This document shows positions 1-41,383 of a stretch of 41,383 nucleotides of DNA, one piece after another. The DNA is taken from contig JBBQSL010000005.1 of the NCBI GenBank assembly GCA_038213895.1, positions 1 through 41,383 of the forward strand, written 5' to 3'. Every line of letters begins with the position of its first letter. Within the stretch, counting starts at the first letter, position 1. Under the pieces are notes generated by a model. That model was not told where the DNA came from. It made no database searches and saw only the letters and a list, made by a program, of their open reading frames with translations. This DNA comes from Kiritimatiellales bacterium. Its GTDB lineage: Bacteria > Verrucomicrobiota > Kiritimatiellia > Kiritimatiellales > Tichowtungiaceae. A program made the position numbers and the translations under genes.

Positions 1-2
1 AG

Positions 3-635
3 GTGCTATGGCATGGCTACCACTTCATCTTCGTCTGTAAACCACAATCGCACACCTCTTTGTATGACTGGCTCGGACGGCTCGAACCCGGCGTGGATAT
101 CCACACGCAAACACGCCGGATTAAAAACAAAGGCAAATTTGAAACCCACACCTTGCGCTACGCCAACGACGTTCCCCTGACCGAAGGCGAAGGTGCGCTG
201 CGGGTCAACTGGATGGAGCACAAGGTTGTGCGAGAGGGGAAGCAAACCTACATGAACAGCTTTGTCATCGACCGCCCGATCAACGCAGACAACGCACTGG
301 AACTCGCCGGAGCCGGGCGGGCGCGTTGGAAAGTTGAGAATGAAAACAACAACACGCTGAAAACCAAGGGCTACCACCTCGAACACAACTTCGGGCACGG
401 TAAACAGCACCTAAGCTCCCTGCTCGCCACGATGAACATTCTCGCCTTCCTGCTGCACACACTGCTCGAAGCGAACGATGAGGCCTACAGGCTCATCCGT
501 CAGCGGCTGGGCTCACGTAAGACTTTTTTTGAGCACGTCCGAGCCCTGACGTACTACCAATGCTTCGGCAACCTGCCCGAACTGTTCGACTTCATGATGC
601 GCGGCCTCGAAATCGGCCCGTACGAATTCGGATAG
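3..635 (+). mobile_element. DDE transposase, IS4/IS701-like, C-terminal fragment; 5' end lies outside the window
   Basis: The 210-aa ORF runs in from the window edge. It carries the IS4-type C-terminal signature R-x3-E-x6-K in 'RARWKVENENNNTLK', followed by 'GYHLEHNFGHG', which is typical of IS4-group DDE transposases. No start codon lies inside the window. Confidence 0.6.
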
Positions 636-1045
636 AGCCGTGGACAAATCCTCCGCCCGCCTCAGCAACCGCCCGTCCAACGCCATATTGAGAATTGCTG
701 CAACGCCAGCCTCATCTGCAAGGCTAACAAGTGACAACAACATTTTTTTTGTGCAACCCGCGCCCTCGGAGTCCTTCAGGGACAAACAACCGATCAATGG
801 TAAGGCCGCCATCAAGAGTCTCTCGTAAGTCGTAATAACCCCCGTTGCCAAATGCATGCCGATGCGAACTAAATTGGACCTCGCGAAGTTCGCTGCCGTT
901 TTTGCCAAGCGCGATCAGGACGGGATTCTTTTTCATGCGGTGCATGATACCCGCTTCATGGACGATAAGTCCACAGACAATGAGTCTAGTTTGGCGAGAT
1001 TTGCCATTCTTTGCAAAGTCAGACATGATTCGTTGCCTCAGGAGA

Positions 1046-1804
1046 ATGAATATGGCCGCCGAAAACGTTATTACCGACCTTTTTTCACAAATCATGTCGA
1101 AATATTGGTGGGTGCTGTTGATTCCGGCGATTCCACCGCTGTTGAAAATGTTTGCGCCTCTAATTAAAGGAAAAGTCGGCGAGGGTGTGGTGAATCTGGC
1201 AGCGAAGCTCCGACTTGATCCTAATATTTATCATCTGCTCAAGGATGTAACCGTTCCCACCAAAACCGGCACAACGCAGATCGACCATGTGATTGTGTCA
1301 AAATTCGGCCTTTTCGTGATCGAAACCAAAAATTACAAGGGCTGGATTTACGCAAACGCCAAAGATGCCAAATGGACGCAGGTGAATTTTAAGCAAAAGC
1401 ACCGCTTTCAAAATCCTTTGCGCCAGAATTACGCGCACATCTGCGCACTGTCCGAGTTGCTCGACCTCCTGAAAGAGAAGATCCACGGCGTGGTTTGCTT
1501 TATGGGCGATGCGAAGTTTAAAACCGAAATCCCGGACGGCGTTTTTATTCAGGGACGCTACGTGACCCACATCCAGTCGTTCAAAAACCCGATTTTCTCC
1601 GCTGAAGAAGTCGCCGCTCTCATTCAGCGCATCGAATCGGGTCGACTTGAACGCGGATTTAAAACCAACCGAGCCCACGTTCAGCAGTTAAACAGCCGGA
1701 GGTCAGTGGTCAGAGATTTGAAGTCAGAAGGTCAAAGGGCAGAGATCAGAAGCCAGAGATCAGGAAAAAACGTTCCCTCCAAAAATGATTTTTACGTTCT
1801 CTGA
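1046..1804 (+). CDS. NERD (nuclease-related) domain protein
   Basis: The segment 'TQIDHVIVSKFGLFVIETKNYKGWIYANAKDAKWTQ...NPLRQNYAHI' matches the NERD-domain core. An ATG at 1046 is preceded by GGAG 2 nt upstream (a second ATG follows at 1052). The tabulated ORF from 845 has an implausible N-terminus. The C-terminal tail is a low-complexity repeat. Confidence 0.65.
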   Translation: MNMAAENVITDLFSQIMSKYWWVLLIPAIPPLLKMFAPLIKGKVGEGVVNLAAKLRLDPNIYHLLKDVTVPTKTGTTQIDHVIVSKFGLFVIETKNYKGWIYANAKDAKWTQVNFKQKHRFQNPLRQNYAHICALSELLDLLKEKIHGVVCFMGDAKFKTEIPDGVFIQGRYVTHIQSFKNPIFSAEEVAALIQRIESGRLERGFKTNRAHVQQLNSRRSVVRDLKSEGQRAEIRSQRSGKNVPSKNDFYVL

Positions 1805-2088
1805 ACTCTTTTGCAGTTACCCATTCCCCGACGTGGTTCAAGGATCTCTGCGGGGATAAATTTAGACAAAACCGCATGATATTCGGTACAGACGCGGTCG
1901 CAGCCCTATCTATTTTTGACCGCAAAGCAACAGTTGCTGTAACCGTGCACAGTGGATGCGGCAAGAAAATCCTGTCGATCCTGTTATCCTGTCAAAAACT
2001 CCCGCTTTATGTGGGGTGGTTATGCCCCCGTCTTTGGGGAAGAGTTGGGAAGAGCCGAAGAGCGTGCAAACATTGGGTAAAGTGGGTG

Positions 2089-2164
<76 letters not shown>

Positions 2165-2267
2165 ATAAAAAGAAGCGCGCATATTACGCAAAAATCAACT
2201 GATGTCAAACGAAACGCGCTTCCCTTTCCACTTGTTTCACCCGGCACTCCTCTTTACTCTTCCACCT

Positions 2268-3194
2268 ATGTACGTGCTCAACAGTCTAATGCCCGTTTTT
2301 CTAATCATTGCACTTGGAAAATTGCTTTGCCGAACCGGTTTTTTCTCCCCAAGCCTCATTAAAGGTCTTAACCAGCTCACGTACTGGGTCGCTCTGCCCG
2401 CCCTGCTCTTTGCCGAAATTTCCAGCGCAGTCTTTGATAGCGGCGAAGTCAACCGTATTACCCTGCTACTAATCAGCGCCACGTTGATTTCTTTTCTGCT
2501 CGGCTACCTCGCGGCACTACTGTTGCGTCTGCCGCATCGTGCACTCGGCGCATTTGTTCAAGGCTGCGGACGCGGTAATAACGCCTTTGTCGGCCTGCCG
2601 GTCATCCTTTACGCGATGAGCAGCATTTTCCCTAACGTTAAAACCATCGCTACCGTGGCTCTCGGCCCAGCTATTATTTTCTACAACATTTCTTCCATCA
2701 TCATTCTGTTGGCCCACGGCGAACGACAGCATAAAGGAGCCGCAGCAGTCGGTGTGTTCCTTAAGCAATTAGTACTGAATCCAATGATCCTTGCCTGCGT
2801 TGCTGGACTGCTAATCAACCGAGCCGGTATCACCCTTCCGCTGATCCTCTCACGAACCTTTGCATCGCTCGGGCAGGCGGCGCTACCGCTCGCTCTGCTG
2901 TGCATCGGCTCTTCACTCACGTTCGAAAAATCACCAGCCGCCATTGCACCGGCAATCATCGCCTCCGTCATTAAAGTTTTCATCCTGCCAGCAATCGGTT
3001 TTCTGCTCGGACACCTCTGGGGTCTCTCCGTTATGGAAATGAAAATTCTGCTCATCTACCTCGCCTGTCCAACCGCCACGGCCAGTTATGTCCTCGCCGA
3101 TATGTTCGGCAGTGACGCCCCGCTCGCCAGTCGTATCATCGTCATCAGCACGCTGCTTTCCGCAATTTCGCTTAGTATCGTTGTAGCTATGTAA
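2268..3194 (+). CDS. AEC-family (auxin efflux carrier-like) membrane transporter
   Basis: Polytopic membrane protein. The N-terminus '[17 protein letters not shown]' and the overall TM pattern are typical of AEC/MDR-type permeases. Start chosen at the ATG at 2268; the tabulated ORF begins at 2202. Confidence 0.6.
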
Positions 3195-3205
3195 AGGATT
3201 CACGT

Positions 3206-4390
3206 ATGATCCCAAAAAAACGCTTTGGAAAAACCGAATTACAAATGCCTGTACTCACCTGCGGCGGTATGCGCTACCAGCAGAGCTGGCAGGACGACGA
3301 GGCCGCCCGTCAATCTGTGACGGAGGAAAATCAAAAAAATCTCGAAGCCACCGTCCGCTACGCGCTCGACCTCGGCATCAATCACATCGAAACCGCCCGC
3401 GGCTACGGCACCTCGGAATTCCAGCTCGGAAAATTTCTGCCCTCACTTCCGCGCGACCAAATGATCGTCCAAACCAAGATTGGCCCGAAGGATACGCCCG
3501 CCGAGTTTCTGGAAACATTTGAAACATCCATGTCGGCCTTGAAGCTCGACTATGTTGACCTGCTCGCGATCCATGGGATTAACAACGAAGAAACCTTGCA
3601 ACAGGCTCTTAAAAGCATGCCTGCACTCGAACAGCTCAAAAAAGAAGGCCGCTGCCGTCACATCGGCTTCTCCACGCATGGCCCGGCACACACCGTTGTC
3701 AAAGCCATCGAAACGGGCCTCTTCGACTACGTCAACCTCCACTGGTACTTCGTGTACCACCCGACCAACCGCGCGCCGGTCGATGCCGCCGCCAAACTCG
3801 ACATGGGTGTCTTCATCATCAGTCCCGTCGATAAAGGCGGCAAACTCTACGAGCCGCCGCCCAAACTCATCGACCTTTGCCAGCCGCTCACCCCGATGGC
3901 CTTCAACGACCTCTACTGCCTGCGCGACCCGAAGGTTCATACGCTCTCCATCGGTGCCGCGCGTCCGTCGGATCTCGTCGAACACGTCGCCGCCGTCCAG
4001 AACATGGAAGAAAAATTTCCAACCCTTGGAAAAATCGAAGCCAAACTTTTCCAGGCCTTGGAAAAATCACTCGGTGCCGAGTGGGCGCACCGCTGGCACG
4101 AAGGGCTTCCGCGACAAGTTGACACGCCCGGCGAAATCAACATTCCGGAAATTTTGCGCCTCTGGATTTACGCCAAGGGACTAGACATGGTGGCGTTCGG
4201 TAAAATGCGCTACAATCTCATGGGCAATGCTGGACACTGGTTCCCGGGCCAAAACGCCGCCAACATCGATCAGGTTGATTTGACTGACGTCTTGAAAAAC
4301 AGCCCCTTCGCTCAGGAGATTCCCGCCATCCTGCGCGAGGCTCACCAGATGCTTTTCGACGAACCAAAAAAACGTCTCAGCGAGTCGTAA
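3206..4390 (+). CDS. aldo/keto reductase family oxidoreductase (long form, 394 aa)
   Basis: '[18 protein letters not shown]', a 'HGIN' motif and a TIM-barrel AKR pattern. An AAGGA ribosome-binding site lies 8 nt upstream. Confidence 0.7.
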
Positions 4391-4413
4391 GCGGCGGAAA
4401 CGGAATCAATTTA

Positions 4414-4454
4414 AGGCAGGCAGGATGCCTGCGATACGTACCGCGGGCTTCCAG
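4414..4454. repeat. dispersed copy related to the 33-bp tandem repeat (shared core CCTGCGATACGTACCGC)
   Basis: AAGGCAGGCAGGATGCCTGCGATACGTACCGCGGGCTTCCAG lies 24 nt after the AKR stop. The 17-nt core is identical to the one at 40650-40666. It is a hairpin-forming inverted repeat. Confidence 0.6.
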
Positions 4455-4654
4455 AGCGTTTTAAGAAAAGTCGTAGCCCAGACTGCAAGCCCTCCGGAAT
4501 ACCAGAGAGGCTCGCCCTACAAGTTTTTGTGTAGGACGTCCCTCTCGAAGAGGGCGTAAATAGATACAGTATTATTTAAAACGCTCCAGATTGCCTTTTA
4601 GAACCGGCCGCAGATTTTTTTGAATACGTTCTAATACCAGTCACTGTTATGAAT

Positions 4655-4682
4655 CGGTAAAAGAACGAGCGTCCCACTCGTT
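4655..4682 (-). terminator. possible rho-independent terminator of the nfeD-flotillin operon
   Basis: On the minus strand, stem AACGAG/CTCGTT (9-nt loop) is followed by CTTTTACC, about 60 nt after the flotillin stop. The stem is weak. Confidence 0.3.
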
Positions 4683-4743
4683 TCTCCGCCTCGGCGGATC
4701 TACCTGCTTGTCCGCCTTAGCGCAACGCGCGAAGGAGGAAAAA

Positions 4744-6165
4744 CTACTTTTCTGGAGCAGGTTCGGATTTCTTTTCTTCCTGCATTCTACCGAGAAATTC
4801 CGGCAGATCGAGACCGACCTGCTTGGCTAACTCATGCATGGGAGGCAAGGCACCCATGAGGCGTCCGCCCAAGCCGGAGAGTCCGCCTTCTTTGCCGCCG
4901 CCGTCCCAGACGATAATTTTTTCGATCGGTAGATCCTGAATGGCCTGTGCCTGAATACCGGCAATTTCCTGGAGTTTTTCAATGAGCAGCAACGAGGCGG
5001 CCTGATTCGTGGTTTTACAGGCGGTGACGAGGGCTTCGTACCCTTTAGCTTTCCCGTCGAGGATCGCCTGCACCCCAGACGCTTCGGCGCGCATCTTGGC
5101 CAGATTCCCTTCCGCTTCCCCTTGCGCAATGCGGATGGAGCGCTGTTTTTCGGCTTCGGCGGCGATGATGGTCTGTTCTTTTTCAGCTTCGGCCGGAACG
5201 ACAATGGTGGCACGCAGACGAGCGGTTTCACGCTCAGCGCGGGCTTCTTCGGCTTTTTTCTCTGCAATTTCCTGCGCGACACGAATAGCGCCATCGGCTT
5301 CTTTCATCGCCGATTCAGCGCGCTGGCGTGCTTCCTGCTCCGCTACGTGCTGATTGGCTTCGTAGGCGGCTTTTTTAGCGCGCGCTTCAGTTTCGCCTAA
5401 TGCGGCTTCGGCGTCGAGACCGGCGCGTTTTGAGCGGCGTTCGCGGTCGGCGGTGGCTTCACCGATTTCCGCTTCGGCCAGTGCCGCAGCGACGGCAATG
5501 CGCTGGTCGCGTTCACGTACAGCCACGCCGGTTTTTCCGATCTTTTCCTGCTCAGCCACGTCAACGAGTGCCTTATTGATGGCTTCAGCGGCAGCTTGAC
5601 GGCCGAGCGCTTCGATGTAGCCGGATTCGTCGCCGATGTCACGGATGTTGACGTTGATGAGGTAGAGACCGATTTTTTCGAGCTCGCCGGAGACCGCCTC
5701 GTTCACTTTGCCGAGAAACGCCTGACGGTCCTGGTTGATTTCTTCAATGCGCATGGTGGCAATAACCGCACGCATCTGTCCGAGAATAATATCCTGCGCC
5801 TGATCTTCGATTTGCTTGCGGGAAAGACCGAGCAAACGAACGGCGGCGTTCTGCATAACGCCCGGAGTATTCGAGACGGCGGCGGTAACTGAGGTCGGCA
5901 CACTGACGCGGATGTTTTCCATCGAGAGGGCATTTTTGAGGTCAATCGGCACCACGAAAGGTTCGAGGTCGAGGTAGGCAAAATCCTGCAATAACGGCCA
6001 GACAAAGGCCGCGCCGCCGTGAATACACTTGGCTGCGCCGCTGCTAGTTTTTCCGTAGATCACGAGGATCTTGTTGGAAGGGCACCGGCGATAACGACTT
6101 ACCAGTGCCAGAAAGGCACCGATAATCGCAACGGCAATGATGATTAGTAATATTAATCCGGTCAT
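4744..6165 (-). CDS. flotillin family protein (SPFH domain, YqiK/FloA-like)
   Basis: N-terminal TM segment, an SPFH domain, and a long Ala/Glu-rich coiled coil ('AEQEARQRAE...EAEKEQTIIAAEAEKQR'). Confidence 0.85.
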   Translation of the reverse strand: MTGLILLIIIAVAIIGAFLALVSRYRRCPSNKILVIYGKTSSGAAKCIHGGAAFVWPLLQDFAYLDLEPFVVPIDLKNALSMENIRVSVPTSVTAAVSNTPGVMQNAAVRLLGLSRKQIEDQAQDIILGQMRAVIATMRIEEINQDRQAFLGKVNEAVSGELEKIGLYLINVNIRDIGDESGYIEALGRQAAAEAINKALVDVAEQEKIGKTGVAVRERDQRIAVAAALAEAEIGEATADRERRSKRAGLDAEAALGETEARAKKAAYEANQHVAEQEARQRAESAMKEADGAIRVAQEIAEKKAEEARAERETARLRATIVVPAEAEKEQTIIAAEAEKQRSIRIAQGEAEGNLAKMRAEASGVQAILDGKAKGYEALVTACKTTNQAASLLLIEKLQEIAGIQAQAIQDLPIEKIIVWDGGGKEGGLSGLGGRLMGALPPMHELAKQVGLDLPEFLGRMQEEKKSEPAPEK

Positions 6166-6794
6166 TTTAAGTCTCCATTTTCTGTTATTTTTTCCACCTC
6201 AACTAACGACGGTTCAATCACCCGCACAACACGCACCTGCGTACCGGCCGGTAAAGCCTCCTGATTCACGTTCTTTGCTTTCACATGTTCCGAAACCCCG
6301 TTGACTATAATTTTTATTTCACCAAACCCTCCGTCTGGAATATTGAGATAGACGGTTCCGATTTGGCCTTTGCAGGCGGCCATATTTTTGGTTCCGGTTT
6401 CGGTTAGTTTTCCCATGCCATAGAATATCCCAGCAATGGCTAGCATTCCGACCACGCCCCAAATAGAGGCGATTCCCATCGCCGTGAACGCAGGCATGCC
6501 GTCGGACGTGTAAAGCGCACCACCCCAGGAAAAGAGGGTGAAAAAGGTGATGATCGAGCGTAAACTGAGTACCTTAAACGCCTGAGAAGATTCGACCACG
6601 TCGTTGTGGTCCATATCATCCGGCACATCTACGTCGCTGACATTCGCCACGGAGTCACCAGCGATATCCGCATCGTCGCCAGACAGCCCCATGAAGGCGG
6701 CAACAATCTGCCATAGAAAAAATACACTAAAAAACACGGCCATTCCGTAGAATATTCGTGTTACCTCGGCTAAGTTAACCCACCACTCCTGCAT
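6162..6794 (-). CDS. NfeD/YqiJ-family membrane protein, partner of flotillin
   Basis: Two or three TM helices followed by a C-terminal OB-fold-like segment ('GTVYLNIPDGGFGEIKIIVNG...VRVVRV'). The stop overlaps the flotillin start by 4 nt (ATGA), which indicates an operon. Confidence 0.7.
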   Translation of the reverse strand: MQEWWVNLAEVTRIFYGMAVFFSVFFLWQIVAAFMGLSGDDADIAGDSVANVSDVDVPDDMDHNDVVESSQAFKVLSLRSIITFFTLFSWGGALYTSDGMPAFTAMGIASIWGVVGMLAIAGIFYGMGKLTETGTKNMAACKGQIGTVYLNIPDGGFGEIKIIVNGVSEHVKAKNVNQEALPAGTQVRVVRVIEPSLVEVEKITENGDLK

Positions 6795-6809
6795 AGCTTC
6801 CCCCTATTT

Positions 6810-6947
6810 TACGATTCTACGTACAATCCTTTTTCACAGGCCACGACAAAGCTTTCTGCCGACGATTTCATCTGCTCCCACTCGACCCGGATGTTCTCCG
6901 CCTCGATCAGGTCAATCACGCCGTCGTTTTCAATGCTTGCCGTCATT
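6810..6947 (-). CDS. hypothetical small acidic protein (45 aa) upstream of nfeD-flotillin
   Basis: Found by manual translation (MTASIENDGVIDLIEAENIRVEWEQMKSSAESFVVACEKGLYVES). It stops 16 nt before the nfeD start. The ribosome-binding site is weak. Speculative. Confidence 0.25.
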
Positions 6948-7065
6948 ATAACTTCACCGGATTTTATAATGGTATTAAGCATTAAAGTTGCGCATGATCA
7001 TAATGAATCATACAAGAAGACTCTATTCTGTCGATCAACAACCAGCAAGAAAACGAGAGAAAATC

Positions 7066-7173
7066 ATGGACTGTCCAAAATGCAGCAAGGAGATGAAGGA
7101 AAACGAATACAAGGGCATCAAATACGACCAGTGCAAAAACTGCGGCGGACTCTGGTTCGATTCTCAACGGTAA
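7066..7173 (+). CDS. zinc-ribbon protein (zf-TFIIB-like, CPxC...CxxC), 35 aa
   Basis: 'MDCPKCSKEM...KYDQCKNCGGLWFD' is the typical Zn-ribbon 'TF zinc finger' motif. The tabulated ORF 6988-7173 has an unlikely N-terminal extension. Confidence 0.5.
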   Translation: MDCPKCSKEMKENEYKGIKYDQCKNCGGLWFDSQR

Positions 7174-7230
7174 AGTCCGTTTCCCAATGGTTGAAAAAAA
7201 GTCGCGCGAAATTTTCCAAGCATCGGAAAT

Positions 7231-8451
7231 TTAGAAATCGTACGTCACAAACAAACGGGCGTCGGTGGCGGTTCGGTTGTCCGTGCCGTTCGTCCAGTCT
7301 TGATAGCCTGCGCCGAGCTTAACCGCAACCGACAGATGGTCGTTGATCGGCTGTTTCACAACAAAATTGAGCTCCTGTCCGTCAAAAGCGTATCGGCTGT
7401 GCTCCTGCCAGGTGTAGCTGTAGAGCATGTAAAGAAACGTCTTGCCAATCTTGGTCGTGGCTTTCAGATAGGCGCTGTCGGAGCCGCCATTGAAAGGACC
7501 GGAATAGATCAGCAGCGGAGCACCCAGCGGGTGATTCAGTCCAGTGCTTGTCTCATGAAAAACCATATTACCACCATGGACGCTAAACCAGCCGGGCTCA
7601 AGGGTAACGCCACCGACCTTTTGTTCGAACGCGAGACTGAACATGTCCGAATTAAACGGCGCGATAGAATCCGCCGTCTGTACAGAATCCCCGTGCTGGA
7701 AATAACCGAGCAACGCCGTGGTATCCGTTAGCGTATAGCGCGTCCGCCCACCGGTGACATTAGCGATATCCTGCACATACGCCTCATACACGGCCACTTC
7801 AAGATTGGTGATGCCGGTAAACACCGCCTCACCCCAGGAAATACCGCGGCTGTCACAGCCTTTCCCCTGCTTAGCCAGCACTTCGTCAAAGTCGTTGAAT
7901 TTCCAGCCGTCCTTATCATCCAAAACGTTGCTGAGCCGCCAGACGTGGCCAAAAGTAAGCGTCGTGTGCGGAATATCCTTGGTGGTCACTTGGATGGCTT
8001 CAATCGAGCGCGGCTTCTGGCGGATTTCATCGGAACGGAACAACTCACCGTTGATCACTTGCCGTCCGGCTTTAACAAACGTGTTGGTCAGTCCGAGACT
8101 TTCGAAGCGGTATTTAACCCAAGCCTCGTTCAGAATATTCACCCGACCGTTGCTCAGCAGTTTCTTCCCGTTATCGCTATCCTTGCTGGCATCGACCGGC
8201 TCCACATAAATCCAAGTCAACCCGGAACTAAACCCCGCGAGTTCCGGCGATTTGTAGCCCAGCAAAAATCCCGCCGTCGTGGAATAGGCATTGTCGGGCG
8301 TGGCATTTTCGACGTCGCGATACATGCTCAGCGTCTGCACCCGCGCATTCCAGGTTCCATAACCCAGATCATTTATAGGCTTCAGCAGGCTTTCAGCGGA
8401 CACAACGGCGCACCAAGCCGCCAACAATACAAACAACAGAATTTTTTTCAT
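7231..8451 (-). CDS. outer-membrane beta-barrel porin (OprD-like?)
   Basis: N-terminal signal peptide 'MKKILLFVLLAAWCAVVSA', alternating amphipathic beta-strands, and a C-terminal 'YDF'. Confidence 0.5.
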   Translation of the reverse strand: MKKILLFVLLAAWCAVVSAESLLKPINDLGYGTWNARVQTLSMYRDVENATPDNAYSTTAGFLLGYKSPELAGFSSGLTWIYVEPVDASKDSDNGKKLLSNGRVNILNEAWVKYRFESLGLTNTFVKAGRQVINGELFRSDEIRQKPRSIEAIQVTTKDIPHTTLTFGHVWRLSNVLDDKDGWKFNDFDEVLAKQGKGCDSRGISWGEAVFTGITNLEVAVYEAYVQDIANVTGGRTRYTLTDTTALLGYFQHGDSVQTADSIAPFNSDMFSLAFEQKVGGVTLEPGWFSVHGGNMVFHETSTGLNHPLGAPLLIYSGPFNGGSDSAYLKATTKIGKTFLYMLYSYTWQEHSRYAFDGQELNFVVKQPINDHLSVAVKLGAGYQDWTNGTDNRTATDARLFVTYDF

Positions 8452-8577
8452 AATAATCCTCTCCGTTAAGATTTGTAAAAGGTCGCATTCTTATCTTTTT
8501 GACAACCCGGCGGCAAACATGATTTCTTTTGAACTTTGCCTGATAACAAAGAACTGTCAACTAACCTCGAGGTTTCA

Positions 8578-8892
8578 ATGAGCGAATTTAAAAACGTAAC
8601 CGTAGTGAAAAAAGCCAATGTCTATTTTGACGGCAAGGTCACCAGCCGCACTGTACTGTTTGCCGACGGCACAAAGAAAACCCTCGGCATCATGATGCCC
8701 GGCGATTACGAATTCGGCACCGACGCCGCAGAGATCATGGAAATGCTCGGCGGACAAATGGACGTTCTCCTGCCCGGTTCCAACGATTGGAAAACCTTCC
8801 AAGCGGGCGAATCCTATCAGGTTCCAGCCAACAGCAAATTTAAACTCAAAGTCCCCGTCGTCGCCGACTACTGCTGCTCGTATCTCAAGTAA
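8578..8892 (+). CDS. ppnP: pyrimidine/purine nucleoside phosphorylase PpnP (DUF1255)
   Basis: '[23 protein letters not shown]...GDYEFGT...VLLPGS' matches the PpnP/YaiE family. Start taken at the ATG at 8578. Confidence 0.75.
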
Positions 8893-8906
8893 GACGCCTG
8901 AGTTTA

Positions 8907-8955
8907 GGTAGGGACGGCTCGCCGAACCGTCCGCGACGCGTTCGGCGAACGCGCC
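8907..8955 (+). repeat. copy 1 (5' part only) of dispersed GC-rich palindromic repeat R
   Basis: GGTAGGGACGGCTCGCCGAACCGTCCGC lies 15 nt after the ppnP stop. It matches the 5' ends of the copies at 25827 and 35265 (reverse complement). Confidence 0.7.
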
Positions 8956-9073
8956 CCACCAAAGCATCTTGTCTGCGCAACAAACTTATTTTTTCTTTTT
9001 CTCTTTGTGGATCACCGGACCACCAGCCAAAACCACCACTTTCCATGTCTTCATATTGCATCTTCCTTTCAAT

Positions 9074-10378
9074 CTAAAAATCTACTAGCGACAGCGCTTT
9101 TTCTGGCTGGCGATTGTCAATCCGTTTCCCGAGAGCGGTATATTTCTGAATCCGTTTTTCCAGTGTTAATGAAGCCAGCGGATTTTGCAGATTAAAAAGG
9201 CCAAGCTGCGGATTTTCAGCCGCCAGTTTTTCGTGCGCAATCAGCGCCCAAGCCGCATCCGTCAGATGGCGGAATTCCGGTTCGAGCAGAATCGGACAGT
9301 TAAAGGTCTGTCGCGAGCTGTTAATATCCACGCCGCTGATTTCCATCAAGCCGTTGTCTTGACAAAGTTTCTGCAAACGAAGCAACTGTGGCTTGGTATT
9401 GCGTGGCGGCATATAGGTGATGGCTTTGAACCCGATCTTCTTCAATTCCGGCACCAGTTCGTCGAGATAGTCGTCTTCAAACTTTTCGGCCTTCTTGTCG
9501 CCGGTCGGCGACTCGCCAACATCGCCCAAATAGGCGTAAGCCGGAATCGCGCCGATGTCGTTGGCGAAGTTCACCGCATCGCGGACATTAATACACTCCT
9601 CTTTGTCGGAGAGGATAAAAAATTCCGACACCAGCGCCGACTTGAACACGCCGAGCAGATCATAGGCATAGTGCGGATTATTCAGATCCAACAGGACTCC
9701 CTTTAGCTTTCCGGGGATTGGAAGCTGCATCTGTTTTTCGACAAAAGAAATTAGCTTTTCGCCCTTCCCAAACGCTTTGATCAGCTTCAGCGACAGCGCA
9801 TAAAGAATGTGGCGCTCGGTGATAGATCCGCCATGGTCTGCTTCAGAAATCGCCAGGACATCTTTTTCGAAATCAAGCTGAGGGGCACCGAGCTTGGCCA
9901 ACACGGCATTGAGTTGTTCAACCTCTTTCCGGTCGCGGGCAATCCTCTTTTCGTGAATGGGTTTCAAAAACTGTGCAACGGCTTTGAACTGATTACGCGG
10001 GATACCGTGAAACGCAATGTAGCTGACGTTCGGCTCATCTGGGTTATTGGTTTTACGACCTTCGACCAGCGTGCCGTCCATATTGACGCGGATTTCACAA
10101 CCAGCGGTGCTGGCGATATTCACCGCCTTACAAGCCTCCAGCATTTCTTCGCAGCCGGCAACGGAATCGTGATCCATAACGCCGACGGTCTGCAACCCAG
10201 CCTGAGCGGCTTTCACTGCCGCCATGCAGGGCGAATAGGGACTGAAAGAATAAATCGTGTGAACGTGATTATTCACTTCCTCCGTTGGTTTTACGCCTTC
10301 CTTGACCGATAAGCCCAATTCGCGAACAGCCATAAGCCGGGTCTTTACGCAAGGATCGTTTAATTTTGAAAGGCTCAT
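9074..10378 (-). CDS. PHP (polymerase/histidinol-phosphatase) domain protein
   Basis: 'HVHTIYSFSPYSP' fits the HxH metal site of the PHP domain. A GGAG ribosome-binding site lies 8 nt upstream of the ATG at 10378. Confidence 0.6.
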   Translation of the reverse strand: MSLSKLNDPCVKTRLMAVRELGLSVKEGVKPTEEVNNHVHTIYSFSPYSPCMAAVKAAQAGLQTVGVMDHDSVAGCEEMLEACKAVNIASTAGCEIRVNMDGTLVEGRKTNNPDEPNVSYIAFHGIPRNQFKAVAQFLKPIHEKRIARDRKEVEQLNAVLAKLGAPQLDFEKDVLAISEADHGGSITERHILYALSLKLIKAFGKGEKLISFVEKQMQLPIPGKLKGVLLDLNNPHYAYDLLGVFKSALVSEFFILSDKEECINVRDAVNFANDIGAIPAYAYLGDVGESPTGDKKAEKFEDDYLDELVPELKKIGFKAITYMPPRNTKPQLLRLQKLCQDNGLMEISGVDINSSRQTFNCPILLEPEFRHLTDAAWALIAHEKLAAENPQLGLFNLQNPLASLTLEKRIQKYTALGKRIDNRQPEKALSLVDF

Positions 10379-10511
10379 TCGAAAATCTCCTGTTAAAAAT
10401 AAGCGCGCAGACTATCTGATCACGATCAGGAATCCAAGCTTTGGACGGTGCCGTTTTGAACGCCCCCTGTTTTACCTTTCCGCTAGGCGCGGCGCAGTAT
10501 ATATAAGCGGA

Positions 10512-10766
10512 ATGAAACGCGATATTGAATGGATTGAAAAACTCGACGACGGCGTAAAGCGCACCGTGCGCATTGCCATTTCCATGAATAAGGGGATCAA
10601 ATGGCAGTTCAAACGCTCCGACGAAGAGCGCTGGGATTATGACACCCCAGCATCCCCCGAAGACTGGCTGGCGCTCGATGAAAAAGTCGCCGCACTCTAT
10701 AACCGCCGCCGCGCCACCCATGAAGAGCTGGAACTCGTTCGCGCCCAGAGGAAAAAACATGGCTGA
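10512..10766 (+). CDS. hypothetical protein (84 aa), translationally coupled to the S4-domain gene
   Basis: Start taken at the ATG at 10512 within the tabulated ORF 10302-10766. The stop overlaps the downstream start (ATGGCTGA). Confidence 0.4.
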   Translation: MKRDIEWIEKLDDGVKRTVRIAISMNKGIKWQFKRSDEERWDYDTPASPEDWLALDEKVAALYNRRRATHEELELVRAQRKKHG

Positions 10767-10965
10767 GTTCACCATCACCGGCGAATATATTGAGTTGGAT
10801 AAGCTACTGAAAGCCAGGCACCTATGCGGCACCGGCGGCGAAGCTAGGATCGTCATCAGCAAAGGCCTCGTCACCGTGGACGGCGAAGTTGAATTGCGCC
10901 TGCGCCGCAAAGTTCGCTCTGGCATGACCGTTCAGTTCGACGGCGAAACCATCTCCGTCCGGTGA
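10759..10965 (+). CDS. ybcJ: ribosome-associated S4-domain RNA-binding protein (YbcJ-like)
   Basis: 'MAEFTITGEYIELDKLLKA...GEARIVISKGLVTVDGEV..RRKVRSGMTVQF' matches the YbcJ family. A GAGGA ribosome-binding site is present. Confidence 0.7.
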   Translation: MAEFTITGEYIELDKLLKARHLCGTGGEARIVISKGLVTVDGEVELRLRRKVRSGMTVQFDGETISVR

Positions 10966-11199
10966 ACAGAAGACGGATGACAGAGGACAGAGGACAAGTA
11001 TAAATCAAAATAATTTGGGTCAAAATAATGGGATGGAAAGCCTGTTGCACGAATAAGAACCACTTTAACCCCTACGTTATTTTGACAAAGAAACCAACCG
11101 CATCCAGTTCAGCGACAGAACCCGCTCCTTCCCCGCAACATGAGCAACTTGACTGATTCGCCATTGACCAGATAAGGGCACACGTTTACTATTCACGCC

Positions 11200-11433
11200 A
11201 TGAGTCCTATTCTCGACAGAATTGAAAAAGAAGCATCAAAGCTTTCCCCTCTTGAACGGGAACAGCTTGCAACCCACCTTTTCTACAGCATCCATCCCGT
11301 TTTAACTGATGTGGATGAAGTATGGCTCGATCTTGCCGACAGACGGTACCAAGAGCTTGTCTTCGGTAAAACATCCCCTCAATCGGAAGAGGAATTCTTC
11401 TCTTCCGTCGAAAAGGATTTGGGATGGAAATAA
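11200..11433 (+). CDS. putative addiction-module antitoxin (CHP02574-like)
   Basis: 77 aa with a 'DEVWLDLADRR' motif. Overlaps the downstream toxin gene by 10 nt. Confidence 0.6.
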   Translation: MSPILDRIEKEASKLSPLEREQLATHLFYSIHPVLTDVDEVWLDLADRRYQELVFGKTSPQSEEEFFSSVEKDLGWK

Positions 11434-11711
11434 ACATCGCCCCATCTGCCCGCGAAGAAACCATCGCGGCGGCTAGTTATTACGAGGAGGAGGTGGCTGG
11501 ATTAGGCAAAGCATTCATGGAAGCGCTGCGGATTGGATTCCGGCGTATTCAAAAATATCCAACCGCATCCACTCTCATTCGCGGAGAATATCGGCGGCAC
11601 CTTCTGGATCGTTTTCCTTTTGGAGTCATCTATCGAATCGACCATGACGTGATTACCGTTGCCGCCATTATGCATCTGCGCCGTAAGCCGGATTACTGGC
11701 GTCACCGATGA
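11424..11711 (+). CDS. type II toxin-antitoxin toxin, RelE/ParE family
   Basis: 95 aa. 'FPFGVIYRIDHDVITVAAIMHLRRKPDYW' is a typical RelE/ParE C-terminus. Confidence 0.75.
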   Translation: MEINIAPSAREETIAAASYYEEEVAGLGKAFMEALRIGFRRIQKYPTASTLIRGEYRRHLLDRFPFGVIYRIDHDVITVAAIMHLRRKPDYWRHR

Positions 11712-11784
11712 GCTCCGGCCTTTCAAATTGACCCTGCGCATCTAAAAAGCGTACCTTTCATCCCAGCAGGAACAGAGGATCACT

Positions 11785-14004
11785 TTGAAACGAAGGTTTT
11801 TAAAAAAATCAATAAACCGCATTACGGCGGCCAAAAATATAGTCACGCGAAAAAAGCGTCACCGCTTCCCGCTTTTTAATCTATTACTGGCCGTCGTCCT
11901 CTGGGTCACGCTGGTAGTATTTTTCTACAGCGGACGGCTACTCCGCCCGCAAACGCTAACCGCGGGCCAACGGGCGTCGGAAACCATTATCGTGTCCGTT
12001 GACTTTATCTCCGAAAATCTCGCCGCCACACAGGCCCGGCAGCGTGCCGCCGCCGATGCCGTTCTGCCAGTTTTCTCCATCGATATCTCCACGATTGAAA
12101 GCGCACGAGCGGTACTAACGACCAATCAGTTAATGGAAATCATTCCGTCCGAAGGACAAATCGATGTGCAATCCATTATTTTTAGCGCACTGACCCGTGT
12201 CGGCGAGACCGGAATTATCTCCGCCAACGATATAAAAACAAAATTCAACGGAGCCGTTTCGTCCGGTAAAGTAGCCTTACGCGGAAGTGGAAAAACAGAT
12301 GTTATCCGCACACTGGAAAGCTTCACCTTGCAGCCTGACGCGCTTAAGGAAGCCGTAGCAATCATTGCCAAAAATCTTCCCCGAGGTAGCCGCAACGAAG
12401 AAACGATCCGCGCGCTGATTGCTCCTTGGCTTTGGCCTAATCTGATTTACGATGCCGCCGAAACGTCCGCGCGCCGAGTGCAAGCCTCCGGACTGGTCGA
12501 TCCAGTTTTGGAACCTGTAAATACCGGAACCATCTTGATACGCAATGGCGATATCGTGAGCGAACAAACAGTCAAATGGCTAGACGCACATGAAAAACAA
12601 CGAAGCGTACTGGAACCCCAGGCAGATCGGATACGACGATTAGCTGGCAACGGTATGTTATTGCTGATCGGACTCGGCGTAGCCGCAGCCCTGGCTGGCC
12701 TTCTGCAACCTGCTCTATTGCATAGTCGACGACATGTTTTATTACTGGTCACCCTCTCTGCACTACCGCTCATCATCGGCAAAGGACTGCTCTACGCCAC
12801 CGTCGATTTACACCTGATACAACCCGCTCTGCTCAACTTCGCCCTACCACTGTCCATCGCACCGCTACTCGCCTCTATCTTGCTCGGCAGCACGCCGGGA
12901 CTGATCGCCGGTCTCTGGGTCAGTTTTGCACTAGCCGCACTACTCGGGGGAAGCTTCGAGGTCTTCGTGATCGGCCTACTGGTCTCTATCACATCCATTT
13001 ATACCACCCGCGATGTCAAACGTCGTACGGCACTTTTCCGCGCTGGCTTCTGGATCGGCGCCATCAAAATTCTATTCGCGCTAGTCATGGCCATAATTAA
13101 AAATTCATCGTGGCAGGTTCTTTTGCCGCAAATCGGCATAGCCATGCTATGCGGACTGGTCAGCGCACTATTGGCCATGCTACTGATCCCAATCTTTGAA
13201 CACCTGTTCAAAATCACCACAGACATTTCCCTGCTCGAACTGTCCGACCTCAGTCACCCGTTGCTTCAAAGTCTGGCCATCAATGCGCCCGGCACCTACC
13301 ACCATTCACTGATGATGGCCAGTCTGGCACAAAATGCCGCTGAAGCCATTGGCGCCAACGGCCTCAGGTTGCGCGTTTGCGCCTATTTTCACGACATCGG
13401 CAAACTGGCCAAACCCAATTTCTTTAGCGAAAATATACAATTTGCCGAAAATCCTCACGATGAGCTGACGCCCAGTATGAGTACGCTCGTGATCGTTTCA
13501 CATATTAAGGAAGGTATCGCGCTGGCGAAAAAATATAAACTGCCGCAGGTCGTCATCGACGGAATTGAACAGCATCAGGGCACCAGTATTGTTTCCGTCT
13601 TCTACCACCGCGCAAAAAACCGCCAGCAAAAAGAAAGCTCCGCCGGACAGCTCGCGATCAACGATGAGGATTTCCGTTATGAGGGGCCACGCCCGCAGAC
13701 CCGCGAAATGGCGATCCTGATGCTGGCCGACACGTGCGAAGCGGCCTCACGATCCCTCGAAAAGCCGACGCCCGTGCGTATCACCAATCTCATCGACGAT
13801 CTTTTTGACGCCCGCCTGCGCGACGGTCAGCTCGATGAATGCACCCTTACACTCGCCGAGCTGAACAAAATCAAACAATCCTTCGTCTTCTCGCTCACCA
13901 ATATGCTTCACGGCCGCGTGGCCTACCCTAAAGATGAAAACAACTCTGATAAATCGGCAGAAACGCCGAATCAATCCACCAGTTATCCGCAAGCTAGCCG
14001 CTAA
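11785..14004 (+). CDS. pgpH: 7TM-HD (HDIG) membrane phosphohydrolase, PgpH-like
   Basis: Extracellular N-terminal domain, seven TM helices, and a C-terminal HD domain ('YHHSLMMASLA...CAYFHDIGK'). The ORF opens with TTG at 11785 (GAGGA at 11775-11779). There is no in-frame ATG before TM1. Confidence 0.75.
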   Translation: MKRRFLKKSINRITAAKNIVTRKKRHRFPLFNLLLAVVLWVTLVVFFYSGRLLRPQTLTAGQRASETIIVSVDFISENLAATQARQRAAADAVLPVFSIDISTIESARAVLTTNQLMEIIPSEGQIDVQSIIFSALTRVGETGIISANDIKTKFNGAVSSGKVALRGSGKTDVIRTLESFTLQPDALKEAVAIIAKNLPRGSRNEETIRALIAPWLWPNLIYDAAETSARRVQASGLVDPVLEPVNTGTILIRNGDIVSEQTVKWLDAHEKQRSVLEPQADRIRRLAGNGMLLLIGLGVAAALAGLLQPALLHSRRHVLLLVTLSALPLIIGKGLLYATVDLHLIQPALLNFALPLSIAPLLASILLGSTPGLIAGLWVSFALAALLGGSFEVFVIGLLVSITSIYTTRDVKRRTALFRAGFWIGAIKILFALVMAIIKNSSWQVLLPQIGIAMLCGLVSALLAMLLIPIFEHLFKITTDISLLELSDLSHPLLQSLAINAPGTYHHSLMMASLAQNAAEAIGANGLRLRVCAYFHDIGKLAKPNFFSENIQFAENPHDELTPSMSTLVIVSHIKEGIALAKKYKLPQVVIDGIEQHQGTSIVSVFYHRAKNRQQKESSAGQLAINDEDFRYEGPRPQTREMAILMLADTCEAASRSLEKPTPVRITNLIDDLFDARLRDGQLDECTLTLAELNKIKQSFVFSLTNMLHGRVAYPKDENNSDKSAETPNQSTSYPQASR

Positions 14005-14392
14005 ACTGGCATCCGCACTGGAAACTGACGATCCGAAAACCGTCTGGCAGGAAGTAAACCTGCTCCTGACGGACGATGGAGGGATTACGAAGTACAACCG
14101 TGAATTTTTCGGCAAAGACCGCCCTACCGATGTCATCAGCTTCCGCAGCGAACCAATTCCCGGCGAAGAAGGCACCACGGGCGATCTCATCATCAACGTC
14201 GAACAGGCCGTGCGCGAAGGCCCGCAGCACGATGGAATAAATGCTGAACTCGCGCTCTACATAGCGCACGGATTCAACCACCTTTCTGGTGCCGACGACA
14301 ATACGCCCGCTCGGCGCGCCGCCATGCGCCGCACAGAAAAAAAACACCTGGACACATTGCAACCCGAAACAAAAAATCTGATCATCACCTGA
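13934..14392 (+). CDS. ybeY: rRNA maturation endoribonuclease YbeY
   Basis: 'KDRPTDVISF...GDLIINVEQA...HGFNHLSGADD' matches YbeY. Its start overlaps pgpH by 71 nt in a different frame. The third metal-binding His is replaced by Asp. Confidence 0.75.
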   Translation: MKTTLINRQKRRINPPVIRKLAAKLASALETDDPKTVWQEVNLLLTDDGGITKYNREFFGKDRPTDVISFRSEPIPGEEGTTGDLIINVEQAVREGPQHDGINAELALYIAHGFNHLSGADDNTPARRAAMRRTEKKHLDTLQPETKNLIIT

Positions 14393-14393
14393 T

Positions 14394-15647
14394 ATGAACA
14401 CCATAAATTTAAATTATCTCATAGGAAGCATCATCACGCTGTTATTGGCCAGCTTCTGGGCTGTGCTTTTCGCCGCTTTTCGCGAAACTGGCAACGCTGG
14501 GATTACCCGTCTCGCCGAAAAAAAACCGCAGGCCGAAGCCTCGCTCAAACGCTGGGCTGGGCGCTGGAACCTGTTGCGTACCACCCTGCGTTTCTGCCTT
14601 ACGCTTTTTGAAATCACCGCCATCTATTTCGCCTTTCACGCTTTCGAATTCCCACTAGCCGTCGAATGGATCGGACTCATGCTCATCATGACTCCGCTCT
14701 ATCTAATCTTTATCCGCGTCATACCCTTCGTACTGGCCGAAAGCTACGCAGATCGTCTATCCCTCTTCTTCCTACAGCCCGTCATCGCACTCACCTGGCT
14801 ACTCGCTCCAATCATCTGGCCCGTTTACGCCATGGAGCGGGGACTCCTCGCCCGAGCACTATCCACCGCCGACGAAGATGACAGTCCCACGCCCGAAGAG
14901 GAAATTATGACCCTCGTCGATGAAGCCGATGAAGAAGAATTGGAACAGGAAGAGCGTGAAATCATCCGTAGCGTTTTCGAATTCGGCGAAACCGTCGTTC
15001 GTGAAATCATGACGCCGCGCGTCGATATCGAGGGATTGCAGTCTGGCAGCACCGCGTCCGAATGCGTCGAAAAAATACAGCGTTCGACCCACTCCCGATT
15101 CCCCGTCTATGAAGAAACGATCGATAACGTTGTTGGCGTCATCCATGTCAAAGATTTGCTACGCCTATTTGCGCGCGGTGAAGAAAAATGCCCAGTCGCT
15201 GATCTTGTCAAAAAACTCAAAGCAGTTCCCGAAACCATGCCGATCAGCGATCTCCTGCGACAGATGCGTAACCAGCATTTTCACATAGCACTCGTTGTTG
15301 ATGAATACGGCGGAACCGCCGGTATCGTCTGCATCGAAGACATCATCGAAGAACTCATCGGCGAAGTCCGCGACGAACACGACCTTTCCGCAAGAGATAT
15401 CCTGAAATGCACGGACGGTTCCGCGCTGGTTAAAGCGAGCCTAGCGGTCGCTGACCTCAATGAAGAACTTGGTCTGAACATTCCGGAAAGCGACGAATAC
15501 GATTCCATCGGCGGTTATGTTCTAAGCGAACTCGGCACCATTCCGCCCATCGGAACCAAACTCAGTGCACCGGGCCTCGAAATCACGGTTCAAAATGCCA
15601 CACTGCGTCGTATTCACACCCTACTGCTCACGCCGGTTCAGCAATAA
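14394..15647 (+). CDS. CNNM/CorC-HlyC family protein (DUF21, CBS pair, CorC_HlyC)
   Basis: Four N-terminal TM helices, tandem CBS domains and a C-terminal transporter-associated domain. This is the usual partner of ybeY. Confidence 0.8.
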   Translation: MNTINLNYLIGSIITLLLASFWAVLFAAFRETGNAGITRLAEKKPQAEASLKRWAGRWNLLRTTLRFCLTLFEITAIYFAFHAFEFPLAVEWIGLMLIMTPLYLIFIRVIPFVLAESYADRLSLFFLQPVIALTWLLAPIIWPVYAMERGLLARALSTADEDDSPTPEEEIMTLVDEADEEELEQEEREIIRSVFEFGETVVREIMTPRVDIEGLQSGSTASECVEKIQRSTHSRFPVYEETIDNVVGVIHVKDLLRLFARGEEKCPVADLVKKLKAVPETMPISDLLRQMRNQHFHIALVVDEYGGTAGIVCIEDIIEELIGEVRDEHDLSARDILKCTDGSALVKASLAVADLNEELGLNIPESDEYDSIGGYVLSELGTIPPIGTKLSAPGLEITVQNATLRRIHTLLLTPVQQ

Positions 15648-15823
15648 GAAAGATTCCGCATGTTTATTCAGCAGGCTTTAACCGATCCGTTTTTCTACTT
15701 TGGCACAGGCAATCAATCTGCTGACTTCGAAAAAACGGCAAAAAAAGGGAACTTGCTAAAATGTATAAATTTACAGACACCTTTTAATTGGGGCTGATCC
15801 GGGACATGGGTAAACGGTAACCG

Positions 15824-17644
15824 TTATCGTTTTCTCCGACTATGAGGACGGAGCTGTTTCATCTGCGTTCTGCGCTCGGCCAAACCTCGCACCACCGGCA
15901 CCGGTTCGCCGGTTTCATAATCAAGGCCGGTGTAATAAACAGCGGCAGCGGGCGTCATCGGTAGCGGTATAAAATCCTGCACTTGCTGGAGTTTCCATTC
16001 CTCCTCGCGCACAAATTTTTCAACCGCCTTCATTTCCTTTTCCGTCGATCCAGGAAAGTTGGAGATAAAGTACGGAACGATATACTGCTTCTTGCCCGCC
16101 GCACGGTTTTCCTCCTCGAACGCCTTCTGAAATTCGCAAAATGTCTCCGGTCCAGGTTTGCGCATTTTTTTCAGCACGTTCGGGTGCATATGCTCCGGTG
16201 CCACCTTCAAATGACCGGAAACATAGTGCTTCGCCAGCTCGCGGATATATTTCGGATTGCGCAGTGCCACGTCCATCCGAATGCCCGACTGGATAAAAAC
16301 ATGTTTCACCTTGGCCAGCTCGCGGACACGTTTCATCAGATGAATCGCTGACTCCGCATCCAGCTCAAGATTCGGGCAAATTGCCGGATATAAACAACTG
16401 GCGCGGCGGCAGACTTTACACGCCACGCAAACTCCGTTGGCACAACCGTATAAATTGGCCGTCGGCCCACCGAGATCGGTAATCGTTCCGGAAAAGGTTG
16501 GCGAGGCCGCCATCGTCTTCACCTCACGCACCACGGAATCCTCCGACCGGCTGGTCAAAAACCGTCCCTGATGCAAACCAAGTCCGCAAAAGGTGCAACC
16601 ACCACCACAGCCACGCACCACCGTCACCGATTCATTAATCATCGTAAACGCTGGAATCGGCTCTTTATAGGAAGGATGCGGAAGCCGCGTGTACGGCAGT
16701 TCATAAACACGATCCATTTCCACGCTGGTCAGCGGTTTTGCCGGCGGTGAAATCCATACGGCACGATCGCCGTGAAATTGAACTAACACCTTGCCGGAAA
16801 AAGGATTCTGCTCGCGCTCCGTCAACCGTGTCAGTTCCAGCACCGCTTTTTTGTCTACCAGACACTCCTCAAAGGACGGTAGTTTGATGCAGTTCGAAAA
16901 ATCATGCTCAGCCGACTCTTTTCCACCGAGCAGCCGCGCCGTTCCGGGGATGCCACTCAAATCAGCAACACCCACCCCGTCCGTCGCTCCGCTCCGGCCA
17001 CCCCTCCCCTGGAGGGGATTATTTAAACTCCCCTCCTTCGGAGGGGTGCCCGCAGGGTGGGGTGGGTTCCCAAGTCTCTTCGCGACTTCACGGATAGCGC
17101 GTTCGCCCATACCGTACACCAGCAGATCGGCCTTCGAATCCATCAGGATCGACGGACGCAGCTTATCCTGCCAGTAGTCATAGTGCGCCGTGCGCCGCAG
17201 GCTCGCTTCAATGCCGCCGAGCACCGTCACAACGCCCGGAAATGCTTTTTTGGCCAGTTGCGTATAAACCATACCAGCCAGATTGGGGCGTTTGCCGACT
17301 TCCCCGCCCGGTGTGTAGGAATCCTCTTTACGCTTGCGCCGCGCAGCGGTGTAATGCGAAAGCATCGAATCGAGATTGCCCGCCGTAATCCCGCAAAACA
17401 GGCGTGGACGACCCATCACGGTCAGCGACTCCGGCTTTGTCCAGTCGGGCTGGGCAATAATGCCTACACGCCAGCCGTCCGCCTCCAGTACGCGGCCGAT
17501 CACCGCCGCACCAAATGCCGGATGGTCAATATAGGCGTCGCCGCTGATAATCAGCACGTCTAGTTCGTCCCAGCCGCGCTGCTCCATTTCACGGCGTGAC
17601 ATGGGTAAAAACTGGTTTTTTCCAGCCATTGGAAAATCAGACAT
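15824..17644 (-). CDS. ygiQ: YgiQ-family radical SAM protein (UPF0313)
   Basis: 'FLPMSRREMEQRGWDELDVLIISGDAYIDHP' N-terminus and a CxxxCxxC-type cluster ('GCGGGCTFCG'). Carries a low-complexity insertion of about 34 aa encoded by a GC-rich palindromic DNA segment. Confidence 0.8.
   Translation of the reverse strand: MSDFPMAGKNQFLPMSRREMEQRGWDELDVLIISGDAYIDHPAFGAAVIGRVLEADGWRVGIIAQPDWTKPESLTVMGRPRLFCGITAGNLDSMLSHYTAARRKRKEDSYTPGGEVGKRPNLAGMVYTQLAKKAFPGVVTVLGGIEASLRRTAHYDYWQDKLRPSILMDSKADLLVYGMGERAIREVAKRLGNPPHPAGTPPKEGSLNNPLQGRGGRSGATDGVGVADLSGIPGTARLLGGKESAEHDFSNCIKLPSFEECLVDKKAVLELTRLTEREQNPFSGKVLVQFHGDRAVWISPPAKPLTSVEMDRVYELPYTRLPHPSYKEPIPAFTMINESVTVVRGCGGGCTFCGLGLHQGRFLTSRSEDSVVREVKTMAASPTFSGTITDLGGPTANLYGCANGVCVACKVCRRASCLYPAICPNLELDAESAIHLMKRVRELAKVKHVFIQSGIRMDVALRNPKYIRELAKHYVSGHLKVAPEHMHPNVLKKMRKPGPETFCEFQKAFEEENRAAGKKQYIVPYFISNFPGSTEKEMKAVEKFVREEEWKLQQVQDFIPLPMTPAAAVYYTGLDYETGEPVPVVRGLAERRTQMKQLRPHSRRKR
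16971..17072. repeat. in-frame GC-rich nested palindromic insertion inside ygiQ
   Basis: Outer arms CCCACCCC...GGGGTGGG. Two inner hairpins, CCCCTCC-CCT-GGAGGGG and CCCCTCC-TTC-GGAGGGG, around an AT-rich centre. Translates to PPHPAGTPPKEGSLNNPLQGRGGRSGATDGVGV. Confidence 0.6.
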
Positions 17645-19217
17645 GGGTCTTCCGTTTCTTTTTTCCCTGAGTCAAAAGCGTTTCAGTAGTTTGGACGTAG
17701 AGATTGAACAAAAACTCCACGCGGGTGGTTTCGGTGGTGAACGGTTGCGGACGGTAGCAGAGATCCACCGCACGATCCAACTCCTGATGGGCTTTCAGCA
17801 GGTCAACCGGCCTATAACGGGTCGCCTTGATGTACCAAGCCGTCACATAATCCAGCACTCCCGAGCCTTTAACCTTGGCAAAAATATCCGCCATCTCTTC
17901 ACGTTGCGTTTTAGACTGATACTTACTGCCGACAAATGGCGGATTGCCGAAAATGAAGTCGGATTTCTCCCCTCGGCGGGTTTTGAGTTCTTCAACCTCC
18001 TCTTCGGTCAAGATGTTGACTTTTTTGGCGGCGACATTGATTGCGCTGTAGTGTACCGGCGGCTCTTCGACTTTCATAACATTCTGCGTGTCCGCGCTGA
18101 GGTCGATATAGCTACCGGAAATCAGATGATCCCAATCAAGCCGCAATGCGTTGCCGTATGTGATATGCGCCGATTTTTTCAGCGGCAGGCGAACGAAATA
18201 CTGCCCGAATTCTTCGGAAACGAGCATGTTCATCTGGTGATCCATCAGCCACAGGGCAACTTCGGCAATCCGCGCGAGCCACTCTTCGTATTCAATGCCG
18301 TAGAACTGATCGACATCAATCCATAGTATGTCGGAGACATCGAGTACCGCCGGCCCGCCTTTGTGAAGTTCACGGAGAATTTCCAGCTCCAGCAGACGCA
18401 GCTCGCGGTAGGTGATGATCAAAAAATTTCCGCAGCCGCAGGCTGGGTCGAGAAATTTGAGTTTGGAAAGCTTTTCGTGGAATTCGACCAGCTTCTTGCT
18501 GCTTCCCTTACACTTCTTAAATTCAGCGTACAAATCATCCAAAAACAGCGGCCCGATGAGTTTGAGGATATTTTTTTCAGAGGTGTAGTGCGCACCCAAA
18601 TTACGCCGCGCCGTCGGGCTCATCACGGCCTGAAACATTGAGCCGAAGATTGCCGGAGAGATTTTTCCCCAATCGAGCGCACAGCATTCCAACAAAATTT
18701 CCCGCATCGCGGAGGTGAACGCGGCAATCCGTAGCGGCTCTTCGAACAGTCTGCCGTTGACGACGTAAGGAAATTGATTCAGCAATTCCTCGGTCGCGGA
18801 CTGTCGCGTTTCGCGCGGTGTGTCCAAGGTTTGGAAAAAGTCTGCCAGCACCGCGCCCAGATTATAGAGCCGGAAACGCTCGAAGTCGGAAACCAGCACA
18901 TATTTCGGTAACTCGTGCTCCTTGAGACCGCTGAAATAATCCAGCGCCTGCGAATAGGCCTTATCCAGATTTTTGCCGCGCGATTTATGCTCAACCAGCA
19001 GAGTCCCCTTCCAGAACAGGTCGATAAATCCGGTCTGCGCGTTCAGCTTTTTGACCGGCTTCTCGAAAGAGGCCACGCGGCGGCGGGAAATGCCGAAAAT
19101 GTGGAAAAACTCATCCCAAAAGGTCTTGGCCTCGGCGTGTTCACGGGTTTCGGCTTTCCAATCATTGGAAAACTTCATTGCCCGAGTTTTCATCTCATTC
19201 CACGATAAGGTTGCCAT
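17637..19217 (-). CDS. MmeI-family (type IIL RM / PglX-like) N6-adenine DNA methyltransferase, truncated form lacking the target-recognition domain; probable remnant
   Basis: MmeI-type N-terminus 'MATLSWNEMKTRAMKFSNDWK'. SAM motif I 'FLDPACGCGNFL'. Motif IV 'NPPF'. The family's C-terminal helix 'ELDRAVDLCY...RVEFLFNLY' follows directly. Only 526 aa, whereas intact members are about 900-1200. Overlaps ygiQ by 8 nt (ATGTCTGA). Confidence 0.6.
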   Translation of the reverse strand: MATLSWNEMKTRAMKFSNDWKAETREHAEAKTFWDEFFHIFGISRRRVASFEKPVKKLNAQTGFIDLFWKGTLLVEHKSRGKNLDKAYSQALDYFSGLKEHELPKYVLVSDFERFRLYNLGAVLADFFQTLDTPRETRQSATEELLNQFPYVVNGRLFEEPLRIAAFTSAMREILLECCALDWGKISPAIFGSMFQAVMSPTARRNLGAHYTSEKNILKLIGPLFLDDLYAEFKKCKGSSKKLVEFHEKLSKLKFLDPACGCGNFLIITYRELRLLELEILRELHKGGPAVLDVSDILWIDVDQFYGIEYEEWLARIAEVALWLMDHQMNMLVSEEFGQYFVRLPLKKSAHITYGNALRLDWDHLISGSYIDLSADTQNVMKVEEPPVHYSAINVAAKKVNILTEEEVEELKTRRGEKSDFIFGNPPFVGSKYQSKTQREEMADIFAKVKGSGVLDYVTAWYIKATRYRPVDLLKAHQELDRAVDLCYRPQPFTTETTRVEFLFNLYVQTTETLLTQGKKKRKTHV

Positions 19218-19358
19218 AGATGGAGAATCAGTTTCTTTAAGTTCAAAGTCAAGATTCCGGGTCACGAGGAATTCTAGGGTTTCCAATCCTTGGAAAATTT
19301 ATTCGACCTGATCGAAACGGCAACTTACTATGCAGGCCTGATTTAACTCAAAAAAAAC

Positions 19359-22300
19359 ATGCAACCATTAGACACCAATCTTTTTCTCGGCCTCTACCGA
19401 CACATGCTCGCATCGCGTAAAGCCGATGTCGTTCAGGAAGACGCCGCCCATCGCGGTGAGGCGTTTTTCTATGTCCCCTCCTCCGGCCACGAGTCGATGG
19501 CGGCACTGGCTCCTCATTTAACGCCGACGGACTGGCTGCACTGCCACTACCGCGACCGCGCGTTGATCCTCGCCCGCGGCGTCACACAAAAAGATCTGCT
19601 ACTCGAACTGCTCGGCAAAACCGGTTCACCCTCCGAGGGTCGCAACATGCCGGGATTTCCCTGTAACCGCCAGCTGAACCTGATCGGCGCCCCAACTGGC
19701 GTCGGCAGCAATACGGTGCAGGCCGTCGGTATCGCGCAGGCGATTAAGAACAGCAGCGACATCGTTTATTGCGGTATCGGCGATGGAGGCACACAAGAAG
19801 GCGAATTTTTTGAAGCCGTAGCCGAAGCCGTCCGCTCGCAGCTTCCCGTACTGTTTGTCGTCCAGAATAATCGTTACGCCCTTTCCACGCTGTCCAAAGG
19901 TCGCACCTTCTTTTCCCTGCCTGACGGCGATGCCAAAGAGTTCTACGGACTGCCGATTCTACGCGTTGATGGTACCGACGCCGTCGCAACACACCGCGTT
20001 TTCGGTGAAGCAGTTTCCAAGATTCGGAAAACCCGCGGCCCGCAGATCGTCGTAATGAATATTGAGCGACTAACCAGCCACACCAACGCCGACGACCATA
20101 CGCTCTACCGCTCCGCCGACGACATTCGGGAAATGCACGAGAAGTCCGATCCAATTTTAAACATCGCTGAGAAGCTGATCGCCGCCGGTATTCCCGAAGC
20201 ACAGCTCAAAGCCATTGAACACGAGGTTAACCAAGAACTTATCGCCGCTTTTGACGCCGCCCGCCGCGCAAAAAATGCCAAAACGGAACTTAGCGCGAAG
20301 AAACCGCTGCCCGCAAAACTGACGGCGGCAGAAAGTGAAAAACGCACGGACGGCGACGCGCTGACCATGCTCGAAGCGATGCGCGCCGTACTCCGCGACC
20401 GGCTCGGTACCGATAAAGATGTCTATCTCTACGGCGAAGATATTGAAGACCCTAAAGGCGATGTCTTCGGCTTAACGCGCGGCCTAAGCACCGCATTCCC
20501 CGGACGGGTTATCAATGCCCCGCTCAGCGAAGCTACCATCGTAGGCGCAGCGATCGGTCAGGCTCTTGTCGGGAAAAAGCCGGTTGCCTGTATCCAATTC
20601 GCCGACTTTATGCTTCCCGCTTTCAATCAAATCGCCGCCGAACTCGGCGCGATATGGTGGCGCACCAATGGACAATGGGAATGCCCCGTTATTTTGATGG
20701 TAATCTGCGGGGCTTATCGTCCCGGACTCGGCCCGTACCACGCACAAACGTTCGACGCAACCTTTGCGCATATTCCCGGTCTCGATGTTTTTATGCCTTC
20801 GACCGCCGCCGATGCCGCCGGTCTGCTCAACGCCTCCTTTGAGTCTGGACGTCCGACCGTATTCCTTTTCCCGAAAAATCTGATCAACGACCGCTCCGTC
20901 ACCGCCTCTGCCGACGCGGCGCAACAATTCGTACCCATCGGCAAAGCGCGCGTCACCCGTCCGGGCCGCGATCTCACTATCGTCAGCTGGGGCAGTACCG
21001 TACCGCTCTGCGAAAAAACAGCCGATGCACTGCAAACTGCTGGCGCGTCTGTCGAAGTAATTGATCTACGCTCGCTCGTTCCGTGGGATCAGGAAGCCGT
21101 TATCGCCTCCGCACAAAAAACAGGAAAATTGCTCGTCGTCCACGAAGACAACCATACCTGCGGATTCGGCGGCGAAGTGCTGGCCACGGTTGCCGAAAAA
21201 GCCAATGTTCCGGTGCAGATGGCGCGCGTCGCTCGGCACGACACCTACATTCCCTATCTCTTTGAAACGCAACTTGAGGTGTTGCCGTCATTCCGCACCG
21301 TACTCGGCAAAGCCGCCGAACTGCTCGACTACTCGCTGACGTGGCGAAAACCGATCGAAGAGGCCGAAGGCTTTGTAACCGTCAACGCCATCGGCTCCAG
21401 CCCGTCGGACAAAACAGTAAAAGTGACCGAACTGCACGTCAAAGTTGGACAAACCGTTAAAGCGGGCGAATTACTCGCTTCCGTCGAGGCCGACAAAGCC
21501 ACGATGGAAATTTCCGCGCCCGCGAGCGGAACCGTCGAAGAGCTCTTCTTGGCTGAAGGCGAGTCAGTAGATGTCGGCACCCCGCTGGCCCGCATCGCTA
21601 CCGAAGAAATCAGTCTCATTAAAAAACCGATTACCAAAGACGATCCCGGCACTCCGGTGCTGGAAAAACGAACGACCCTTGCTCCGCAGAGCGGTAAAAC
21701 CGTTACCGACGAGAGAAAACCGGTATTGATCTCTTCGATTGCCACCGTGCTCGGCTCGCGCCACATCACCAACGAAGAGCTGCTGCAAGGCCATGGAGAA
21801 TGGGATTCTGAGGCGATCCGCTCGCGTACCGGCTGCGAAAACCGTTACTGGATCACCGGCGACGAAAATGTCGAAACGCTGGCGGTCAAAGTCGTGCGCG
21901 ACCTGCTCGAAATGGAAAAACTGACGATTGCCGATATCGACGCACTCGTCTGTTCAACTGGCACCCCGCTAGCCATGACGCCATCGCTCGCCTGTCGCGT
22001 CCTCAAAGAACTCAGCCCCACCAAAGGCGAAGTCCAAATGCAGGCTCACGACATTAGTGCCGCCTGTTCGGGCTACATGTACGCCCTGCAAAACGCCTGT
22101 GACATCTTACGCGACGATCCGACAAAGAAAGTCATCATCATCACCGCCGAAACGCTTTCACCGATGATTAATCACGAAGATCAAAAAACACTGGCGCTCT
22201 TTGGCGATGCGGCGACCGCCTCGTTACTTTCCTGTGAACCGCGCGGCGGCAACGTCAATATTCTGGTGAACCGACCGGTTCTTTCCGCTACCGGCGTGGA

Positions 22301-22682
22301 TGAAAAAGTTCTCTACGTTCCTCACATGGGCAGCGGCAAGGTCATCGAAATGGAAGGACTCACCGTTTTCAAGCTCGCCGTACGCAAGATGATCGACATG
22401 CTCGCCGAAGCCTGCGAAAGCCGAGGCATCGCTGTGGATGCGCTTGATATGATCGTACCGCACCAGGCCAATGAACGAATTATCGAAGCCATTCGTAAAA
22501 CCATCCACTGCCCGCCGGAAAAAATGTTTAACCACATCCGTAAATACGCCAACACCTCGTCGAATACCATACCGTTCGCGCTGGTCGAGCTGATGCCCCA
22601 AATGAAAAAGGACGCACTGGTCGGTCTCACTGCATTTGGTGGCGGCTTCACCTTCGGCGCGGCCGTCATTGAAAAGCAATAA
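19359..22682 (+). CDS. four-domain fusion: 2-oxoacid dehydrogenase E1 alpha (TPP) + E1 beta + lipoyl domain + 3-oxoacyl-ACP synthase III (FabH-like)
   Basis: One uninterrupted 1107-aa ORF. Domains are listed by approximate residue ranges in the 1107-aa ORF. Residues 1-310: E1 alpha ('YRHMLASRKAD', TPP motif 'GIGDGGTQEG', 'VVQNNRYALST'). Residues 330-655: E1 beta ('LYGEDIEDPKGDVFGLTRGL', 'IQFADFM', 'VEVIDLRSLVPWD'). Residues 665-745: lipoyl domain ('VEADKATMEISAPASGTV'). Residues 770-1107: KAS III with a Cys-His-Asn triad ('AACSGYMYAL', 'VPHQANERII', 'ANTSSNTIPFAL', 'GGGFTFGAAV'). Confidence 0.85.
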   Translation: MQPLDTNLFLGLYRHMLASRKADVVQEDAAHRGEAFFYVPSSGHESMAALAPHLTPTDWLHCHYRDRALILARGVTQKDLLLELLGKTGSPSEGRNMPGFPCNRQLNLIGAPTGVGSNTVQAVGIAQAIKNSSDIVYCGIGDGGTQEGEFFEAVAEAVRSQLPVLFVVQNNRYALSTLSKGRTFFSLPDGDAKEFYGLPILRVDGTDAVATHRVFGEAVSKIRKTRGPQIVVMNIERLTSHTNADDHTLYRSADDIREMHEKSDPILNIAEKLIAAGIPEAQLKAIEHEVNQELIAAFDAARRAKNAKTELSAKKPLPAKLTAAESEKRTDGDALTMLEAMRAVLRDRLGTDKDVYLYGEDIEDPKGDVFGLTRGLSTAFPGRVINAPLSEATIVGAAIGQALVGKKPVACIQFADFMLPAFNQIAAELGAIWWRTNGQWECPVILMVICGAYRPGLGPYHAQTFDATFAHIPGLDVFMPSTAADAAGLLNASFESGRPTVFLFPKNLINDRSVTASADAAQQFVPIGKARVTRPGRDLTIVSWGSTVPLCEKTADALQTAGASVEVIDLRSLVPWDQEAVIASAQKTGKLLVVHEDNHTCGFGGEVLATVAEKANVPVQMARVARHDTYIPYLFETQLEVLPSFRTVLGKAAELLDYSLTWRKPIEEAEGFVTVNAIGSSPSDKTVKVTELHVKVGQTVKAGELLASVEADKATMEISAPASGTVEELFLAEGESVDVGTPLARIATEEISLIKKPITKDDPGTPVLEKRTTLAPQSGKTVTDERKPVLISSIATVLGSRHITNEELLQGHGEWDSEAIRSRTGCENRYWITGDENVETLAVKVVRDLLEMEKLTIADIDALVCSTGTPLAMTPSLACRVLKELSPTKGEVQMQAHDISAACSGYMYALQNACDILRDDPTKKVIIITAETLSPMINHEDQKTLALFGDAATASLLSCEPRGGNVNILVNRPVLSATGVDEKVLYVPHMGSGKVIEMEGLTVFKLAVRKMIDMLAEACESRGIAVDALDMIVPHQANERIIEAIRKTIHCPPEKMFNHIRKYANTSSNTIPFALVELMPQMKKDALVGLTAFGGGFTFGAAVIEKQ

Positions 22683-22686
22683 ACCT

Positions 22687-23292
22687 ATGTTACACCCCGA
22701 CACAGAAGTCCGCTGGATCAGCAAAGAAATTGGATGCGGCATTGTCGCTACCCGCGACATTCCCAAAGGCACCATCACCTGGGCTATTGACCCGCTTGAC
22801 CGGCTTTTCAGCCCGCAGCAGGTGACTGAACTTCCAGATCGCTGCCGCGAAACGCTTTTCAAATATTCCTACCGCAACCGGCACGGCGAATACGTCTTCT
22901 GCTGGGACAATACGCGCTTCATGAACCACAGTTTTACGCCCAATTGCATCACCACCGCCTACAACTTTGAACTGGCTGTGCGCCACATTGCCGAAGGCGA
23001 AGAACTAACCAACGACTACGGCTCGCTCAATATTCTGGAACCCTTTCAGGCCTGCGACGAAGGTACCGACCGGAAAGTGGTTTACCCTGACGACATCGCC
23101 CGCCACTACCAGCAGTGGGACAAAAAACTGGAAGGCGCCTTCAAACTGGTGCATCTAGTCGAACAACCGTTACGCGAGATGCTTTCAGCCGAACAGTGGG
23201 AAAAAACCTGTCACATCGCCGAAAAACGCTCCCCGATGGACTCCATCCTCAACTGCCTGCATCGGCCTACCGCGGATTACAAAAAACTGTAG
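22687..23292 (+). CDS. SET-domain protein (putative protein-lysine methyltransferase)
   Basis: 'GCGIVATRDIPKGT', 'FMNHSFTPNC' and 'GEELTNDYG' are SET-domain signatures. Starts 5 nt after the fusion-gene stop. Confidence 0.7.
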   Translation: MLHPDTEVRWISKEIGCGIVATRDIPKGTITWAIDPLDRLFSPQQVTELPDRCRETLFKYSYRNRHGEYVFCWDNTRFMNHSFTPNCITTAYNFELAVRHIAEGEELTNDYGSLNILEPFQACDEGTDRKVVYPDDIARHYQQWDKKLEGAFKLVHLVEQPLREMLSAEQWEKTCHIAEKRSPMDSILNCLHRPTADYKKL

Positions 23293-23390
23293 TTGCGGGC
23301 GTTGACCGCGGATTATTGGCCGCCCTCACCGCGGGCGGCTACAGTAAGAAAATTGCGGCCACATCATTTATTAAAATGTGCTAGCCCCTT

Positions 23391-23422
23391 CGACTTTCAG
23401 ACGTTTAGACTTTCGACTTTCG
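23391..23422 (+). promoter_or_regulatory. duplicated leader/promoter-like element, copy 1 (GACTTTC triplet)
   Basis: CGACTTTCAGACGTTTAGACTTTCGACTTTCG lies 25 nt before the ATG at 23447. A near-identical copy is at 24217-24248. Confidence 0.5.
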
Positions 23423-23446
23423 TTCTTCCTGCTTAGACTCCCCGCT

Positions 23447-24205
23447 ATGAATACTCTCCTGAAAATGATTTTCTGGATTTCGATCCTTACTGTTTTGCTC
23501 TGCGGATGCGATGTGCGGGAGCAGCCGAAAAAAGAGCCTGTCTCAGAAATTCCCGCAATAACCTCGGTGCCACCCGTCAAAACAGAGCAACCCGAAGTAA
23601 CCATTCCGTCCAAACCCGCACTGTCCGACAAACAAACCATCGCGTCCATTCGGGGATTACTTGGCGAACCGGACGGCGAAATGACACTTGGGGAGCGCAC
23701 CATTCTACTGTACAGCGGAGAAGCACTGGAATTTACCAGCGGAAAGTGGACAAACCCTCAGCCAGATATTCAGGAAAAAATTGCAGCTAAGAAAAAGCCC
23801 CTCACTAAACAAGTTGCTGTCCAAGCTGCCCCAGCAGAAAAAAAACCGGCTGTACCGCCTCCGGTTATTGTCAGACCCTTTGCCGCGCCGGTTACCGAAA
23901 ATGACCCAAGCGAATACAGTGCCCTGCTCATTCCCGGGAAAATCACCGTAATCGATTTTTACGCCACTTGGTGCGGACCCTGCAAGCAATTGGCACCCAT
24001 CTTGGACGACATTATCCGCAAACAGCCCAATACAGTTTTGCGTAAAGTCAATATCGGTAACTGGGGCTCCAGTATAGCCAAAAAATACAACATTACCTCC
24101 GTCCCTAATGTCCGTGTATTTGATAAAAATGGCCACATGGTCGGAACGCCGACCTCTCGCCCAGATCAAATAACCAAAAACATAGAAGAGGCTCAGACGC
24201 GGTAG
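23447..24205 (+). CDS. thioredoxin-fold lipoprotein/secreted protein
   Basis: Signal peptide 'MNTLLKMIFWISILTVLLCGC', Pro/Ala/Lys-rich linker, and a C-terminal thioredoxin domain with 'WCGPC'. Confidence 0.7.
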   Translation: MNTLLKMIFWISILTVLLCGCDVREQPKKEPVSEIPAITSVPPVKTEQPEVTIPSKPALSDKQTIASIRGLLGEPDGEMTLGERTILLYSGEALEFTSGKWTNPQPDIQEKIAAKKKPLTKQVAVQAAPAEKKPAVPPPVIVRPFAAPVTENDPSEYSALLIPGKITVIDFYATWCGPCKQLAPILDDIIRKQPNTVLRKVNIGNWGSSIAKKYNITSVPNVRVFDKNGHMVGTPTSRPDQITKNIEEAQTR

Positions 24206-24216
24206 TCCGGAACCGT

Positions 24217-24248
24217 TGACTTTCAGACATTTAGACTTTCGACTTTCA
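24217..24248 (+). promoter_or_regulatory. duplicated leader/promoter-like element, copy 2
   Basis: TGACTTTCAGACATTTAGACTTTCGACTTTCA lies 26 nt before the ATG at 24274. The downstream 'CTTAGAMTCC' is also shared with copy 1. Confidence 0.5.
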
Positions 24249-24273
24249 ACCGTCCCCCTTAGAATCCCAACAC

Positions 24274-25128
24274 ATGAACGACGACTATGAACTGATCGAC
24301 AGCGGCGACGGCCGTAAGCTGGAGCGCTTCGGCGACGTTACTCTCGTCCGCCCTGCCGGACAGGCCGCGTGGCACCAAACTTTGGATGAAGAAGCTTGGC
24401 AGAATATTTCCGCCGGATTCGACCGCGAAGGCGGCAATCGCTGGCATAACCGCCATAACCTGCCCGACAACTGGAAAGTCACCGTCGCCGGTATCACCTT
24501 TAAACTCTCCTCCACCGACTTCGGCCACCTCGGAATTTTCCCCGAACAGAACGTGATGTGGAAATGGATTCGCGAAACGGTTCAGGCGCGAAAAAAAGAC
24601 GGCCTGCCCGTCAACGTACTGAACCTCTTCGCCTATTCCGGCGGCTCGACGATCGCCGCCGCACAGGGCGGCGCAGAAGTCTGCCACCTCGACGCCTCCA
24701 AAGGCATGGTCGAATGGGCACGCGAAAACGCCGCGCTGAACAATTTGCAGGACGCGCCGATCCGCTGGATCGTCGACGACGCCATCGGCTTCCTGCGCCG
24801 CGAAGTGAAACGCGAACGCCGCTACGACGGCATCATCCTCGACCCGCCCTCATTCGGGCGCGGCAAAAAAGGCGAAGTGTTTAAAATTCAAGAAGCACTA
24901 CCCGAACTACTCAACCTCTGCCGCAATTTACTCTCCGAAAATCCGGCGTTCTTGCTGTTAAGCTGCCACACGCCGGAATACTCGCCGATGATTCTAAAAA
25001 ACCTGCTCGCGCAATGGCTCAAGGATTCCGGTGGCACCACCGACTGCGGCGAAATGGCTCTCACCGGCAAACCCGGCGTCATGCCGCTGCCGAGCGGTTC
25101 TTTTGCAAAATGGACGTGTAAAAAATGA
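24274..25128 (+). CDS. class I SAM-dependent methyltransferase (RlmI/YccW-like, PF10672 type)
   Basis: 'LNLFAYSGGSTIAAAQGGA' (SAM motif I) and 'ILDPPSFGRGKKGE' (motif IV, DPPxF). Confidence 0.7.
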   Translation: MNDDYELIDSGDGRKLERFGDVTLVRPAGQAAWHQTLDEEAWQNISAGFDREGGNRWHNRHNLPDNWKVTVAGITFKLSSTDFGHLGIFPEQNVMWKWIRETVQARKKDGLPVNVLNLFAYSGGSTIAAAQGGAEVCHLDASKGMVEWARENAALNNLQDAPIRWIVDDAIGFLRREVKRERRYDGIILDPPSFGRGKKGEVFKIQEALPELLNLCRNLLSENPAFLLLSCHTPEYSPMILKNLLAQWLKDSGGTTDCGEMALTGKPGVMPLPSGSFAKWTCKK

Positions 25129-25526
25129 AAAAGCTGATTTGCATCATTCTTCTGTTAGTAACCGGAGCCTTCTGCGGATTCGCGAGCGGCTCGGCAGAGA
25201 CCGTGTGTGCGTCGGCTTTTGCCAATCGTAAAAGTAATATTCAAGTTTCCGGCGGCGGACAGGTGACAAAAATCCTGTCGGACGATAATGACGGAAGCAG
25301 GCACCAGCGATTCATAATTCGGTTGGCATCTGGGCAGACGTTGTTGGTAGCACATAACATTGATATTGCCGGTCGAGTGCCCGCTCTTGCGGTCGGAGAT
25401 TCCGTCGAGTTCAGTGGCGAATATGAGCGGAATCCGCAAGGCGGCATAATCCACTGGACGCATCACGACCCTCAAGGCAAACATTCAGCCGGATGGATAA
25501 AGTACAAGGGACAGACCTATCAATGA
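25125..25526 (+). CDS. DUF3465 domain protein
   Basis: Signal peptide, then 'DDNDGSRHQRFIIRLASGQTLLVAHNIDIA...GEYERNPQGGIIHWTHHDP'. Start and stop overlap neighbours by 4 nt. Confidence 0.65.
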   Translation: MKKLICIILLLVTGAFCGFASGSAETVCASAFANRKSNIQVSGGGQVTKILSDDNDGSRHQRFIIRLASGQTLLVAHNIDIAGRVPALAVGDSVEFSGEYERNPQGGIIHWTHHDPQGKHSAGWIKYKGQTYQ

Positions 25527-25765
25527 TGACACCATCTGAACATCCATGGGATCCGCTGCACGGCATTACGCTGGAGATGATGCTGAATCATCTGATTGAG
25601 CGGCACGGCTGGGAGGAAATGGGCCAGCGGATTAAAATCCGCTGTTTCCAACTTGATCCGTCGATTAAATCTAGCCTGACCTTTCTGCGCAAAACGCCTT
25701 GGGCTCGGGATAAAGTTGAGAAGTGGTTTATCGCCGACCTGCGCCGCCAGCAGCGCGGCAGATAG
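25523..25765 (+). CDS. VF530-family putative DNA-binding protein (DUF2132)
   Basis: 'HPWDPLHGITLEMMLNHLIERHGWEEMGQRIKIRCF...KTPWARDKVEKWFI'. The ATG overlaps the previous stop (ATGA). Confidence 0.65.
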   Translation: MMTPSEHPWDPLHGITLEMMLNHLIERHGWEEMGQRIKIRCFQLDPSIKSSLTFLRKTPWARDKVEKWFIADLRRQQRGR

Positions 25766-25826
25766 ACGCGTTGGTAGGGATCAGGAAACAGGAATCGTAC
25801 TAATTGCGTGTGAAATTCATCCGGGT

Positions 25827-26187
25827 GGTAGGGATGGTTCGCCGAGCCGTCCGCACGCACGCCAAGCCGACTGATATGAACTTAACTTAATTAGTATTTT
25901 TAACCACCCGCTTCGCTAGAGCCAATTTCGGAGTAAGGCGGAGAACCTCAGGCCATAAACAGAATAGATTTTTACCCACTGGGTACAGTTTATTCCAATC
26001 TTACTTTAACCCTCTGAACCCTCGGAGGTTCCTCTAGCAAAGCGGGTGGTATAAAATCTTTTCCGGACTACGATCAATACGAATCAAATTAATTCCGTAT
26101 GAGCAGGAGAGCCATTCCGCCGTGCGGCGCACCCAGCGGTCGCTCCCTACCCTTTGTTTTTTACCAAACATCATGCGTGATTGGTAT
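25827..26187 (+). repeat. copy 2 of dispersed repeat R (about 135 bp), interrupted by a 225-bp insertion
   Basis: 25827-25874 plus 26101-26187 align end-to-end with the reverse complement of 35132-35265. The intervening 25875-26099 is absent from that intact copy. Confidence 0.75.
25875..26099. mobile_element. MITE-like palindromic insertion (element A), nested inside repeat R
   Basis: Sub-terminal inverted repeats of 19 bp with one mismatch, ACCACCCGCTTCGCTAGAG / CTCTAGCAAAGCGGGTGGT. The termini are imperfect inverted repeats (18/25). The insertion sits exactly at ...CTGA|GCAGG... of repeat R. It may be flanked by a TGA direct repeat. Confidence 0.6.
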
Positions 26188-26288
26188 CGGGCTTCGGTTG
26201 TTTTTGAAAATGGAGCTTAAACGCGCTCGAAGATCGCGTTCCACCAAATCACCTTGGCAGAAAGCCAACTCTACTTCATATTTTGTCT

Positions 26289-26945
26289 ATGAATCTCGAC
26301 GTGCTTTATCACGACAACCATTTGCTGGCGGCGAATAAACCGGCGGGACTGCTGACGCAACCGAGCGGAACGGATAAGGATAATCTCGAAGATCGTTCCA
26401 AGGTTTGGATCAAGGAAACCAAGGGCAAGCCGGGCAATGTGTTTCTGCACGCCGTACACCGGCTTGATCAGGTGGTAAGCGGTATCGTGCTCTTCGCCTG
26501 CACCGATAAAGCACTTTCACGACTGAACGCCGACATGAGGGCGCACCGCTTTACCAAAATTTATCATGCTGTCGTTTCCGGTGTACCGCCGCAAAGCGAA
26601 GATTCACTGCGCCACTTCCTGATGCACGACGATTACCACGCCGAAGTTGCCAAAGAAGACGATCCCGATGCCCGCGAGTGTCTGCTCGACTACAAGGTAC
26701 TGAAGAAATCCGAAAATCAAACGCTGCTGGAAATCCAACTACACACCGGTCGCTATCACCAGATCCGCGCACAACTGGCGGCCATTAGCTGTCCGATTGT
26801 CGGCGACGAGAAATACGGCTCAAAAATAAAACTGCCCGGCGGCGCGATTGCCCTGCATCACGCGCGGCTGACGGTGATTCATCCGGTTAGCAAGGAAGAG
26901 ATCGTCGTAACAGCATCGTACCCAAAGCATTGGATCGAGGTATAA
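26289..26945 (+). CDS. RluA-family pseudouridine synthase
   Basis: The HRLD catalytic motif ('AVHRLDQVVSGIV') and 'TGRYHQIRAQLA'. The tabulated ORF opens with TTG at 26283; the first ATG is at 26289. Confidence 0.8.
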   Translation: MNLDVLYHDNHLLAANKPAGLLTQPSGTDKDNLEDRSKVWIKETKGKPGNVFLHAVHRLDQVVSGIVLFACTDKALSRLNADMRAHRFTKIYHAVVSGVPPQSEDSLRHFLMHDDYHAEVAKEDDPDARECLLDYKVLKKSENQTLLEIQLHTGRYHQIRAQLAAISCPIVGDEKYGSKIKLPGGAIALHHARLTVIHPVSKEEIVVTASYPKHWIEV

Positions 26946-27055
26946 GATCGGTGTCCAACCCTTGTAACGGTTTTCCCAATCATAAAAACGATTCAGTGAC
27001 AGAACTCGGCTTCCCCTGTGATACCTTGCTGAAACATCATTAAACAGGAGTACAA

Positions 27056-27193
27056 ATGGCCAAACCCAATTACACGTTTGAAAAGCGGCAAAGAGACCTC
27101 GCCAAGAAGCGGAAAAAAGAAGAAAAGAGGCTGAAAAAAGCCGGACCACAGGAAGATCCGCCCGCAGATCCTGCCGTGGCCGCTGTCGAATAA
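27056..27193 (+). CDS. hypothetical small basic protein (45 aa)
   Basis: Found by manual translation: MAKPNYTFEKRQRDLAKKRKKEEKRLKKAGPQEDPPADPAVAAVE. An AGGAG ribosome-binding site lies 7 nt upstream. Not in the ORF track because it is under 60 aa. Confidence 0.4.
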   Translation: MAKPNYTFEKRQRDLAKKRKKEEKRLKKAGPQEDPPADPAVAAVE

Positions 27194-27273
27194 TTCAGGA
27201 AACACCGTGATAAAGGTTCTTTCAGAAAGTAAAATAGTGCGATAGGATCGCAAGCAACAAGGAGATATGTGTT

Positions 27274-27477
27274 ATGAGTAAAGGTACAGTAAAGTGGTTC
27301 AATTCGGAAAAAGGTTTCGGCTTCATCACCCCAGATGACGGCGGAAAAGATTTGTTTGTACATCATTCCGAAGTAAAGACCCCCGGGCAGGCTGCTCTTA
27401 ATGACGGCCAGAAGGTGGACTTTGAAGAAGGTGAAGGCAAAAAAGGTCCGTGCGCTAAAAACGTAAAACCTTGCTAA
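27274..27477 (+). CDS. cold-shock protein, CspA family
   Basis: '[15 protein letters not shown]' and 'VHHS' RNP motifs. An AGGAGA ribosome-binding site is present. Confidence 0.9.
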
Positions 27478-27649
27478 TCATTTGCCTCTAAAACGATGCA
27501 GGTGACGGCAAATAACCGCACCTGCTGAGTTCGCATCATGAAATCGCAGCGGATTACAGTCATGGAGCTTTTGCAATCCATCAGAAGTTCACACCTCGGA
27601 AAATACATCATCAAGGAACTCTCTCGGCAATCCACAGCCACCAGAGAGT

Positions 27650-28336
27650 TTAAAGATTTTTCCGTGCGACACTGAGAATGGCTGAGGCGACCTGAAGATC
27701 ATCAGGAGTCCGAATTTTCATATTCCCTGTCGAGCCGGCTACCAAATGAATCTCCTGCTTCCCTTTAGCAAGCAACTCAGAATCATCGTCCAGCAGTTTG
27801 CCGGTACCCTTTAACATCTTTTTTAAAACGTCGATTTTATAAACCTGAGGGCTTTGCACCAACCAAATGGTATTTCGGTCGAGCGATTCTGAGACCTTCT
27901 GCCCTTTTTCGGCTAATTTTACAGCTTCTGAACTTTTTACAGCGGCCACAGCGGCACCATATCGTTTGCCAGCTTTGATGGTTTCCGTGATGATATCATC
28001 CGTTAAAAATGGCCGGGTGGCTTCATGGATAAGCACCGCGGTTGCATCGTCCGGAATCCTCTCCATTGCATTTCTCAGATTAGCCAGCCGGGTCGATCCG
28101 CCAGCGACAATGGCAGAAATTTTGCGGCATCCAAAAGAACGTACTGTATGTAAGGCACTATCCACACGCTCTTTACGTACAACAAGTACCATGCCTTCAA
28201 TAAGCGGATTTTGCTCCAGCATTTGAATGGATCGTGCGACAACCGGACGGGAACCTAGCGCAAGAAATGCCACATCTATGCCAGATCCAATCTCCTGATC
28301 TTTCCCACACGCTAACACTATTGCCCATGCTGACAT
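27650..28336 (-). CDS. ispD: 2-C-methyl-D-erythritol 4-phosphate cytidylyltransferase
   Basis: 228 aa. 'AIVLACGKDQEIGSGIDVAF' N-terminus and the overall pattern fit IspD. Confidence 0.7.
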   Translation of the reverse strand: MSAWAIVLACGKDQEIGSGIDVAFLALGSRPVVARSIQMLEQNPLIEGMVLVVRKERVDSALHTVRSFGCRKISAIVAGGSTRLANLRNAMERIPDDATAVLIHEATRPFLTDDIITETIKAGKRYGAAVAAVKSSEAVKLAEKGQKVSESLDRNTIWLVQSPQVYKIDVLKKMLKGTGKLLDDDSELLAKGKQEIHLVAGSTGNMKIRTPDDLQVASAILSVARKNL

Positions 28337-28471
28337 ATTATAAGCCCCTTCGCTTTTAACAAACGCAACCTGCTATATGGCAGCAATTTATCAAGCCATC
28401 AGAAGGCTGTCAAATGCGCAGGTGAATTTTAGTCACTTAAAATACGACTATTGAAAACAAAAATATACCGT

Positions 28472-29407
28472 TTATGCGCCTTCGGTACGGAGACGCGGAT
28501 CAAGCGCGTCGCGCAACGCATCGCCGAGCAAATTGAAGGCTAAAACTAATCCAAAAATGGCCAGCGTAACGAAGGTCATTTCCCACCAAACGCCCTGCCA
28601 GAGCCGCATGCGGGCACTATTGATCATAATACCCCACGACGGTTCGTTCTGGACACCGATACCAAGAAAACTCATGAAGACTTCCGTGCTCACGGCCGCC
28701 GGGAAACGTAGCGTAAAAGTTACGATTACGACGTGGAAGACGTTGGGAAGAATGTGACGGAAGAGAATCCGCGGCCAACTCAGCCCTAGCGCTTTCGCCG
28801 CCTGCACATAGGCCTGCTCCTTATGTTTGATCACTTCACCGCGAATCAGACGGCACAGTCCGACCCACGTGGTAAGTCCGATGCCGAGATAAATTCCCAT
28901 CAGCCCCTTTCCGACCACCATAGCAATGGCAAGAATGAAAAGCAGCCCCGGCATCGAAGCGACAGTAGAATAAAGCCAGACGACAAAGCTATCCACCCTG
29001 CCACCAAAATAGCCCGCCAGACAGCCGAAGAAAACGCCGATCGGAATAGCAATCAGCGCGGTGATGATACCAACCTTATAGGCAATGCGCGTCCCCTGAA
29101 TCAGACGCTGCATCACGTCACGACCCAACGCGTCAGTGCCCATCCAATGTTTGGAATATGGAGATTGATAGGCCTGATTCAGATCGGTCTTCTGATAAAA
29201 AGCAGTCTGATCTTTCGCCTTATAAACCTGATAAACCGCTTCGCCATAAACGGCCAGCGCGGTGTAAAAAACGACCACCCCGAGACAAACCATCGCGAGG
29301 CGGTTCTTTTTCAATCGCCGCCAAGCGTCGGACCAGAGCGAGATTCCTCGCTCCGGAGTTCTCGGCGGTCGGGGTTGGGGGTCAGTCCTTGAATTTTGAT
29401 ATTTCAT
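28472..29407 (-). CDS. peptide ABC transporter permease, OppC/DppC-like
   Basis: N-terminal 'SLWSDAWRRLKKNRLAMVCLGVVV' and the transporter motif region. Its ATG (29407-29405) and the first codons lie inside the left end of the adjacent transposon. Confidence 0.8.
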   Translation of the reverse strand: MKYQNSRTDPQPRPPRTPERGISLWSDAWRRLKKNRLAMVCLGVVVFYTALAVYGEAVYQVYKAKDQTAFYQKTDLNQAYQSPYSKHWMGTDALGRDVMQRLIQGTRIAYKVGIITALIAIPIGVFFGCLAGYFGGRVDSFVVWLYSTVASMPGLLFILAIAMVVGKGLMGIYLGIGLTTWVGLCRLIRGEVIKHKEQAYVQAAKALGLSWPRILFRHILPNVFHVVIVTFTLRFPAAVSTEVFMSFLGIGVQNEPSWGIMINSARMRLWQGVWWEMTFVTLAIFGLVLAFNLLGDALRDALDPRLRTEGA

Positions 29408-30456
29408 TCTTCATCTCCAACAAAGCACCCTCTGTCACCACTTCAACCTCGCGAACCGCTCTTGAAATCGTCGCCGCGTGACCCATATTTAACGCCTCGG
29501 AAATCCATTCGTTCTTTACGCTCGTATTCCGGCGAATAAGCCATGCGATAACCTTTTTCCGGTCATCGCCTTTTTTCAGCTTTTGCAACATCTCACGGTT
29601 AACTTTCAGGACGTCCAGACCGTTCCCAAGAAGTTTTTCAGCAGCCTGTTTATCATGTCGCGCAACGGCTCCGCCGCTGTGCGAATCCCGGCGTTTTCCC
29701 ATTGCAGCATTCTCCAGAGCACCGCGCACTTGTGAACAAAACTCTGCGGATCCGAAAATCCATCCCCTTCGGATCTGATCCCACATCTCATCCGCTTTCG
29801 CTGGGTTGTCGCTATGCAGAATGGCCAGGACTCTCTTCTGCATGGCCTTGCGATAGGCCGCTCTTCCGAGTGCTGTATCCTCAAAACTGCAACTCTTCAG
29901 AACCCGGTCCACCGTCAGCCAGCCGGGCCGCTCCGAAGGATAAAGATATCCCCGAAAACTGCTCCATTTGAAATCAGAAAGTGTGCCCTTCTCTAGATCA
30001 AAACAGTTCGCCCGCACCGGATTCAAATGAATATAACTGGATACAGTAGAAAAATACTCTCCACCATCTACCAAAAGGGCTTTATATCGGCCTTGGAAAA
30101 GATGACCCCAGACCTTATGCCGGGCATTAAAGCGCTGAGTATACGTCCCCTGAAGCCACCGCATACCATCCACGAGATTCGGTTCCGGTGTTTCCAGCAG
30201 AAGATGATAGTGATTACCCATCAGGACAAAGACGTGGACTCTCCATCCACATCGATTGCACGCATCCCCGAGAGTTTTAAGAAACATCTCGTGATCCTGC
30301 TGGTCTTTAAAAACCGGATCCTGACGGTTACCGCGGCACATCACATGATATACTGCCCCGGGGAATTGAACTCTTAACGGTCTTGGCATGAGAATCATGT
30401 AAACAAACTACAAAGGTAGCGTCAATCGAAAATATCAAAATTCAAGGACTGACCCC
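29378..30456. mobile_element. insertion element carrying a Y1 (IS200-like) + DnaA-HTH transposase, bounded by 27-bp perfect terminal inverted repeats
   Basis: 29378-29404 is GGGGTCAGTCCTTGAATTTTGATATTT. 30430-30456 is its exact reverse complement. A single gene lies inside. The right flank has a tandem 11-bp duplication GACCCCACTAA (30451-30472). Confidence 0.7.
29382..30398 (-). CDS. transposase: N-terminal Y1 HuH (IS200-like) domain + C-terminal DnaA-type helix-turn-helix
   Basis: 'VYHVMCRGNRQ' and HuH 'MGNHYHLLLE'. The C-terminus 'KVIAWLIRRNTSVKNEWISEALNMGHAATISRAVREV' is a DnaA-C-like HTH. The stop codon sits in the left inverted repeat. Confidence 0.75.
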   Translation of the reverse strand: MILMPRPLRVQFPGAVYHVMCRGNRQDPVFKDQQDHEMFLKTLGDACNRCGWRVHVFVLMGNHYHLLLETPEPNLVDGMRWLQGTYTQRFNARHKVWGHLFQGRYKALLVDGGEYFSTVSSYIHLNPVRANCFDLEKGTLSDFKWSSFRGYLYPSERPGWLTVDRVLKSCSFEDTALGRAAYRKAMQKRVLAILHSDNPAKADEMWDQIRRGWIFGSAEFCSQVRGALENAAMGKRRDSHSGGAVARHDKQAAEKLLGNGLDVLKVNREMLQKLKKGDDRKKVIAWLIRRNTSVKNEWISEALNMGHAATISRAVREVEVVTEGALLEMKNEISKFKD

Positions 30457-30473
30457 ACTAAGACCCCACTAAC

Positions 30474-31787
30474 TCATTTCAATTTGACCCGTGGATCGAC
30501 TAGGGCGTAACAAATGTCGGTTAAGAGGTTGGCTATAACAAAGAGGATCGAGCCGACCAGCACGATAGCGCGAACGACGTCGACATCGGATGAGTTGATG
30601 GCGTTGATGCCGAGGTAGCCGAGACCTGGGATGCCGAAGAAGCTTTCCAGCAGCAGACTGCCGGTATAAAGAAACGGTATGGCGATAACGGTGTTGGTGA
30701 TGATCGGGATCATCGCGTTTTTCAGAACGTGTTTGAAAAGCACCCCGAGTCGACTGACGCCTTTGGCCTGAGCGGTGCGGACATAGTCACGGTGCGCCTC
30801 GTCGAGCATGATGGTACGGTAGAAGCGCAATTCAGCGCCAAGACCGCTGAATACGCCGATCAGTACCGGCAGTATTAAGTAACGTGGATCCTCAAATCCC
30901 CAGACTGGGAACCAACCCGCTTTGAAGGCGAGCAGATACTGTCCGGCAACAATCCAGACGAGATAGTTGACGCTCATCAGCGCAACCGAAAAGACGACGA
31001 AAAAGCGGTCCACCCAGGTATCGCGCCAGAAGGCACAAAAGAGCGAAAGCATGATGGCGGTTATCAGGCCCGCGAAGAAAATAGGCACAGCCAACATCAG
31101 TGACGGGCCGATGCCGTCGCTCAGCAGTTTGGAAACACGCTGATTCGTACTGCTCGAAACGCCAAAGTCGAGATGCGCCAACCGATTGAGGTAAAACATG
31201 AACTGCGAATCGAACGGATTATTCATCACGCGACGCAATTTAATGGCACGAATTTCCACTGGGGCAGTTCCCGGAATGATTTTCCCCACGGTTTGAAAGC
31301 GCAGACGGATTTTTTTCCAATCATTGGAAAGTTTAAGCTGATTTTCTCCAAACGTTGGAAATCCGCCAGCGCGTCCTTCGATTTCGAGTTCGTATTCACA
31401 ATCGGTGCGCAGAGCAAATTTAAGCGGAAACTCATATTCTCCGCCAGCAGCAAGAACGATCATACCATTAGTCCAGATGACGCCCGCCGCTCCCTGCCAG
31501 TCGCCTGCGGTACGTTCAAAGTCCGAGTCAGCATAGGCGCGAGTCCCAGTGCTGGAACCAACAAAAAGCGGTTTATTAAATCCTCGCTGTTCATCGAACT
31601 CTTCGAGGGCCTGCGGTGAAACATGCTGTCCGAGGACTTGCAACGCCGGACTGCCGCCGACGATATTAAATAGTACAAACGTAATCAGAATGACGCCGAA
31701 CACCGTCGGGATCATCTGCACTATTCGTTTGGTAATATAGCGAAGCATGAGCATCTGGAATGTTGGAATAGAGGAAGGATGGAACAT
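30474..31787 (-). CDS. peptide ABC transporter permease, OppB/DppB-like, with an enlarged periplasmic loop of about 130 aa
   Basis: Conserved permease core ('YVRTAQAKGVSRLGVLFKHVLKNA'). 437 aa against the usual roughly 310. Confidence 0.75.
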   Translation of the reverse strand: MFHPSSIPTFQMLMLRYITKRIVQMIPTVFGVILITFVLFNIVGGSPALQVLGQHVSPQALEEFDEQRGFNKPLFVGSSTGTRAYADSDFERTAGDWQGAAGVIWTNGMIVLAAGGEYEFPLKFALRTDCEYELEIEGRAGGFPTFGENQLKLSNDWKKIRLRFQTVGKIIPGTAPVEIRAIKLRRVMNNPFDSQFMFYLNRLAHLDFGVSSSTNQRVSKLLSDGIGPSLMLAVPIFFAGLITAIMLSLFCAFWRDTWVDRFFVVFSVALMSVNYLVWIVAGQYLLAFKAGWFPVWGFEDPRYLILPVLIGVFSGLGAELRFYRTIMLDEAHRDYVRTAQAKGVSRLGVLFKHVLKNAMIPIITNTVIAIPFLYTGSLLLESFFGIPGLGYLGINAINSSDVDVVRAIVLVGSILFVIANLLTDICYALVDPRVKLK

Positions 31788-31829
31788 TAATGAATATTCA
31801 GATCCGACTTCGTTTACCCCATCATTCCA

Positions 31830-33710
31830 TCATTCCCCCCTTCCATTATTCCGTTTCCAAGCGTTCCACGCCGCGTTGTCGATGCGGCGAAATTTGACCA
31901 TGGTATAAGGAAAATCGTGAAGCGTGTAGTTTTTCAGCCAGTTATGGATAACGGCAAAGTCCATGGGCTGGTACATGTAAATCCACGGACAATCTTCGAC
32001 AACCAGATCGGCCATCTGTTCGCAGAGGCGGTCTTTTTCCGGGCCGGGCAACATGGTGCGCAACTGATCGTAGAGTTTGTCGAAATCTGGATTGATGTAG
32101 TTGGCGTGATTAGGGCCGGGCGAAACATTCGCGCCATAGAAAAGCTGAAGGAAGTTTTCGGAGTCCGGGTAGTCGGCGATCCAGCCGAGTTCAAAAATCT
32201 GCGCCTGACGGCGATCCAGCTTGTCGAGAAAGGCTGGCCAGTTATTGTAGCTGGCCTTCAGTACGACGCCCACTTTATCAAACATACTGGCGACCAGCTC
32301 GATCGCCTGCCGCATGTCAGCGGTCGCGTTACCCAGCTCGATATTCAATTCAAGCCGACGTCCGGTTGCCGGATTAATTCCGTCTGGGTAACCGGCCTCA
32401 GCCAAAAGCTGTTGCGCTTTTTCAAGGTTGTACGAATAAGCCGTCGGCACCGGCTTAAAGCCAGCCAACGGAGCAGGCAAAGGGCCGTAAACGGGAGCAA
32501 CACGTCCGTTATAATACTTGACCAATAATTCCGGATGAAACGCACAGCTCAGCGCCTGCCGCAGCTTTTTATTTTTTCCGACGACTGGGTCGTCCAGATT
32601 GAAGCCAATATAATAAGGGCTAAGCGTCGGGCTGGAAAGCAGATCGACGCCCTGCTTTTTAAGGTCTTCGACGAGACCGCTGTCGGGCTTGATGACGGCA
32701 TCCCAGTTGTCGCGCGAAATACCGCTATAGCTGAACTGTCCGGAGAGAAACATCATCCAGGTGGTCGCGGCGTCGTCCACGACATACTGCACAATGCGGT
32801 CAATAAAGGGAATCTGCTTTCCGGCATCGTCGAGCAGTCCGGCGGCGCGGGCTTCTTCCGGGCCGGTGGATGGATAAGTTTCGATCCGGCCAGTTTCAGC
32901 CCACTTGGGATTGCGGATAAACTCGATGCGATAGTTGCTCTTATACTGGCTGAGAATGTACGGACCGGTGCCGACGGGATGGTTAATAAATTCACTGCCG
33001 TAAAATTCGACCGCCTCGCGCGGCACGGCAAAAGCATAGTTCATGGCCAGTACCCACAAAAGCTGCGGATATGACCCCTTCAGCTTAAACTGCAACGTAT
33101 ACCGATCCAGCGCGCGCAACCCTTCGACACCGCGGTTATAATCGGTGGGCGCAGTTCCGGACGAAGCGGCGCGGAATTCATCAAGACCGAGAATCCGGTT
33201 ATTGAAAGCCCAGTAGCCGGAGGAAGCTGTTTTCAAATCAGCAACACGTTTGAGGGAATAAACAAAATCCTCTGCGGTCAGCTCGCGGCCCTTGCCGCTG
33301 GGAAAACAGACATCGTCTTGAAAATAAATGCCTTGGCGCAGACGGAACGTGTAAGTGAGTCCGTCTTCCGAAACCTCGGGCATGGCGGCGGTAAGCATTG
33401 GCTGAAGACGGTATGGCCGGTCTAAAAAGGAATACTCCAGCAGCCCTTCATAGAGGCGTCCGACCAGCGCGGATGATGTGACATCGCCTGCACGGGCAGG
33501 ATCGAGACTTTTTATGCGGGAGGTCTGCCCGTAGAGCACCTGTTCGCCTTCGAAACGAAGGGTATCAAGCTCCTGCCGTCCGCAGGCGGAAATAAATAAA
33601 CAGAAGAATATCGAACAGCCGAAGCGAAGCGGAGACAGGCTTAAGCGAGGCGAAAGCAATGAACGAAGGGAATGGCAACGAATAATAAATAATGAAGTAA
33701 ATTTGCGCAT
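31830..33710 (-). CDS. ABC transporter substrate-binding lipoprotein, family 5 (OppA/DppA-like)
   Basis: Lipobox 'FISAC'. Family-5 SBP core. Start taken at the ATG at 33710, which avoids overlap with secG; the tabulated ORF extends to 33839. Confidence 0.75.
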   Translation of the reverse strand: MRKFTSLFIIRCHSLRSLLSPRLSLSPLRFGCSIFFCLFISACGRQELDTLRFEGEQVLYGQTSRIKSLDPARAGDVTSSALVGRLYEGLLEYSFLDRPYRLQPMLTAAMPEVSEDGLTYTFRLRQGIYFQDDVCFPSGKGRELTAEDFVYSLKRVADLKTASSGYWAFNNRILGLDEFRAASSGTAPTDYNRGVEGLRALDRYTLQFKLKGSYPQLLWVLAMNYAFAVPREAVEFYGSEFINHPVGTGPYILSQYKSNYRIEFIRNPKWAETGRIETYPSTGPEEARAAGLLDDAGKQIPFIDRIVQYVVDDAATTWMMFLSGQFSYSGISRDNWDAVIKPDSGLVEDLKKQGVDLLSSPTLSPYYIGFNLDDPVVGKNKKLRQALSCAFHPELLVKYYNGRVAPVYGPLPAPLAGFKPVPTAYSYNLEKAQQLLAEAGYPDGINPATGRRLELNIELGNATADMRQAIELVASMFDKVGVVLKASYNNWPAFLDKLDRRQAQIFELGWIADYPDSENFLQLFYGANVSPGPNHANYINPDFDKLYDQLRTMLPGPEKDRLCEQMADLVVEDCPWIYMYQPMDFAVIHNWLKNYTLHDFPYTMVKFRRIDNAAWNAWKRNNGRGE

Positions 33711-33762
33711 AACTCTTACTTCATCATTCGGAGTCCCTAATTCGACATTAAATATTCTGCCT

Positions 33763-34107
33763 TTATTCCACAGGAACAGATGGCATTTGCACCGGAACCT
33801 GGGGCATAGCGGGCTGTTCCATCGGAATTGGCTGTGCAACGGCTGCCTTATCCAGAATCGACTCGTTGGCGCTACCGGCGAAAAGAATACCGAGAACCAG
33901 CGTGTTCACCAGAAATACGACCCCGATAACAACGGTGGCCTTGGTCAACACGTTACCGGCCCGTGCGCCGAAAAGTGAATCGCCGCCGCCAGATCCGAAC
34001 GCCATGCCGAGGCCTCCGTTTTTAGATTTCTGCAACAGAATCAAGCCAATCAGCGCCAAACTGCACGCCGCTTCAAGAATGATAAGTAATGTACGAATAA
34101 CAGCCAT
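33763..34107 (-). CDS. secG: preprotein translocase subunit SecG
   Basis: 'LIGLILLQKSKNGGLGMAFGSGGGDSLFGARAGNVLTK' is the SecG signature. Lies downstream of tpiA, the conserved arrangement. Confidence 0.85.
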   Translation of the reverse strand: MAVIRTLLIILEAACSLALIGLILLQKSKNGGLGMAFGSGGGDSLFGARAGNVLTKATVVIGVVFLVNTLVLGILFAGSANESILDKAAVAQPIPMEQPAMPQVPVQMPSVPVE

Positions 34108-34266
34108 AGTTTAATCCTCCGAGGATTTTGAAACCGAGAGTCTATTCATTAGCAACACCTGTTGCCAAACAAATTCCAAAAATCGATGAAATGATGGAAC
34201 ACTGAAAAAAAGGAATAATGAAACTGCATTAATCCACCACTCCATTATTCCAGCATTCCATTCTCC

Positions 34267-35022
34267 TTATATTCCTGCTTTGACAATATCAATAAAAGAA
34301 CGGACTTCGAGAGCCGCGCCGCCGATCAAGCCACCGTCAATATCAGGTTGCGACAGCAATTCCTTGGCATTGGAAGCCTTCATACTGCCACCGTACTGAA
34401 TACGCAGGCCCTTAGCCGCTTTTTCGCCCACCATATCGCGAATGATACTACGAATAAAGGCATGTACTTCCTGCGCCTGTGCGCTGGTAGCCGTTTTCCC
34501 AGTACCGATCGCCCAGACCGGCTCATAGGCCACCACGACATTTTCAAACTGCTCAGCCGTAATATCGGTCAGACTGCCACGCACCTGCGCCTCAACAACC
34601 TTCTCGGTATTTCCCGCTTCGCGGTCGGCAAGTTTCTCACCAACACAAACGATTGGGCGTAGATTTTTTTCCAGAGCCTTCTTGACCTTCTTGTTCACCC
34701 AAAAATCGGTTTCCTTATAATACTCGCGGCGCTCGCTGTGGCCGAGAATAACGTACTTAACGAACAGCTCTTTGAGCATGGTGTGGGAGATTTCGCCAGT
34801 ATAAGCCCCGTCATCTTCCGAACTCATGTTCTGACAACCGAGCTTGATCTGACTATCAGCCAACACGTCACTAATCGACTTAAGTGTCGTGAACGGAGGA
34901 CAAACCACCACATCGACACCGACACAGTCATCCAACTCGCTCTTGATACCTTGAATAAGGGTCAGCGCCTCAGCGACCGTCTTGTTCATCTTCCAATTTC
35001 CAGCAATAATCTTCTTTCTCAT
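34267..35022 (-). CDS. tpiA: triose-phosphate isomerase
   Basis: 'IIAGNWKMN' and 'YVILGHSERR' are TIM signatures. Confidence 0.95.
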   Translation of the reverse strand: MRKKIIAGNWKMNKTVAEALTLIQGIKSELDDCVGVDVVVCPPFTTLKSISDVLADSQIKLGCQNMSSEDDGAYTGEISHTMLKELFVKYVILGHSERREYYKETDFWVNKKVKKALEKNLRPIVCVGEKLADREAGNTEKVVEAQVRGSLTDITAEQFENVVVAYEPVWAIGTGKTATSAQAQEVHAFIRSIIRDMVGEKAAKGLRIQYGGSMKASNAKELLSQPDIDGGLIGGAALEVRSFIDIVKAGI

Positions 35023-35131
35023 ACAAATCTCCTGCTTCCGGTTAAAAATGAGCCGAGAATCTACCTAACTGAGCCTCGATAGGCAACGCTCAAAACTCAA
35101 ATCCAGTTCATTTCATTGATCTCCATTCATT

Positions 35132-35265
35132 ATACCCATCACGCATACTGTTCGGTAAAAAAACAAAGGGGAGTGAGCGACCGCCGGGCGCGCCGCACGG
35201 TGGAATGGCTCTCCTGCTCAGTCGACTTGGCGAGCGTGCGGACGGCTCGGCGAGCCGTCCCTACC
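35132..35265 (-). repeat. copy 3 (intact) of dispersed repeat R
   Basis: The reverse complement begins GGTAGGGACGGCTCGCCGAGCCGTCCGCACGC, a perfect 21-nt palindrome GGACGGCTCG-C-CGAGCCGTCC. It ends with a TATAAT-containing segment about 110 nt upstream of the tpiA ATG. Confidence 0.75.
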
Positions 35266-35278
35266 GACGGAATGACTA

Positions 35279-36181
35279 TTAGGCCCAGAGATTTTCGGGG
35301 TAAACACCGGCAGTGACGAGCGCGCGGATACCCGCCATTACTTGCGGCTTGTCGTCGGCATAGGTGACGCCCATCCATTTTTCGTTGGTAGGCAGAACCT
35401 CTACAGTGGTCTGGCCACGTTTGATCAGGTCGTCAACGACTTCCAATAAGAAAAATTCACTTTTGAGTTCTGTTCCGCGCCGCGCGAGAAATTCAGCAAA
35501 GCCCCGATCCAACGCTTCGAACAACCCCGGTGTGAAGCCCCAGGTGTTCATGGAAACCATATCGTCGTCGGCCATCGGTTTCAGTTCGTTATTTTCTTCA
35601 TACCGAATCACGCCGTCCGCTTTGCGCTCAATGTTGTAGCGCTCGACAATGTGCCGAAGCTTCCCGTTCTGCACGTCACAGAAACCACGCGCCACGCCAC
35701 CGTAAGGCGATAGCGTGTTTTTGATATAAAAGCCGACCATGCAACTTTCGGTGCTTTTCACGTCCATTGCCATCAGCCGTTTAGCGATGACTTGAAACGA
35801 TTGGCATCCATAAAAGTCGTCGGCGTTAATTACCGCAAACGGTTCGTGAACGACGGGGCGCGCCATAAGAACCGCCTGACCGGTGCCCCACGGTTTGGTG
35901 CGACCTGCCGGCATCAAAAATCCGGACGGAAGTTTGTCCATGGTTTGGAAAACGTATTCGACCTGAATTTTTCCGTCGAGCTTACGTCCGATCACTTCCT
36001 TGAAGGCTTCTTCGATATCAGGACGAATAATAAAAACGACTTTGCCGAAACCCGCTTGAATCGCGTCGTACACTGAATAATCCAAAACAATTTCGCCGGA
36101 CGGGCCGACGGGGTCAATCTGTTTGAGCCCGCCGTAGCGGCTACCGATTCCTGCGGCCATAATCACGAGAGTTGGTTTCAT
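35279..36181 (-). CDS. sugar-phosphate nucleotidyltransferase (NTP-transferase fold)
   Basis: Gly-rich NTP loop 'LVIMAAGIGSRYGGLKQ' and 'VINADDFYG'. The start overlaps the upstream gene's stop by 4 nt. Confidence 0.6.
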   Translation of the reverse strand: MKPTLVIMAAGIGSRYGGLKQIDPVGPSGEIVLDYSVYDAIQAGFGKVVFIIRPDIEEAFKEVIGRKLDGKIQVEYVFQTMDKLPSGFLMPAGRTKPWGTGQAVLMARPVVHEPFAVINADDFYGCQSFQVIAKRLMAMDVKSTESCMVGFYIKNTLSPYGGVARGFCDVQNGKLRHIVERYNIERKADGVIRYEENNELKPMADDDMVSMNTWGFTPGLFEALDRGFAEFLARRGTELKSEFFLLEVVDDLIKRGQTTVEVLPTNEKWMGVTYADDKPQVMAGIRALVTAGVYPENLWA

Positions 36182-37620
36182 AGAAGACTTCCAAGGATTA
36201 GAACGCCGATGCTAAGCGCACCGATCAGCCAGGTCTGCGGATCGCGAGCGGCAAATTCAAGCGGATCATCGGACAGCTCTCCCCGGGCGGCTAGCAACCA
36301 GACCCGAGCGATCCAATATAAAAACAGCGGACAGATTAGCCAAAGTACCGCCGGATGGTTATAAAATTGCACAACCTTTTCGCTGTTGATATATAGCGCG
36401 AGAACCAGCACGGCGACACATCCGCTGCCGGTACCAAAGCCGGCCAGCATCGGCAGATCGGCGGCGCAGTACCCGCGTCCGCGCACCAGAACCTTTTCAC
36501 CCTGATCCAGCGAGGCTTCACGCAGTTCGGCGTAGCGTTTGACCATGGCGAGACTAAAGAAAAGGAAAATAGAGAACGCAATCAGCCACGTTGACGTTTC
36601 GATATCATAGGCCGCCGTACCCGCGAGAATACGAATCGCATAGAGCCCCGCCAAGGTCATCACGTCGAGCAGCGCAACCTGCTTGAGTCTCCATGAATAA
36701 AGCGTGGTAATGACGAGATAAATCAGCAGAACGGCAATAAAGGTTCGCGACAGCATCTGCGCAACGCCCAGTGCCGCCAGAACAAGTAACGGCGAAACAA
36801 CAACTGCCATTTTCAAATTCACATTGCCTGCCGCGAAGGGACGGTTTTTTTTGCGCGGATGATGTTGATCCGCATGCAGGTCGAAGAGGTCGTTGAAAAT
36901 ATAAATGGCCGACGCCGCAAAACTGAAGGCAAAGAATGCGAGTACGGCTTTGACATACAACGCGGGCGTTGTCAGTTCGTGCGCCAGTATCATTGGCAGG
37001 AAAATGAGGCTGTTTTTTGTCCATTGATGAATGCGTAGCGCTTTGAGCCAGGTTTTCAGCCGCGCCGGACGGTCTTCGAACAGTTGCACAGTCTGGTTCT
37101 TGAGTGCACGGCGTACCGATCCACAAGGATTAACGACGATAATCTCGGTGGCGGCTTCCCAGACCGGCAGATCATCGGTGGAATTACCGGCATAATCGAA
37201 CCCTTTTTCGCCGAAGCGGGCAACGAGCGCGTCGCGCTTACAGGCGGCTTTAAGATTAGTAACTCCATCGCTGGCCATGACCTCTGAGAAAAGACCGAGA
37301 TGCGCGGCAACGGCGCGGGCGGGGGTCTCGTCCGAAGCGGTCACTAAAATCAGTTCGCGACCTTTCTCCCGCTCGGTTTTCAAAAAGGCCAGCAGACCGG
37401 GATGGTATGGTAAGGCGGCTGGGTCGAGCTGTATCTCCTGCGCGACCTGCCGCTTAAAAGCGGCCAGCCCATTGGCGGTCCAACGCGGAATAGAAAACAA
37501 TATTTCTGGCCGGGTACGGATGAGTAGTAACAAGGCCTGCGCAAAGGTGTCGGTCTTCACCAGTGTTCCATCGAGATCAACGCACAGCGGGATTTCCCCT
37601 TTTTCAGGCTTCTCAGTCAT
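36178..37620 (-). CDS. fusion of HAD-superfamily phosphatase (N-terminal) and UbiA-family prenyltransferase (C-terminal)
   Basis: N-terminal HAD motif I 'CVDLDGTLVKTDT'. The C-terminal half has eight or nine TM helices and the UbiA aspartate-rich motif 'NDLFDLHADQHHPRKKNRPFAAG'. Confidence 0.75.
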   Translation of the reverse strand: MTEKPEKGEIPLCVDLDGTLVKTDTFAQALLLLIRTRPEILFSIPRWTANGLAAFKRQVAQEIQLDPAALPYHPGLLAFLKTEREKGRELILVTASDETPARAVAAHLGLFSEVMASDGVTNLKAACKRDALVARFGEKGFDYAGNSTDDLPVWEAATEIIVVNPCGSVRRALKNQTVQLFEDRPARLKTWLKALRIHQWTKNSLIFLPMILAHELTTPALYVKAVLAFFAFSFAASAIYIFNDLFDLHADQHHPRKKNRPFAAGNVNLKMAVVVSPLLVLAALGVAQMLSRTFIAVLLIYLVITTLYSWRLKQVALLDVMTLAGLYAIRILAGTAAYDIETSTWLIAFSIFLFFSLAMVKRYAELREASLDQGEKVLVRGRGYCAADLPMLAGFGTGSGCVAVLVLALYINSEKVVQFYNHPAVLWLICPLFLYWIARVWLLAARGELSDDPLEFAARDPQTWLIGALSIGVLILGSLL

Positions 37621-37773
37621 GCGCGGCAGTATTCAGAAGATTGCCGGCAAGTTCAATCCTGTTTTATCCCACTTAAAATTTCATAGTATTCATCTCCTTC
37701 GTTTTACATTGTAACGGCAACCCCCGATCTGTTCAAATTGGCAATGAGCTGAAGTCCTTGGAATATTGAAATA

Positions 37774-38535
37774 ATGAACCCACTAGAAAACATCCGTATT
37801 GTACTCGTCGATCCCAAATATGCTGGGAACATCGGCTCAATCTGCCGCGTTATGATGAACATGGGAGTCACCGACCTCGCACTGGTTACCCCCGGGGAAC
37901 ATCTCGACTGGGAGGAAGCGCGCAAACTCGCCTACAACGCTGAAGACCTGCTGGATCGCCTGAAAACTTTCCAAACCTTGGAAGAAGCGGTCGCCGATTG
38001 TACCGTCGTCGCCGGAACCAGTGCCCGCACCGGATTTTACCGTGACCACGCCTACCTGCCGCGCGAAATCGCACCCGTCATCCTCGACTCCGCCGTACAC
38101 CATAAAGCCGCGCTGGTTTTTGGCCGCGAAGATAAGGGGCTATTCAATGAAGAAATCGCCGTCTGCACGCATATCATCAACATTCCATCGAGCGAACTCT
38201 ACCGCTCGCTGAACCTCTCGCACGCCGTCATGGTCTGCTGCTACGAACTCTTCCTACTGGCAAACAACCCGTCCTATGCACCGCCGGAAGAATGTTCATC
38301 CGAAGCCAACGGACAAATGCGCGAAAGACTCTACGAAGCCTGGAGTTCCATGATGCTGGAGACCGGATTTTGCGAAAAAGAGAAACTCGACCACATGATG
38401 CTTGGATTGCGCCGCATTTTCAGCCGGGGAAAACTCACCGAAAACGATGCTCGAATTCTGCTTGGACTCGCCAAACAGTCGCGCTGGGTGGCCAAAGAAG
38501 TGTGCCGATTGAAAGAAAAACAAGATCTAACCTGA
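37774..38535 (+). CDS. trmJ: tRNA (cytidine/uridine-2'-O)-methyltransferase, SpoU/TrmH class (TrmJ-like)
   Basis: 'IRIVLVDPKYAGNIGSICRVMMNMG' and the SPOUT core 'LVFGREDKGL...NLSHAVMV'. Confidence 0.75.
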   Translation: MNPLENIRIVLVDPKYAGNIGSICRVMMNMGVTDLALVTPGEHLDWEEARKLAYNAEDLLDRLKTFQTLEEAVADCTVVAGTSARTGFYRDHAYLPREIAPVILDSAVHHKAALVFGREDKGLFNEEIAVCTHIINIPSSELYRSLNLSHAVMVCCYELFLLANNPSYAPPEECSSEANGQMRERLYEAWSSMMLETGFCEKEKLDHMMLGLRRIFSRGKLTENDARILLGLAKQSRWVAKEVCRLKEKQDLT

Positions 38536-38542
38536 GCCCCTA

Positions 38543-38781
38543 GCCTATCTATTATACGCATAATAAAATCCGGGTAGATGTTGACCGCAAAGACGTGAAG
38601 AGAAGAAATAACGTTCCAACCATTGATAAAATGCTCCCGAATTTCTCCAATATCTGGAACCCTCAAACCAGTTTTCTACCCCTCTTCTTCGCGTCTTTAC
38701 GGTCAAAAAATTATCCAGTCTATGGATTAAATTAAACGACGGAGGGTCTATGGAATTAGGCGTATAATAGAATAGATAGGC
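38543..38781. repeat. MITE-like long imperfect palindrome (element B), about 240 bp, filling the trmJ / small-membrane-protein intergenic region
   Basis: Terminal inverted repeats GCCTATCTATTATACGC / GCGTATAATAGAATAGATAGGC. Internal arms TTGACCGCAAAGACGTGAAGAGAAG / CTTCTTCGCGTCTTTACGGTCAA. The tabulated ORF 38331-38666 inside it is probably spurious. Confidence 0.55.
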
Positions 38782-38783
38782 CT

Positions 38784-39050
38784 TTAGCCGCGCTTATACC
38801 CGGGCCGGTGATGCCAAAGATGACGGTGCACGTACCGCGAAAAAGCCACCATCACCAGCAGCACCGTGAAAATCAAGGTGAGGATTAAAGTAAAACGCCC
38901 GCGATGCCCTTCGGTGAGATAAGCTTCTTCTGAAAAAAAATAGGCTGAAAGAAGTCCGCCGACTACCAGTACAAAAAAGGCAAGCAACAGCAGACCTCGA
39001 TACGGCCTCAACCTAAACATCGGAACTCTGTCACCCAACATAATCATCAT
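38784..39050 (-). CDS. hypothetical small membrane protein (2 TM)
   Basis: 88 aa with two hydrophobic helices. Confidence 0.4.
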   Translation of the reverse strand: MMIMLGDRVPMFRLRPYRGLLLLAFFVLVVGGLLSAYFFSEEAYLTEGHRGRFTLILTLIFTVLLVMVAFSRYVHRHLWHHRPGYKRG

Positions 39051-39107
39051 TTATCCATTTGCTAAGATGCCTCGAATCTTAGAGCCACCTTACTGGGAGA
39101 TAAAGCA

Positions 39108-40511
39108 TTATTTAGCAAGAAACCGTTTCACAGCATCTTCAGTCAGGAAGCCGGTCGGCCCGGCAGCTTTTTTTAACGCAGAAATAACGTCCGCCACCGT
39201 GGCATCAGGATGGTTCTGTCTATAGAGCGCATCAAGGTGCGCCACATAGGCGGCGGAAACAGAGGTGCCTTGCGAGTTACCCACAGAGCCGGGCGCTATA
39301 ATATCTACAGAATCACCGTAGTTGGAATAGTCCGCCAAACGATCTCCATCTGAGGATGCGACACCCACGACATCGTGACAGGCCGCCGGATACATGGGCT
39401 TGTCGGTGCTTCCATTGCCGACGGCAGCATAGACAGAGTGGCCATTCGCAATCGCATATTGCACCGCGTATTCAATAAAGCTACTGGGCACTTCCGACCC
39501 CCAGCTGAGGCTGATCGGTCCCGTGCTGTTTTTTACGGCATAGGTCATCGCGTTCATTAAAGTAAAGGAGTCCGCTGTGCCGTCGTCCTCGAAGGCTTTG
39601 ACGGCCACAACGGACACGCCTTCTCCAACCGGACTGCAATAGGGATCGAGGAGTCCGGCAGCGAGCTGCGCCATTAAGGTGCCGTGCCCGACGGCATCGG
39701 CGGTGAGCGGCGTGCCGGGATTGGTGGCATCAAAGGCGCTGATGACCGCGCGATTGAGATTCCCGTCGGGCAATAAGCCGGTATCCAGAACCGCAACGGC
39801 GATCGGACGGTCGCCGGTCGGCGCGTTCCATTGCGCCGGAGCACTGGCCGCACCTTTTCCGCCCGGCAGAAGGCGCGGCACGTCGTAAACATAGTTGGGC
39901 TCGGCAAGAGCAATACTGCCGTCGTTGCCCAATTGGGTCGCGAGATCAAGGACGTTAGCGCCCTCAGGCAAAAGAATACGATAAATACCCATTTCGGCAT
40001 TAACGGCAATAACGGTTCCTCCCATGCTGACAAGTAACGTACGTAACGTGTCCATGGAGGCGCCAGGTTTAAAGCCAATGAGAATTTCCCGAGTCATAAA
40101 TCGGAATTTACCATCCAGAGAGGTTTCAATACGGCGCACGCGACGCAACGGTTTTACGGATGAAGCATAGCCTTCGCGAAATACACGTATGCCGTTAAGC
40201 CGGGTAAACTGACCGAGAGGCCCGGTCTCACGCCGCCAGTCGAGCAGGTAACTATAAGGCGGTAGCAACCGGTCAAGCACCGTTTCGACATCCGCCGCGT
40301 TGTAGGATCCGGTAATCATTTTCTGCGCGGCAGGATCAATCTGTACATCGATTCCAGCGGCGGCGAAATATTCAAGCAGTTCCGAAAGCGGCTCTTCCTG
40401 CGCGGTAAGCCAGAGTCGATTCTGGTCGAGGCGGAATTCTGATACACCGGCCTGGGCAAAAGCCGTTGTGATGCAAAAGGCTAAAAGGATAAATCTGAAA
40501 TGGTTACGCAT
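39108..40511 (-). CDS. S8-family (subtilisin-like) serine peptidase, secreted
   Basis: Catalytic Asp 'VAVLDTG', His 'HGT' and Ser 'GTSVSAAYVA'. Signal peptide 'MRNHFRFILLAFCITTAFA'. Start taken at the ATG at 40511; the tabulated start at 40547 is TTG. Confidence 0.8.
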   Translation of the reverse strand: MRNHFRFILLAFCITTAFAQAGVSEFRLDQNRLWLTAQEEPLSELLEYFAAAGIDVQIDPAAQKMITGSYNAADVETVLDRLLPPYSYLLDWRRETGPLGQFTRLNGIRVFREGYASSVKPLRRVRRIETSLDGKFRFMTREILIGFKPGASMDTLRTLLVSMGGTVIAVNAEMGIYRILLPEGANVLDLATQLGNDGSIALAEPNYVYDVPRLLPGGKGAASAPAQWNAPTGDRPIAVAVLDTGLLPDGNLNRAVISAFDATNPGTPLTADAVGHGTLMAQLAAGLLDPYCSPVGEGVSVVAVKAFEDDGTADSFTLMNAMTYAVKNSTGPISLSWGSEVPSSFIEYAVQYAIANGHSVYAAVGNGSTDKPMYPAACHDVVGVASSDGDRLADYSNYGDSVDIIAPGSVGNSQGTSVSAAYVAHLDALYRQNHPDATVADVISALKKAAGPTGFLTEDAVKRFLAK

Positions 40512-40565
40512 AAAGAGGAAGGTAGCAAACGGCTGAACAAATGGCAATCCGCAGGGTCTAATATA

Positions 40566-40685
40566 GACAAGGCAGGCTGGAAGCCCGCGGTACGTATAGA
40601 CAAGGCAGGCTGGAAGCCCGCGTTACGTATCGACAAGGCAGGCTGGAAGCCTGCGATACGTACCGCAGGCTTTCAGCCTGCCTTG
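40566..40685. repeat. three tandem copies of a 33-bp repeat (GACAAGGCAGGCTGGAAGCCCGCGGTACGTATA); the last copy extends into a 22-bp-stem hairpin
   Basis: Units lie at 40566-40598, 40599-40631 and 40632 onward. The third unit runs into CAAGGCAGGCTGGAAGCCTGCG-ATACGTA-CCGCAGGCTTTCAGCCTGCCTTG. The region lies in the divergent intergenic space between the S8 peptidase and the next gene. Confidence 0.8.
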
Positions 40686-40751
40686 ACCTGAATATCATCC
40701 ACGGACTTTATCCTTCCGGTCAGGCTGCGAGCAGCGTATGTTGAGAAAACT

Positions 40752-41383
40752 ATGAATAATGGAACTTGCAGGGGGTTCGTTTTGCTGGCGGTTTTTACCG
40801 TTGGTTTGGGGTGTTCGTTTGCCGAGGATCTAGATACCGCGCTGGAGGCGCAAAAAAAGAAGCCCCAACGCCGGGTTTATTCAGACAGCGCACTGCTTCA
40901 CGACCAAAAATTAACTGTTCCTAAAGGGGTTACTGAACAGGAAAAGGCGGTTGATAAGGAATTGCGGGCGATGGAGGCCAAGCTGGACGCTCAGGCCAAG
41001 GCTGAGCAACCTATGAAAATGCCCCCCATGACGGCAAGACCGACCGTCACCACGGCTACGGCTCGTCCGACAGAAAACAAAAACTGGCTGACTCAAGCTG
41101 TATTAGATGAACAGGCTGCCCTGTCACGACCTGATGATAAGCAAGACGATTGGCTTGTCCGCGAAATGTCCCGGCAAAAAGAGTTAAAGGGAGCGCAATC
41201 CAAAGAAAAAGATGCCGGGCAGATTGAAAAGCTTCTGCTTGAAAAAAAACAGTTACAGAGCAATTCGCCGGAAATGGAGCGTTTGAAACAATATCAACTT
41301 GCTCCACCGAAGCTCTTCGGCATGAAAGATAGAGACCTCGATATCCCCGCGTATATGACCCCGAACAGCGGGACACCCGACCC
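40752..41383 (+). CDS. hypothetical secreted protein, partial (runs off the window end)
   Basis: Found by manual translation from the ATG at 40752. Signal peptide 'MNNGTCRGFVLLAVFTVGLGCSFA'. The frame then stays open for 210 codons through Lys/Glu/Gln-rich sequence to the window end. Confidence 0.5.
   Translation, partial: MNNGTCRGFVLLAVFTVGLGCSFAEDLDTALEAQKKKPQRRVYSDSALLHDQKLTVPKGVTEQEKAVDKELRAMEAKLDAQAKAEQPMKMPPMTARPTVTTATARPTENKNWLTQAVLDEQAALSRPDDKQDDWLVREMSRQKELKGAQSKEKDAGQIEKLLLEKKQLQSNSPEMERLKQYQLAPPKLFGMKDRDLDIPAYMTPNSGTPD

Follow-up and report, generated by a model that had tools for sequence, protein, structure and literature searches.

The window (the whole 41,383-nt stretch of Kiritimatiellales DNA that we analyzed) contains a ygiQ gene with a GC-rich nested palindrome inside its coding sequence (Table 1). 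The product has the three-domain architecture of the YgiQ family and the CxxxCxxC motif, here CGGGCTFC. Pfam found Radical_SAM_N (PF08497; 405.4 bits; residues 12-339, spanning the insert), Radical_SAM (PF04055; 38.6 bits), and DUF3362 (PF11842; 27.6 bits). Orthologues without the insert share 87-90% identity with the protein.

The original prediction had placed the palindrome at 16971-17072. We found an insert there, with best limits that are slightly tighter (16970-17068; 99 nt, 33 codons). It begins at offset 576 of the gene in phase 0, and the peptide first reported for it is correct. The covariance model for the repeat scored this copy at 98.5 bits (E = 6.7e-20). Pfam detected no intein family in the host protein; the insert consists of 33 Pro/Gly-rich residues and a splicing domain is absent.

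Table 1. Positions of the ygiQ gene and of the parts of its insert in the window
Feature	Position	Strand	Basis
ygiQ-family radical SAM protein gene, 606 aa, intact	15824..17644	-	ORF and Pfam
Complete copy of the nested-palindrome repeat; 98-nt core + 1 nt = 33 in-frame codons, N193-G225 of YgiQ	16970..17068	-	Regular expression; alignment of 31 and 23 copies
Outer stem arm ACCCACCCC, terminal inverted repeat	16970..16978	.	100% complementary to 17059-17067
Longer small hairpin, gene sense GGCCGGAGCGGAGCGACGGAC; GAA-type loop, tandem G.A mismatches	16979..16999	.	Alignment A2
Invariant hairpin CCCCTCC-CCT-GGAGGGG	17001..17017	.	Alignment of 23 copies
AT-rich variable spacer ATTATTTAAACT between the two invariant hairpins	17018..17029	.	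Sequence
Invariant hairpin CCCCTCC-TTC-GGAGGGG	17030..17046	.	Alignment of 23 copies
Short small hairpin, gene sense ACCC-TGCG-GGC	17048..17058	.	Alignment A2, columns 10-24
Outer stem arm GGGGTGGGT, terminal inverted repeat	17059..17067	.	Pairs with 16970-16978

The insert and its site in ygiQ

We found that the palindrome interrupts a linker that is short in most YgiQ proteins. Approximately 85 of 120 close YgiQ proteins, including all of the more distant ones, have a linker of 9 aa at this site (e.g., IDGQKPLDA). The linker in the window is 41 aa. The alignment therefore establishes the segment as an insertion, as judged from these sequences and as had been proposed. A homologous loop encoded by non-palindromic DNA and common to unrelated lineages was not seen among the 120 proteins. 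A search of metagenomes for YgiQ returned, among the matches listed, mostly distant orthologues (identity ≤73%).

Occupancy of the linker varies. The insert is patchily distributed among near-identical YgiQ orthologues, and on the YgiQ tree the insert types are interleaved with sister sequences in which the site is empty. In other strains the same linker is occupied by four other repeat types, and three of these (types B, C, and D) have GTAG...CTAC at their limits, as read from their sequences. Independent assemblies (NCBI, ENA, and JGI) carry the 98-nt element at this one position in ygiQ. We used the asymmetric longer small hairpin to define the orientation of the element, and in two pairs of loci (L206/L205 and L204/L203) opposite orientations share identical, lineage-specific junctions. 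One JGI sample (3300077567) contains both L203 and L204 and hence both orientations. The two orientations encode unrelated peptides. These comparisons demonstrate, to the extent that sequences record it, that the element in ygiQ has been gained, lost, duplicated, and flipped in orientation while its junctions stayed unchanged. The apparent flips could also have arisen by a second insertion at exactly the same point or through recombination of alleles. This pattern of occupancy marks the ygiQ linker as a hotspot, both for several families of repeats and for flips in orientation.

We used AlphaFold to predict how the extra residues are accommodated. The model came from a run with 85 sequences, which replaced a run with 28 close sequences (mean pLDDT 51.6). 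Residues 196-225 were modeled as coil with pLDDT <50. They lie between a helix (181-191) and a strand (235-238) that belong to blocks with mean pLDDT >90. A low-confidence coil between two confident elements fits the earlier suggestion that the host protein tolerates an extra loop. As part of the overall explanation that we favor, the 33 codons are probably read through as a disordered Pro/Gly-rich loop, and the 33-residue insert presumably stays in mature YgiQ. We considered translational bypass or splicing of the insert but retained neither: all ygiQ copies, whichever way they are oriented, keep the reading frame and contain no stop codon.

Structure and evolution of the repeat

The insert has the arrangement first described for it, with outer arms, two CCCCTCC-NNN-GGAGGGG hairpins, and an AT-rich center. 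The CCCCTCC-N3-GGAGGGG pattern occurs twice in the window, compared to 0.01 expected from shuffled sequences, and nowhere in the 41 kb outside the element. The element has a G+C content of ~69%. Copies of the repeat are 88-100 nt long, and the central spacer varies from 6 to about 25 nt. The CCCCTCC/GGAGGGG stems are invariant in 23 aligned copies from 7 lineages (Kiritimatiellales, Verrucomicrobiota, Binatia, Bacteroidota, Thiotrichales, Sideroxydans, and the ygiQ set).

We found that the repeat has a conserved single-strand structure of five helices with compensatory changes. In the alignment of 23 copies, 96.2% of cells were paired in the consensus structure, compared to 51-61% in slid controls, and for the outer stem the figure was 98.5%. 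Two-sided changes occurred at 8 pairs versus 3.3 ± 1.3 in shuffles; only 1 of 500 shuffles reached 8. The longer small hairpin had compensatory changes (helix 6/7 pairs), as did the short small hairpin, at column pairs 11/23 (6 sequences), 12/22 (3), and 13/18 (4). In the window copy of the short hairpin, a G-to-A change breaks one closing pair and replaces Arg with His in PPHP. The insert region, for which strong mRNA structure had been suggested as a possibility, has a stable predicted RNA fold (-77.9 kcal/mol, z = -6.45; 0/200 shuffles equally stable); folded as DNA, the region gave z = -4.71. No Rfam family reached its gathering score. The best match was mir-188 (25.7 bits versus a gathering score of 72), a generic hairpin likeness.

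Substitutions in the insert are indifferent to the reading frame. Differences at the first, second, and third codon positions numbered 15, 25, and 26 in the insert and 182, 140, and 688 in the flanking ygiQ sequence. Divergence of the insert DNA was 8-15%, compared to about 33-49% per pair at third codon positions of the flanks. On the evidence of these counts, the repeat evolves regardless of codon position, which indicates that the DNA or RNA structure, and not the peptide, is what is conserved.

Copies at other loci and neighboring nuclease genes

We found at least 120 loci with the repeat in a genome scan. The groups among the matches listed include Verrucomicrobiota, Kiritimatiellales, Cyanobacteria, Bacteroidota, Planctomycetota, Binatia, Proteobacteria, Nitrospinota, and others. 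The copies matched the covariance model with E values of 1e-18 to 1e-21, and their alignment showed nearly identical sequence across phyla. The window contig has one copy by covariance model, with no second copy in its 41 kb. A close relative has three copies in 22 kb, of which two are intergenic, as are most copies of the repeat. One Planctomycetaceae metagenome-assembled genome has at least 24 loci with the repeat; many of the copies in this genome lie at contig ends.

Other copies sit in frame in genes. These include a histidine kinase gene, with the copy within the HATPase_c domain (L100), an RlmN-like radical SAM gene (L033), an HsdS gene (L078), a MiaB-like gene (P0121), and a PflA-like gene (P0122). 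The scan thus documents, from sequence matches, a family dispersed in intergenic DNA and in other genes of many phyla. Together with the orthologue comparison, these dispersed copies support the original proposal that a small palindromic mobile repeat landed in frame. The reach across phyla, the hotspot in the ygiQ linker, and the tie to DUF559 genes described below were not part of that proposal.

Searches with the translated insert and in mobile DNA returned few matches. The insert peptide had two significant matches in a representative protein library. Against a word-indexed protein database, a profile of the concatenated A+E peptide had no match and a 43-aa peptide profile had three matches, all weak and short. 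The window element had no blastn match among plasmids. Only one match was found in 2.9 million viral contigs, which gives no sign of carriage by phage.

We looked for traces of the insertion process around the copies. No target-site duplication was present in the 25-nt flanks of more than 20 copies; the flanks had only a palindromic A...T extension. Among the loci examined, wherever a left and a right end lay 300-4000 nt apart, they belonged to separate small copies and not to a longer element.

At five loci, in five phyla, members of the family bracket an ORF for a DUF559 protein (L026, L078, L109, L070, and L111; these loci were selected by pattern). DUF559 is a very widespread and common uncharacterized nuclease domain. 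The DUF559 protein at L078 scored 100.8 bits with Pfam, those of a Sideroxydans and a Pseudanabaena share 81% identity, and the domain matches PDB 3hrl. The bracketing sequences are complete elements on both sides at L109, half elements at L078 and L026, and single hairpins on plasmids. Of 11 plasmid DUF559 genes inspected, 7 have C/T-rich then G/A-rich hairpins on both sides and 4 do not. One plasmid of 49 kb has only 6 such hairpins, and 2 of them bracket its sole DUF559 gene. In three cases the DUF559 ORF can be read in frame with a host protein: LeuRS (L111), HsdS (L078), and a CDS of 1621 aa (L212). A literature search found no paper describing hairpin-bracketed DUF559 genes. Searching the literature with strings of the element sequence gave nothing relevant; the strings in a REPIN paper were coincidental. 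One paper (PMC3424549) places DUF559 in a class with Vsr and with I-Bth0305I, a homing endonuclease. Homing endonucleases of the Vsr-like kind are established (PMC2677866), and DUF559 proteins are overrepresented among predicted programmed inversions (PMC9881135).

There was no DUF559 gene in the 41-kb window, nor in the few loci from Kiritimatiellales and Verrucomicrobiota that were examined. The mobilizing engine of the window copy is for this reason one that we infer, and for this subfamily the link to the nuclease comes from homology of the elements. The insert in ygiQ is probably related to the DUF559 cassettes but has no ORF.

Origin, spread, and relation to known elements

Our results are best explained, and we think probably so, if the segment belongs to a selfish, highly structured family of palindromic repeats whose spread was perhaps aided by DUF559, and if the copy in the interdomain linker of ygiQ is non-autonomous and has no ORF. 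The repeat would have landed in the linker, and the ribosome would read through 33 extra codons. The insert may have persisted in ygiQ because its length of 99 nt is divisible by three, the frames used are stop-free in both orientations, and the linker tolerates changes in length. Less certainly, spread would have been aided by DUF559 acting as a small Vsr-like PD-(D/E)xK endonuclease, with ORF-less copies moved or copied in trans through break- or nick-induced copying. A target-site duplication would not be expected from such copying, which agrees with the copies examined. The small copies may instead be remnants formed when the nuclease ORF was deleted between two identical hairpins. The nuclease gene could also be a parasite that homes into the repeats and not their mobilizer.

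An unlikely alternative is that the repeat is a REPIN-type element. A doublet of REP hairpins would be moved as single-stranded DNA by a RAYT (Y1/HUH) enzyme, and DUF559 would be an unrelated passenger. The doublet-of-hairpins shape and the absent target-site duplication fit this. The window also encodes a Y1_Tnp protein (29382-30398; Pfam 50.5 bits) whose best NCBIfam match is the REP-associated tyrosine transposase model. A Y1 protein in a relative (L209) scored 94.9 bits, above the NCBIfam cut-off of 80, and at L080 43 nt separate the end of a Y1 gene from a copy of the element. In addition, the GTAG...CTAC limits of repeats B, C, and D in the ygiQ linker are like those of classical REPs. 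However, the element has no GTAG or CGTC tag of the kind conserved at the head of each REP, and neither GTAG nor CTAC was found at the element ends in 31 copies. No copy or hairpin lies beside the Y1 gene in the window, and its product shares only 25% identity with the proteins of L080 and L209. Among the approximately 120 loci listed, there was one Y1 adjacency versus five for DUF559. A second Y1 gene, at L107, is that of a classic IS200 that carries hairpins of its own. As a rule, a REP family is specific to one species, whereas the present family is near-identical across phyla. We kept Y1/RAYT as the mobilizer only as a rival.

It is very unlikely that the insert serves the host, as a regulatory mRNA or DNA structure in ygiQ or as an adaptive surface loop, and is not selfish. 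The very stable RNA fold, its conservation with covariation, and the stronger conservation of the insert DNA than of flanking third codon positions would be expected of such a structure. In contrast, the insert comes and goes among near-identical orthologues, it is found in both orientations with unrelated peptides, and unrelated repeats can fill the same linker. The element also occurs in intergenic DNA and in unrelated genes of other phyla, its substitutions ignore codon position, and the loop is predicted to be disordered.

Still less probable is a classical MITE, a deletion derivative of an insertion sequence with a DDE transposase that is cut and pasted through its terminal inverted repeats. 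The perfect 9-10 bp terminal inverted repeats, the length of ~100 nt, and the many dispersed copies resemble a MITE. However, more than 20 copies had no target-site duplication, in the loci examined we found no larger element in which such ends enclose a transposase gene, and the internal hairpins are conserved and covary beyond what recognition of terminal repeats needs. Local slippage or duplication, or an assembly artifact, has only the simple G/C-rich composition in its favor and is refuted by the dispersed copies at unrelated loci with their covariance model matches (E 1e-18 to 1e-21), the two orientations at the ygiQ site, and the recurrence of the 98-nt element at that site in the independent assemblies.

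Returning to the selfish repeat, we suggest tentatively, as a possibility that we do not hold to be the likelier one, that twin-hairpin repeats and DUF559 genes form an undescribed class of bacterial selfish element that spreads horizontally, has a Vsr-fold nuclease between inverted modules of C/T-rich then G/A-rich hairpins, has abundant ORF-less miniatures, and sits in frame in essential or conserved genes. Hairpin ends would supply stop-free Pro/Gly linkers in several frames, so both forms can sit in frame in such genes. If this is correct, the hosts include ygiQ, LeuRS, HsdS, a histidine kinase, and several radical SAM enzymes, orientation flips are possible, and DUF559 has a role. The association would provide a testable function for a common uncharacterized nuclease domain, and a possible route to mobility within genes that involves neither introns nor inteins. 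In-frame palindromic repeats have been treated mainly as peculiar to Rickettsia and a few pathogens; free-living anaerobes of the Kiritimatiellales would show the same behavior. One enzyme linker that appears to have been hit, emptied, flipped, and re-hit by several repeat families amounts to a natural experiment on loop tolerance and loop acquisition in proteins. Such inserts inflate protein families, yield spurious "hypothetical proteins", and break metagenomic assemblies.

One close parallel is with the palindromic elements of Rickettsia (RPE; Ogata et al. 2000, 2002), for which we used the summary in PMC10969869. Like the repeat described here, RPEs are given there as palindromic repeats of ~100 nt that lie in frame in unrelated protein-coding genes, are read through, and occupy loop-tolerant sites. 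In that summary, RPEs are restricted to Rickettsiales and form AT-rich families (RPE-1 to RPE-10), a description that sets them apart from a GC-rich repeat of Kiritimatiellales and many other phyla. Unlike RPEs, most copies of the present repeat are intergenic, and its peptide is unconserved, with both orientations used and substitutions independent of codon position.

REP/REPIN sequences with their RAYTs (PMC3116915) likewise consist of short GC-rich hairpins in inverted pairs, which can fold together into a single long hairpin. They too are non-autonomous and lack a target-site duplication. They flank a small enzyme gene to which they are tied, as the present family may be, and number tens to hundreds of mostly extragenic copies per genome. 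Here, the flanked gene that we found encodes a PD-(D/E)xK nuclease of the DUF559 type and not a Y1 transposase. The present repeat also has no GTAG, is conserved across phyla and not species-specific, and has two additional covarying hairpins and an outer stem. Intragenic MITEs with in-frame fusions are known from QMITE1 of Coxiella, ERIC, BOX, and MITEs of Anabaena (PMC10969869, PMC5896051). They too are small, have terminal inverted repeats, and can sit in ORFs and add peptide segments, but the present repeat has no target-site duplication and no parent insertion sequence among the loci examined.

Vsr-like (EDxHD) homing endonucleases, such as I-Bth0305I and the "fractured gene" enzymes, share with the proposed DUF559 cassettes a small selfish gene for a Vsr-fold nuclease in conserved genes (PMC2677866, PMC3424549), and here too hairpins adjoin the nuclease ORF. 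Those enzymes are found in group I introns or between the halves of split inteins and have one cognate site. In contrast, inverted hairpin modules bracket the DUF559 ORF, which coexists with many ORF-less miniature copies. Inteins resemble the ygiQ insert in being selfish, in frame in conserved proteins, and often at the same site across lineages; they differ in having a splicing domain, where the insert has 33 Pro/Gly-rich residues.

The palindromic element and the YgiQ linker

We found that the element in ygiQ has the parts described in the original prediction, namely outer arms and two CCCCTCC-N3-GGAGGGG hairpins flanking an AT-rich spacer. This hairpin pattern occurs twice in the window, compared to 0.01 occurrences expected from shuffles, and there were no further copies in the rest of the window. 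Strong mRNA secondary structure had also been anticipated, and the computed RNA fold of the element region (-77.9 kcal/mol) had z = -6.45 relative to shuffled sequence. The DNA fold had z = -4.71.

The window covers one complete NCBI contig of 41,383 bp.

Coordinates of the element, its host gene and related features
Locus	Positions	Strand	Feature
Window	16970-16978		Outer arm ACCCACCCC
Window	17001-17017		Hairpin CCCCTCC-N3-GGAGGGG
Window	17030-17046		Hairpin CCCCTCC-N3-GGAGGGG
Window	17059-17067		Outer arm GGGGTGGGT
Window	15824-17644	minus	Host ORF, YgiQ-family radical SAM protein, 606 aa
Window	17637-19286	minus	Shortened MmeI-family restriction-modification gene, 549 aa
Window	19359-22682	plus	E1-lipoyl-KASIII fusion ORF, 1107 aa
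Window	29382-30398	minus	Y1_Tnp/IS200-like gene, 338 aa
Window	~25532-25738		VF530 part alone
L001	4346-4588		VF530 part alone
L209	1912-2889	minus	RAYT fused to VF530 DNA-binding domain
Window	40568-40685		Second repeat family, tandem and inverted units
Window	4413-4454		Second repeat family, single copy
Window	40634-40682, 4413-4454		Matches to ygiQ site-2 insert
L208	359-394		Part of insert type B
L209	16947-16983		Part of insert type B
L033	2832-2877		Insert type C
L207	5241-5549		LGNP and type D insert in ygiQ (P0028)
Window	8904-8963		Imperfect palindrome with GTAG tag
L033	3186-3273		Element in RlmN-like radical SAM gene
L111	4229-6874		Hairpin-DUF559-hairpin in LeuRS
L061	2-2749		Lewinellaceae LeuRS with ORF-less element

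The ygiQ segment had been proposed to be an insertion, and the aligned orthologues agree. Among the 120 best YgiQ matches, approximately 85 have a 9-residue linker (e.g., IDGQKPLDA) at this position, including all of the more distant matches (Tichowtungia, Pontiella, Acidobacteria). The linker lies between a helix (...RAIREIARR) and a strand (IPGTARLLGG). The Radical_SAM_N match is continuous across the insert, and the closest named relatives are proteins from Kiritimatiellales MAGs. No YgiQ structure has been solved. In an AlphaFold model built from an 85-sequence alignment (mean pLDDT 79.2, pTM 0.84), residues 196-225 are modeled with low confidence as coil; helix 181-191 and strand 235-238 on either side are both within blocks of mean pLDDT above 90.

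The remaining proteins of the 120 contain one of five insert types at the linker: type A, that of the window (PPRPAGTPPxEGNLNDPLHRRGGRSEATDGVG; 8 proteins), B (7), C (8), D (2) and E (PPRPSLRSGHPSxGGD...SPPxEGCPQGGVG; 4). Five proteins (P0024, P0028, P0043, P0053, P0061) have a second insert ~20 residues downstream. On a YgiQ tree built with the insert masked, insert types and empty sites were interleaved at very short distances, indicating that gains and losses are frequent. The insertion points of the types are a few codons apart, so the hotspot is a tolerant linker region rather than one nucleotide. We take this linker to be a remarkable insertion hotspot.

We compared substitutions in four ygiQ copies with the element in the same orientation. 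Differences at codon positions 1/2/3 were 15/25/26 in the insert and 182/140/688 in 840 nt of flanking ygiQ. Insert DNA diverged by 8-15%, compared to ~33-49% per pair at third positions of the flanks. Stems were kept, and changes were confined to loops and spacer. The pattern of substitutions argues that the insert peptide is a by-product.

The neighboring MmeI-family gene (MmeI_N, partial MmeI_Mtase and partial MmeI_C) lies between ygiQ and the fusion gene. It shares 8 nt with the start of ygiQ and is missing at that position in three relatives (L001, L002, L208). The fusion ORF, which joins 2-oxoacid dehydrogenase E1 (alpha and beta), a lipoyl domain and a KAS III (FabH-like) module, adjoins ygiQ in all relatives.

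Orientation and possible exchange of repeats in ygiQ

Types A and E are reverse complements of each other. The same 98-nt element is present in ygiQ loci L205 and L203 in the opposite orientation to that in L206, L204 and the window. Junctions were unchanged by orientation and lineage-specific: AAG|AACCC...GGGT|AATTT(C/T)GAC in L206/L205, and ...GGGT|CAT(C/T)CCGGG in L204/L203, the latter two from one JGI sample. The simplest reading is that there were at least two events in which the element flipped in place or had its interior exchanged. L001 has an additional half copy in tandem.

The other insert types and the site-2 insert are likewise dispersed repeats (table). As read from the sequences, types B, C and D have GTAG...CTAC boundaries resembling those of classical REPs. 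In P0028, LGNP (GGGAATCCAC) precedes the REP-like type D insert and resembles what would be left of the twin-hairpin element's left end, suggesting that a repeat either took the place of another or inserted into it.

Other repeats were also observed. Upstream of a subtilase gene in the window are three tandem 33-nt units (GACAAGGCAGGCTGGAAGCCCGCGGTACGTATA) and one inverted unit; a single copy of this family follows an aldo/keto reductase gene, and the family is also in frame at the downstream ygiQ site of relatives. The GTAG-tagged palindrome (TTAGGTAGGGACGGCTCGCCGAAC / GTTCGGCGAACGCGCCCCACC), just after ORF 8536-8892, resembles either a terminator or a REP of the classical kind.

A repeat family across phyla

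We scanned one genome per species with the pattern CCCCTCCNNNGGAGGGGN{6,20}CCCCTCC and found at least 120 loci. Copies of the hairpin unit are dispersed over many phyla and also lie inside other genes, and the palindromic mobile repeat originally proposed is the right interpretation. The components of the element run in the sequence outer stem, small hairpin, CACCCCTCC-N3-GGAGGGGA, spacer, TCCCCTCC-N3-GGAGGGGTG, small hairpin, outer stem. Among the matches listed, this architecture is nearly unchanged in Verrucomicrobiota, Kiritimatiellales, Cyanobacteria, Bacteroidota, Binatia, Gallionellaceae, Thiotrichales and Nitrospinota, including the isolates Pedobacter cryotolerans and Pseudanabaena cinerea. 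Variant forms are found in Planctomycetota, Clostridia and Prevotella. Viral contigs gave one match. With a covariance model, the window gave a single copy and L001 gave three; L002 and L123 gave none.

In an alignment of 23 copies, 96.2% of cells in a five-helix structure were paired. Eight pairs had both-sided changes, compared to 3.3 +/- 1.3 in shuffles, and covariation was 0.130, compared to 0.006-0.025 for slid controls. Each small hairpin covaries on its own, and the two lack complementarity to one another, indicating that the conserved feature is local hairpins in a single strand. No target-site duplication was found at the copies examined, where the flanks merely prolong the palindrome by A...T. 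No Rfam family matches the element. It represents a new family that crosses phyla and has a defined five-helix structure.

A short 61-nt twin-hairpin version was observed at at least 24 loci of the Planctomycetaceae MAG Cd354_bin63 (L003-L119), embedded in a repeat of ~190 nt. Many copies are at contig ends, indicating that the assembly is broken at this repeat.

Selection by pattern gave copies that are read through in a hybrid histidine kinase (L100, within HATPase_c), an RlmN-like gene (L033) and a gene for HsdS (L078). A search of 1.84 billion representatives with the 33-aa peptide gave two further hosts, a MiaB-like methylthiotransferase (P0121) and a 'pyruvate formate lyase activating enzyme' (PflA-like; P0122). 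Radical-SAM enzymes are thus 4 of the 6 in-frame hosts found (YgiQ, RlmN-like, MiaB-like, PflA-like), a small sample.

DUF559 endonuclease genes and Y1 transposases

Every ORF lying up to 2.5 kb from an element was included in a clustering. A DUF559 ORF lies between family members at five loci in five phyla: Pseudanabaena (L109, between two complete elements), Nitrospinota (L078, inside HsdS), Sideroxydans (L026, where the abutting copy is included in the 23-copy alignment), Sphingobacteriales (L070) and Paceibacterota (L111). In the last, the cassette is read through in frame in LeuRS just before the ..FTTRPET motif; a Lewinellaceae LeuRS carries the element without the ORF at this same position. 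The nucleases of Sideroxydans and Pseudanabaena share 81% identity, which implies recent horizontal transfer, and such transfer would explain the uniformity of the element across phyla. A 1621-aa Pseudanabaena plasmid CDS (L212) also has DUF559 between mirrored hairpin pairs.

As an independent check, we examined 11 DUF559 genes that tblastn located on plasmids. Seven had two-sided GC hairpins, C/T-rich then G/A-rich, with reverse-complementary loops; one had a different inverted hairpin pair, two had one-sided hairpins only, and one had none. Across 49 kb of a Sphingomonas plasmid, the total was only six such hairpins, two of which bracket the single DUF559 gene. Neither the window nor the few PVC-group loci examined contained a DUF559 gene; for the window's subfamily, the link is inferred from homology of the element. 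The DUF559 nuclease may mobilize the repeats, or may home into them.

A Y1/RAYT transposase is another candidate mobilizer. A Y1 gene at L080 ends 43 nt from a copy of the element, L209 encodes a RAYT scoring above the NCBIfam cut-off (94.9 bits), and in the window a Y1_Tnp gene sits between a pair of ABC permease genes. However, no copy of the element lies beside the window gene, the element lacks the GTAG tag, and the three Y1 proteins share only ~25% identity. The window protein (HUH motif HYH, Tyr motif YIHLNP) best matches the NCBIfam REP-associated tyrosine transposase model (56.6 bits; cut-off 80), and no hairpins were seen flanking its gene. The VF530 part of the L209 fusion remains alone at the syntenic position in L001 and the window.

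The element family is likely partnered with DUF559 endonuclease genes, an association that is apparently undescribed: none of 25 open-access papers mentioning DUF559 names it in the title or abstract, and those consulted give no description of the hairpin-bracketed arrangement. PDB 3hrl matches DUF559. DUF559 is grouped with Vsr and with I-Bth0305I, a homing endonuclease (PMC3424549); the existence of Vsr-like homing endonucleases is established (PMC2677866), and DUF559 proteins are overrepresented among predicted programmed inversions (PMC9881135). This enrichment is consistent with genes bracketed by inverted repeats. In-frame palindromic mobile repeats are already known as a kind, and include RPEs and intragenic MITEs (PMC10969869).

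Follow-up and report, generated by a model that had tools for sequence, protein, structure and literature searches.

A single-chain fusion of 2-oxoacid dehydrogenase E1, a lipoyl domain and KAS III as a candidate CoA-bypassing initiation module for fatty-acid synthesis

Results

One open reading frame joins E1, lipoyl and KAS III domains

The window analyzed here, a 41,383-nucleotide stretch of a Kiritimatiellales bacterium genome (contig JBBQSL010000005.1), contains an open reading frame of 1107 codons that runs from ATG to TAA with zero internal stops (Table 1). Pfam matches on the predicted protein (P0001) fall in the order E1_dh (aa 14-308, E 8e-48), Transket_pyr (335-509), Transketolase_C (528-639), Biotin_lipoyl (686-746), ACP_syn_III (898-960) and ACP_syn_III_C (1019-1105), and the same scan detected neither an E2 catalytic domain (PF00198) nor an E3-binding domain. 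E1 alpha, E1 beta, a lipoyl domain and a complete KAS III are joined in a single chain that lacks an E2 catalytic domain, just as the initial annotation had read the uninterrupted frame, and every profile it expected (E1_dh, Transket_pyr, Transketolase_C, Biotin_lipoyl and ACP_syn_III) is matched. The motifs it quoted are located at G141-D142-G143...N170-N171, EADK with Lys713, AACSG with Cys903, PHQAN with His1035 and ANTS with Asn1065. An AF2 model of the fusion protein has a pLDDT of 86.9 and a pTM of 0.71, and a Foldseek search with it found no solved chain that spans the entire protein.

Table 1. Positions of the fusion gene, its domains and key residues, and of the downstream gene
Feature	Position (nt)	Strand	Basis
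Whole ORF, E1alpha-E1beta-lipoyl-KAS III fusion, 1107 aa (P0001)	19359..22682	+	ORF and profile matches
E1 alpha domain, TPP-binding, aa 14-308	19398..20282	+	Pfam E1_dh, E 8e-48
TPP/Mg motif G141-D142-G143...N170-N171	19779..19871	+	Motif position and conservation
His241	20079..20081	+	Alignment to E1 alpha structures; invariant in 60 homologues
E1 beta domain (Transket_pyr and Transketolase_C), aa 335-660	20361..21338	+	Pfam, 1um9_B match, Foldseek
Lipoyl domain, aa 672-748	21372..21602	+	Pfam Biotin_lipoyl, E 1e-18; AF2 beta-strands 672-747
Lys713, predicted lipoylation site in E-A-D-K-A	21495..21497	+	Motif and conservation
Linker, aa 749-788	21603..21722	+	Pfam scan, conservation, AF2 model
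KAS III (FabH-type) domain, aa 789-1107	21723..22679	+	NCBIfam, PDB FabH matches, Foldseek
Ala819, at E. coli FabH Trp32 position (one adenine-clamp face)	21813..21815	+	Ungapped HMMER alignments, four solved FabHs
Thr874, at E. coli FabH Phe87 position	21978..21980	+	Alignment; Thr 111/111
Cys903, acyl-accepting nucleophile (E. coli FabH Cys112)	22065..22067	+	Alignment; Cys 62/62
Gln942, at E. coli FabH Arg151 position (opposite adenine-clamp face)	22182..22184	+	Alignment
His1035 (Ec His244), Asn1038 (Ec Asn247), Arg1040 (Ec Arg249, ACP docking) in PHQANER	22461..22478	+	Alignment
Asn1065 (Ec Asn274), third residue of decarboxylation triad	22551..22553	+	Alignment; Asn 60/62
SET-domain gene	22687..23292	+	ORF; ATG 22687, 4 nt after stop codon

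The nearest solved relative of the E1 alpha part is the branched-chain 2-oxoacid dehydrogenase E1 alpha of Thermus thermophilus (1UM9_A), whose score of 150 bits modestly exceeds the roughly 100 bits reached by PDH E1 alpha. The E1 beta part aligns with 1um9_B over residues 4-324 (Foldseek TM 0.92), and here too the gap is modest, at 215 bits against 180 for PDH. The NCBIfam matches to E1, including the best one to E1 alpha, are PDH models below cut-off. A branched-chain E1 appears to be the best solved relative of the fused enzyme, with the assignment to the branched-chain class rather than PDH drawn from these modest score differences. His241 aligns with the "GHS" histidine of human PDH E1 alpha and the "PHSS" histidine of the Thermus E1 alpha; by homology, we take it to be the counterpart of human BCKDH His291-alpha, which is active in reductive acylation of the lipoyl group. 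The title of the 1OLS entry names the role of that residue. Glu391 in PLSEA is the TPP-activating glutamate of E1 beta and His461 in HAQ the counterpart of the beta-subunit catalytic histidine, and both, like His241, align with their counterparts in 1UM9 and human PDH.

Across 60 diverse homologues (46-88% identity), the E1 residues G141, G143, N171, H241, E391 and H461 are invariant, alongside K713, C903, H1035, N1065 and R1040, and D142 is kept in at least 90%. Degenerate active sites had been named at the outset as a finding that would speak against a working fusion; instead, the KAS III and E1 residues are invariant or nearly so. Lys713 is also present in at least 90% of 36 distant homologues. 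The linker that follows the lipoyl domain gave no Pfam match to a peripheral-subunit/E3-binding domain and has no helices in the AF2 model. It does hold a conserved motif, K756-PITKDDPGT-P766 (nt 21624-21656), in which G764 and P766 are invariant among the 60 homologues, and it is modeled with a strand at 765-770 and a flexible, low-confidence stretch at aa 774-784 (pLDDT <50).

The KAS III domain keeps its catalytic residues and loses the adenine clamp

The C-terminal domain matches the NCBIfam model for beta-ketoacyl-ACP synthase 3 (NF006829) over aa 790-1105 with 260.2 bits, exceeding the cut-off of 249, and scores 222 against TIGR00747, under the cut-off of 292. Matches to FabH proteins in the PDB range from E 4e-48 to 1e-31, with Foldseek TM scores of 0.89-0.91 to FabH structures. 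A weak Pfam match to FAE1/type III PKS overlaps the domain. The intact Cys-His-Asn triad claimed by the initial annotation is borne out by alignment as C903, H1035 and N1065, and it is nearly invariant in 62 diverse KAS III domains (Cys 62/62, His 61/62, Asn 60/62). The position of the ACP-docking Arg249 holds arginine in 56 of these domains and lysine in 5, and the GFGGG oxyanion loop is kept (G1094-G1096 in the window protein).

The residues that hold CoA have fared differently. In FabH, the adenine of CoA stacks between Trp32 and Arg151 (PMC4606726), both of which are present in six canonical FabHs. Among the 62 diverse domains, tryptophan occupies the first position in only 2, the rest having Asp, Glu or Ala, and arginine never occupies the second, which is Gln in 75 and Pro in 36 members of a 111-sequence set. 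Thr28 is lost family-wide and Asn210 is variable; the inner-tunnel residues Met207 (58/62), Gly209 (61/62) and Asn247 (55/62) are retained, and Arg36 is present in the window protein and 36 of the 62 members. Judged from alignment, then, the whole family has lost the CoA adenine clamp but retains the catalytic residues and the arginine for ACP docking. The loss of Trp32 and Arg151 removes the clamp but falls short of excluding all acyl-CoA binding. Phe87 of FabH is a primer-pocket residue. Its position holds threonine in all members of the 111-sequence set and Thr, Ser, Ala or Ile among the 62 diverse domains; such small side chains point to more space for the primer.

The fusion recurs across several phyla

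A search for the architecture in public databases, as proposed in the initial annotation, found it end to end in more than 120 clusters at 62-100% identity and in about 40 representatives at 37-54% identity. It is likewise found in the best 80 independent species genomes recovered, where all copies except those truncated at the edge of a contig match the query over residues ~1-1107. The fusion occurs in the Kiritimatiellota, Lentisphaerae, Planctomycetota, Spirochaetota, KSB3 and Sumerlaeota. Each genome contributed a single match in the scan, both among the best 80 loci and among the species genomes (at least 585) that contain a relative. Uninterrupted copies are encoded by Tichowtungia aerotolerans (a complete genome), Pontiella desulfatans, Planctomycetales bacterium 10988 and hundreds of MAGs. 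This recurrence across clusters, representatives and species genomes establishes a genuine fusion. An assembly or frameshift artefact that joined separate bkdA, bkdB, lipoyl and fabH genes has practically no chance of being the explanation, and nothing was found in its favor: the identical uninterrupted architecture recurs in independent isolates and hundreds of MAGs, which refutes it, and the domain junctions are modeled by AF2 with high confidence. The description of the architecture as uncharacterized stands for the literature searched, in which we found no paper describing an E1alpha-E1beta-lipoyl-KAS III protein. The family is nevertheless a large one, and databases already list its members under automatically assigned names.

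Sister proteins carry other acceptor domains in the same slot

The E1-lipoyl chassis is also found with other C-terminal domains: an E2 catalytic domain in P0151, a thioesterase in P0155 and an unknown domain in P0156. The E1-lipoyl parts of these three proteins are 55-57% identical to those of the KAS III fusions, and P0151 and P0155 align with the window protein over aa 9-774 at 50-53% identity. P0180 and P0183 also carry the E2 catalytic domain and, together with P0151, P0192, P0193 and P0155, share the single-chain chassis and differ by their C-terminal acceptor (E2 catalytic domain or thioesterase). KAS III sits exactly where sister proteins have one of these domains, and the acceptor domains are interchangeable. 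In P0127, the fusion is extended by a KR and an ACP after KAS III, which implies that KAS III condenses onto ACP. Other arrangements include P0189, a PKS/NRPS-like megasynthase with the order lipoyl-E2cat-ACP-KS-MT-C-A, and P0190, an E2cat-ACP protein. No description of single-chain E1alpha-beta-lipoyl-E2cat or -thioesterase proteins was found in the literature searched either, and because they too are apparently undescribed, the sister proteins supply logic by analogy rather than experimental precedent.

The fusion gene stands alone

In five phyla, the gene stands alone among unrelated housekeeping genes. Neither the window nor 88 other loci show a biosynthetic cluster around it, no conserved partner genes emerged among the loci compared, and neither an lpd gene nearby nor an adjoining E2 gene was present in 88 loci. 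The SET-domain gene downstream begins within one base of the 5 nt spacing first annotated. No terminator-like site beyond chance lies between the two genes, and they are probably co-transcribed in the window. A functional link is not supported: adjacency of the SET gene to the fusion gene is confined to relatives that share 88% identity or more, and the SET gene was not found beside it in Tichowtungia, Pontiella, Planctomycetes, KSB3 or Spirochaetes. Because it is not a conserved partner, we place it outside the system and regard the adjacency as local synteny only.

Host fatty acids fit an isobutyryl primer

Cultured carriers of the gene include Pontiella desulfatans (P0085) and Tichowtungia aerotolerans (P0058), whose fatty acids are only even iso (i-C12/14/16/18) and even straight forms. 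Iso-even acids derive from an isobutyryl primer, itself formed from the ketoacid of valine (PMC10026030). The host profile fits such a primer made from 2-oxoisovalerate. Many fusion-bearing Planctomycetes are reported to contain chiefly straight-chain lipids, which implies that the substrate differs between clades.

Discussion

We consider it reasonably likely that the fusion is a CoA-bypassing initiation module that converts a 2-oxoacid to the first 3-oxoacyl-ACP of fatty-acid synthesis. The fused BCKDH-type E1, with alpha and beta in one chain and probably a homodimer, would decarboxylate a 2-oxoacid with TPP; in Kiritimatiellota, the substrate is most likely 2-oxoisovalerate, possibly also pyruvate. 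E1 would then reductively acylate the dithiolane on lipoyl-Lys713, carried on a domain tethered right behind E1 beta, and the S-acyl-dihydrolipoyl arm would swing into the KAS III substrate tunnel and pass its acyl group to Cys903 by thioester exchange, replacing acyl-CoA. KAS III, with the His1035/Asn1065 pair and the ACP-docking Arg1040, would condense the acyl-Cys with malonyl-ACP, and the isobutyryl-derived 3-oxo-4-methylpentanoyl-ACP could enter FAS II to give iso-even fatty acids. Re-oxidation of the dihydrolipoyl arm would have to occur in trans, with either a free-standing dihydrolipoamide dehydrogenase or some other disulfide oxidoreductase as the enzyme. The direct lipoyl-to-KAS III hand-off suggested by the initial annotation gains from the lost adenine clamp, the E2 catalytic and thioesterase domains in the same slot and the iso-even hosts; its mechanism is one that we infer from sequence.

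The acyl group might instead leave the lipoyl arm as acyl-CoA, by way of a separate E2 core or free CoA, with KAS III using that acyl-CoA in a co-localized version of the classical route. A canonical pathway from Bkd through acyl-CoA to FabH exists (PMC10026030), the Arg36 kept in the window protein and 36/62 members contacts the pantetheine phosphate, and the existence of single-chain E1-lipoyl-E2cat relatives shows that the wider family has access to E2 chemistry. Even so, we judge this unlikely, since the fusion has neither an E2 catalytic domain nor a subunit-binding domain for docking on an E2 core, an E2 gene is adjacent in 0/88 loci, Trp32, Arg151 and Thr28 are lost family-wide with Asn210 variable, and KAS III fills the E2cat slot of the sister proteins.

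The conservation of His1035 (61/62) and Asn1065 (60/62), which are dispensable for transacylation and needed for malonyl decarboxylation, speaks against a KAS III that acts mainly as an acyltransferase. Such an E2 substitute would carry out no condensation and would move the acyl group from the lipoyl arm through Cys903 to holo-ACP, or to a different thiol or amine, leaving elongating synthases to follow. KAS III-fold acyltransferases such as DpsC and CerJ are known, FabH has a side acyl-CoA:ACP transacylase activity, and the E2cat-ACP relative P0190 shows lipoyl-to-ACP transfer in the superfamily. The retained GFGGG loop, the FabH cut-off passed in NCBIfam and the KR of P0127, which requires a 3-oxo product, make this reading less probable still. 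Lower again we place a starter module for a specialized lipid or polyketide (alkyl lipids or resorcinols, for example) in place of housekeeping fatty acids. It would suit the occurrence of relatives P0189 and P0127 (KR-ACP) within PKS/NRPS-like megasynthases and the weak FAE1/type III PKS match, but there is no biosynthetic cluster in the window or 88 other loci, the neighbors are housekeeping genes, the genomes counted above yield a single match each, and host fatty-acid profiles agree with the predicted primer.

A CoA-bypassing initiation module would have parallels in several known systems. In Gram-positive bacteria, Bkd produces a lipoyl-borne branched acyl group and KAS III then sets the branched-chain pattern (PMC10026030). 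The fusion shares with this Bkd (E1alpha2beta2, E2, E3) to FabH pathway a homologous E1, TPP-dependent decarboxylation, lipoyl acylation and KAS III condensation. Whereas the separate alpha and beta subunits of Bkd dock on an E2 core, here a single polypeptide comprises alpha, beta, lipoyl domain and KAS III, with no E2 core, subunit-binding domain or nearby E3, and diffusible acyl-CoA is apparently skipped. The fusion probably initiates fatty-acid chains from 2-oxoacids with no acyl-CoA intermediate, a route for which the literature searched gave no description. The KAS III domain resembles FabH (E. coli 1HN9/1HND, B. subtilis FabHA 8VD9, Aquifex 2EBD) in fold, triad, GFGGG loop and Arg249, and differs in being fused behind a lipoyl domain, in the change of Trp32/Arg151 to Ala819/Gln942, and in having FGDAATA for FGDGAGA and Thr for Phe87.

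OdhA/KGD-type structures (8P5V, 6R29) are among the Foldseek matches, and these proteins of Corynebacterium and Mycobacterium similarly fuse a 2-oxoacid E1 to an acyl acceptor domain in one chain. OdhA belongs to the homodimeric E1o type and has its succinyltransferase domain at the N terminus; unlike the window fusion, it has no lipoyl domain of its own, and it yields succinyl-CoA. Another precedent is the C2-loading system of quinocarcin and naphthyridinomycin synthesis, mentioned in PMC13249901, which has two components and is of the transketolase / lipoyl-E2 / ACP kind. A TPP enzyme and a lipoyl arm there hand an acyl group to a biosynthetic carrier, not CoA. P0190 and P0189 share an analogous E1-lipoyl-E2cat-ACP order. 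The C2-loading system, reportedly described in detail by Peng et al. (PNAS 2012), relies on an E2-type catalytic domain, an ACP acceptor and a ketose donor within a secondary-metabolite cluster, whereas the window protein, with no E2cat, ACP or cluster, is encoded by a lone housekeeping-type gene and would deliver its acyl group to a ketosynthase cysteine.

The fusion is a single, intact reading frame

The initial annotation had described an uninterrupted ORF for E1 alpha, E1 beta, a lipoyl domain and a KAS III, in that order, with no E2 acyltransferase catalytic domain. Reading the ORF and scanning all 1107 residues against Pfam bore this out: every expected domain was recovered, the quoted motifs lie in the translation where they had been placed, and both an E2 catalytic domain and an E3-binding domain are absent. 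Additionally, the C-terminal 320 residues score 260 bits, passing the 249-bit cut-off of the NCBI curated model for beta-ketoacyl-ACP synthase 3.

Coordinates of the fusion gene, its domains and motifs, and other features of the window
Feature	Nucleotides	Strand	Residues	Remarks
Fusion ORF	19359-22682	+		1107 codons, ATG start, TAA stop, uninterrupted
E1_dh			14-308	Pfam, first of six ordered domains
Transket_pyr			335-509	Pfam, second domain
Transketolase_C			528-639	Pfam, third domain
Biotin_lipoyl			686-746	Pfam, fourth domain
ACP_syn_III			898-960	Pfam, fifth domain
ACP_syn_III_C			1019-1105	Pfam, sixth domain
DVFGLTRG	20460-20483	+	368-375	E1 beta part; preceded by E363-D364-P365-K366-G367
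Linker motif KP(I/V)xK(E/D)xPGTP	21624-21656	+	756-766	Between lipoyl domain and KAS III
SET-domain gene	ATG at 22687			4 nt after the fusion stop codon
Thioredoxin-domain gene	23378-24205	+		Two genes downstream; N-terminal extension of ~170 aa
MmeI-family ORF (type IIL restriction-modification)	17637-19286	-		549 aa; with 15824-17644 (-)
IS200/Y1-transposase-like ORF	29382-30398	-		338 aa; between two oligopeptide ABC permease genes
HAD-UbiA ORF	36178-37620	-		HAD-type hydrolase domain and UbiA-family prenyltransferase in one ORF

Among 5.8 billion proteins searched, over 120 clusters at 62-100% identity share the ~1100-aa length and the domain set; they include proteins from Tichowtungia aerotolerans (complete genome) and Pontiella desulfatans. 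Exhaustive HMMER comparison with 1.84 billion 50%-identity representatives added about 40 with full-length alignments at 37-54% identity, and a profile built from 36 distant representatives matched at least 2227 clusters at E <1e-50. Members of this wider set whose source is named belong to the Planctomycetaceae, Pirellulaceae, Gemmataceae, Spirochaetaceae, Alkalispirochaetaceae, Lentisphaeraceae, candidate division KSB3 and Sumerlaeota. Scanning one genome per GTDB species identified a relative in at least 585 genomes; the best 80 of these all encode this fusion and match query residues ~1-1107 unless a contig end intervenes. Among the genomes listed, those closest to the window are freshwater Pontiellaceae/Kiritimatiellales MAGs, with 90-91% identity. 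The architecture search finds the fusion widespread, from Kiritimatiellota to Planctomycetota, Spirochaetota and Lentisphaerae; database entries of the family number in the thousands and come from at least six phyla. Automatic pipelines name these entries "beta-ketoacyl-ACP synthase 3", "transketolase" or "2-oxoisovalerate dehydrogenase E1", each of which covers just one third of the protein. Because the same uninterrupted architecture recurs across isolates, MAGs and species genomes, we rule out a frameshift or assembly artefact.

The catalytic modules are preserved

The E1 alpha part is closest to the branched-chain 2-oxoacid dehydrogenase of Thermus thermophilus (1UM9_A, 150 bits versus ~100 for PDH alpha), and the E1 beta part matches 1UM9_B from end to end (215 bits versus 180 for PDH beta). 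Across 60 homologs with 46-88% identity, the TPP motif residues G141, G143 and N171 are invariant, as are His241 of the alpha part, Glu391 and His461 of the beta part, the lipoyl Lys713, and Cys903, His1035, Asn1065 and Arg1040 of the KAS III; D142 is present in at least 90%. The KAS III triad also holds across 62 diverse members (Cys in 62, His in 61, Asn in 60). No active site proved degenerate in either alignment.

A confident AlphaFold2 model of the chain (pLDDT 86.9, pTM 0.71) confines disorder to a lipoyl-domain loop, a short E1 beta loop and the linker at residues 774-784. Superposition of its parts gives TM 0.92 with BCKDH E1 beta and TM 0.89-0.91 with FabH, and no solved structure among the structural matches covers the whole chain. 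By its catalytic features the protein is an E1, a lipoyl domain and a KAS III at once, but it departs from E1 and E2 in quaternary structure and partners and from FabH in the acyl-CoA site.

Within E1 beta, a family-specific, insert-like sequence, GEDIEDPKGDVFG, occupies the place where classical E1 beta has GEDVG-x-GGVF, and it is specific enough to serve as a search pattern for genome scans. In the conserved linker motif, G764 and P766 are invariant (60 sequences), and the AlphaFold2 model has a beta-strand at 765-770; this motif also occurs in P0156, a relative lacking KAS III.

The fused KAS III has lost the CoA nucleotide site

In E. coli FabH, Trp32 and Arg151 sandwich the adenine of acyl-CoA, and Thr28 is hydrogen-bonded to it (PMC4606726). 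Both sandwiching residues are kept in the Aquifex, Bacillus, Neisseria and Haemophilus FabH structures. The window protein has Ala819 and Gln942 at these positions; position 151 is Gln or Pro in 111 close homologs, and only two of the 62 diverse fused KAS III domains retain Trp32 and none Arg151. For the close homologs, MAFFT had placed Trp32 on a tryptophan four residues upstream. We rejected this placement because HMMER aligns this region without gaps to four solved FabHs and because the upstream tryptophan is not conserved in distant members. Since Trp32 and Arg151 are replaced family-wide, the alignments indicate that the portion of FabH that recognizes the CoA nucleotide is lost.

Most of the 62 diverse members retain the inner-tunnel residues Met207, Gly209 and Asn247, together with the ACP-docking Arg249. 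Judging from this conservation, the regions through which a thiol arm would reach the cysteine, malonyl-ACP would dock and decarboxylation would proceed are under selection. At the position of Phe87, a primer-pocket residue of FabH, the fused domains have Thr, Ser or Ala, suggesting space for a primer bigger than acetyl.

Other C-terminal domains occupy the same slot

Several numbered homologs carry a different domain after the lipoyl domain. An E2 catalytic domain takes this place in P0151, P0180, P0183, P0192, P0193, P0196, P0200 and P0208, and is followed by an ACP in P0190. The slot holds a thioesterase in P0155, a ~270-aa unknown domain that looks GNAT-like by eye in P0156, KAS III followed by KR and ACP in P0127, and an E2cat-ACP-KS-MT-C-A megasynthase of the PKS/NRPS line in P0189. 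In P0151, P0155 and P0156, the E1-lipoyl part finds its closest counterparts among the KAS III fusions (55-57% identity), and we therefore conclude that the C-terminal domain has been exchanged within the clade. On the simplest reading of these architectures, the slot would hold whatever domain removes the acyl group from the lipoyl arm, and the KR and ACP appended in P0127 imply that the KAS III product would be a 3-oxoacyl thioester on ACP. The E1alpha-beta-lipoyl chassis may define a family of modular cassettes for loading ketoacids. In one further relative, P0238, E1alpha-beta is joined to CHASE2 and a nucleotide cyclase, and a lipoyl domain was not found.

The fusion gene lacks conserved neighbors

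In Tichowtungia, Pontiella, a Planctomycetales isolate, KSB3 and a spirochaete MAG, the gene lies alone among unrelated housekeeping genes. No conserved partner (lpd, lplA, acpP, fabD or E2) was found within 4-10 kb of it, all-against-all clustering of 80 loci gave no flanking ORF family common to Kiritimatiellota and Planctomycetes or Lentisphaerae, and tblastn with E. coli FabH hit one FabH-like site in each locus, namely the fusion. Elsewhere in the window there are no lipid or lipoate metabolism genes, and a promoter and terminator scan gave no signal above chance.

The initial annotation had placed a SET-domain gene 5 nt downstream and considered co-transcription likely. The gene is indeed there, at a distance of 4 nt, but it follows the fusion only in relatives with at least 88% identity. 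Thioredoxin and methyltransferase genes are likewise followers only in the closest relatives and absent elsewhere, and we rejected an operon with any of the three. The thioredoxin-domain protein is a tempting candidate re-oxidant of the lipoyl arm; its gene is not beside the fusion in other lineages.

The MmeI-family ORF separates a YgiQ-type radical SAM gene from the fusion. In related loci, this slot holds an EcoO109I endonuclease and C5 methylase (L007), a PLD-domain protein (L001, Tichowtungia) or nothing (L008), and it looks like a variable defense-gene slot. Pairing of OppC with Y1_Tnp also occurs in L007 (15557-17525), which suggests that the arrangement is conserved and not a recent insertion.

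Discussion

Bacterial fatty-acid synthesis begins, in the textbook scheme, with acyl-CoA and malonyl-ACP on FabH, and a few bypasses are known (FabY, malonyl-ACP decarboxylation). We propose that the E1 part would decarboxylate a 2-oxoacid and acylate lipoyl-Lys713, that the lipoyl arm would carry the acyl group to Cys903, and that the KAS III would condense it with malonyl-ACP. It is likely that, in general terms, the protein initiates lipid synthesis from ketoacids. The direct, CoA-independent hand-off from lipoyl arm to KAS III, the main proposal of the initial annotation, appears moderately probable from the domain content and the altered primer site. Neither an E3-binding domain in the protein nor a nearby lpd gene is present; slow re-oxidation of the dihydrolipoyl arm in trans might be enough, because each fatty acid takes one primer.

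All five cultured Kiritimatiellota contain only even iso (i-C12, 14, 16, 18, 20) and even straight fatty acids, with odd and anteiso acids absent (PMC5148204, PMC7356697, PMC10880615). Two of these isolates, T. aerotolerans and P. desulfatans, carry the fusion gene. Iso-even acids derive from an isobutyryl primer supplied by the valine ketoacid (PMC10026030), and the host lipids fit a 2-oxoisovalerate-selective E1 feeding the KAS III. A broader and rather doubtful extension is that the fusion is the main, perhaps only, type II fatty-acid synthesis initiator in Kiritimatiellota and many Planctomycetota, Lentisphaerae and Spirochaetota, with the lipoyl arm loading the ketosynthase cysteine, 2-oxoacids (2-oxoisovalerate, pyruvate) replacing acyl-CoA, and E1-lipoyl serving as a modular "acyl-loading cassette" put onto ketosynthases, E2 domains, thioesterases and PKS/NRPS lines. 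If so, initiation drawn from 2-oxoacids would explain the purely even iso and straight fatty acids of the phylum.

If true, a lipoyl-fed KAS III would open a CoA-independent entry channeling the ketoacid carbon skeleton straight into lipids, provide the first example of a ketosynthase served by a lipoyl arm, and give a molecular reason for the unusual iso-even-only lipids of Kiritimatiellota. In that case, one compact gene could also stand in for the Bkd complex when branched-chain lipids are engineered from ketoacids. The lipoyl-fed KAS III recalls an older proposal: the title of a 1988 study by Oku and Kaneda, cited in PMC10026030, names a branched 2-oxoacid decarboxylase as a requirement of branched-chain fatty-acid synthetase. 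On our reading, branched ketoacids would prime that synthetase directly.

The initial annotation could not recall this architecture as characterized, and we found no description of it in the full-text literature searched, a coverage that leaves out many subscription papers. Although the components are familiar, their proposed coupling, in which a lipoyl arm would supply a ketosynthase and bypass CoA, is undescribed within that literature. Among the closest known systems, the Bkd complex and FabH perform the same chemistry, but as separate proteins with an acyl-CoA intermediate rather than in one chain. Canonical FabH shares the fold and triad of the fused KAS III and differs in the primer site. 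In the quinocarcin-type transketolase-lipoyl/E2-ACP loader, the lipoyl arm supplies a carrier protein by way of an E2 domain, and in OdhA/KGD an E1 is likewise joined to its own acyl acceptor domain.

Follow-up and report, generated by a model that had tools for sequence, protein, structure and literature searches.

An interrupted intergenic repeat in a Kiritimatiellales genome is probably a head-to-head pair of GTAG-tagged REPs

Introduction

GTAG REPs occur in the PVC superphylum, including Opitutus terrae and Rhodopirellula baltica, as described in the available part of the survey by Di Nocera, De Gregorio & Rocco 2013 (PMC3733652). The same part of that survey reports that GTGG variants of the tag exist among GTAG REPs, that head-to-head (HH) dimers have spacers of either 1-2 bp or 20-100 bp, which tend to be conserved, and that GTAG REPs lie preferentially near the 3' end of the upstream ORF. 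It also describes the TIRYT, in which a RAYT-like Y1 transposase is placed between long terminal inverted repeats with GGGGWSAS and not between REPs. REPINs are mostly inherited vertically within lineages, according to the accessible parts of Bertels & Rainey 2011 (PMC3116915) and of the RAREFAN preprint (10.1101/2022.05.22.493013). In E. coli, GTAG is required for both binding and cleavage of single-stranded REP DNA by TnpA_REP, and the CT site at which TnpA_REP cuts can be distant from the hairpin and on either side of it (Messing et al. 2012, PMC3479197).

Here we describe R, an intergenic repeat in a 41,383-nt stretch of DNA (the window) from an uncultured Kiritimatiellales genome. The original prediction, made from this stretch, presented R as a dispersed repeat of 135 bp and offered three readings of it: a REP/BIME-like element, a portable cassette made of a terminator and a promoter, and a small RNA gene family. 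We conclude that R is probably a head-to-head pair of GTAG-tagged REPs, that is, a REPIN-like element, and that it belongs to a widespread, RAYT-associated REP family of known class. An eye-catching repeat is thereby explained as a standard class of selfish or domesticated bacterial DNA, the lead of a mobile promoter is removed, and GTAG-REP pairs are extended to the Kiritimatiellales.

Structure of R

The sequence GGTAGGGAYGGYTCGCCGARCCGTCC is present at three intergenic sites of the window, and reading all three sites bore out the coordinates that had been predicted for the copies of R. A search with the 22-mer GGGACGGCTCGCCGAGCCGTCC at ≤3 mismatches gave 5 strand-hits in the window, all of them at the three R sites, while 0.00 hits were expected from 100 shuffles of the window. 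The three sites hold 5-6 REP units in 41 kb. The first unit of each copy, REP-A, starts at 8907 on the plus strand in copy 1 (GGTAGGGACGGCTCGCCGAACCGTCC, 8907-8932), at 25827 on the plus strand in copy 2 (GGTAGGGATGGTTCGCCGAGCCGTCC, 25827-25852) and at 35265 on the minus strand in copy 3 (GGTAGGGACGGCTCGCCGAGCCGTCC, 35240-35265). A unit consists of GTAG and a GC-rich 21-nt palindrome around TCG-C-CGA, which forms a 10-bp stem with a 1-nt loop. The GTAG tag stands at the foot of the hairpin, reading G-GTAG-GGA in all three REP-A units. Each copy had been said to start with a perfect palindrome; this is true of copy 3, but sequence reading and the mismatch search show one C·A mismatch in the stem of copy 1 and two T·G wobbles in that of copy 2. 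A pair begins with GGTAGGG and ends with CCCTACC, and its two units face each other.

Copy 1 had been regarded as only the 5' part of R, but it is actually a complete pair of 54 nt (8907-8960). REP-A is followed by GC and then by an inverted second REP on the minus strand at 8935-8960 (GACGCGTTCGGCGAACGCGCCCCACC; GGTGGGGCGCGTTCGCCGAACGCGTC in the minus-strand reading), and this layout of 26 + 2 + 26 nt makes a compact head-to-head pair. It matches pairs in loci L095, L073 and L045 over 55 nt with identity of up to 91%, and it is far more stably folded than its shuffles (z = -3.2 / -5.0). The genes around copy 1, ppnP and a PHP-domain gene, are convergent.

Copies 2 and 3 are of a long form, with a 71-nt spacer whose ends, CCGCACG and CGTGCGG, pair together. 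Copy 2 is made of 25827-25874 and 26103-26187, and copy 3 runs from 35265 to 35132 on the minus strand. When 25875-26102 was removed from copy 2, 133/134 nt could be aligned between the two, and 120/134 were identical (89%); in a repeat search, each half came up as a match of its own, one of 58 nt at 86% and the other of 63 nt at 92%. In copy 2, the left half of the spacer (25853-25874, plus strand) ends in TGA, the triplet duplicated at the insertion, and the right half (26103-26125, plus strand) leads to the second inverted REP (26126-26151, minus strand; GGCGCACCCAGCGGTCGCTCCCTACC on the plus strand). A tail of 36 nt follows (26152-26187, plus strand), which is common with copy 3 and consists of a T-run (CTTTGTTTTTT) and then ACCAAACATCATGCGTGATTGGTAT. 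In copy 3, the spacer is intact (35195-35239, minus strand), and the second inverted REP (35168-35194, plus strand; GGCGCGCCCGGCGGTCGCTCACTCCCC on the R strand) and the tail (35132-35167, minus strand) follow in the same order. The likeness of copies 2 and 3 ends after GGTAT, and on the other side it tapers off about 10 nt before GGTAGGG.

The tags of the second units are GTGG in copy 1, GTAG on the minus strand in copy 2 and mutated in copy 3. In the long form, the second unit is GGCGCRCCCRGCGGTCGCTC followed by CCTACC (copy 2) or ACTCCCC (copy 3), a poor and partly decayed hairpin whose GTAG tag is lost in copy 3. Its intact counterpart is the GGCGCGCCCRGCGGTCGCGCCCYACC unit of L045, L021 and L110, from which the second unit of copy 2 has decayed. 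An outer tag helix and the inner CCGCACG/CGTGCGG helix are both present in the long copies, and the two units differ in sequence.

The interruption of copy 2 by a nested element is real. Alignment of copies 2 and 3 places a MITE-like insertion at 25875-26102, and its 228 nt, which can be read as 225 nt and a TGA duplication, agree with the 225 bp claimed earlier. TGA is found at both junctions, where a 3-nt duplication would arise by accident in about 1/64 of cases, and the undisturbed insertion site is visible in copy 3. The insertion has a GC content of 40%, compared with 52% for the window, and its termini are imperfect 20-nt inverted repeats (14/20 matching). Furthermore, it carries a 26-nt subterminal inverted repeat (25896-25921 / 26032-26057; fold z = -4.7). 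The core of the insertion was absent from viral contigs, the whole insertion had no match in plasmids or phages, and searches of the window and of 170 loci yielded no further copy; thus, "MITE" describes its form and not a demonstrated family. Copy 2 would have taken up this unrelated 225-nt element later, in its central loop.

All three copies lie shortly after a stop codon, at 14 nt from that of ppnP (copy 1), 61 nt from that of the VF530 gene (copy 2) and 13 nt from that of the nucleotidyltransferase gene (copy 3). The long copies end 101 nt before the ATG of rluA and 109 nt before that of tpiA. The distances to the stop codons and start codons in the original prediction were correct.

The REP family

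We scanned GTDB species-representative genomes with GGGAYGGYTCGCCGARCCGTCC, and at least 118 stretches matched. Among the matches listed, the 22-mer was found in at least 118 genome stretches from at least 8 phyla. Most of the matches listed came from Verrucomicrobiota; the others among them were from Lentisphaerota/Victivallales (about 16), Acidobacteriota (13), Planctomycetota (6), Kiritimatiellota (5) and Rhodothermales/Bacteroidales (5), and the remaining ones from Sumerlaeales, Chloroflexota and MAGs of Deltaproteobacteria. Several MAGs had 5-9 matching contigs each among the matches listed, and the REP sequence was also present on ten viral contigs of IMG/VR.

The flanks of the matches listed revealed a common architecture, in which GGTAGGG-stem-TCGCCGA-stem-CC is followed by a spacer and by GG-stem-TCGGCGA-stem-CCCTACC. 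GGTA stood directly before 109 of 132 matches listed, and for at least 62 of the 132 an inverted partner ending in CCCTACC was located at most 160 nt away, the commonest spacer being 2 nt. Thus, "REP/BIME-like" was the part of the original prediction that held: the repeat is built of a GTAG-tagged REP in head-to-head pairs, and the family is linked elsewhere to a RAYT gene.

The hairpin was examined for covariation in 26 distinct units of the form GTAG-N7-TCGSCGA-N7 that fall outside the scan pattern, which leaves their variable stems free of preselection. Over the 10-bp stem, 95% of cells were paired, compared with 72% in shuffles, and all 7 variable stem pairs had changed on both sides. The covariation score was 0.568 against 0.150, a value reached by 0/500 shuffles, and sliding the partner by 1-3 columns reduced pairing to 33-48%. 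At the pair where the scan had allowed both letters, there were 118 C-G, 9 T-A, 3 T·G and 2 C·A, so that the compensated T-A (9) outnumbered single changes (5). The REP hairpin is thus under selection. The loop base on the GTAG strand was C in 25 of the 26 units, which indicates that the units have a defined polarity.

We also screened six-frame ORFs in REP-bearing loci for RAYT motifs and obtained two RAYT-like genes. The first, in L076 from a Verrucomicrobiota MAG, is an ORF of 151 aa that scores 98.3 bits on NCBIfam REP_Tyr_transpos (cutoff 80). Pairs of REP-A, spacer and REP-B lie on either side of it; the downstream REP-A is identical to the 26-mer of copy 3 in the window, and its GTAG tag provides, with TAG, the stop codon of the RAYT gene. 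L076 thus has the classic layout of a REPtron. The other gene lies in L117; its score is 72 bits, and the pairs around it are built of another GTAG REP. In the window, no RAYT gene flanked by the REP of R was found, and the sole Y1 transposase there has unrelated inverted repeats.

Comparison with known REP systems

Set beside the 24 GTAG families of PMC3733652 by description and not by consensus, and as far as the available part of that survey describes them, R has the same GTAG at the foot of a GC-rich stem, the same complementary variation of the stem, the GTGG variant (in the second unit of copy 1) and head-to-head dimers of both spacer classes. Like them, it is located between convergent or unidirectional genes and close to the upstream stop, and in the R family, too, the TAG within the tag can double as a stop codon (L076). 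It differs from them in its 10-bp stem and 1-nt loop, compared with 6-9 bp in most families of that part of the survey. The host of R, an uncultured Kiritimatiellales genome, belongs to a group that is not sampled in the available part of PMC3733652.

R also resembles REPIN-RAYT systems, as they are presented in the accessible parts of Bertels & Rainey 2011 (PMC3116915) and of the RAREFAN preprint (10.1101/2022.05.22.493013), in that two inverted REPs and a spacer make one long hairpin; in both, the REPs also stand on either side of a RAYT gene, as at L076. In contrast to REPINs as these sources describe them, the two units of each pair of R differ in stem sequence, the tail of the long form lies outside the REPs, and an identical 25-mer occurs in many phyla and is absent from the closest relatives sampled. 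With E. coli REP/BIME (PMC3479197), R shares a 5' GTAG guide-like tetranucleotide with a hairpin, which in E. coli is recognised as single-stranded DNA by a Y1/HUH enzyme, and REPs in alternating orientation. E. coli stems are imperfect, whereas those of R are near-perfect.

The distribution of the REP is the most unusual aspect of R, as an identical REP is found across many phyla and yet is absent from the nearest relatives. TIM and RluA homologues with 85-95% identity were found in Kiritimatiellales / Pontiellaceae, and in close Kiritimatiellales relatives RluA is 86-90% and TIM 91-92% identical. These relatives keep the synteny of VF530 and rluA with spacers of 73 and 117 nt, and R is absent between the two genes. 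In 181 kb (some redundant) of the closest relatives, there were no units of the REP family, no R and no insert, compared with three sites in the 41-kb window. In contrast, the exact 25-mer GTAGGGACGGCTCGCCGAGCCGTCC is common to genomes of at least 8 phyla. Because it is found so widely and is missing in the closest relatives, horizontal spread is possible. The REP and its RAYT may move between distant bacteria, perhaps via viral contigs, and the long form may be a lineage-specific derivative with a U-run that moves as a ready-made 3'-end module; we hold this extended reading to be speculative and rather unlikely to be right as a whole. One REP that occurs across many phyla and flanks a RAYT gene nevertheless bears on the question of whether REP-RAYT systems are strictly vertical.

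Promoters, terminators and transcripts

The known kind of element nearest to the idea of a portable terminator plus promoter is Correia/NEMIS, which is an intergenic inverted-repeat element of similar size. Correia/NEMIS elements of Neisseria are MITEs of 100-155 bp that are able to carry promoters, terminators and IHF sites; they carry no GTAG tag, and their terminal inverted repeats are 26 bp long and accompanied by a TA duplication. R has no sequence similarity to Correia elements and no detectable promoter.

The original prediction proposed that the 5' palindrome of R terminates transcription of the upstream gene and that a promoter in its 3' tail drives the downstream gene. Both long copies do lie between unidirectional genes and in the same orientation as these genes, and in copy 3 TATAAT spans the 3' boundary. 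The motif is present in the tpiA copy as claimed (35134-35129), but it straddles the end of the repeat, and just its TAT is inside R; copy 2 has TATCGG at this position, and no -35 partner can be read in the sequence 16-18 nt from TATAAT. A consensus scanner found no sigma-70-like site inside R in copy 2 or copy 3. Instead, each of the two genes has promoter-like hexamers with 17-nt spacing beyond the downstream end of R, and relatives that lack R have them too. The candidate upstream of rluA is TTGGCA-N17-CATATT (26254-26282, plus strand), which was found by the promoter scan and by comparison with relatives: they have TTGGCAGA about 40 nt before the rluA ATG and CAnTAT 17 nt further on, and all those compared are without R. 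The candidate upstream of tpiA is TTGCCT-N17-TAGATT (35058-35086, minus strand). It is kept in L163 and L164, which lack R and share about 80 nt upstream of the tpiA ATG with the window, including TTGCCT-N17-TARATT. This indicates that the tail of R is not needed as a promoter of rluA or tpiA. In relatives, pgk or a sensor kinase gene is located upstream of tpiA, and the window lacks this neighbour; tpiA therefore needs a promoter of its own, a point in favour of the cassette. As judged from the promoter-like sequences, rluA and tpiA do not take their promoters from R.

The terminator half of the proposal was also not borne out for the 5' palindrome, whose loop is 1 nt long and which runs into GCACGC rather than into Ts. 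With neither a promoter inside R nor a T-run at the palindrome, we consider it very improbable that R is such a cassette. The scanner flagged no terminator signal within R in either long copy. The T-run CCCTTTGTTTTTT comes after the whole long pair and not after the 5' palindrome. In the long element, the closing stem is an 8-bp tag helix (GGUAGGGA/UCCCUACC), and CUUUGUUUUUU comes immediately after it. For copy 2, the MFE and centroid structures both show the helix and the U-run, whether the insertion is included or removed; the whole long element folds as a large multi-branch structure. R would be transcribed within the 3' end of the transcript of the upstream gene, and in the long form the tag helix, closing the structure before the T-run, would probably make a 3'-end hairpin that acts as a terminator or mRNA stabiliser. 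Of 72 pairs of the family, 5 have a T-run after them, and the T fraction is 0.30 compared with a background of 0.21, a weak enrichment. Since T-runs follow just 5/72 pairs, terminator activity is not a general property of the family. On the basis of the modelled folds, a role as terminator or stabiliser is plausible for the long form alone.

A further suggestion was that R encodes a small structured RNA, as an sRNA gene family or an sRNA derived from a 3' UTR, with the spacer and the tail as functional RNA. The best-conserved stretch of the long copies is indeed the 3' half of the spacer together with the second unit (63 nt, 92%), the stem changes of copy 2 are T·G wobbles on the transcribed strand, and a T-run follows the structure. 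The structure check on the long copies gave folding z-scores of 0.03 and -1.8, i.e. no better than shuffles. The two paired positions of the tail hairpin that differ between the copies are not compensatory and include a G·G mismatch in copy 3. Rfam returned just a tRNA for the whole window at gathering score and noise alone for 25760-26290 at E <= 10, with no match to R at either threshold. The consensus scanner found no promoter upstream of R, and all searched data contain just two long copies. The 18-mer GAGCAGGAGAGCCATTCC from the spacer had 29 matches in the JGI metagenome collection, all of them unrelated in context and attributable to chance; no spacer homologue was therefore obtained, and the long form is known just from the two copies of the window. 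A small RNA gene family is thus not supported by the searches or by the folding, and we regard this reading as very improbable. A small ORF starting from a GTG in the spacer was rejected as well, because the two copies, which differ by a T6/T7 indel, do not share its reading frame. In annotation, R sites are best left without a small-ORF or sRNA gene call.

Some loci of Chthoniobacterales type contain a module adjacent to REP-A that also ends in ...ATGGTAT. We considered whether the tail of R is a homologue of this module and rejected it: GGTAT at most 45 nt from REP-A was no commoner than expected by chance, so the shared ...GGTAT ending was judged a coincidence.

Movement of R

By homology with the systems described above, a REP-associated tyrosine (HUH/Y1) transposase would bind REP units in the form of single-stranded DNA hairpins; it would need the GTAG tag and would cut nearby. 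Over repeated rounds, pairs would become scattered among intergenic regions, with a preference for positions shortly after the end of a gene. A RAYT-like enzyme may have mobilised the elements of the window in this manner.

The 36-nt tail of the long form lies outside both REPs and is not predicted by a simple REPIN model. There are just two long copies, at 89% identity, and the JGI metagenome scan gave no relative of them, so that movement of the whole long form by transposition is no more than a possibility. The REP units alone may be mobile, and the long copies may come from a single event, either a segmental duplication or a recombination between REP sites, in which case the 135 nt would not be a repeat family. 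A duplication would account for the shared 36-nt tail and for the approximately 10 nt shared upstream, as the likeness of copies 2 and 3 runs past both REPs, and it is consistent with the absence of further long copies elsewhere in the searched data. The mutated second tag of copy 3 and its position at a synteny break, where relatives have other genes upstream of tpiA, also point to it. Several observations argue against a duplication. As TnpA_REP can cut at CT sites distant from the hairpin, flanks can travel with a REP (PMC3479197). HH dimers with conserved spacers are reported in the available part of PMC3733652, and a second unit similar to that of the long copies is followed by TTTTTAC in L110. 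We consider a one-off duplication possible, though less likely than not, and favour the REPIN-like pair as the description of R. R sites mark likely points of assembly breaks and rearrangement.

The window contains another element with a transposase gene of the RAYT family (Y1/HUH), at 29378-30456 on the minus strand, with the gene at 29382-30398. The encoded protein matches PF01797 (E = 2.9e-13), has the HUH motif (HYH) and YIHLNP, and scores 56.6 bits on NCBIfam REP_Tyr_transpos, below the cutoff of 80. The element is bounded by perfect 27-nt inverted repeats that start with GGGGTCAG and fit GGGGWSAS, and by its sequence the transposase is of the TIRYT type. We considered this element as the mobiliser of R and dropped it, as its repeats are unrelated to R and no homologue is found near REP-A elsewhere: tblastn of the transposase against the 118 REP-bearing loci gave no match, and the TIRYT was thus dropped as the enzyme of the REP family. 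It is probably not the cognate enzyme of R. In relatives, oppB and oppC overlap at ATGA and the site is empty, whereas in the window the 1.08-kb TIRYT element lies exactly there, and the new ATG of oppC is supplied by an inverted repeat of the element.

R copies and their gene neighborhoods

In the window, tpiA is preceded by a nucleotidyltransferase gene and R copy 3 (35022-35280, order nucleotidyltransferase-R-tpiA), whereas the gene order upstream of tpiA varies among close Kiritimatiellales relatives, with pgk-tpiA and sensor kinase-tpiA arrangements (L159, L161 and L163). Because the order 5' of tpiA differs among close relatives, R copy 3 lies at a rearrangement junction. The tpiA region of this organism is present in just one further assembly, a Logan contig from SRR19962010 (L119, positions 1-73), which terminates within R copy 3. 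Recurrence of R, or of its units, elsewhere in that genome would predict such a contig end, which hints only weakly at it.

Directly 3' of the VF530 stop codon, at 25773-25797, there is a second GGTAGGGAT, which precedes copy 2 by 54 nt and lacks a convincing hairpin. This sequence may be what is left of a decayed REP.

REP-A in other genomes

The 22-mer of REP-A, the first unit of R, was found in ten IMG/VR contigs classified as viral (L120-L129). In Chthoniobacterales/Terrimicrobiaceae-type MAGs (L014, L019, L040, L086, L114, L116 and L109), the GGGATGGCTCGCCGAGCCGTCC variant has a conserved module of roughly 35 nt (GTCGATTCCACCCGTTTCGGTGTCAAGATGGTAT) after it and a CCCTACC tag 7-10 nt upstream. 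The variant and its upstream tag are thus arranged tail to tail, and this arrangement has a conserved flank of its own.

Other repeats and a Y1 transposase element

Besides R, the window holds a second palindromic repeat family. Its main site, at 40562-40685, consists of three tandem 33-nt units and an inverted copy (…AAGGCAGGCTGGAAGCCYGCG.TACGTA…), and a related copy lies at 4406-4454. In two relatives (L168 and L169), GGCTGGAAGCC-type hairpins were observed 3' of VF530, at the exact position that R occupies in the window.

The window also carries a RAYT-like Y1 transposase element of 1.08 kb (29378-30456, minus strand), whose 27-nt inverted repeats (GGGGTCAGTCCTTGAATTTTGATATTT) are perfect. 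Its insertion point coincides exactly with the ATGA overlap of oppB and oppC, which is uninterrupted in the relatives L159, L161 and L163. The new ATG and N-terminus of oppC come from the right-hand inverted repeat of the element.

Finally, the palindrome TTCCAA-N3-TTGGAA, with at most one mismatch, occurs at 15 sites in the window (4017, 4049, 7214, 8778, 17620, 18822, 19156, 19281, 20015, 26396, 29142, 31315, 31346, 36189 and 37969), compared with 0.21 expected from shuffles. Many of the sites are within ORFs, and the motif could have an uptake-like role, bind a protein or be related to methylation.

Follow-up and report, generated by a model that had tools for sequence, protein, structure and literature searches.

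Insertion sequences (ISs) of the IS630 family, together with the Tc1/mariner elements and the Stowaway-like MITEs, are the closest described relatives of the element considered here. Such ISs have short terminal inverted repeats and use targets with T and A at the edges, and the classical target duplication of the IS630/Tc1/mariner group is TA. The MITEs derived from them are non-coding and have only their ends in common with the IS. Target duplications of 3 bp with the pattern TNA are classically attributed to other sources, namely the IS5-family IS1031/ISL2/IS427 elements and PIF/Harbinger, and both this duplication and small AT-rich ends are found in Tourist MITEs. The REP, BIME and REPIN sequences form a further class of intergenic, multi-copy repeats built on GC-rich palindromes with a GTAG head. 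ISs that target REP elements are known, for example IS1397. Correia, ERIC and RUP elements are intergenic palindromes of 100-350 bp that end in inverted repeats, duplicate a short target and would be transcribed into long hairpins; these families are confined to a genus or family. We know of no earlier description of a widely shared passenger module of bacterial MITEs.

The locus described here lies in a stretch of 41,383 nucleotides from contig JBBQSL010000005.1 of a Kiritimatiellales bacterium, referred to below as the window. The segment 25875-26099 is very probably a non-autonomous transposon (MITE) of an IS630-family clade without coding capacity; no ORF of at least 40 aa lies within its 225 bp. 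The non-autonomous mobile element suspected in a preliminary description of this DNA is thereby borne out by 11 distinct T-N-A-flanked relatives, IS630 elements with the same ends and empty orthologous loci. Like IS630-derived MITEs, the element has only its ends in common with the corresponding IS. Unlike classical IS630 elements, it has a 3-bp T-N-A duplication, and unlike a deleted IS it has a foreign conserved module as its interior. The difference from Correia, ERIC and RUP elements lies in the central 19-mer of this module, which is identical across several phyla and is common to MITEs with different transposition signatures. The window MITE is ordinary and of modest, limited significance by itself, and it records the activity of IS630-type MITEs and layered insertions in the poorly studied Kiritimatiellales. 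The conserved module is a lead deserving specialist attention. The coordinates of the features are collected in Table 1.

Table 1. Features of the split repeat R, its other copies and the inserted 225-bp element (positions in the window).
Feature	Position	Strand	Description and basis
R left half, locus 2	25817-25874	+	86% match to 35218-35275; REP-like GTAGGGATGGTTCGCCGA motif at 25828-25845
Left TGA target-site duplication	25872-25874		sequence; single TGA in uninterrupted R; identical TNA flanks in 11 distinct relatives
Left terminal inverted repeat	25875-25898	+	TATGAACTTAACTTAATTAGTATT; deviates from the family consensus TACGRAAT at positions 3 and 7
Left arm of palindromic module	25903-25921	+	19-mer ACCACCCGCTTCGCTAGAG; same 19-mer in at least 114 genome stretches
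Module interior	25922-26031		heptad-like CGGAG/CAGAG units; stem ATAAACAG.../...CAGTTTATT; small hairpin TACCCACTGGGTA; folds and alignment
Right arm of module	26032-26050	-	ACCACCCGCTTTGCTAGAG on the minus strand; single mismatch in the 3-nt centre of GC-NNN-GC
Right sub-terminal arm	26051-26075		ATAAAATCTTTTCCGGACTACGATC; conserved in the MITE family (alignment)
Right terminal inverted repeat	26076-26099	-	TACGGAATTAATTTGATTCGTATT on the minus strand; fits the family consensus
Right TGA target-site duplication	26100-26102		sequence; identical TNA flanks in relatives
R right half, locus 2	26100-26195	+	strict match to 26162, weaker to about 26195
R uninterrupted copy (paralogous empty site)	35158-35275	-	single TGA at 35218-35220
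R head, partial third copy	8907-8934	+	GGTAGGGACGGCTCGCCGAACCGTCCGC; window repeat search and motif matches

Repeat R is interrupted by exactly the 225 bp of the element, as found both by reading the sequence and by a repeat search over the window. In this search, the two parts of the split copy match the uninterrupted copy in inverted orientation, the left part at 86% and the right part (26100-26162 against 35158-35220) at 92%. The two matches overlap in the uninterrupted copy by exactly 3 nt, which read TCA, or TGA on the other strand. A TGA stands on each side of the insert, and uninterrupted R contains a single TGA; the empty site reads CGACTGAGCAGG and has no TA. The insertion point lies near the centre of R. 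The pairing of a filled and an empty site made in the preliminary description agrees with both R halves and with the 3-nt overlap, and the TGA direct repeat that it regarded as possible is present. Its two copies of R were also correctly placed, but R is longer than it had proposed, with similarity reaching rightward to about 26195.

Repeat R itself is REP-like, with a GTAG-headed GC-rich palindrome (GTAGGGACGGCTCGCCGAGCCGTCCCTAC), and is intergenic and multi-copy. Copies or fragments occur three times in the window (25817-26195, 35132-35275 and 8907-8934) and once in a Pontiellaceae MAG (L027, 6103-6120). As single-stranded DNA, R folds no better than its shuffles (z = -1.2). The position of the MITE near the centre of R resembles that of ISs that target REP elements, and a relative in locus L005 lies in the loop of another hairpin repeat. 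The inserted element is, however, a DDE-type MITE and not an IS3-family IS.

The neighbouring genes allow the history of the locus to be outlined. The gene 3' of the element encodes an RluA-type pseudouridine synthase (26289-26945), and Kiritimatiellales genomes encode its closest homologues, with 86-89% identity. A Pontiella MAG has a counterpart of one window protein at 78% identity, with conserved neighbours. These matches place the window in Kiritimatiellales. Four related Kiritimatiellales contigs (L175-L178) have the same gene order as the window, namely methyltransferase, [DUF3465], VF530 and RluA. The VF530-RluA spacer measures 73-117 nt in these contigs versus 523 nt in the window, and both R and the insert are absent from the four shorter spacers. 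Because the related contigs have short spacers without either repeat, the history of the locus is stepwise: a short ancestral VF530-rluA spacer acquired the REP-like repeat R, the MITE later inserted at the TGA near the centre of R, and the left end decayed afterwards. A promoter-like stretch directly 5' of rluA is common to the related contigs, and the window has a promoter-like site at 26254-26282. An independent read assembly of the same rluA (L001 1-120, SRR19962010) stops within the right TGA, 2 bases beyond the MITE, as expected of an assembler at a repeat branch point.

The element contains two nested pairs of inverted repeats. Its termini both fit the 24-nt degenerate consensus TAYGRAMTTAAYTTRATTMGTATT (0.00 occurrences expected by chance) and are identical to each other at 18 of 26 positions, in line with the imperfect inverted-repeat termini noted earlier; of the first eight positions of the left end, two deviate from the consensus. 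The 19-bp inverted repeats with one mismatch that were reported earlier are found inside these termini and extend to 26 nt at 88% in the window repeat search. The 19-mer has two matches in the window, with 0.00 expected from shuffles. Its earlier designation as a sub-terminal repeat holds as regards its existence; it is, however, not a transposase-related end but a separate palindromic module, which also occurs without these ends in many phyla. The arms of the element are unequal, 49 nt on the right and 28 nt on the left, owing to ATAAAATCTTTTCCGGACTACGATC. Relatives have module interiors of 150-250 nt, and that of the window element is a shortened form of these (alignment with L138, L137, L122, L152, L127, L064 and L120). 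Both strands of the element fold far better than shuffles (z = -4.8 and -4.6). Scans of the window with the 19-mer and the end consensus gave no further copies of the element or module outside 25875-26099, and a covariance model run with filters off gave no diverged module copy there below E = 0.04.

Relatives with the same ends define a MITE family. Local BLAST against fetched loci identified them in genomes (L064, 357 bp; L005/L120, 334 bp; L093; L004), and a metagenome scan with the end consensus added 45 further loci. The relatives sharing the termini are elements of 120-470 bp, and the end sequence that marks the family is TACGRAATYAAY. Pairing of ends yielded 15 candidate elements, 12 of which have identical 3-bp flanks. 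All of these flanks are T-N-A: TTA in six elements and TAA, TCA and TGA in two each, one TCA contig having been fetched twice, which leaves 11 distinct cases. A TNA also precedes almost every family end found. The element is present only once in the 41-kb window and in many copies in related genomes and metagenomes.

Hairpin repeats have received layered insertions more than once. One Kiritimatiellota contig, L005 (= L120), carries two copies of the window's MITE family (2106-2439 and 2971-3210; region 2470-2760). One of them occupies a TAA in the loop of a different hairpin repeat (GGATGG...CCATCC), an empty version of which lies 400 nt away, and the other adjoins a separate copy of the module.

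The ends of the element, TAYGRAMTTAAY..., match the terminal inverted repeats of IS630-family ISs of about 1.15 kb from metagenomes. By eye, the left end in the window and the right end of L156 are identical at 20 of 23 positions. Full-length elements with these ends are present in L156 (30-1178, 1149 bp), L166 (75-1219) and L147 (1877-5409), and in L161-L165 the same left ends lie beside a transposase gene. Two reading frames of L156 encode HTH_33/23/32/29 and DDE_3 domains (Pfam), as is typical of IS630 ISs. When the frames are joined by a -1 shift across a slippery A8 run, the product scores 197.9 bits against the IS630 family transposase model of NCBIfam (NF033545, cut-off 100 bits). A cognate transposase thus exists and, by these sequence matches, is of the IS630 family; it is found only in other metagenomic contigs, and no IS630 transposase gene lies within the window. 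The search for a cognate transposase sharing the repeat, which had been suggested earlier, consequently has a divided outcome: IS630-family ISs do share the termini of the element, but none is in the window, and the 19-bp repeat is not the shared end. The IS in L147 is itself split by a further element with a gene for a 735-aa protein on the opposite strand.

The flanks of these ISs are also T-N-A. They are TCA/TCA in L147 and differ in the middle base in the other two full-length ISs with both ends (TTA/TAA in L156 and TTA/TGA in L166). A homologue in Trichormus/Anabaena genomes, P0015, has a 46% identical transposase and the ends TACTGAATAGGG...CCAATTTAGTA, and its flanks are TTA/TTA in six copies and TGA/TGA in one. 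Because this distant cyanobacterial IS also duplicates TNA, the T-N-A duplication is a trait of a whole clade within IS630 as defined by NCBIfam and not a novelty of the window element. For the same reason, the TA duplication is not defining for the whole NCBIfam IS630 family. The IS630 assignment of the window element, whose 3-bp duplication departs from the classical TA, rests on the protein model and on the observed behaviour of the clade. Together with its relatives, the window MITE thus documents a whole IS630 clade that duplicates T-N-A rather than TA.

Based on the established knowledge of IS630/Tc1-mariner transposition, a cut-and-paste mechanism can be proposed. The terminal inverted repeats of about 24 bp are the predicted binding sites of a DDE transposase, which would be supplied in trans by the full-length IS of about 1.15 kb, with its two frames, -1 frameshift and ends TACGAAATTAAC... 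The transposase would excise the element and insert it at T-N-A with a 3-nt stagger, and gap repair would then duplicate the trinucleotide, here TGA. The window MITE would have been mobilised in trans in this manner. It is now probably an immobile relic, because its left end has decayed, being off the consensus at two of the first eight positions, and because the window holds a single copy and no IS630 gene. The centre of the MITE does not appear to be derived from the IS; it would be a passenger module, composed of TTTC ACCACCCGCTTCGCTAGAG and CACRGAG heptads followed by their mirror image.

Several other accounts of the insertion have to be considered. A Tourist-like MITE moved by a transposase of the IS5 family (IS1031/ISL2/IS427 group) or of the PIF/Harbinger type would fit the 3-bp T-N-A duplication. 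However, the ends match elements whose transposase is of the IS630 family by both the NCBIfam model and the DDE_3 domain, a second, cyanobacterial IS630-family IS also shows TNA duplications, and no IS5-type gene with these ends was seen, so this already disfavoured origin is highly improbable. A classical TA duplication was rejected for the window element, since the empty site in R has no TA. Palindromic elements derived from IS200/IS605 (PATEs) have neither terminal inverted repeats nor a target duplication, and the window element has both. It is also formally possible that the 225 bp were originally part of R and that the copy at 35158-35275 has lost them by deletion. Such a deletion would need the exact removal of an element bounded by inverted repeats together with one copy of a 3-bp direct repeat. 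Moreover, the same element occurs elsewhere in unrelated flanks with its own TNA duplication each time, no element is associated with the partial third R copy or the R-like Pontiellaceae copy, and the orthologous loci, with their short spacers, contain neither R nor the insert. For practical purposes, the deletion origin is refuted.

The palindromic module within the MITE has a much wider distribution than the MITE family. A scan of one genome per species for ACCACCCGCTTYGCTAGAG gave at least 114 stretches, where only a handful would be expected by chance according to our estimate. The matches listed come from Kiritimatiellota (including the isolate Pontiella sulfatireligans F21), Verrucomicrobiota, Lentisphaerota, Chthonomonadaceae, several Deltaproteobacteria (including two closed chromosomes), Chlamydiota, Phycisphaerales, Alphaproteobacteria, Cloacimonadota and others. 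MAG labels can err, and this taxonomic pattern rests on many bins per phylum and many independent assemblies. The larger consensus is TTTC ACCACCCGCTTCGCTAGAG RCACRGAG-NCACRGAG. In the symmetric form, the 19-mer is present on both arms with an interior of 27-330 nt. In the asymmetric form, the 3' side has only CCTCTGTGGTGAA, and CCGCTTCGCT there makes a 10-nt bulge, which could fold into a GC-NNN-GC mini-hairpin. When arms were chosen by the MITE ends and not by the 19-mer, 9 of 15 were exact, and about half of the substitutions fell in the three central bases of GC-NNN-GC. The 19-mer had no match in viral contigs, the module arm had only a chance 20-nt match in a plasmid collection, and literature searches on the 19-mer, the heptads and IS630 with TNA gave nothing relevant. 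A full-length element with module arms as its ends was also sought, and the sole distant inverted pair (L057) encloses ordinary genes. The arms are not always inverted: in the Bin_57_9 MAG they are found in direct tandem orientation, with distances of 63 and 104 nt between copies (L009 6952-7034 and L080 5350-5473).

The context of the module differs between lineages. In Chthonomonadaceae, Chlamydiota and several Verrucomicrobiota genomes, it is a free-standing dispersed repeat, whose copies share no flanking similarity beyond about 5 nt from the palindrome. No target duplication was found beside these free-standing modules, whose flanks are TTY/RAA extensions of the palindrome. In Kiritimatiellales, the module lies inside IS630-type MITEs with T-N-A duplications, that is, the family of the window. 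The MITEs that contain it in Pontiella have the classical IS630 signature, with [TA]GTAC...GTRC[TA] boundaries within CTAG. A deltaproteobacterial MAG carries it in a MITE whose ends are GGTATTGTCAAAA and whose 8-bp target duplications are perfect, reading TGTTGCTC in L056 and TCTGGATT in L083. The module is consequently carried by MITEs with three target duplications (TNA, TA and 8 bp), and because duplication length is a property of the transposase family, at least two unrelated MITE families carry it, with duplications of 2-3 bp on the one hand and 8 bp on the other. The interior of the MITE with the 8-bp duplication (L056, L068, L074, L076, L083 and L113), about 150 nt long and rich in hairpins, recurs in a Syntrophorhabdales MAG; both sides of at least one of its stems are changed, GTCCAGAACAG...CTGTTCCGGAC versus ATCCGGAACAG...CTGTTCTGGAT.

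The gene settings of the modules, among the matches listed and with crude ORF calls, are 26 convergent, 41 tandem and 8 divergent (roughly p = 0.01 against 1:2:1). The modules are mostly located 3' of genes, and some abut the stop codons of both neighbours. Free-standing modules in L092, L084, L052, L108, L039 and others often abut T-N-A trinucleotides resembling the stop codons of convergent flanking genes, and there the module appears to fill the whole intergenic space. All-versus-all ORF clustering at the 114 listed loci gave no gene family recurring beside the modules; the clustered neighbours belong to common families only (ABC transporters, kinases, dehydrogenases and pseudopilins). No transposase, REP-associated tyrosine transposase (RAYT) or IS630 gene is associated with the 114 listed modules.

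Two further readings concern the nature of the palindrome itself. The segment could primarily be a gene for a structured non-coding RNA, either a 6S-type long hairpin or a new class, with the flanking repeats being incidental, as the preliminary description had allowed. The folding of both strands is compatible with such a gene, and so are the strong conservation of the 19-mer in end-selected copies, with its variation mainly in the GC-NNN-GC centre, and the minus-strand fold, which is more stable in seven of eight window-family elements and has more G-U pairs. This strand bias is nevertheless weak. An arm alignment built without preference for a strand gives an excess of only 73 versus 51 wobble-type mismatches, from eight sequences that are not independent, and 28 asymmetric modules show no strand preference (15 versus 13). 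An Rfam covariance-model scan, which had been recommended as a check, matched no family in the window or in 18 related loci, whether thresholds were gathering or permissive, the best permissive E-value being 3.8 for an unrelated viral pseudoknot. The element also contains no promoter-like site. The RNAalifold prediction for eight family members is a long composite hairpin, most pairs of which are simply conserved; in 17 short modules, 82% of cells pair under the proposed fold versus 41-59% when slid, but covariation does not exceed that of shuffles. The hairpin is real as a sequence palindrome, with no covariation signal for a selected RNA fold, and the terminal inverted repeats, the target duplication and the matching IS explain the element without an RNA. 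A primary RNA gene is therefore quite unlikely. Alternatively, the central palindrome could be of the REP/REPIN type and spread by a RAYT, with the outer IS630-type ends being secondary. Free-standing modules do resemble REPINs in being palindromic, in having no target duplication and flanks unrelated within about 5 nt, and in lying mainly at the 3' ends of genes. A Y1 transposase (PF01797, 2.9e-13) is also encoded in the window, and of the NCBIfam models it matches a RAYT model best, at 56.6 bits and below the 80-bit cut-off. On the other hand, the module has no GTAG head, a single arm forms no hairpin by itself, and the 27-bp inverted repeat around the RAYT-like gene of the window is unrelated to the module. 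Within 8 kb of the 114 listed modules there is a single RAYT-like gene, at a distance of 5 kb, and, as noted above, no gene family recurs next to them. The TGA duplication and the IS630-type ends point to DDE transposition for the whole window element. Spread by a RAYT is unlikely.

The module is most economically read as a selfish palindrome of the REP/MITE kind that has spread successfully and, being a strong hairpin, repeatedly became the core of MITEs. A functional role is suggested because the 19-mer is near-invariant across phyla and its variation is confined to the mini-loop. The module (TTTC ACCACCCGCTTCGCTAGAG and CACRGAG heptads, closed by the mirror image or by CCTCTGTGGTGAA) may tentatively be regarded as a functional nucleic-acid element, kept near-invariant across at least six phyla for a conserved factor of the host or of mobile elements and spreading both alone and as MITE cargo, and we consider this possible but doubtful. 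It could take the form of a protein-binding DNA hairpin or cruciform, or of an RNA hairpin with a conserved GC-NNN-GC side loop, and with the same reserve it could bind a conserved factor or act on mRNA 3' ends. If functional, it would represent a rare conserved cargo common to unrelated bacterial MITEs and a handle for its trans-acting partner. If functionless, it would still be an unusually successful cross-phylum selfish palindrome.

The window contains other repeats and a further transposase gene. The Y1 transposase is an IS200-like protein of 338 aa encoded on the minus strand (29382-30398). Its unit (29378-30456) is bracketed by a perfect 27-bp inverted repeat, GGGGTCAGTCCTTGAATTTTGATATTT, lies between two ABC-transporter permease genes (28472-29407 and 30474-31787) and looks inserted. 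A candidate second MITE of about 242 bp occupies 38539-38780; it has an internal palindrome and, at its edges, 26-nt inverted repeats (CCTAGCCTATCTATTATACGCATAAT, 81%). At 40562-40685, a 33-nt unit, TATAGACAAGGCAGGCTGGAAGCCCGCGGTACG, stands three times in tandem and then once in inverted orientation; each unit contains a small hairpin, GGCAGGCTGGAAGCCTGCC, and a related single copy is located 36 kb away at 4406-4454. Finally, the palindrome TTTCCAA-N3-TTGGAAA recurs intergenically (4011-4068, 7209, 18818, 19275, 31312, 35932, 37963 and others), corresponds to repeat families D2 and D5 and inverted pairs I19 and I20 of the window repeat search, and may be a regulator binding site.

Follow-up and report, generated by a model that had tools for sequence, protein, structure and literature searches.

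TIR-associated tyrosine transposases (TIRYT) and their TIRtrons were described by Di Nocera et al. (2013, BMC Genomics 14:522, PMC3733652); Quentin et al. (2018, BMC Genomics 19:475, PMC6006769) treated them as identical to TnpA-REP subclass 2.1. According to the accessible text of the first survey, repeats of the majority type display the motif GGGGWSAS, and an overlap of the repeat with the gene 3' end ("3'ov") occurs in TIRYT genes. The accessible text of the second attributes to subclass 2.1 an added conserved C-terminal domain with similarity to Bac_DnaA_C, HTH_23 or HTH_28. TIRYT and TIRtrons are known from these two comparative surveys, which, in the same text, leave open the mobility of the complete unit, the position of the cuts and the target of the HTH.

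The locus presented here is a natural example with defined boundaries. Its junctions fall at the repeat tips, relatives display an empty site, no target duplication is seen, and a host gene appears to have survived on a start codon borrowed from the element. The window (the whole stretch of DNA analyzed, 41,383 nt from a Kiritimatiellales bacterium) harbored at 29378-30456 what is probably (about 0.8) a TIRtron with a single TIRYT, putatively assigned by its features to TnpA-REP subclass 2.1, inserted in the 5' end of oppC and donating its start.

Anatomy and affinities of the element

The 1,079-bp segment was bracketed by inverted repeats of 27 nt each (29378-29404 and 30430-30456), with arms 100% complementary to each other. 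A single ORF lay between them on the minus strand (29382..30398), encoding 338 aa if read from the ATG at 30398. Homologues share a start corresponding to M4 at 30389, which gives a gene at 29382..30389 (minus strand) and a protein of 335 aa beginning with MPRPLRV. The repeat adjoining the 5' end of this gene (TIR-L, 30430..30456, read on the minus strand) ended in the tip GGGGTCAGTCC, which matches GGGGWSAS and recurred in nine TIRtrons. The repeat at the 3' end of the gene (TIR-R, 29378..29404, the left arm on the forward strand) contained the transposase stop (TGA, 29384-29382) and coded for its C-terminus, ISKFKD plus stop, while another of its frames supplied oppC codons 2-10. The repeat started outward with GGGGTCAG, also consistent with GGGGWSAS, and continued inward as CCTTGAATTTTGA. 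On the right flank, an 11-nt tandem duplication of GACCCCACTAA (30451..30472, copies at 30451-30461 and 30462-30472) joined 6 nt of TIR tip to 5 nt of flank, its first copy overlapping the tip, and formed a stutter at the outer boundary of the element. The original prediction of perfect repeats around one Y1 transposase gene, with the stop inside the left repeat and a duplicated right flank, was borne out on each of these points.

The transposase matched Pfam Y1_Tnp (50.5 bits) and possessed the HUH motif (H63/H65) and the catalytic Tyr122 within YIHLNP, HUH and Tyr being invariant across the family members compared. Its predicted fold was closest to TnpA-REP, with a C-terminal HTH domain resembling DnaA domain IV. 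The DnaA-type HTH proposed from the sequence is a feature of the predicted fold only: Pfam recovered no DnaA or HTH family in the C-terminal 113 aa or in 34 family members, and the Bac_DnaA_C, HTH_23 and HTH_28 HMMs stayed below significance in the transposase. Searches of PDB sequences returned marginal ISDra2 matches only (E 0.04-0.4).

The closest resemblance was to TIRYT. The protein is a RAYT-like Y1 HUH transposase, longer than RAYTs and predicted to end in an HTH, its gene is flanked by inverted repeats in place of REP hairpins, the tip fits the TIRYT motif, and the repeat overlaps the gene 3' end. The element was single copy, here within the window, and its repeats also occurred as dimers or clusters in some genomes. 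Differences were found in the host phyla, the present subfamily coming from Kiritimatiellota and Verrucomicrobiota, and in the HTH domain, which the subclass 2.1 HMMs did not detect at significance here. A filled site set against an empty one, an insertion within an operon and a host ORF leaving the repeat were likewise not found in the accessible text of the two surveys. The original prediction had regarded the long inverted repeats as the sign of a distinct family; repeat-flanked RAYT-like genes with GGGGWSAS and a C-terminal HTH had however been described in 2013 and 2018, and the element is an added member of this little-studied kind, not a new system.

REPtrons (RAYT/TnpA-REP proteins with REP/BIME repeats, such as E. 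coli YafM, PDB 4er8) shared with the element the HUH and Tyr motifs (YIHLNP among them) and a gene present once and bordered by inverted repeat units; related short doublets of the repeat, comparable to REPINs, also occur at other places in genomes. REP units are short palindromic hairpins, abundant in the genome, that bear a conserved GTAG (or similar) tag. In contrast to REPtrons, the repeats had no GTAG tag and no significant hairpin, as neither strand of either end folded better than shuffled sequences (z -0.5 to -1.8). The protein scored under the cutoff of NCBIfam NF047646 REP_Tyr_transpos (56.6 against 80 bits) and carried an extra C-terminal region of 200 aa with the predicted DnaA-IV-like HTH. 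The repeat occurred only twice in the 41 kb, no further copy of the 27-nt arm being detected in the window at up to 3 mismatches (chance expectation 0). IS200/IS605 elements (IS608, ISDra2) have subterminal hairpins (imperfect palindromes) and no terminal inverted repeats, whereas the present element had 27-nt repeats, a transposase 2.4 times longer than TnpA, no tnpB and one copy in the window. Insertion without target-site duplication is common to both, as no direct repeat flanked any of the nine TIRtrons examined.

Insertion site in the opp operon

The element was oriented as the opp operon in which it lay. A family-5 solute-binding protein gene (31830..33839) was the first gene of the operon, an OppB-like permease gene (30474..31787) was located immediately upstream of the element, and the OppC-like permease ORF (28472..29407, 311 aa, Pfam OppC_N and BPD_transp_1, NCBIfam) followed it, all on the minus strand. 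Comparison of the oppB-oppC junction in relatives yielded three empty sites (L014, L015 and L016), which supports the element as an insertion relative to them at the level of sequence comparison, these relatives being at a saturated synonymous distance from the window (dS 1.3-1.8). The predicted position between oppB and oppC was confirmed in its substance, but an intergenic gap is absent in relatives because the two genes overlap by ATGA, and the site falls within the first codons of the ancestral oppC. A relic of the ancestral start persisted at 30469..30477 (minus strand), now reading ATG AGT TAG, with its ATG (30477-30475) overlapping the oppB stop TGA (30476-30474) as in relatives and meeting a stop two codons on.

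Beyond TIR-R, the host flank CAACCCCGACCGCCG (29363..29377, minus strand) formed oppC codons 11-15 and, as aligned by eye with L014 and L015, would correspond to codons 8-12 of the native 308-aa OppC. Within it, the TIR tip recurred imperfectly over 6-7 nt (ACCCCCA/ACCCCGA). Both boundaries of the element at the opp junction coincided with the TIR tips. In the favored reading, a genome of Kiritimatiellales type received a TIRtron near the 5' end of oppC, only a few codons past the ATGA overlap, which left the old start as a three-codon dead end. The element had no target-site duplication, as expected if it moved by HUH single-strand cut-and-rejoin chemistry.

The opposite history, with the element ancestral at the junction and precisely lost in relatives, is very improbable. 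It could draw on a second, diverged TIRtron that immediately precedes oppC in a related species (L057/L017), but that element occupies the opposite side of the oppB 3' end, and its transposase grouped with P0003 and P0009, apart from that of the window. The ATGA overlap was common to L014, L015 and L057, with an adjacent 1-nt overlap in L016, and other close OppC homologues had protein lengths of 293-308 aa. At dS 0.54, the empty L014 was moreover far closer to L057 than was the window, at dS 1.6.

An assembly artefact, either a chimeric join or a segment flipped at the inverted repeat, appears still less credible. Inverted repeats of at least 30 nt by themselves break de Bruijn graphs, and many homologues were located on contigs of about 1.08 kb with both termini inside the repeat (e.g., L013). 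The arms considered here are however only 27 nt long, shorter than common assembly k-mers and read lengths, the same architecture was found in independent assemblies and genome records, and both junctions join sequence collinear with the opp operon of relatives. The 1.08-kb contigs had also been considered as a sign of many copies, and this was rejected, since they begin and end within inverted repeats of at least 30 nt, which are enough to break the graphs.

Start codon of oppC

The present oppC start (29405..29418, minus strand) consisted of the ATG at 29407-29405 and a GGAG at 29418-29415, 7 nt upstream, both within the transposase coding sequence. The ATG directly adjoined the left arm, and the source gene call placed the OppC start there (P0241); an exact-protein look-up of OppC gave no match, the 311-aa form being present in the cluster tables under that identifier. 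Ten codons (MKYQNSRTDP, 29407-29378) were encoded by the element, against the nine first counted. These residues were seen in none of 16 aligned and none of seven cluster-listed OppC relatives, in line with an insertion.

The original prediction had further stated that no in-frame start lay before the first TM helix, which proved incorrect: a TTG at codon 32 (29314-29312) and an ATG at codon 39 (29293-29291) both precede this helix, inside OppC_N, which begins at residue 23 in Pfam. The element-borne ATG was the only start keeping the whole OppC_N domain. An element-donated start codon is plausible on this sequence evidence, although it is not the sole in-frame start and its use is not proven. 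Beginning at this ATG in the last transposase codons, the permease ORF leaves TIR-R without a break in its frame, and OppC is most likely made as a fusion with ten element-encoded N-terminal residues. Transcription of oppC could come from read-through of the opp promoter, from the element, or from both; a consensus scan for promoters and terminators inside the element yielded nothing above shuffle expectation.

The insertion may instead have been polar and inactivating, leaving oppC a young pseudogene, or a gene translated only from codon 32 or 39, with the element ATG a coincidence. This is improbable, although the ancestral ATG does reach a TAG after two codons, the internal starts are available, and an in-frame ATG has a one-in-three chance. 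The ATG also arises from the codons AAT GAA and is not a conserved trait of TIRtrons, being absent in that frame from L057, L023, L059 and L060. Against inactivation, the ORF was full length and intact, uninterrupted by frameshifts or stops, and shared 90-94% identity with relatives in alignment. Its dN/dS (0.03-0.05 relative to relatives) was as low as among element-free relatives, but is averaged over long branches (dS 1.3-1.8) and is therefore no proof of constraint after the insertion. The ATG was preceded by a well-spaced GGAG, a motif that chance alone would place in about 7% of comparable windows; Shine-Dalgarno-like motifs were found upstream of 7 of 23 long ORFs, compared with this 7% background. 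Finally, relatives have OppC with either a short (295 aa) or a long (308 aa) N-terminal form, which indicates that change is tolerated ahead of "SLWSDAW". Within the same gene, a 23-mer from oppC codons 19-26 was a palindrome and matched an unrelated repeat dispersed in soil and peat metagenomes.

Mobility and repeat ends

The recent activity first proposed for the element was not supported: there was no second copy or near-identical transposase on record, the nearest being 75% identical, and the empty sites were at dS 1.3-1.8. Exact-protein look-ups of the 338-aa transposase and of P0001, its 301-aa database call, gave no match, and P0001 was a cluster of one sequence on one contig. Plasmid searches with the transposase retrieved distant relatives only (34.5% identity at most), which is uninformative on the transfer vehicle. 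Perfect identity of the arms may reflect constraint and not youth, because elements with only 40-71% transposase identity retained the same repeat end.

A possible, though less probable, account is a domesticated and essentially immobile RAYT-like gene, with repeats mobile in the manner of REP/REPIN and the oppC position due to an old event or a local rearrangement. The single copy in the window, the absence of a near-identical protein elsewhere and the predicted fold near TnpA-REP would agree with it, as would P0109 and P0035, each restricted to a single genomic context over many samples. RAYTs usually occur as one copy and are passed on vertically (Bertels 2017). The same 22-nt repeat end recurred in Verrucomicrobiota and Kiritimatiellales in TIRtrons, in doublets of 50-90 nt and in solo copies. 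In Luteolibacter, Haloferula and a Pontiellaceae MAG, such doublets and solo copies lacked a transposase gene. Close relatives of the transposase (79-68% identical) nevertheless occupied unrelated contexts (L059, L060, L023 and L057), the unit length was tightly conserved, and the boundaries at the opp junction were the TIR tips. Taken together, these distant comparisons argue for movement of the complete unit, if only on occasion.

Relatives also provided leads on how the repeats may be recognized. Nine independent TIRtrons shared the architecture, with lengths of 1076-1110 bp and the tip GG(G/T)GTCAGTCC. Across Verrucomicrobiota and Kiritimatiellales the repeat end appeared better conserved than the protein, and the repeat class appeared to track the HTH recognition segment: TIRs of the class CCTTGAAT... 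paired with MG[HN]xx[AST][IV]SR, even in L021, where protein identity is 40%, while other TIR classes paired with MGxxSN[FLM]S. The HTH could read the inner part of the repeat, leaving the conserved tip to the HUH domain.

A more speculative idea, which we regard as unlikely, is that TIRtrons choose targets mimicking their own tip, with ends repeatedly nicked and rejoined. If so, TIRYT enzymes would be sequence-directed and still active, and TIRtrons could be portable 5'-end cassettes rewiring the starts of host genes. In this clade, codons 5-10 of the native oppC (CTGACAACTGACACCCG in L057) resembled the tip GGACTGAC(A)CCC, and in two species two unrelated TIRtron lineages lay no more than about 60 nt from the oppB/oppC boundary. 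Tip stutters were frequent, about one-fifth of repeat ends bearing short tandem stutters of the tip and a few flank bases, with cases similar to that of the window in L001, L057, L005, L024 and L027. Tip-like 5-mers were present in the outer 30 nt of 9 of 41 repeat ends, compared with a background of 5.6% (p = 4e-4).

Anatomy and family assignment of the element

All genes of the opp region lay on the minus strand, in the order family-5 solute-binding protein (31830..33839), OppB-like permease (30474..31787), element (29378-30456) and OppC-like permease (28472..29407). The arms of the element, at 29378-29404 (left, TIR-R) and 30430-30456 (right, TIR-L), were perfectly complementary over 27 nt. 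Across the 41,383-bp window, the 27-nt arm was present at these two positions alone when up to three mismatches were allowed (0 expected by chance), and neither its 11-nt tip GGGGTCAGTCC nor the 17-nt sequence GGGGTCAGTCCTTGAAT occurred elsewhere. The arms enclosed a single minus-strand ORF (29382..30398), whose stop codon TGA (29384-29382) fell within the left arm, and GACCCCACTAA was duplicated in tandem at 30451-30472, the first copy overlapping the right-arm tip. The inverted repeat, the stop inside the left arm and the tandem duplication of the original prediction were all confirmed in the sequence; overall, the observation held and its interpretation was partly supported.

The transposase matched Pfam Y1_Tnp (50.5 bits); with the NCBIfam model for REP-associated tyrosine transposases it reached 56.6, short of the cutoff of 80. 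More than 7,600 homologues were obtained, the named ones belonging to Kiritimatiellales/Pontiella and Verrucomicrobiota. Alignments of 30-34 homologues showed invariant HUH histidines H63 and H65 and tyrosine Y122 (YIHLNP), and M4 (MPRPLRV) as the conserved start. The proposed fusion to a DnaA-type HTH appeared supported by structure modelling, with Pfam HMMs finding no DnaA-type or HTH domain in 34 family members. No significant hairpins were found at the element ends on either strand in a folding test.

Di Nocera et al. (2013, PMC3733652) named RAYT-like genes with flanking terminal inverted repeats in place of REPs TIRYTs (TIRtrons for the units); they noted that most of the repeats share the motif GGGGWSAS, that the repeat overlaps the gene 3' end in some, and that certain genomes contain repeat families whose copies are single, dimeric or clustered. 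Quentin et al. (2018, PMC6006769) assigned 20 of the 26 TIRYTs to TnpA-REP subclass 2.1, whose hallmark is an HTH at the C-terminus resembling Bac_DnaA_C, HTH_23 or HTH_28. The window repeat starts with GGGGTCAG, an exact fit to GGGGWSAS, and the element is a further member of this known kind. The predicted distinct family is thus real but not new, being already described in these two papers.

A TTGAC/TTGA box occurred at a fixed distance after TIR-L in several elements (window 30397-30429, ATTTTCGATTGACGC; L057, L060 and L005), and a consensus promoter scan called no promoter at this box in the window. The window OppB was 437 aa long versus 413 aa in the relative L014; the Pfam matches to its N-terminal and core permease parts stood about 160 residues apart (77-243), an insert of unusual size for the family. 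A tRNA-Phe (GAA; 2089-2164, minus strand) was the sole Rfam/ARAGORN match in the window.

Insertion site and probable present start of oppC

The nearest OppC homologues (83-95% identity to the window's OppC) displayed two forms, of 295 aa (MSEKGNSLW...) and 308 aa (MSxQLxTDxxxL..ERGxSLW...). The element was absent from the oppB/oppC junction in all three relatives compared (L014, L015 and L016), where the two genes overlapped by ATGA (L014 and L015) or by one base (L016). The ancestral ATGA persists in the window (ATG 30477-30475 over TGA 30476-30474), now reading ATG AGT TAG, while past the element the flank CAACCCCGACCGCCG AGA ACT CCG GAG CGA GGA re-enters the native oppC frame, and from AGAACTCC onward the window is clearly homologous to L015. 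This relic upstream and the resumed frame downstream place the element within the first few codons of ancestral oppC. The insertion between oppB and oppC put forward originally is upheld by the empty sites, except that oppC codons, and no intergenic gap, received it. The locus is of modest interest as a clean pair of filled and empty sites with a host ORF that now starts inside the element, and it provides three testable leads on end recognition by TIRYT enzymes.

Pfam OppC_N begins at OppC residue 23 and the frame upstream is closed by TGA 29413-29411; the sole start codon between them is ATG 29407-29405, which derives from the transposase codons AAT GAA, has GGAG 7 nt upstream (SD-like motifs preceded 7 of 23 long window ORFs, against a 7% background) and is the start in the collection's gene call for the window contig (P0241, 311 aa). 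From this ATG, ten oppC codons (MKYQNSRTDP) are element-encoded, one more than the nine counted before, and this N-terminus was found in no other OppC among aligned homologues or listed cluster members. Contrary to the claim that in-frame alternatives were lacking, a TTG (codon 32) and an ATG (codon 39) lie within oppC; their use would delete the conserved SLWSDAWRRL. The gene was intact, with dN/dS of 0.03-0.05 against relatives and equally low values among element-free relatives. A start donated by the element is plausible and the best reading, favoured by the sole start codon ahead of OppC_N and by the gene call, and qualified by the internal TTG and ATG.

Codons 19-24 of oppC (29334-29351) hold an 18-nt perfect palindrome, GAGCGAGGAATCTCGCTC, present at the same place in L015 as a one-base variant. 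An unrelated dispersed repeat, tGTCATTCCGAGCG-GAGCGAGGAATCTCGCTCTGGTC, found in 25 soil/peat metagenome contigs (L032-L056), has this palindrome as its core.

A probable second arrival at oppC and the age of the insertion

In L057, a locus from the species to which genome locus L017 also belongs, a diverged second TIRtron (L057:2288-3420) immediately preceded a native, intact oppC. The order was GH116 gene, TIRtron, 12-nt spacer, last ~21 nt of oppB and oppC with its ATGA, and the remaining oppB and the binding-protein gene were absent from the locus; the site resembles a breakpoint left at the element by rearrangement or deletion. The L057 OppC shared 90% identity with the window's and 96% with the OppC of the empty L014, and dS to L057 was 0.54 for L014 versus 1.6 for the window. 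The L057 transposase was 68% identical to the window's and grouped with P0003, found in an unrelated context, and P0009. Several lines (transposase identity, grouping and dS) point to two independent arrivals, by different lineages, at the same boundary about 60 nt apart, which would reflect either target preference or chance combined with a degree of ascertainment bias. Native oppC codons 5-10 look like a repeat tip, L057 CAACTGACACC sharing 9 of 11 positions with the L001-type tip GGACTGACACC (by a rough estimate, about a 5% chance event), and tip-like 5-mers were enriched just outside repeat ends (9 of 41 ends versus 5.6% background, p = 4e-4), as in the window's 11-nt duplication and CTGACACCCGCG x3 in L001. 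Both are leads, not conclusions.

Because the window's dS to all of the empty sites was saturated (1.3-1.8), the insertion can be dated only loosely. Among 5.8 billion clustered proteins, the nearest transposase was 75% identical and the window's own was a singleton; P0109 and P0035 occurred on many contigs, each always in one context. The perfect match between the arms cannot serve as evidence of youth, since even deeply diverged elements share the conserved repeat. On these grounds, recent activity of the element is unsupported.

Dozens of homologues were found on contigs of ~1,080 bp starting and ending inside the inverted repeat (e.g., L013). These were rejected as a sign of high copy number, being most likely de Bruijn graph breaks at repeats of at least 30 nt.

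Related TIRtrons and the dispersed repeat

Nine independent TIRtrons were compared (window, L057/L017, L023, L059, L060, L021, L005, L001 and L029). All nine were 1076-1110 bp long with tips GG(G/T)GTCAGTCC, and none showed a flanking direct repeat (target-site duplication). The inner-repeat class CCTTGAAT... paired with the HTH recognition segment MG[HN]xx[AST][IV]SR, a pairing kept at 40% identity by L021, though its repeat spares coding sequence, and classes CCGCCTAATTCG and CCTATTATTT paired with MGxxSN[FLM]S. This co-variation suggests that the HTH may read the inner repeat and the HUH domain act on the conserved tip.

A genome-collection scan for exact copies of the outer 22 nt of the window repeat gave 15 places, in Luteolibacter, Haloferula, an Akkermansia MAG, a Pontiellaceae MAG, Kiritimatiellales MAGs and an uncultured Verrucomicrobiota MAG. 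Among these hits were four TIRtrons, whose transposases shared 40-68% identity with the window's; the remaining ones were REPIN- or MITE-like inverted doublets of 50-90 nt (L018, L020, L022, L025, L026 and L031) or solo copies (L019/L028, L024 and L030). In the Pontiellaceae MAG, a TIRtron (L023) occurred alongside a 49-nt doublet (L022). The repeat thus forms a widespread family linked to the element's transposase lineage, and is not a common repeat without relation to that gene, as the original prediction had allowed for.

Doublets lacking any transposase gene, REPIN-/MITE-like derivatives, occurred in Luteolibacter sp. Populi, Haloferula sp. BvORR071 and the Pontiellaceae MAG (inverted doublets at L018:887-980 and 1487-1557, L020:5476-5557 and 6354-6431, L022:2904-2952 and L025:2360-2430). 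At the left end of L005 (2831-2961), comparison with L008, L009 and L010-L012 showed 2-4 tandem repeat copies of 26-nt period varying by sample or assembly, through true copy-number variation or assembly collapse. In two Kiritimatiellales MAGs (L019:5948-5969 and L028:2012-2033), a gene starting MNLNGKRALVTGG was preceded by a solo repeat in TIR-L orientation, its ATG lying 9 nt beyond the 27-nt repeat (14 nt beyond the 22-mer match), and in several TIRtrons (L005, L001 and L059) a co-oriented host gene began 50-240 nt past TIR-R.

What the first reader, a model, noticed from the sequence alone, without database searches (positions are those of the whole stretch)
35279..37620. HAD-phosphatase/UbiA-prenyltransferase fusion translationally coupled to a nucleotidyltransferase: a candidate polyprenyl-phosphate-linked sugar or polyol pathway
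One ORF of 480 aa joins a HAD hydrolase domain (DxDGT motif) to a UbiA-type membrane prenyltransferase (NDxxDxxxD). It overlaps by 4 nt a 300-aa NTP-transferase-fold enzyme. By analogy with mycobacterial decaprenyl-phosphoribose synthesis, where a UbiA transferase and a phosphatase act consecutively, the fusion could make and dephosphorylate a lipid-linked intermediate. The nucleotidyltransferase would activate the head group. The product is unknown.
Basis: inference. Interest (0 to 1): 0.5.

Follow-up and report, generated by a model that had tools for sequence, protein, structure and literature searches.

The report
Polyprenyl-phosphate ribose synthase–phosphatase fusion gene
The 480-aa gene is an ordinary member of a very large, recently characterised enzyme family that makes a lipid-linked ribose donor for decorating cell-surface glycans, and the sugar-nucleotide enzyme overlapping it is most likely a neighbour from a separate sugar-salvage pathway, not its partner.

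Summary
Both ORFs, both domains, the motifs and the 4-nt ATGA overlap are real.

The HAD–UbiA fusion is not an unknown. It matches the full-length NCBIfam model PRK08238 (621 bits). Its closest solved relative by sequence and fold is M. tuberculosis decaprenyl-phosphate phosphoribosyltransferase. It keeps every residue shown by mutagenesis to matter in Citrobacter youngae ORF15, the characterised enzyme with the same architecture (PNAS 2024). [quoted passage not shown] Homologues in other phyla are followed by DprE1/DprE2-like epimerases. PRPP is the donor, so no nucleotide activation is needed.

The 300-aa nucleotidyltransferase belongs to an uncharacterised family (PDB 3pnn):
- It follows the fusion in 16 of 20 Kiritimatiellales loci and in 0 of 52 loci from other phyla.
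- None of 80 loci sampled with the nucleotidyltransferase family as query has the fusion nearby.
- Orthologues 75–79% identical end a NahK kinase–epimerase operon, once in the same genome where the fusion stands alone.
- Its recurrent partners are anomeric sugar kinases, which suggests a UDP-sugar pyrophosphorylase.

Verdict: a new member of a known kind, of low interest. The glycan acceptor, flippase and transferase in Kiritimatiellales remain unidentified.

The parts
36178..37620 (-). Gene for the 480-aa bifunctional enzyme: N-terminal HAD phosphoribose phosphatase (PRP) joined to a C-terminal UbiA-fold polyprenyl-phosphate phosphoribosyltransferase (PPPRS)
   Evidence: ORF; NCBIfam NF006088/PRK08238 at 620.8 bits against a cut-off of 351, residues 6-478; Pfam UbiA plus HAD; 3,620 clusters at 50% identity with E<=1e-30, the top 150 all full-length two-domain proteins
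37096..37590 (-). HAD (PRP) domain, approximately residues 11-175, predicted cytoplasmic
   Evidence: Pfam PF12710 residues 15-153; pLDDT above 90 with an alternating strand/helix core; Foldseek matches to SerB-type HAD-IB phosphatases 3fvv and 3m1y
37564..37578 (-). HAD motif I, D15-L-D17-G-T19. D15 is the predicted nucleophile, equivalent to ORF15 D18
   Evidence: D15, D17 and T19 are invariant in 15 sequences from several phyla, as are T94, K128 and D150 of motifs II-IV; the role of ORF15 D18 is taken
36187..37068 (-). UbiA-fold membrane domain (PPPRS), approximately residues 185-478, nine predicted transmembrane helices
   Evidence: phmmer against PDB gives 8j8j Mtb DPPRS at E 4.4e-26, with the next UbiA-family hit at 2.4e-5; Foldseek top hit 8j8j_A with TM 0.77 normalised to the target and 28% identity; helices listed
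36868..36894 (-). First Asp-rich motif, N243-D244-x-x-D247-x-x-x-D251 (Mg2+/PRPP site); it lies 4 positions before ORF15 N247, D248, D251 and D255
   Evidence: Invariant across phyla; aligned to the NDvrDveAD motif of 8j8j; mutagenesis of the ORF15 residues is described
36517..36540 (-). Loop IV motif K361-R362-Y-A-E365-L-R-E, matching ORF15 R366 and E369
   Evidence: R362 and E365 are invariant; KRYAEL is identical in 8j8j
35279..36181 (-). Gene for a 300-aa sugar-phosphate nucleotidyltransferase of the uncharacterised 3pnn family; probably a UDP-hexose/HexNAc pyrophosphorylase
   Evidence: PDB 3pnn at E 1.2e-102 over the full length; only weak GalU/GlmU-type NCBIfam matches; orthologues lie in NahK-epimerase operons; neighbour statistics
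36178..36181 (-). ATGA stop/start overlap between the two genes, with GGAAG 9-13 nt upstream of the ATG
   Evidence: Sequence; the same 4-nt overlap occurs in at least 8 related loci
37708..37736 (-). Promoter-like -35/-10 pair upstream of the fusion, in the 153-bp divergent intergenic region shared with the SpoU methylase gene
   Evidence: Consensus scan only, 9 of 12 positions matched; weak evidence

Best explanation
The 480-aa protein is a bifunctional polyprenyl-phosphate ribofuranose synthase. [quoted passage not shown] The fused HAD domain then removes the 5'-phosphate and leaves polyprenyl-P-ribofuranose. This is a lipid-linked donor that, after flipping and possibly epimerisation, a GT-C glycosyltransferase would use to decorate an envelope glycan or protein outside the cytoplasm. 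The enzyme family, active-site residues and fold are shown here. The activity itself, the lipid and the final acceptor are inferred from the characterised homologues. The overlapping 300-aa gene encodes a separate enzyme, a sugar-1-phosphate nucleotidyltransferase of the 3pnn family. It most likely converts hexose or N-acetylhexosamine 1-phosphates made by anomeric kinases (NahK, GalK) into UDP-sugars. In a sub-lineage of Kiritimatiellales it came to lie directly behind the fusion and is probably co-transcribed and translationally coupled with it, but it does not feed the UbiA domain.
For: Fusion identity:
- NF006088 scores 620.8 bits against a cut-off of 351 over residues 6-478. The next-best models are all decaprenyl-phosphate phosphoribosyltransferase (167, 149 and 123 bits), while UbiA proper scores 42 bits.
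- Mtb DPPRS 8j8j is the top PDB hit by sequence (E 4e-26) and by fold (TM 0.77).
- D15, D17, T94, K128 and D150, and N243, D244, D247, D251, R362 and E365, are invariant in 15 sequences from several phyla. They correspond to the ORF15 residues D18, N247, D248, D251, D255, R366 and E369 tested by mutagenesis.

Family context:
- Homologues 39-49% identical are followed by a DprE1-like FAD oxidase in 32 of 47 loci and a DprE2-like SDR in 25 of 47.
- Those loci also carry GtrA, EamA or Polysacc_synt flippases and candidate GT-C genes.

Nucleotidyltransferase:
- It lies directly downstream of the fusion in 16 of 20 judgeable species-level Kiritimatiellales loci and in 0 of 52 loci from other phyla.
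- None of 80 loci sampled with this family as the query has the fusion nearby.
- Orthologues 75-79% identical end an operon of PIG-L, NagB-like, NahK and epimerase genes in L087-L089.
- L088 is from the same assembly (JAEIOF01) as L027, where the fusion has no such neighbour.
- The kinase matches NahK structure 4wh1 at E 1e-81.
- Unbiased neighbour clustering ranks the epimerase (13 loci), NahK-like kinase (11) and GalK (5) first.
- In a Rikenellaceae contig the gene directly follows GalK.
Against: - No enzyme of the Kiritimatiellales clade has been assayed.
- The ORF15 sequence could not be obtained, so the correspondence rests on motif positions and shared models, not a direct alignment.
- No flippase, GT-C or epimerase lies in the 41-kb window or in any of the 33 Kiritimatiellales loci, so the downstream pathway is not seen.
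- The 4-nt overlap is conserved in at least 8 loci, which argues for selected co-expression. A looser functional link, such as the UDP-sugar building the glycan that later receives ribose, is therefore not excluded.
- The substrate of the nucleotidyltransferase is inferred from gene context only. About three quarters of sampled loci show no kinase neighbour.
Confidence: 0.75

Rival explanations
1. One reading: the two genes form one biosynthetic unit, in which the nucleotidyltransferase activates a sugar or polyol head group that the UbiA domain attaches to a polyprenyl phosphate and the HAD domain then dephosphorylates.
For: There is a 4-nt ATGA overlap. The adjacency holds in 16 of 20 Kiritimatiellales loci, and the overlap itself is conserved in at least 8.
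Against: - The DPPRS/ORF15 clade uses PRPP, not a nucleotide-activated donor, and all PRPP/Mg-site residues are retained.
- No adjacency is seen in 52 loci from other phyla or in 80 loci sampled with the nucleotidyltransferase family as the query.
- Orthologues sit in NahK-epimerase operons, once in the same genome where the fusion is alone.
- The unrelated SpoU methylase gene is conserved next to the fusion in 21 Kiritimatiellales loci, more than the 17 in which the same clustering recovered the nucleotidyltransferase, so local synteny alone explains neighbours.
Confidence: 0.05
2. A soft functional link: the nucleotidyltransferase supplies a UDP-sugar (for example UDP-GalNAc or UDP-GlcNAc) for the backbone of the same envelope glycan that later receives ribofuranose from the lipid donor. 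Co-translation would then coordinate two inputs into one product.
For: Translational coupling is conserved within the clade. In Parabacteroides the family member precedes two glycosyltransferase genes. A UDPGP-family gene lies 2-4 kb away in 9 Kiritimatiellales loci.
Against: No glycosyltransferase, flippase or polymerase gene accompanies the pair in the window or in related loci. The pairing is lost in four species-level loci, and in the Pontiellaceae and marine relatives L003-L006, with no replacement nearby.
Confidence: 0.15
3. The database-style reading (JGI names): a 4-hydroxybenzoate polyprenyltransferase or quinone prenyltransferase fused to a phosphoserine phosphatase.
For: JGI source names for several homologues. 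The HAD half resembles SerB-type phosphatases in fold.
Against: TIGR01474 (UbiA) scores 42 bits against a cut-off of 275, the MqnP model scores 22.8 against 375, and MenA models do not appear. The DPPRS models, the 8j8j structure and the DprE1/E2 neighbours all point to phosphoribosyl transfer.
Confidence: 0.02

Closest known systems
Citrobacter youngae O1 ORF15 (AWU66546.1), a bifunctional PRP-PPPRS; Kelly et al., PNAS 2024 (PMC11127046)
   Same: Same domain order (N-terminal HAD phosphatase, C-terminal nine-helix UbiA fold) and about the same length. The nucleophile Asp and the N-D-x-x-D-x-x-x-D and R...E motifs sit at positions 3-4 residues before those of ORF15.
   Different: ORF15 sits in an O-antigen locus with its MATE flippase, GT-C (GT136) and, in serotype O2, an epimerase. 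The window gene sits among housekeeping genes with none of these. No direct sequence alignment could be made.
M. tuberculosis DPPRS Rv3806c (PDB 8j8j) with the separate phosphatase Rv3807c
   Same: Closest solved structure by sequence and fold, with the same catalytic motifs and the same two-step logic: phosphoribosyl transfer, then 5'-dephosphorylation.
   Different: In mycobacteria the phosphatase is a separate protein unrelated to the HAD family. The lipid is decaprenyl phosphate. The window protein scores below the equivalog cut-offs of the DPPRS models (167 against 234).
DprE1/DprE2-linked PRK08238 fusions of Acidobacteriaceae, Alphaproteobacteria, Kuenenia, Desulfobulbaceae and others (e.g. 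Cereibacter azotoformans pORIO1 ORIO_RS19585)
   Same: 39-49% identical over the full length, with the same NCBIfam family and invariant residues.
   Different: Those genes are followed by DprE1-like and DprE2-like epimerase genes, GtrA-type flippases and candidate GT-C genes, which implies an arabinofuranose donor. The Kiritimatiellales genes have none nearby.
PDB 3pnn, Porphyromonas gingivalis 'conserved domain protein' (for the 300-aa gene)
   Same: Full-length match at E 1e-102 and 54% identity, with the GxGSRYGxLKQ and NADDFYG motifs shared.
   Different: No function has been assigned to 3pnn. In P. gingivalis the gene stands alone among housekeeping genes.
Bifidobacterium longum LNB/GNB pathway: NahK, GalT (LnpC) and GalE (LnpD) (PMC6668579)
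   Same: Kiritimatiellales orthologues of the 300-aa gene lie in an operon with a NahK homologue (4wh1, E 1e-81) and a GalE/TviC-like epimerase.
   Different: A pyrophosphorylase-type NTP_transferase takes the place of the GalT-type uridylyltransferase. In the window itself the kinase and epimerase are absent.

Membership tests
Bifunctional PRP-PPPRS (ORF15 type; NCBIfam NF006088 / PRK08238) | Full-length match to the family model above its curated cut-off | tested here: met
   620.8 bits against a cut-off of 351; residues 6-478 match model positions 8-480 of 482
Bifunctional PRP-PPPRS (ORF15 type; NCBIfam NF006088 / PRK08238) | N-terminal HAD fold with the loop-I Asp nucleophile (ORF15 D18) and motifs II-IV | tested here: met
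   D15-x-D17-G-T19, T94, K128 and D150 are invariant across phyla; HAD-IB fold matches
Bifunctional PRP-PPPRS (ORF15 type; NCBIfam NF006088 / PRK08238) | C-terminal UbiA fold with nine transmembrane helices, closest to DPPRS | tested here: met
   Nine long helices between residues 197 and 479; 8j8j is the top hit by sequence and by fold
Bifunctional PRP-PPPRS (ORF15 type; NCBIfam NF006088 / PRK08238) | Loop II N-D-x-x-D-x-x-x-D and loop IV R...E (ORF15 N247, D248, D251, D255, R366, E369) | tested here: met
   N243, D244, D247, D251, R362 and E365 are invariant
Bifunctional PRP-PPPRS (ORF15 type; NCBIfam NF006088 / PRK08238) | PRPP-dependent formation of polyprenyl-P-ribofuranose, with the 5-phosphate intermediate accumulating in the Asp-nucleophile mutant | not testable with these tools
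   Needs the membrane assay described
Bifunctional PRP-PPPRS (ORF15 type; NCBIfam NF006088 / PRK08238) | Direct sequence similarity to ORF15 itself | not tested
Three-component extracytoplasmic pentofuranose glycosylation system (synthase + flippase + GT-C, with or without an epimerase) | A flippase (MATE, GtrA or SMR type) encoded with the synthase | tested here: not met
   None in the 41-kb window or among the recurrent neighbours in Kiritimatiellales loci. Such genes are present in homologous loci of other phyla. The rest of the genome was not available.
Three-component extracytoplasmic pentofuranose glycosylation system (synthase + flippase + GT-C, with or without an epimerase) | A GT-C glycosyltransferase encoded with the synthase | tested here: not met
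   No GT-C family was found among the window ORFs. The rest of the genome was not available.
Three-component extracytoplasmic pentofuranose glycosylation system (synthase + flippase + GT-C, with or without an epimerase) | DprE1/DprE2 or an ORF13-type epimerase (an optional component that sets the pentose) | tested here: not met
   tblastn with 16 DprE1/E2-like neighbours found nothing real in the window or in 33 Kiritimatiellales loci
Mycobacterial-type stand-alone DPPRS (NF008977, NF008978, NF008976) | Score above the equivalog cut-off | tested here: not met
   167.1 against 234, 149 against 207 and 123.4 against 474. It is a homologue, not an equivalog.
4-hydroxybenzoate polyprenyltransferase UbiA (the name given by JGI) | Match to TIGR01474 above its cut-off | tested here: not met
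   42.2 bits against 275.45
GalU-type UTP-glucose-1-phosphate uridylyltransferase (for the 300-aa gene) | Match to TIGR01099 above its cut-off | tested here: not met
   28.8 bits against 326.8; the PDB GalU entry 9o90 scores only E 1.5e-7 over residues 9-183
3pnn-like nucleotidyltransferase family (for the 300-aa gene) | Full-length high-identity match, including the GxGSRYGxLKQ and NADDFYG motifs | tested here: met
   E 1.2e-102 over residues 1-298; invariant columns are listed in alignment A2

The most novel reading that the evidence does not exclude
In Kiritimatiellales the synthase-phosphatase is a conserved, chromosomally 'orphan' core gene. It is 60-83% identical across the order and syntenic with housekeeping genes, with no epimerase, flippase or GT-C beside it. 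In one sub-lineage it is translationally coupled to a UDP-HexNAc/hexose pyrophosphorylase. This could mark an undescribed ribofuranose-containing envelope glycoconjugate in this PVC lineage, whose synthesis is co-regulated with amino-sugar salvage. It would use partner enzymes unlike the GT136, MATE and DprE components known from Proteobacteria and Actinobacteria.
Probability: 0.15. Interest if true: 0.45.

Novelty: new member of a known kind. Interest (0 to 1): 0.2.

Why it matters
For this locus the value is mainly corrective. Databases still call the gene 'UbiA family prenyltransferase' or '4-hydroxybenzoate polyprenyltransferase/phosphoserine phosphatase', whereas the evidence supports a specific reaction: PRPP plus polyprenyl phosphate gives polyprenyl-P-ribofuranose. 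That implies Kiritimatiellales, and thousands of other lineages carrying PRK08238 proteins, make lipid-linked pentofuranose donors and probably carry pentofuranose-decorated surface glycans that nobody has looked for.

A useful by-product is a functional lead for the uncharacterised 3pnn nucleotidyltransferase family. Its repeated pairing with NahK or GalK and a 4-epimerase suggests it is the pyrophosphorylase that channels anomeric-kinase products into UDP-sugars in Bacteroidota and PVC bacteria.

Tried and rejected
- The first literature query was too loose and returned only unrelated papers.
- Searches for papers on 3pnn, on AmgK/MurU in Bacteroidota as a possible identity of the 300-aa enzyme, on NahK-linked nucleotidyltransferases and on Kiritimatiella envelope sugars found nothing that assigns a function.
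- A MurU identity was considered and dropped. No MurU structure appeared among the PDB hits at E<=0.01, and the partners are NahK or GalK with a 4-epimerase, not a peptidoglycan-recycling set.
- tblastn with DprE1/DprE2-like proteins against the window and the Kiritimatiellales loci gave one spurious 73-aa hit, caused by an ORF that overlaps the end of the fusion gene.
- The terminator scan found nothing between the nucleotidyltransferase gene and tpiA, and fewer sites than the shuffled controls overall.
- Rfam and tRNA scans found nothing near the pair.
- The conserved lipoprotein gene that sits between SpoU and the fusion in 13 relatives is absent from the window.
- Foldseek on the full model returned generic SerB-type HAD matches and no solved phosphoribose-phosphatase domain. 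The HAD subfamily assignment therefore rests on the fusion context and not on a structural match.
- tpiA-secG downstream of the pair occurs only in this window and in none of the 86 fusion-containing loci, so it is not part of the unit.
Full report
**Observation**

The junction reads ...CTT CTA TGA overlapping ATG AAA CCA, which is a 4-nt ATGA overlap with a GGAAG 9-13 nt upstream. Pfam detects UbiA (82.9 bits) and HAD PF12710 (39.8 bits) in the first protein and NTP_transferase (37 bits) in the second, all above their gathering cut-offs. DLDGT lies at residues 15-19 and NDLFDLHAD at 243-251. The closest homologues come from Kiritimatiellales MAGs.

**What the fusion is**

The protein matches the full-length NCBIfam equivalog NF006088 (PRK08238) at 620.8 bits against a cut-off of 351, over residues 6-478. 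The next-best models are three decaprenyl-phosphate phosphoribosyltransferase (DPPRS) families at 167, 149 and 123 bits. UbiA proper reaches only 42 bits against a cut-off of 275.

Against the PDB, the best sequence hit is M. tuberculosis DPPRS 8j8j (E 4.4e-26). The stretches NDxxDxxADxxHPxKxxRPxAAG and KRYAEL align, and the next UbiA-family structure scores only 2.4e-5. An AlphaFold2 model (mean pLDDT 85.5, pTM 0.78) has an alpha/beta N-terminal domain followed by nine long helices. Foldseek ranks 8j8j first (TM 0.77 normalised to the target, 28% identity), and the N-terminal half matches SerB-type HAD-IB phosphatases.

The architecture has a characterised prototype, C. youngae O1 ORF15 (Kelly et al., PNAS 2024, PMC11127046). 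Its C-terminal UbiA-family domain transfers Ribf-5-P from PRPP to a polyprenyl phosphate, and its N-terminal HAD 'phosphoribose phosphatase' removes the 5'-phosphate. Residues D18, N247, D248, D251, D255, R366 and E369 were probed by mutagenesis. The window protein has D15, N243, D244, D247, D251, R362 and E365. These residues, with the other HAD motif residues D17, T94, K128 and D150, are invariant in 14 Kiritimatiellales sequences and in 15 sequences spanning several phyla.

The family is very large. It has 3,620 clusters at 50% identity with E<=1e-30, and the top 150 are all 466-546-aa proteins matched across both domains, apart from one 265-aa fragment and one 781-aa protein.

**Independent support from gene context**

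A scan of one genome per species returned 80 loci. In the 53 non-Kiritimatiellales loci (39-52% identity), the gene is typically followed by two others. One is a ~455-aa FAD_binding_4 protein whose best NCBIfam model is DprE1 (350 bits). The other is a ~255-aa SDR that scores 192 bits on the DprE2 model. They occur in 32 of 47 and 25 of 47 judgeable loci respectively.

Individual loci add further components. A Desulfobulbaceae locus (L082) has a Polysacc_synt flippase and UDP-galactopyranose mutase, Chelativorans (L044) has a small EamA-like transporter, and Polynucleobacter (L076) has a weak GT-C-like protein. On a Cereibacter plasmid the RefSeq annotation reads, in order: UbiA family prenyltransferase, GtrA family protein, hypothetical protein, FAD-binding oxidoreductase, SDR oxidoreductase, hypothetical 504-aa protein, flippase. 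This is the layout expected for lipid-linked pentofuranose donor pathways.

**What is different here**

The window has no flippase, GT-C or epimerase. The pair lies between a divergent SpoU methylase gene and tpiA-secG, near an Opp-type ABC transporter and ispD. No DprE1/E2-like gene occurs in the window or in any of 33 Kiritimatiellales loci. The downstream steps are therefore not visible, and the pentose finally transferred (ribose or an epimer) is unknown.

**The nucleotidyltransferase**

It is 54% identical over its full length to PDB 3pnn, a P. gingivalis 'conserved domain protein' (E 1e-102). It has no specific NCBIfam model, and GalU scores 28.8 bits against a cut-off of 326.8.

The adjacency to the fusion is lineage-limited:
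- It lies directly downstream in 16 of 20 judgeable species-level Kiritimatiellales loci, often with the same 4-nt overlap.
- It is absent in L019, L022, L023 and L027, and in the Pontiellaceae and marine relatives L003-L006.
- It is absent in all 52 judgeable loci from other phyla.
- The unrelated SpoU gene is conserved next to the fusion in 21 Kiritimatiellales loci, against 17 for the nucleotidyltransferase in the same clustering, which missed a few copies that tblastn found.

Where the nucleotidyltransferase is elsewhere, orthologues 75-79% identical end a conserved operon. The order is an AraC regulator, an unknown 426-455-aa gene, PIG-L deacetylase, a NagB-like gene, an APH-family kinase, an NAD-dependent epimerase, then the nucleotidyltransferase (L087-L089).
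- L088 belongs to the same assembly (JAEIOF01) as L027, where the fusion stands alone.
- The kinase is a full-length homologue of N-acetylhexosamine 1-kinase NahK (4wh1, E 1e-81).
- The epimerase is GalE/TviC-like.
- In Tichowtungia (L023) the fusion and this operon lie about 3-10 kb apart, separated by two minus-strand ORFs. The two units were therefore neighbours in at least one lineage.

A metagenome scan with an alignment of the family returned 80 diverse loci, mostly 47-56% identical to the window protein. None has the fusion nearby. Thirteen have a NahK homologue (10 within 300 bp), 4 have GalK and 14 have an epimerase. Unbiased clustering of neighbours ranks the epimerase, NahK-like kinase and GalK first. 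In Bacteroidales the gene stands alone in P. gingivalis, precedes two glycosyltransferases in Parabacteroides, and directly follows GalK in a Rikenellaceae contig.

The most economical reading is a UDP-hexose/HexNAc pyrophosphorylase acting after anomeric kinases. This resembles the Bifidobacterium LNB/GNB route with a pyrophosphorylase in place of GalT (PMC6668579). It is an inference from context; no paper or curated model assigns the function.

**Mechanism and rivals**

Shown here: the family membership, fold and active-site residues of both domains, and the restricted distribution of the pairing. Inferred: the PRPP-dependent two-step reaction, the lipid acceptor, the existence of a flippase and GT-C elsewhere in the genome, and the substrate of the nucleotidyltransferase.

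I give it about 5%. A softer link, in which both enzymes feed one glycan, cannot be excluded because the overlap is conserved within the clade. I give that about 15%. The aromatic-prenyltransferase reading implied by some database names is rejected on the model scores.

**Novelty**

The fusion is a new member of a known, characterised and very widespread kind. The gene pair is not a known unit, but the evidence suggests it is not a unit at all. What remains open is what Kiritimatiellales do with the lipid-linked ribose, since the gene there is conserved but has no recognisable partner genes beside it, and what the 3pnn family does.

Noticed in passing
window 19359-22682 (+): A single 1107-aa ORF joins 2-oxoacid dehydrogenase E1 alpha/beta domains (E1_dh, Transket_pyr, Transketolase_C), a lipoyl domain and a complete KAS III (FabH) module. 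This is an unusual fusion that could couple branched-chain 2-oxoacid decarboxylation directly to fatty-acid initiation.
   Followed up: no
window 29382-30398 (-): A 338-aa ORF with an IS200-like Y1 transposase domain (residues 16-124) sits between the two permease genes (30474-31787 and 28472-29407) of an Opp/Dpp-type ABC operon headed by the SBP_bac_5 gene at 31830-33839. It may be an insertion, or a domesticated REP-associated-type transposase.
   Followed up: no
window 17637-19286 (-): A 549-aa MmeI-like protein (N-terminal, methyltransferase and C-terminal domains) looks short for the family from my recollection of MmeI (~900 aa) and may be truncated. Its end overlaps the start of the radical-SAM gene at 15824-17644.
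   Followed up: no
L087 2442-8981; L088 3028-8903; L089 5949-9020; L023 14069-21387: A conserved Kiritimatiellales operon runs AraC regulator, unknown 426-455-aa protein (no Pfam or NCBIfam match), PIG-L deacetylase, NagB-like gene, NahK homologue, GalE/TviC-like epimerase, then a 3pnn-like nucleotidyltransferase. It is a candidate N-acetylhexosamine salvage or catabolic route.
   Followed up: partly
L092 4838-6909; L093-L172: The uncharacterised 3pnn nucleotidyltransferase family is widespread in Bacteroidales and other phyla, and recurrently sits beside NahK or GalK and a 4-epimerase. This suggests it is a UDP-sugar pyrophosphorylase standing in for GalT. No curated model or paper was found.
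   Followed up: partly
L005 9292-9948; L007 9252-9947 (13 Kiritimatiellales loci): A conserved 218-231-aa predicted lipoprotein (signal peptide with lipobox Cys, no Pfam match) lies on the same strand directly upstream of the fusion in 13 relatives. It is absent from the window.
   Followed up: partly
L001 13223-15007 (-) and eight further Kiritimatiellales loci: A ~594-aa UDPGP-family (PF01704) gene lies convergently 2-4 kb downstream of the fusion in nine Kiritimatiellales loci, including two that lack the adjacent nucleotidyltransferase (L019, L027). It is not present in the window.
   Followed up: partly
window 27650-28336 (-): An ispD gene (MEP-pathway cytidylyltransferase) is a second nucleotidyltransferase-fold gene about 7 kb from the pair on the same strand. 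It belongs to isoprenoid precursor supply, and there is no evidence of linkage to the fusion.
   Followed up: no
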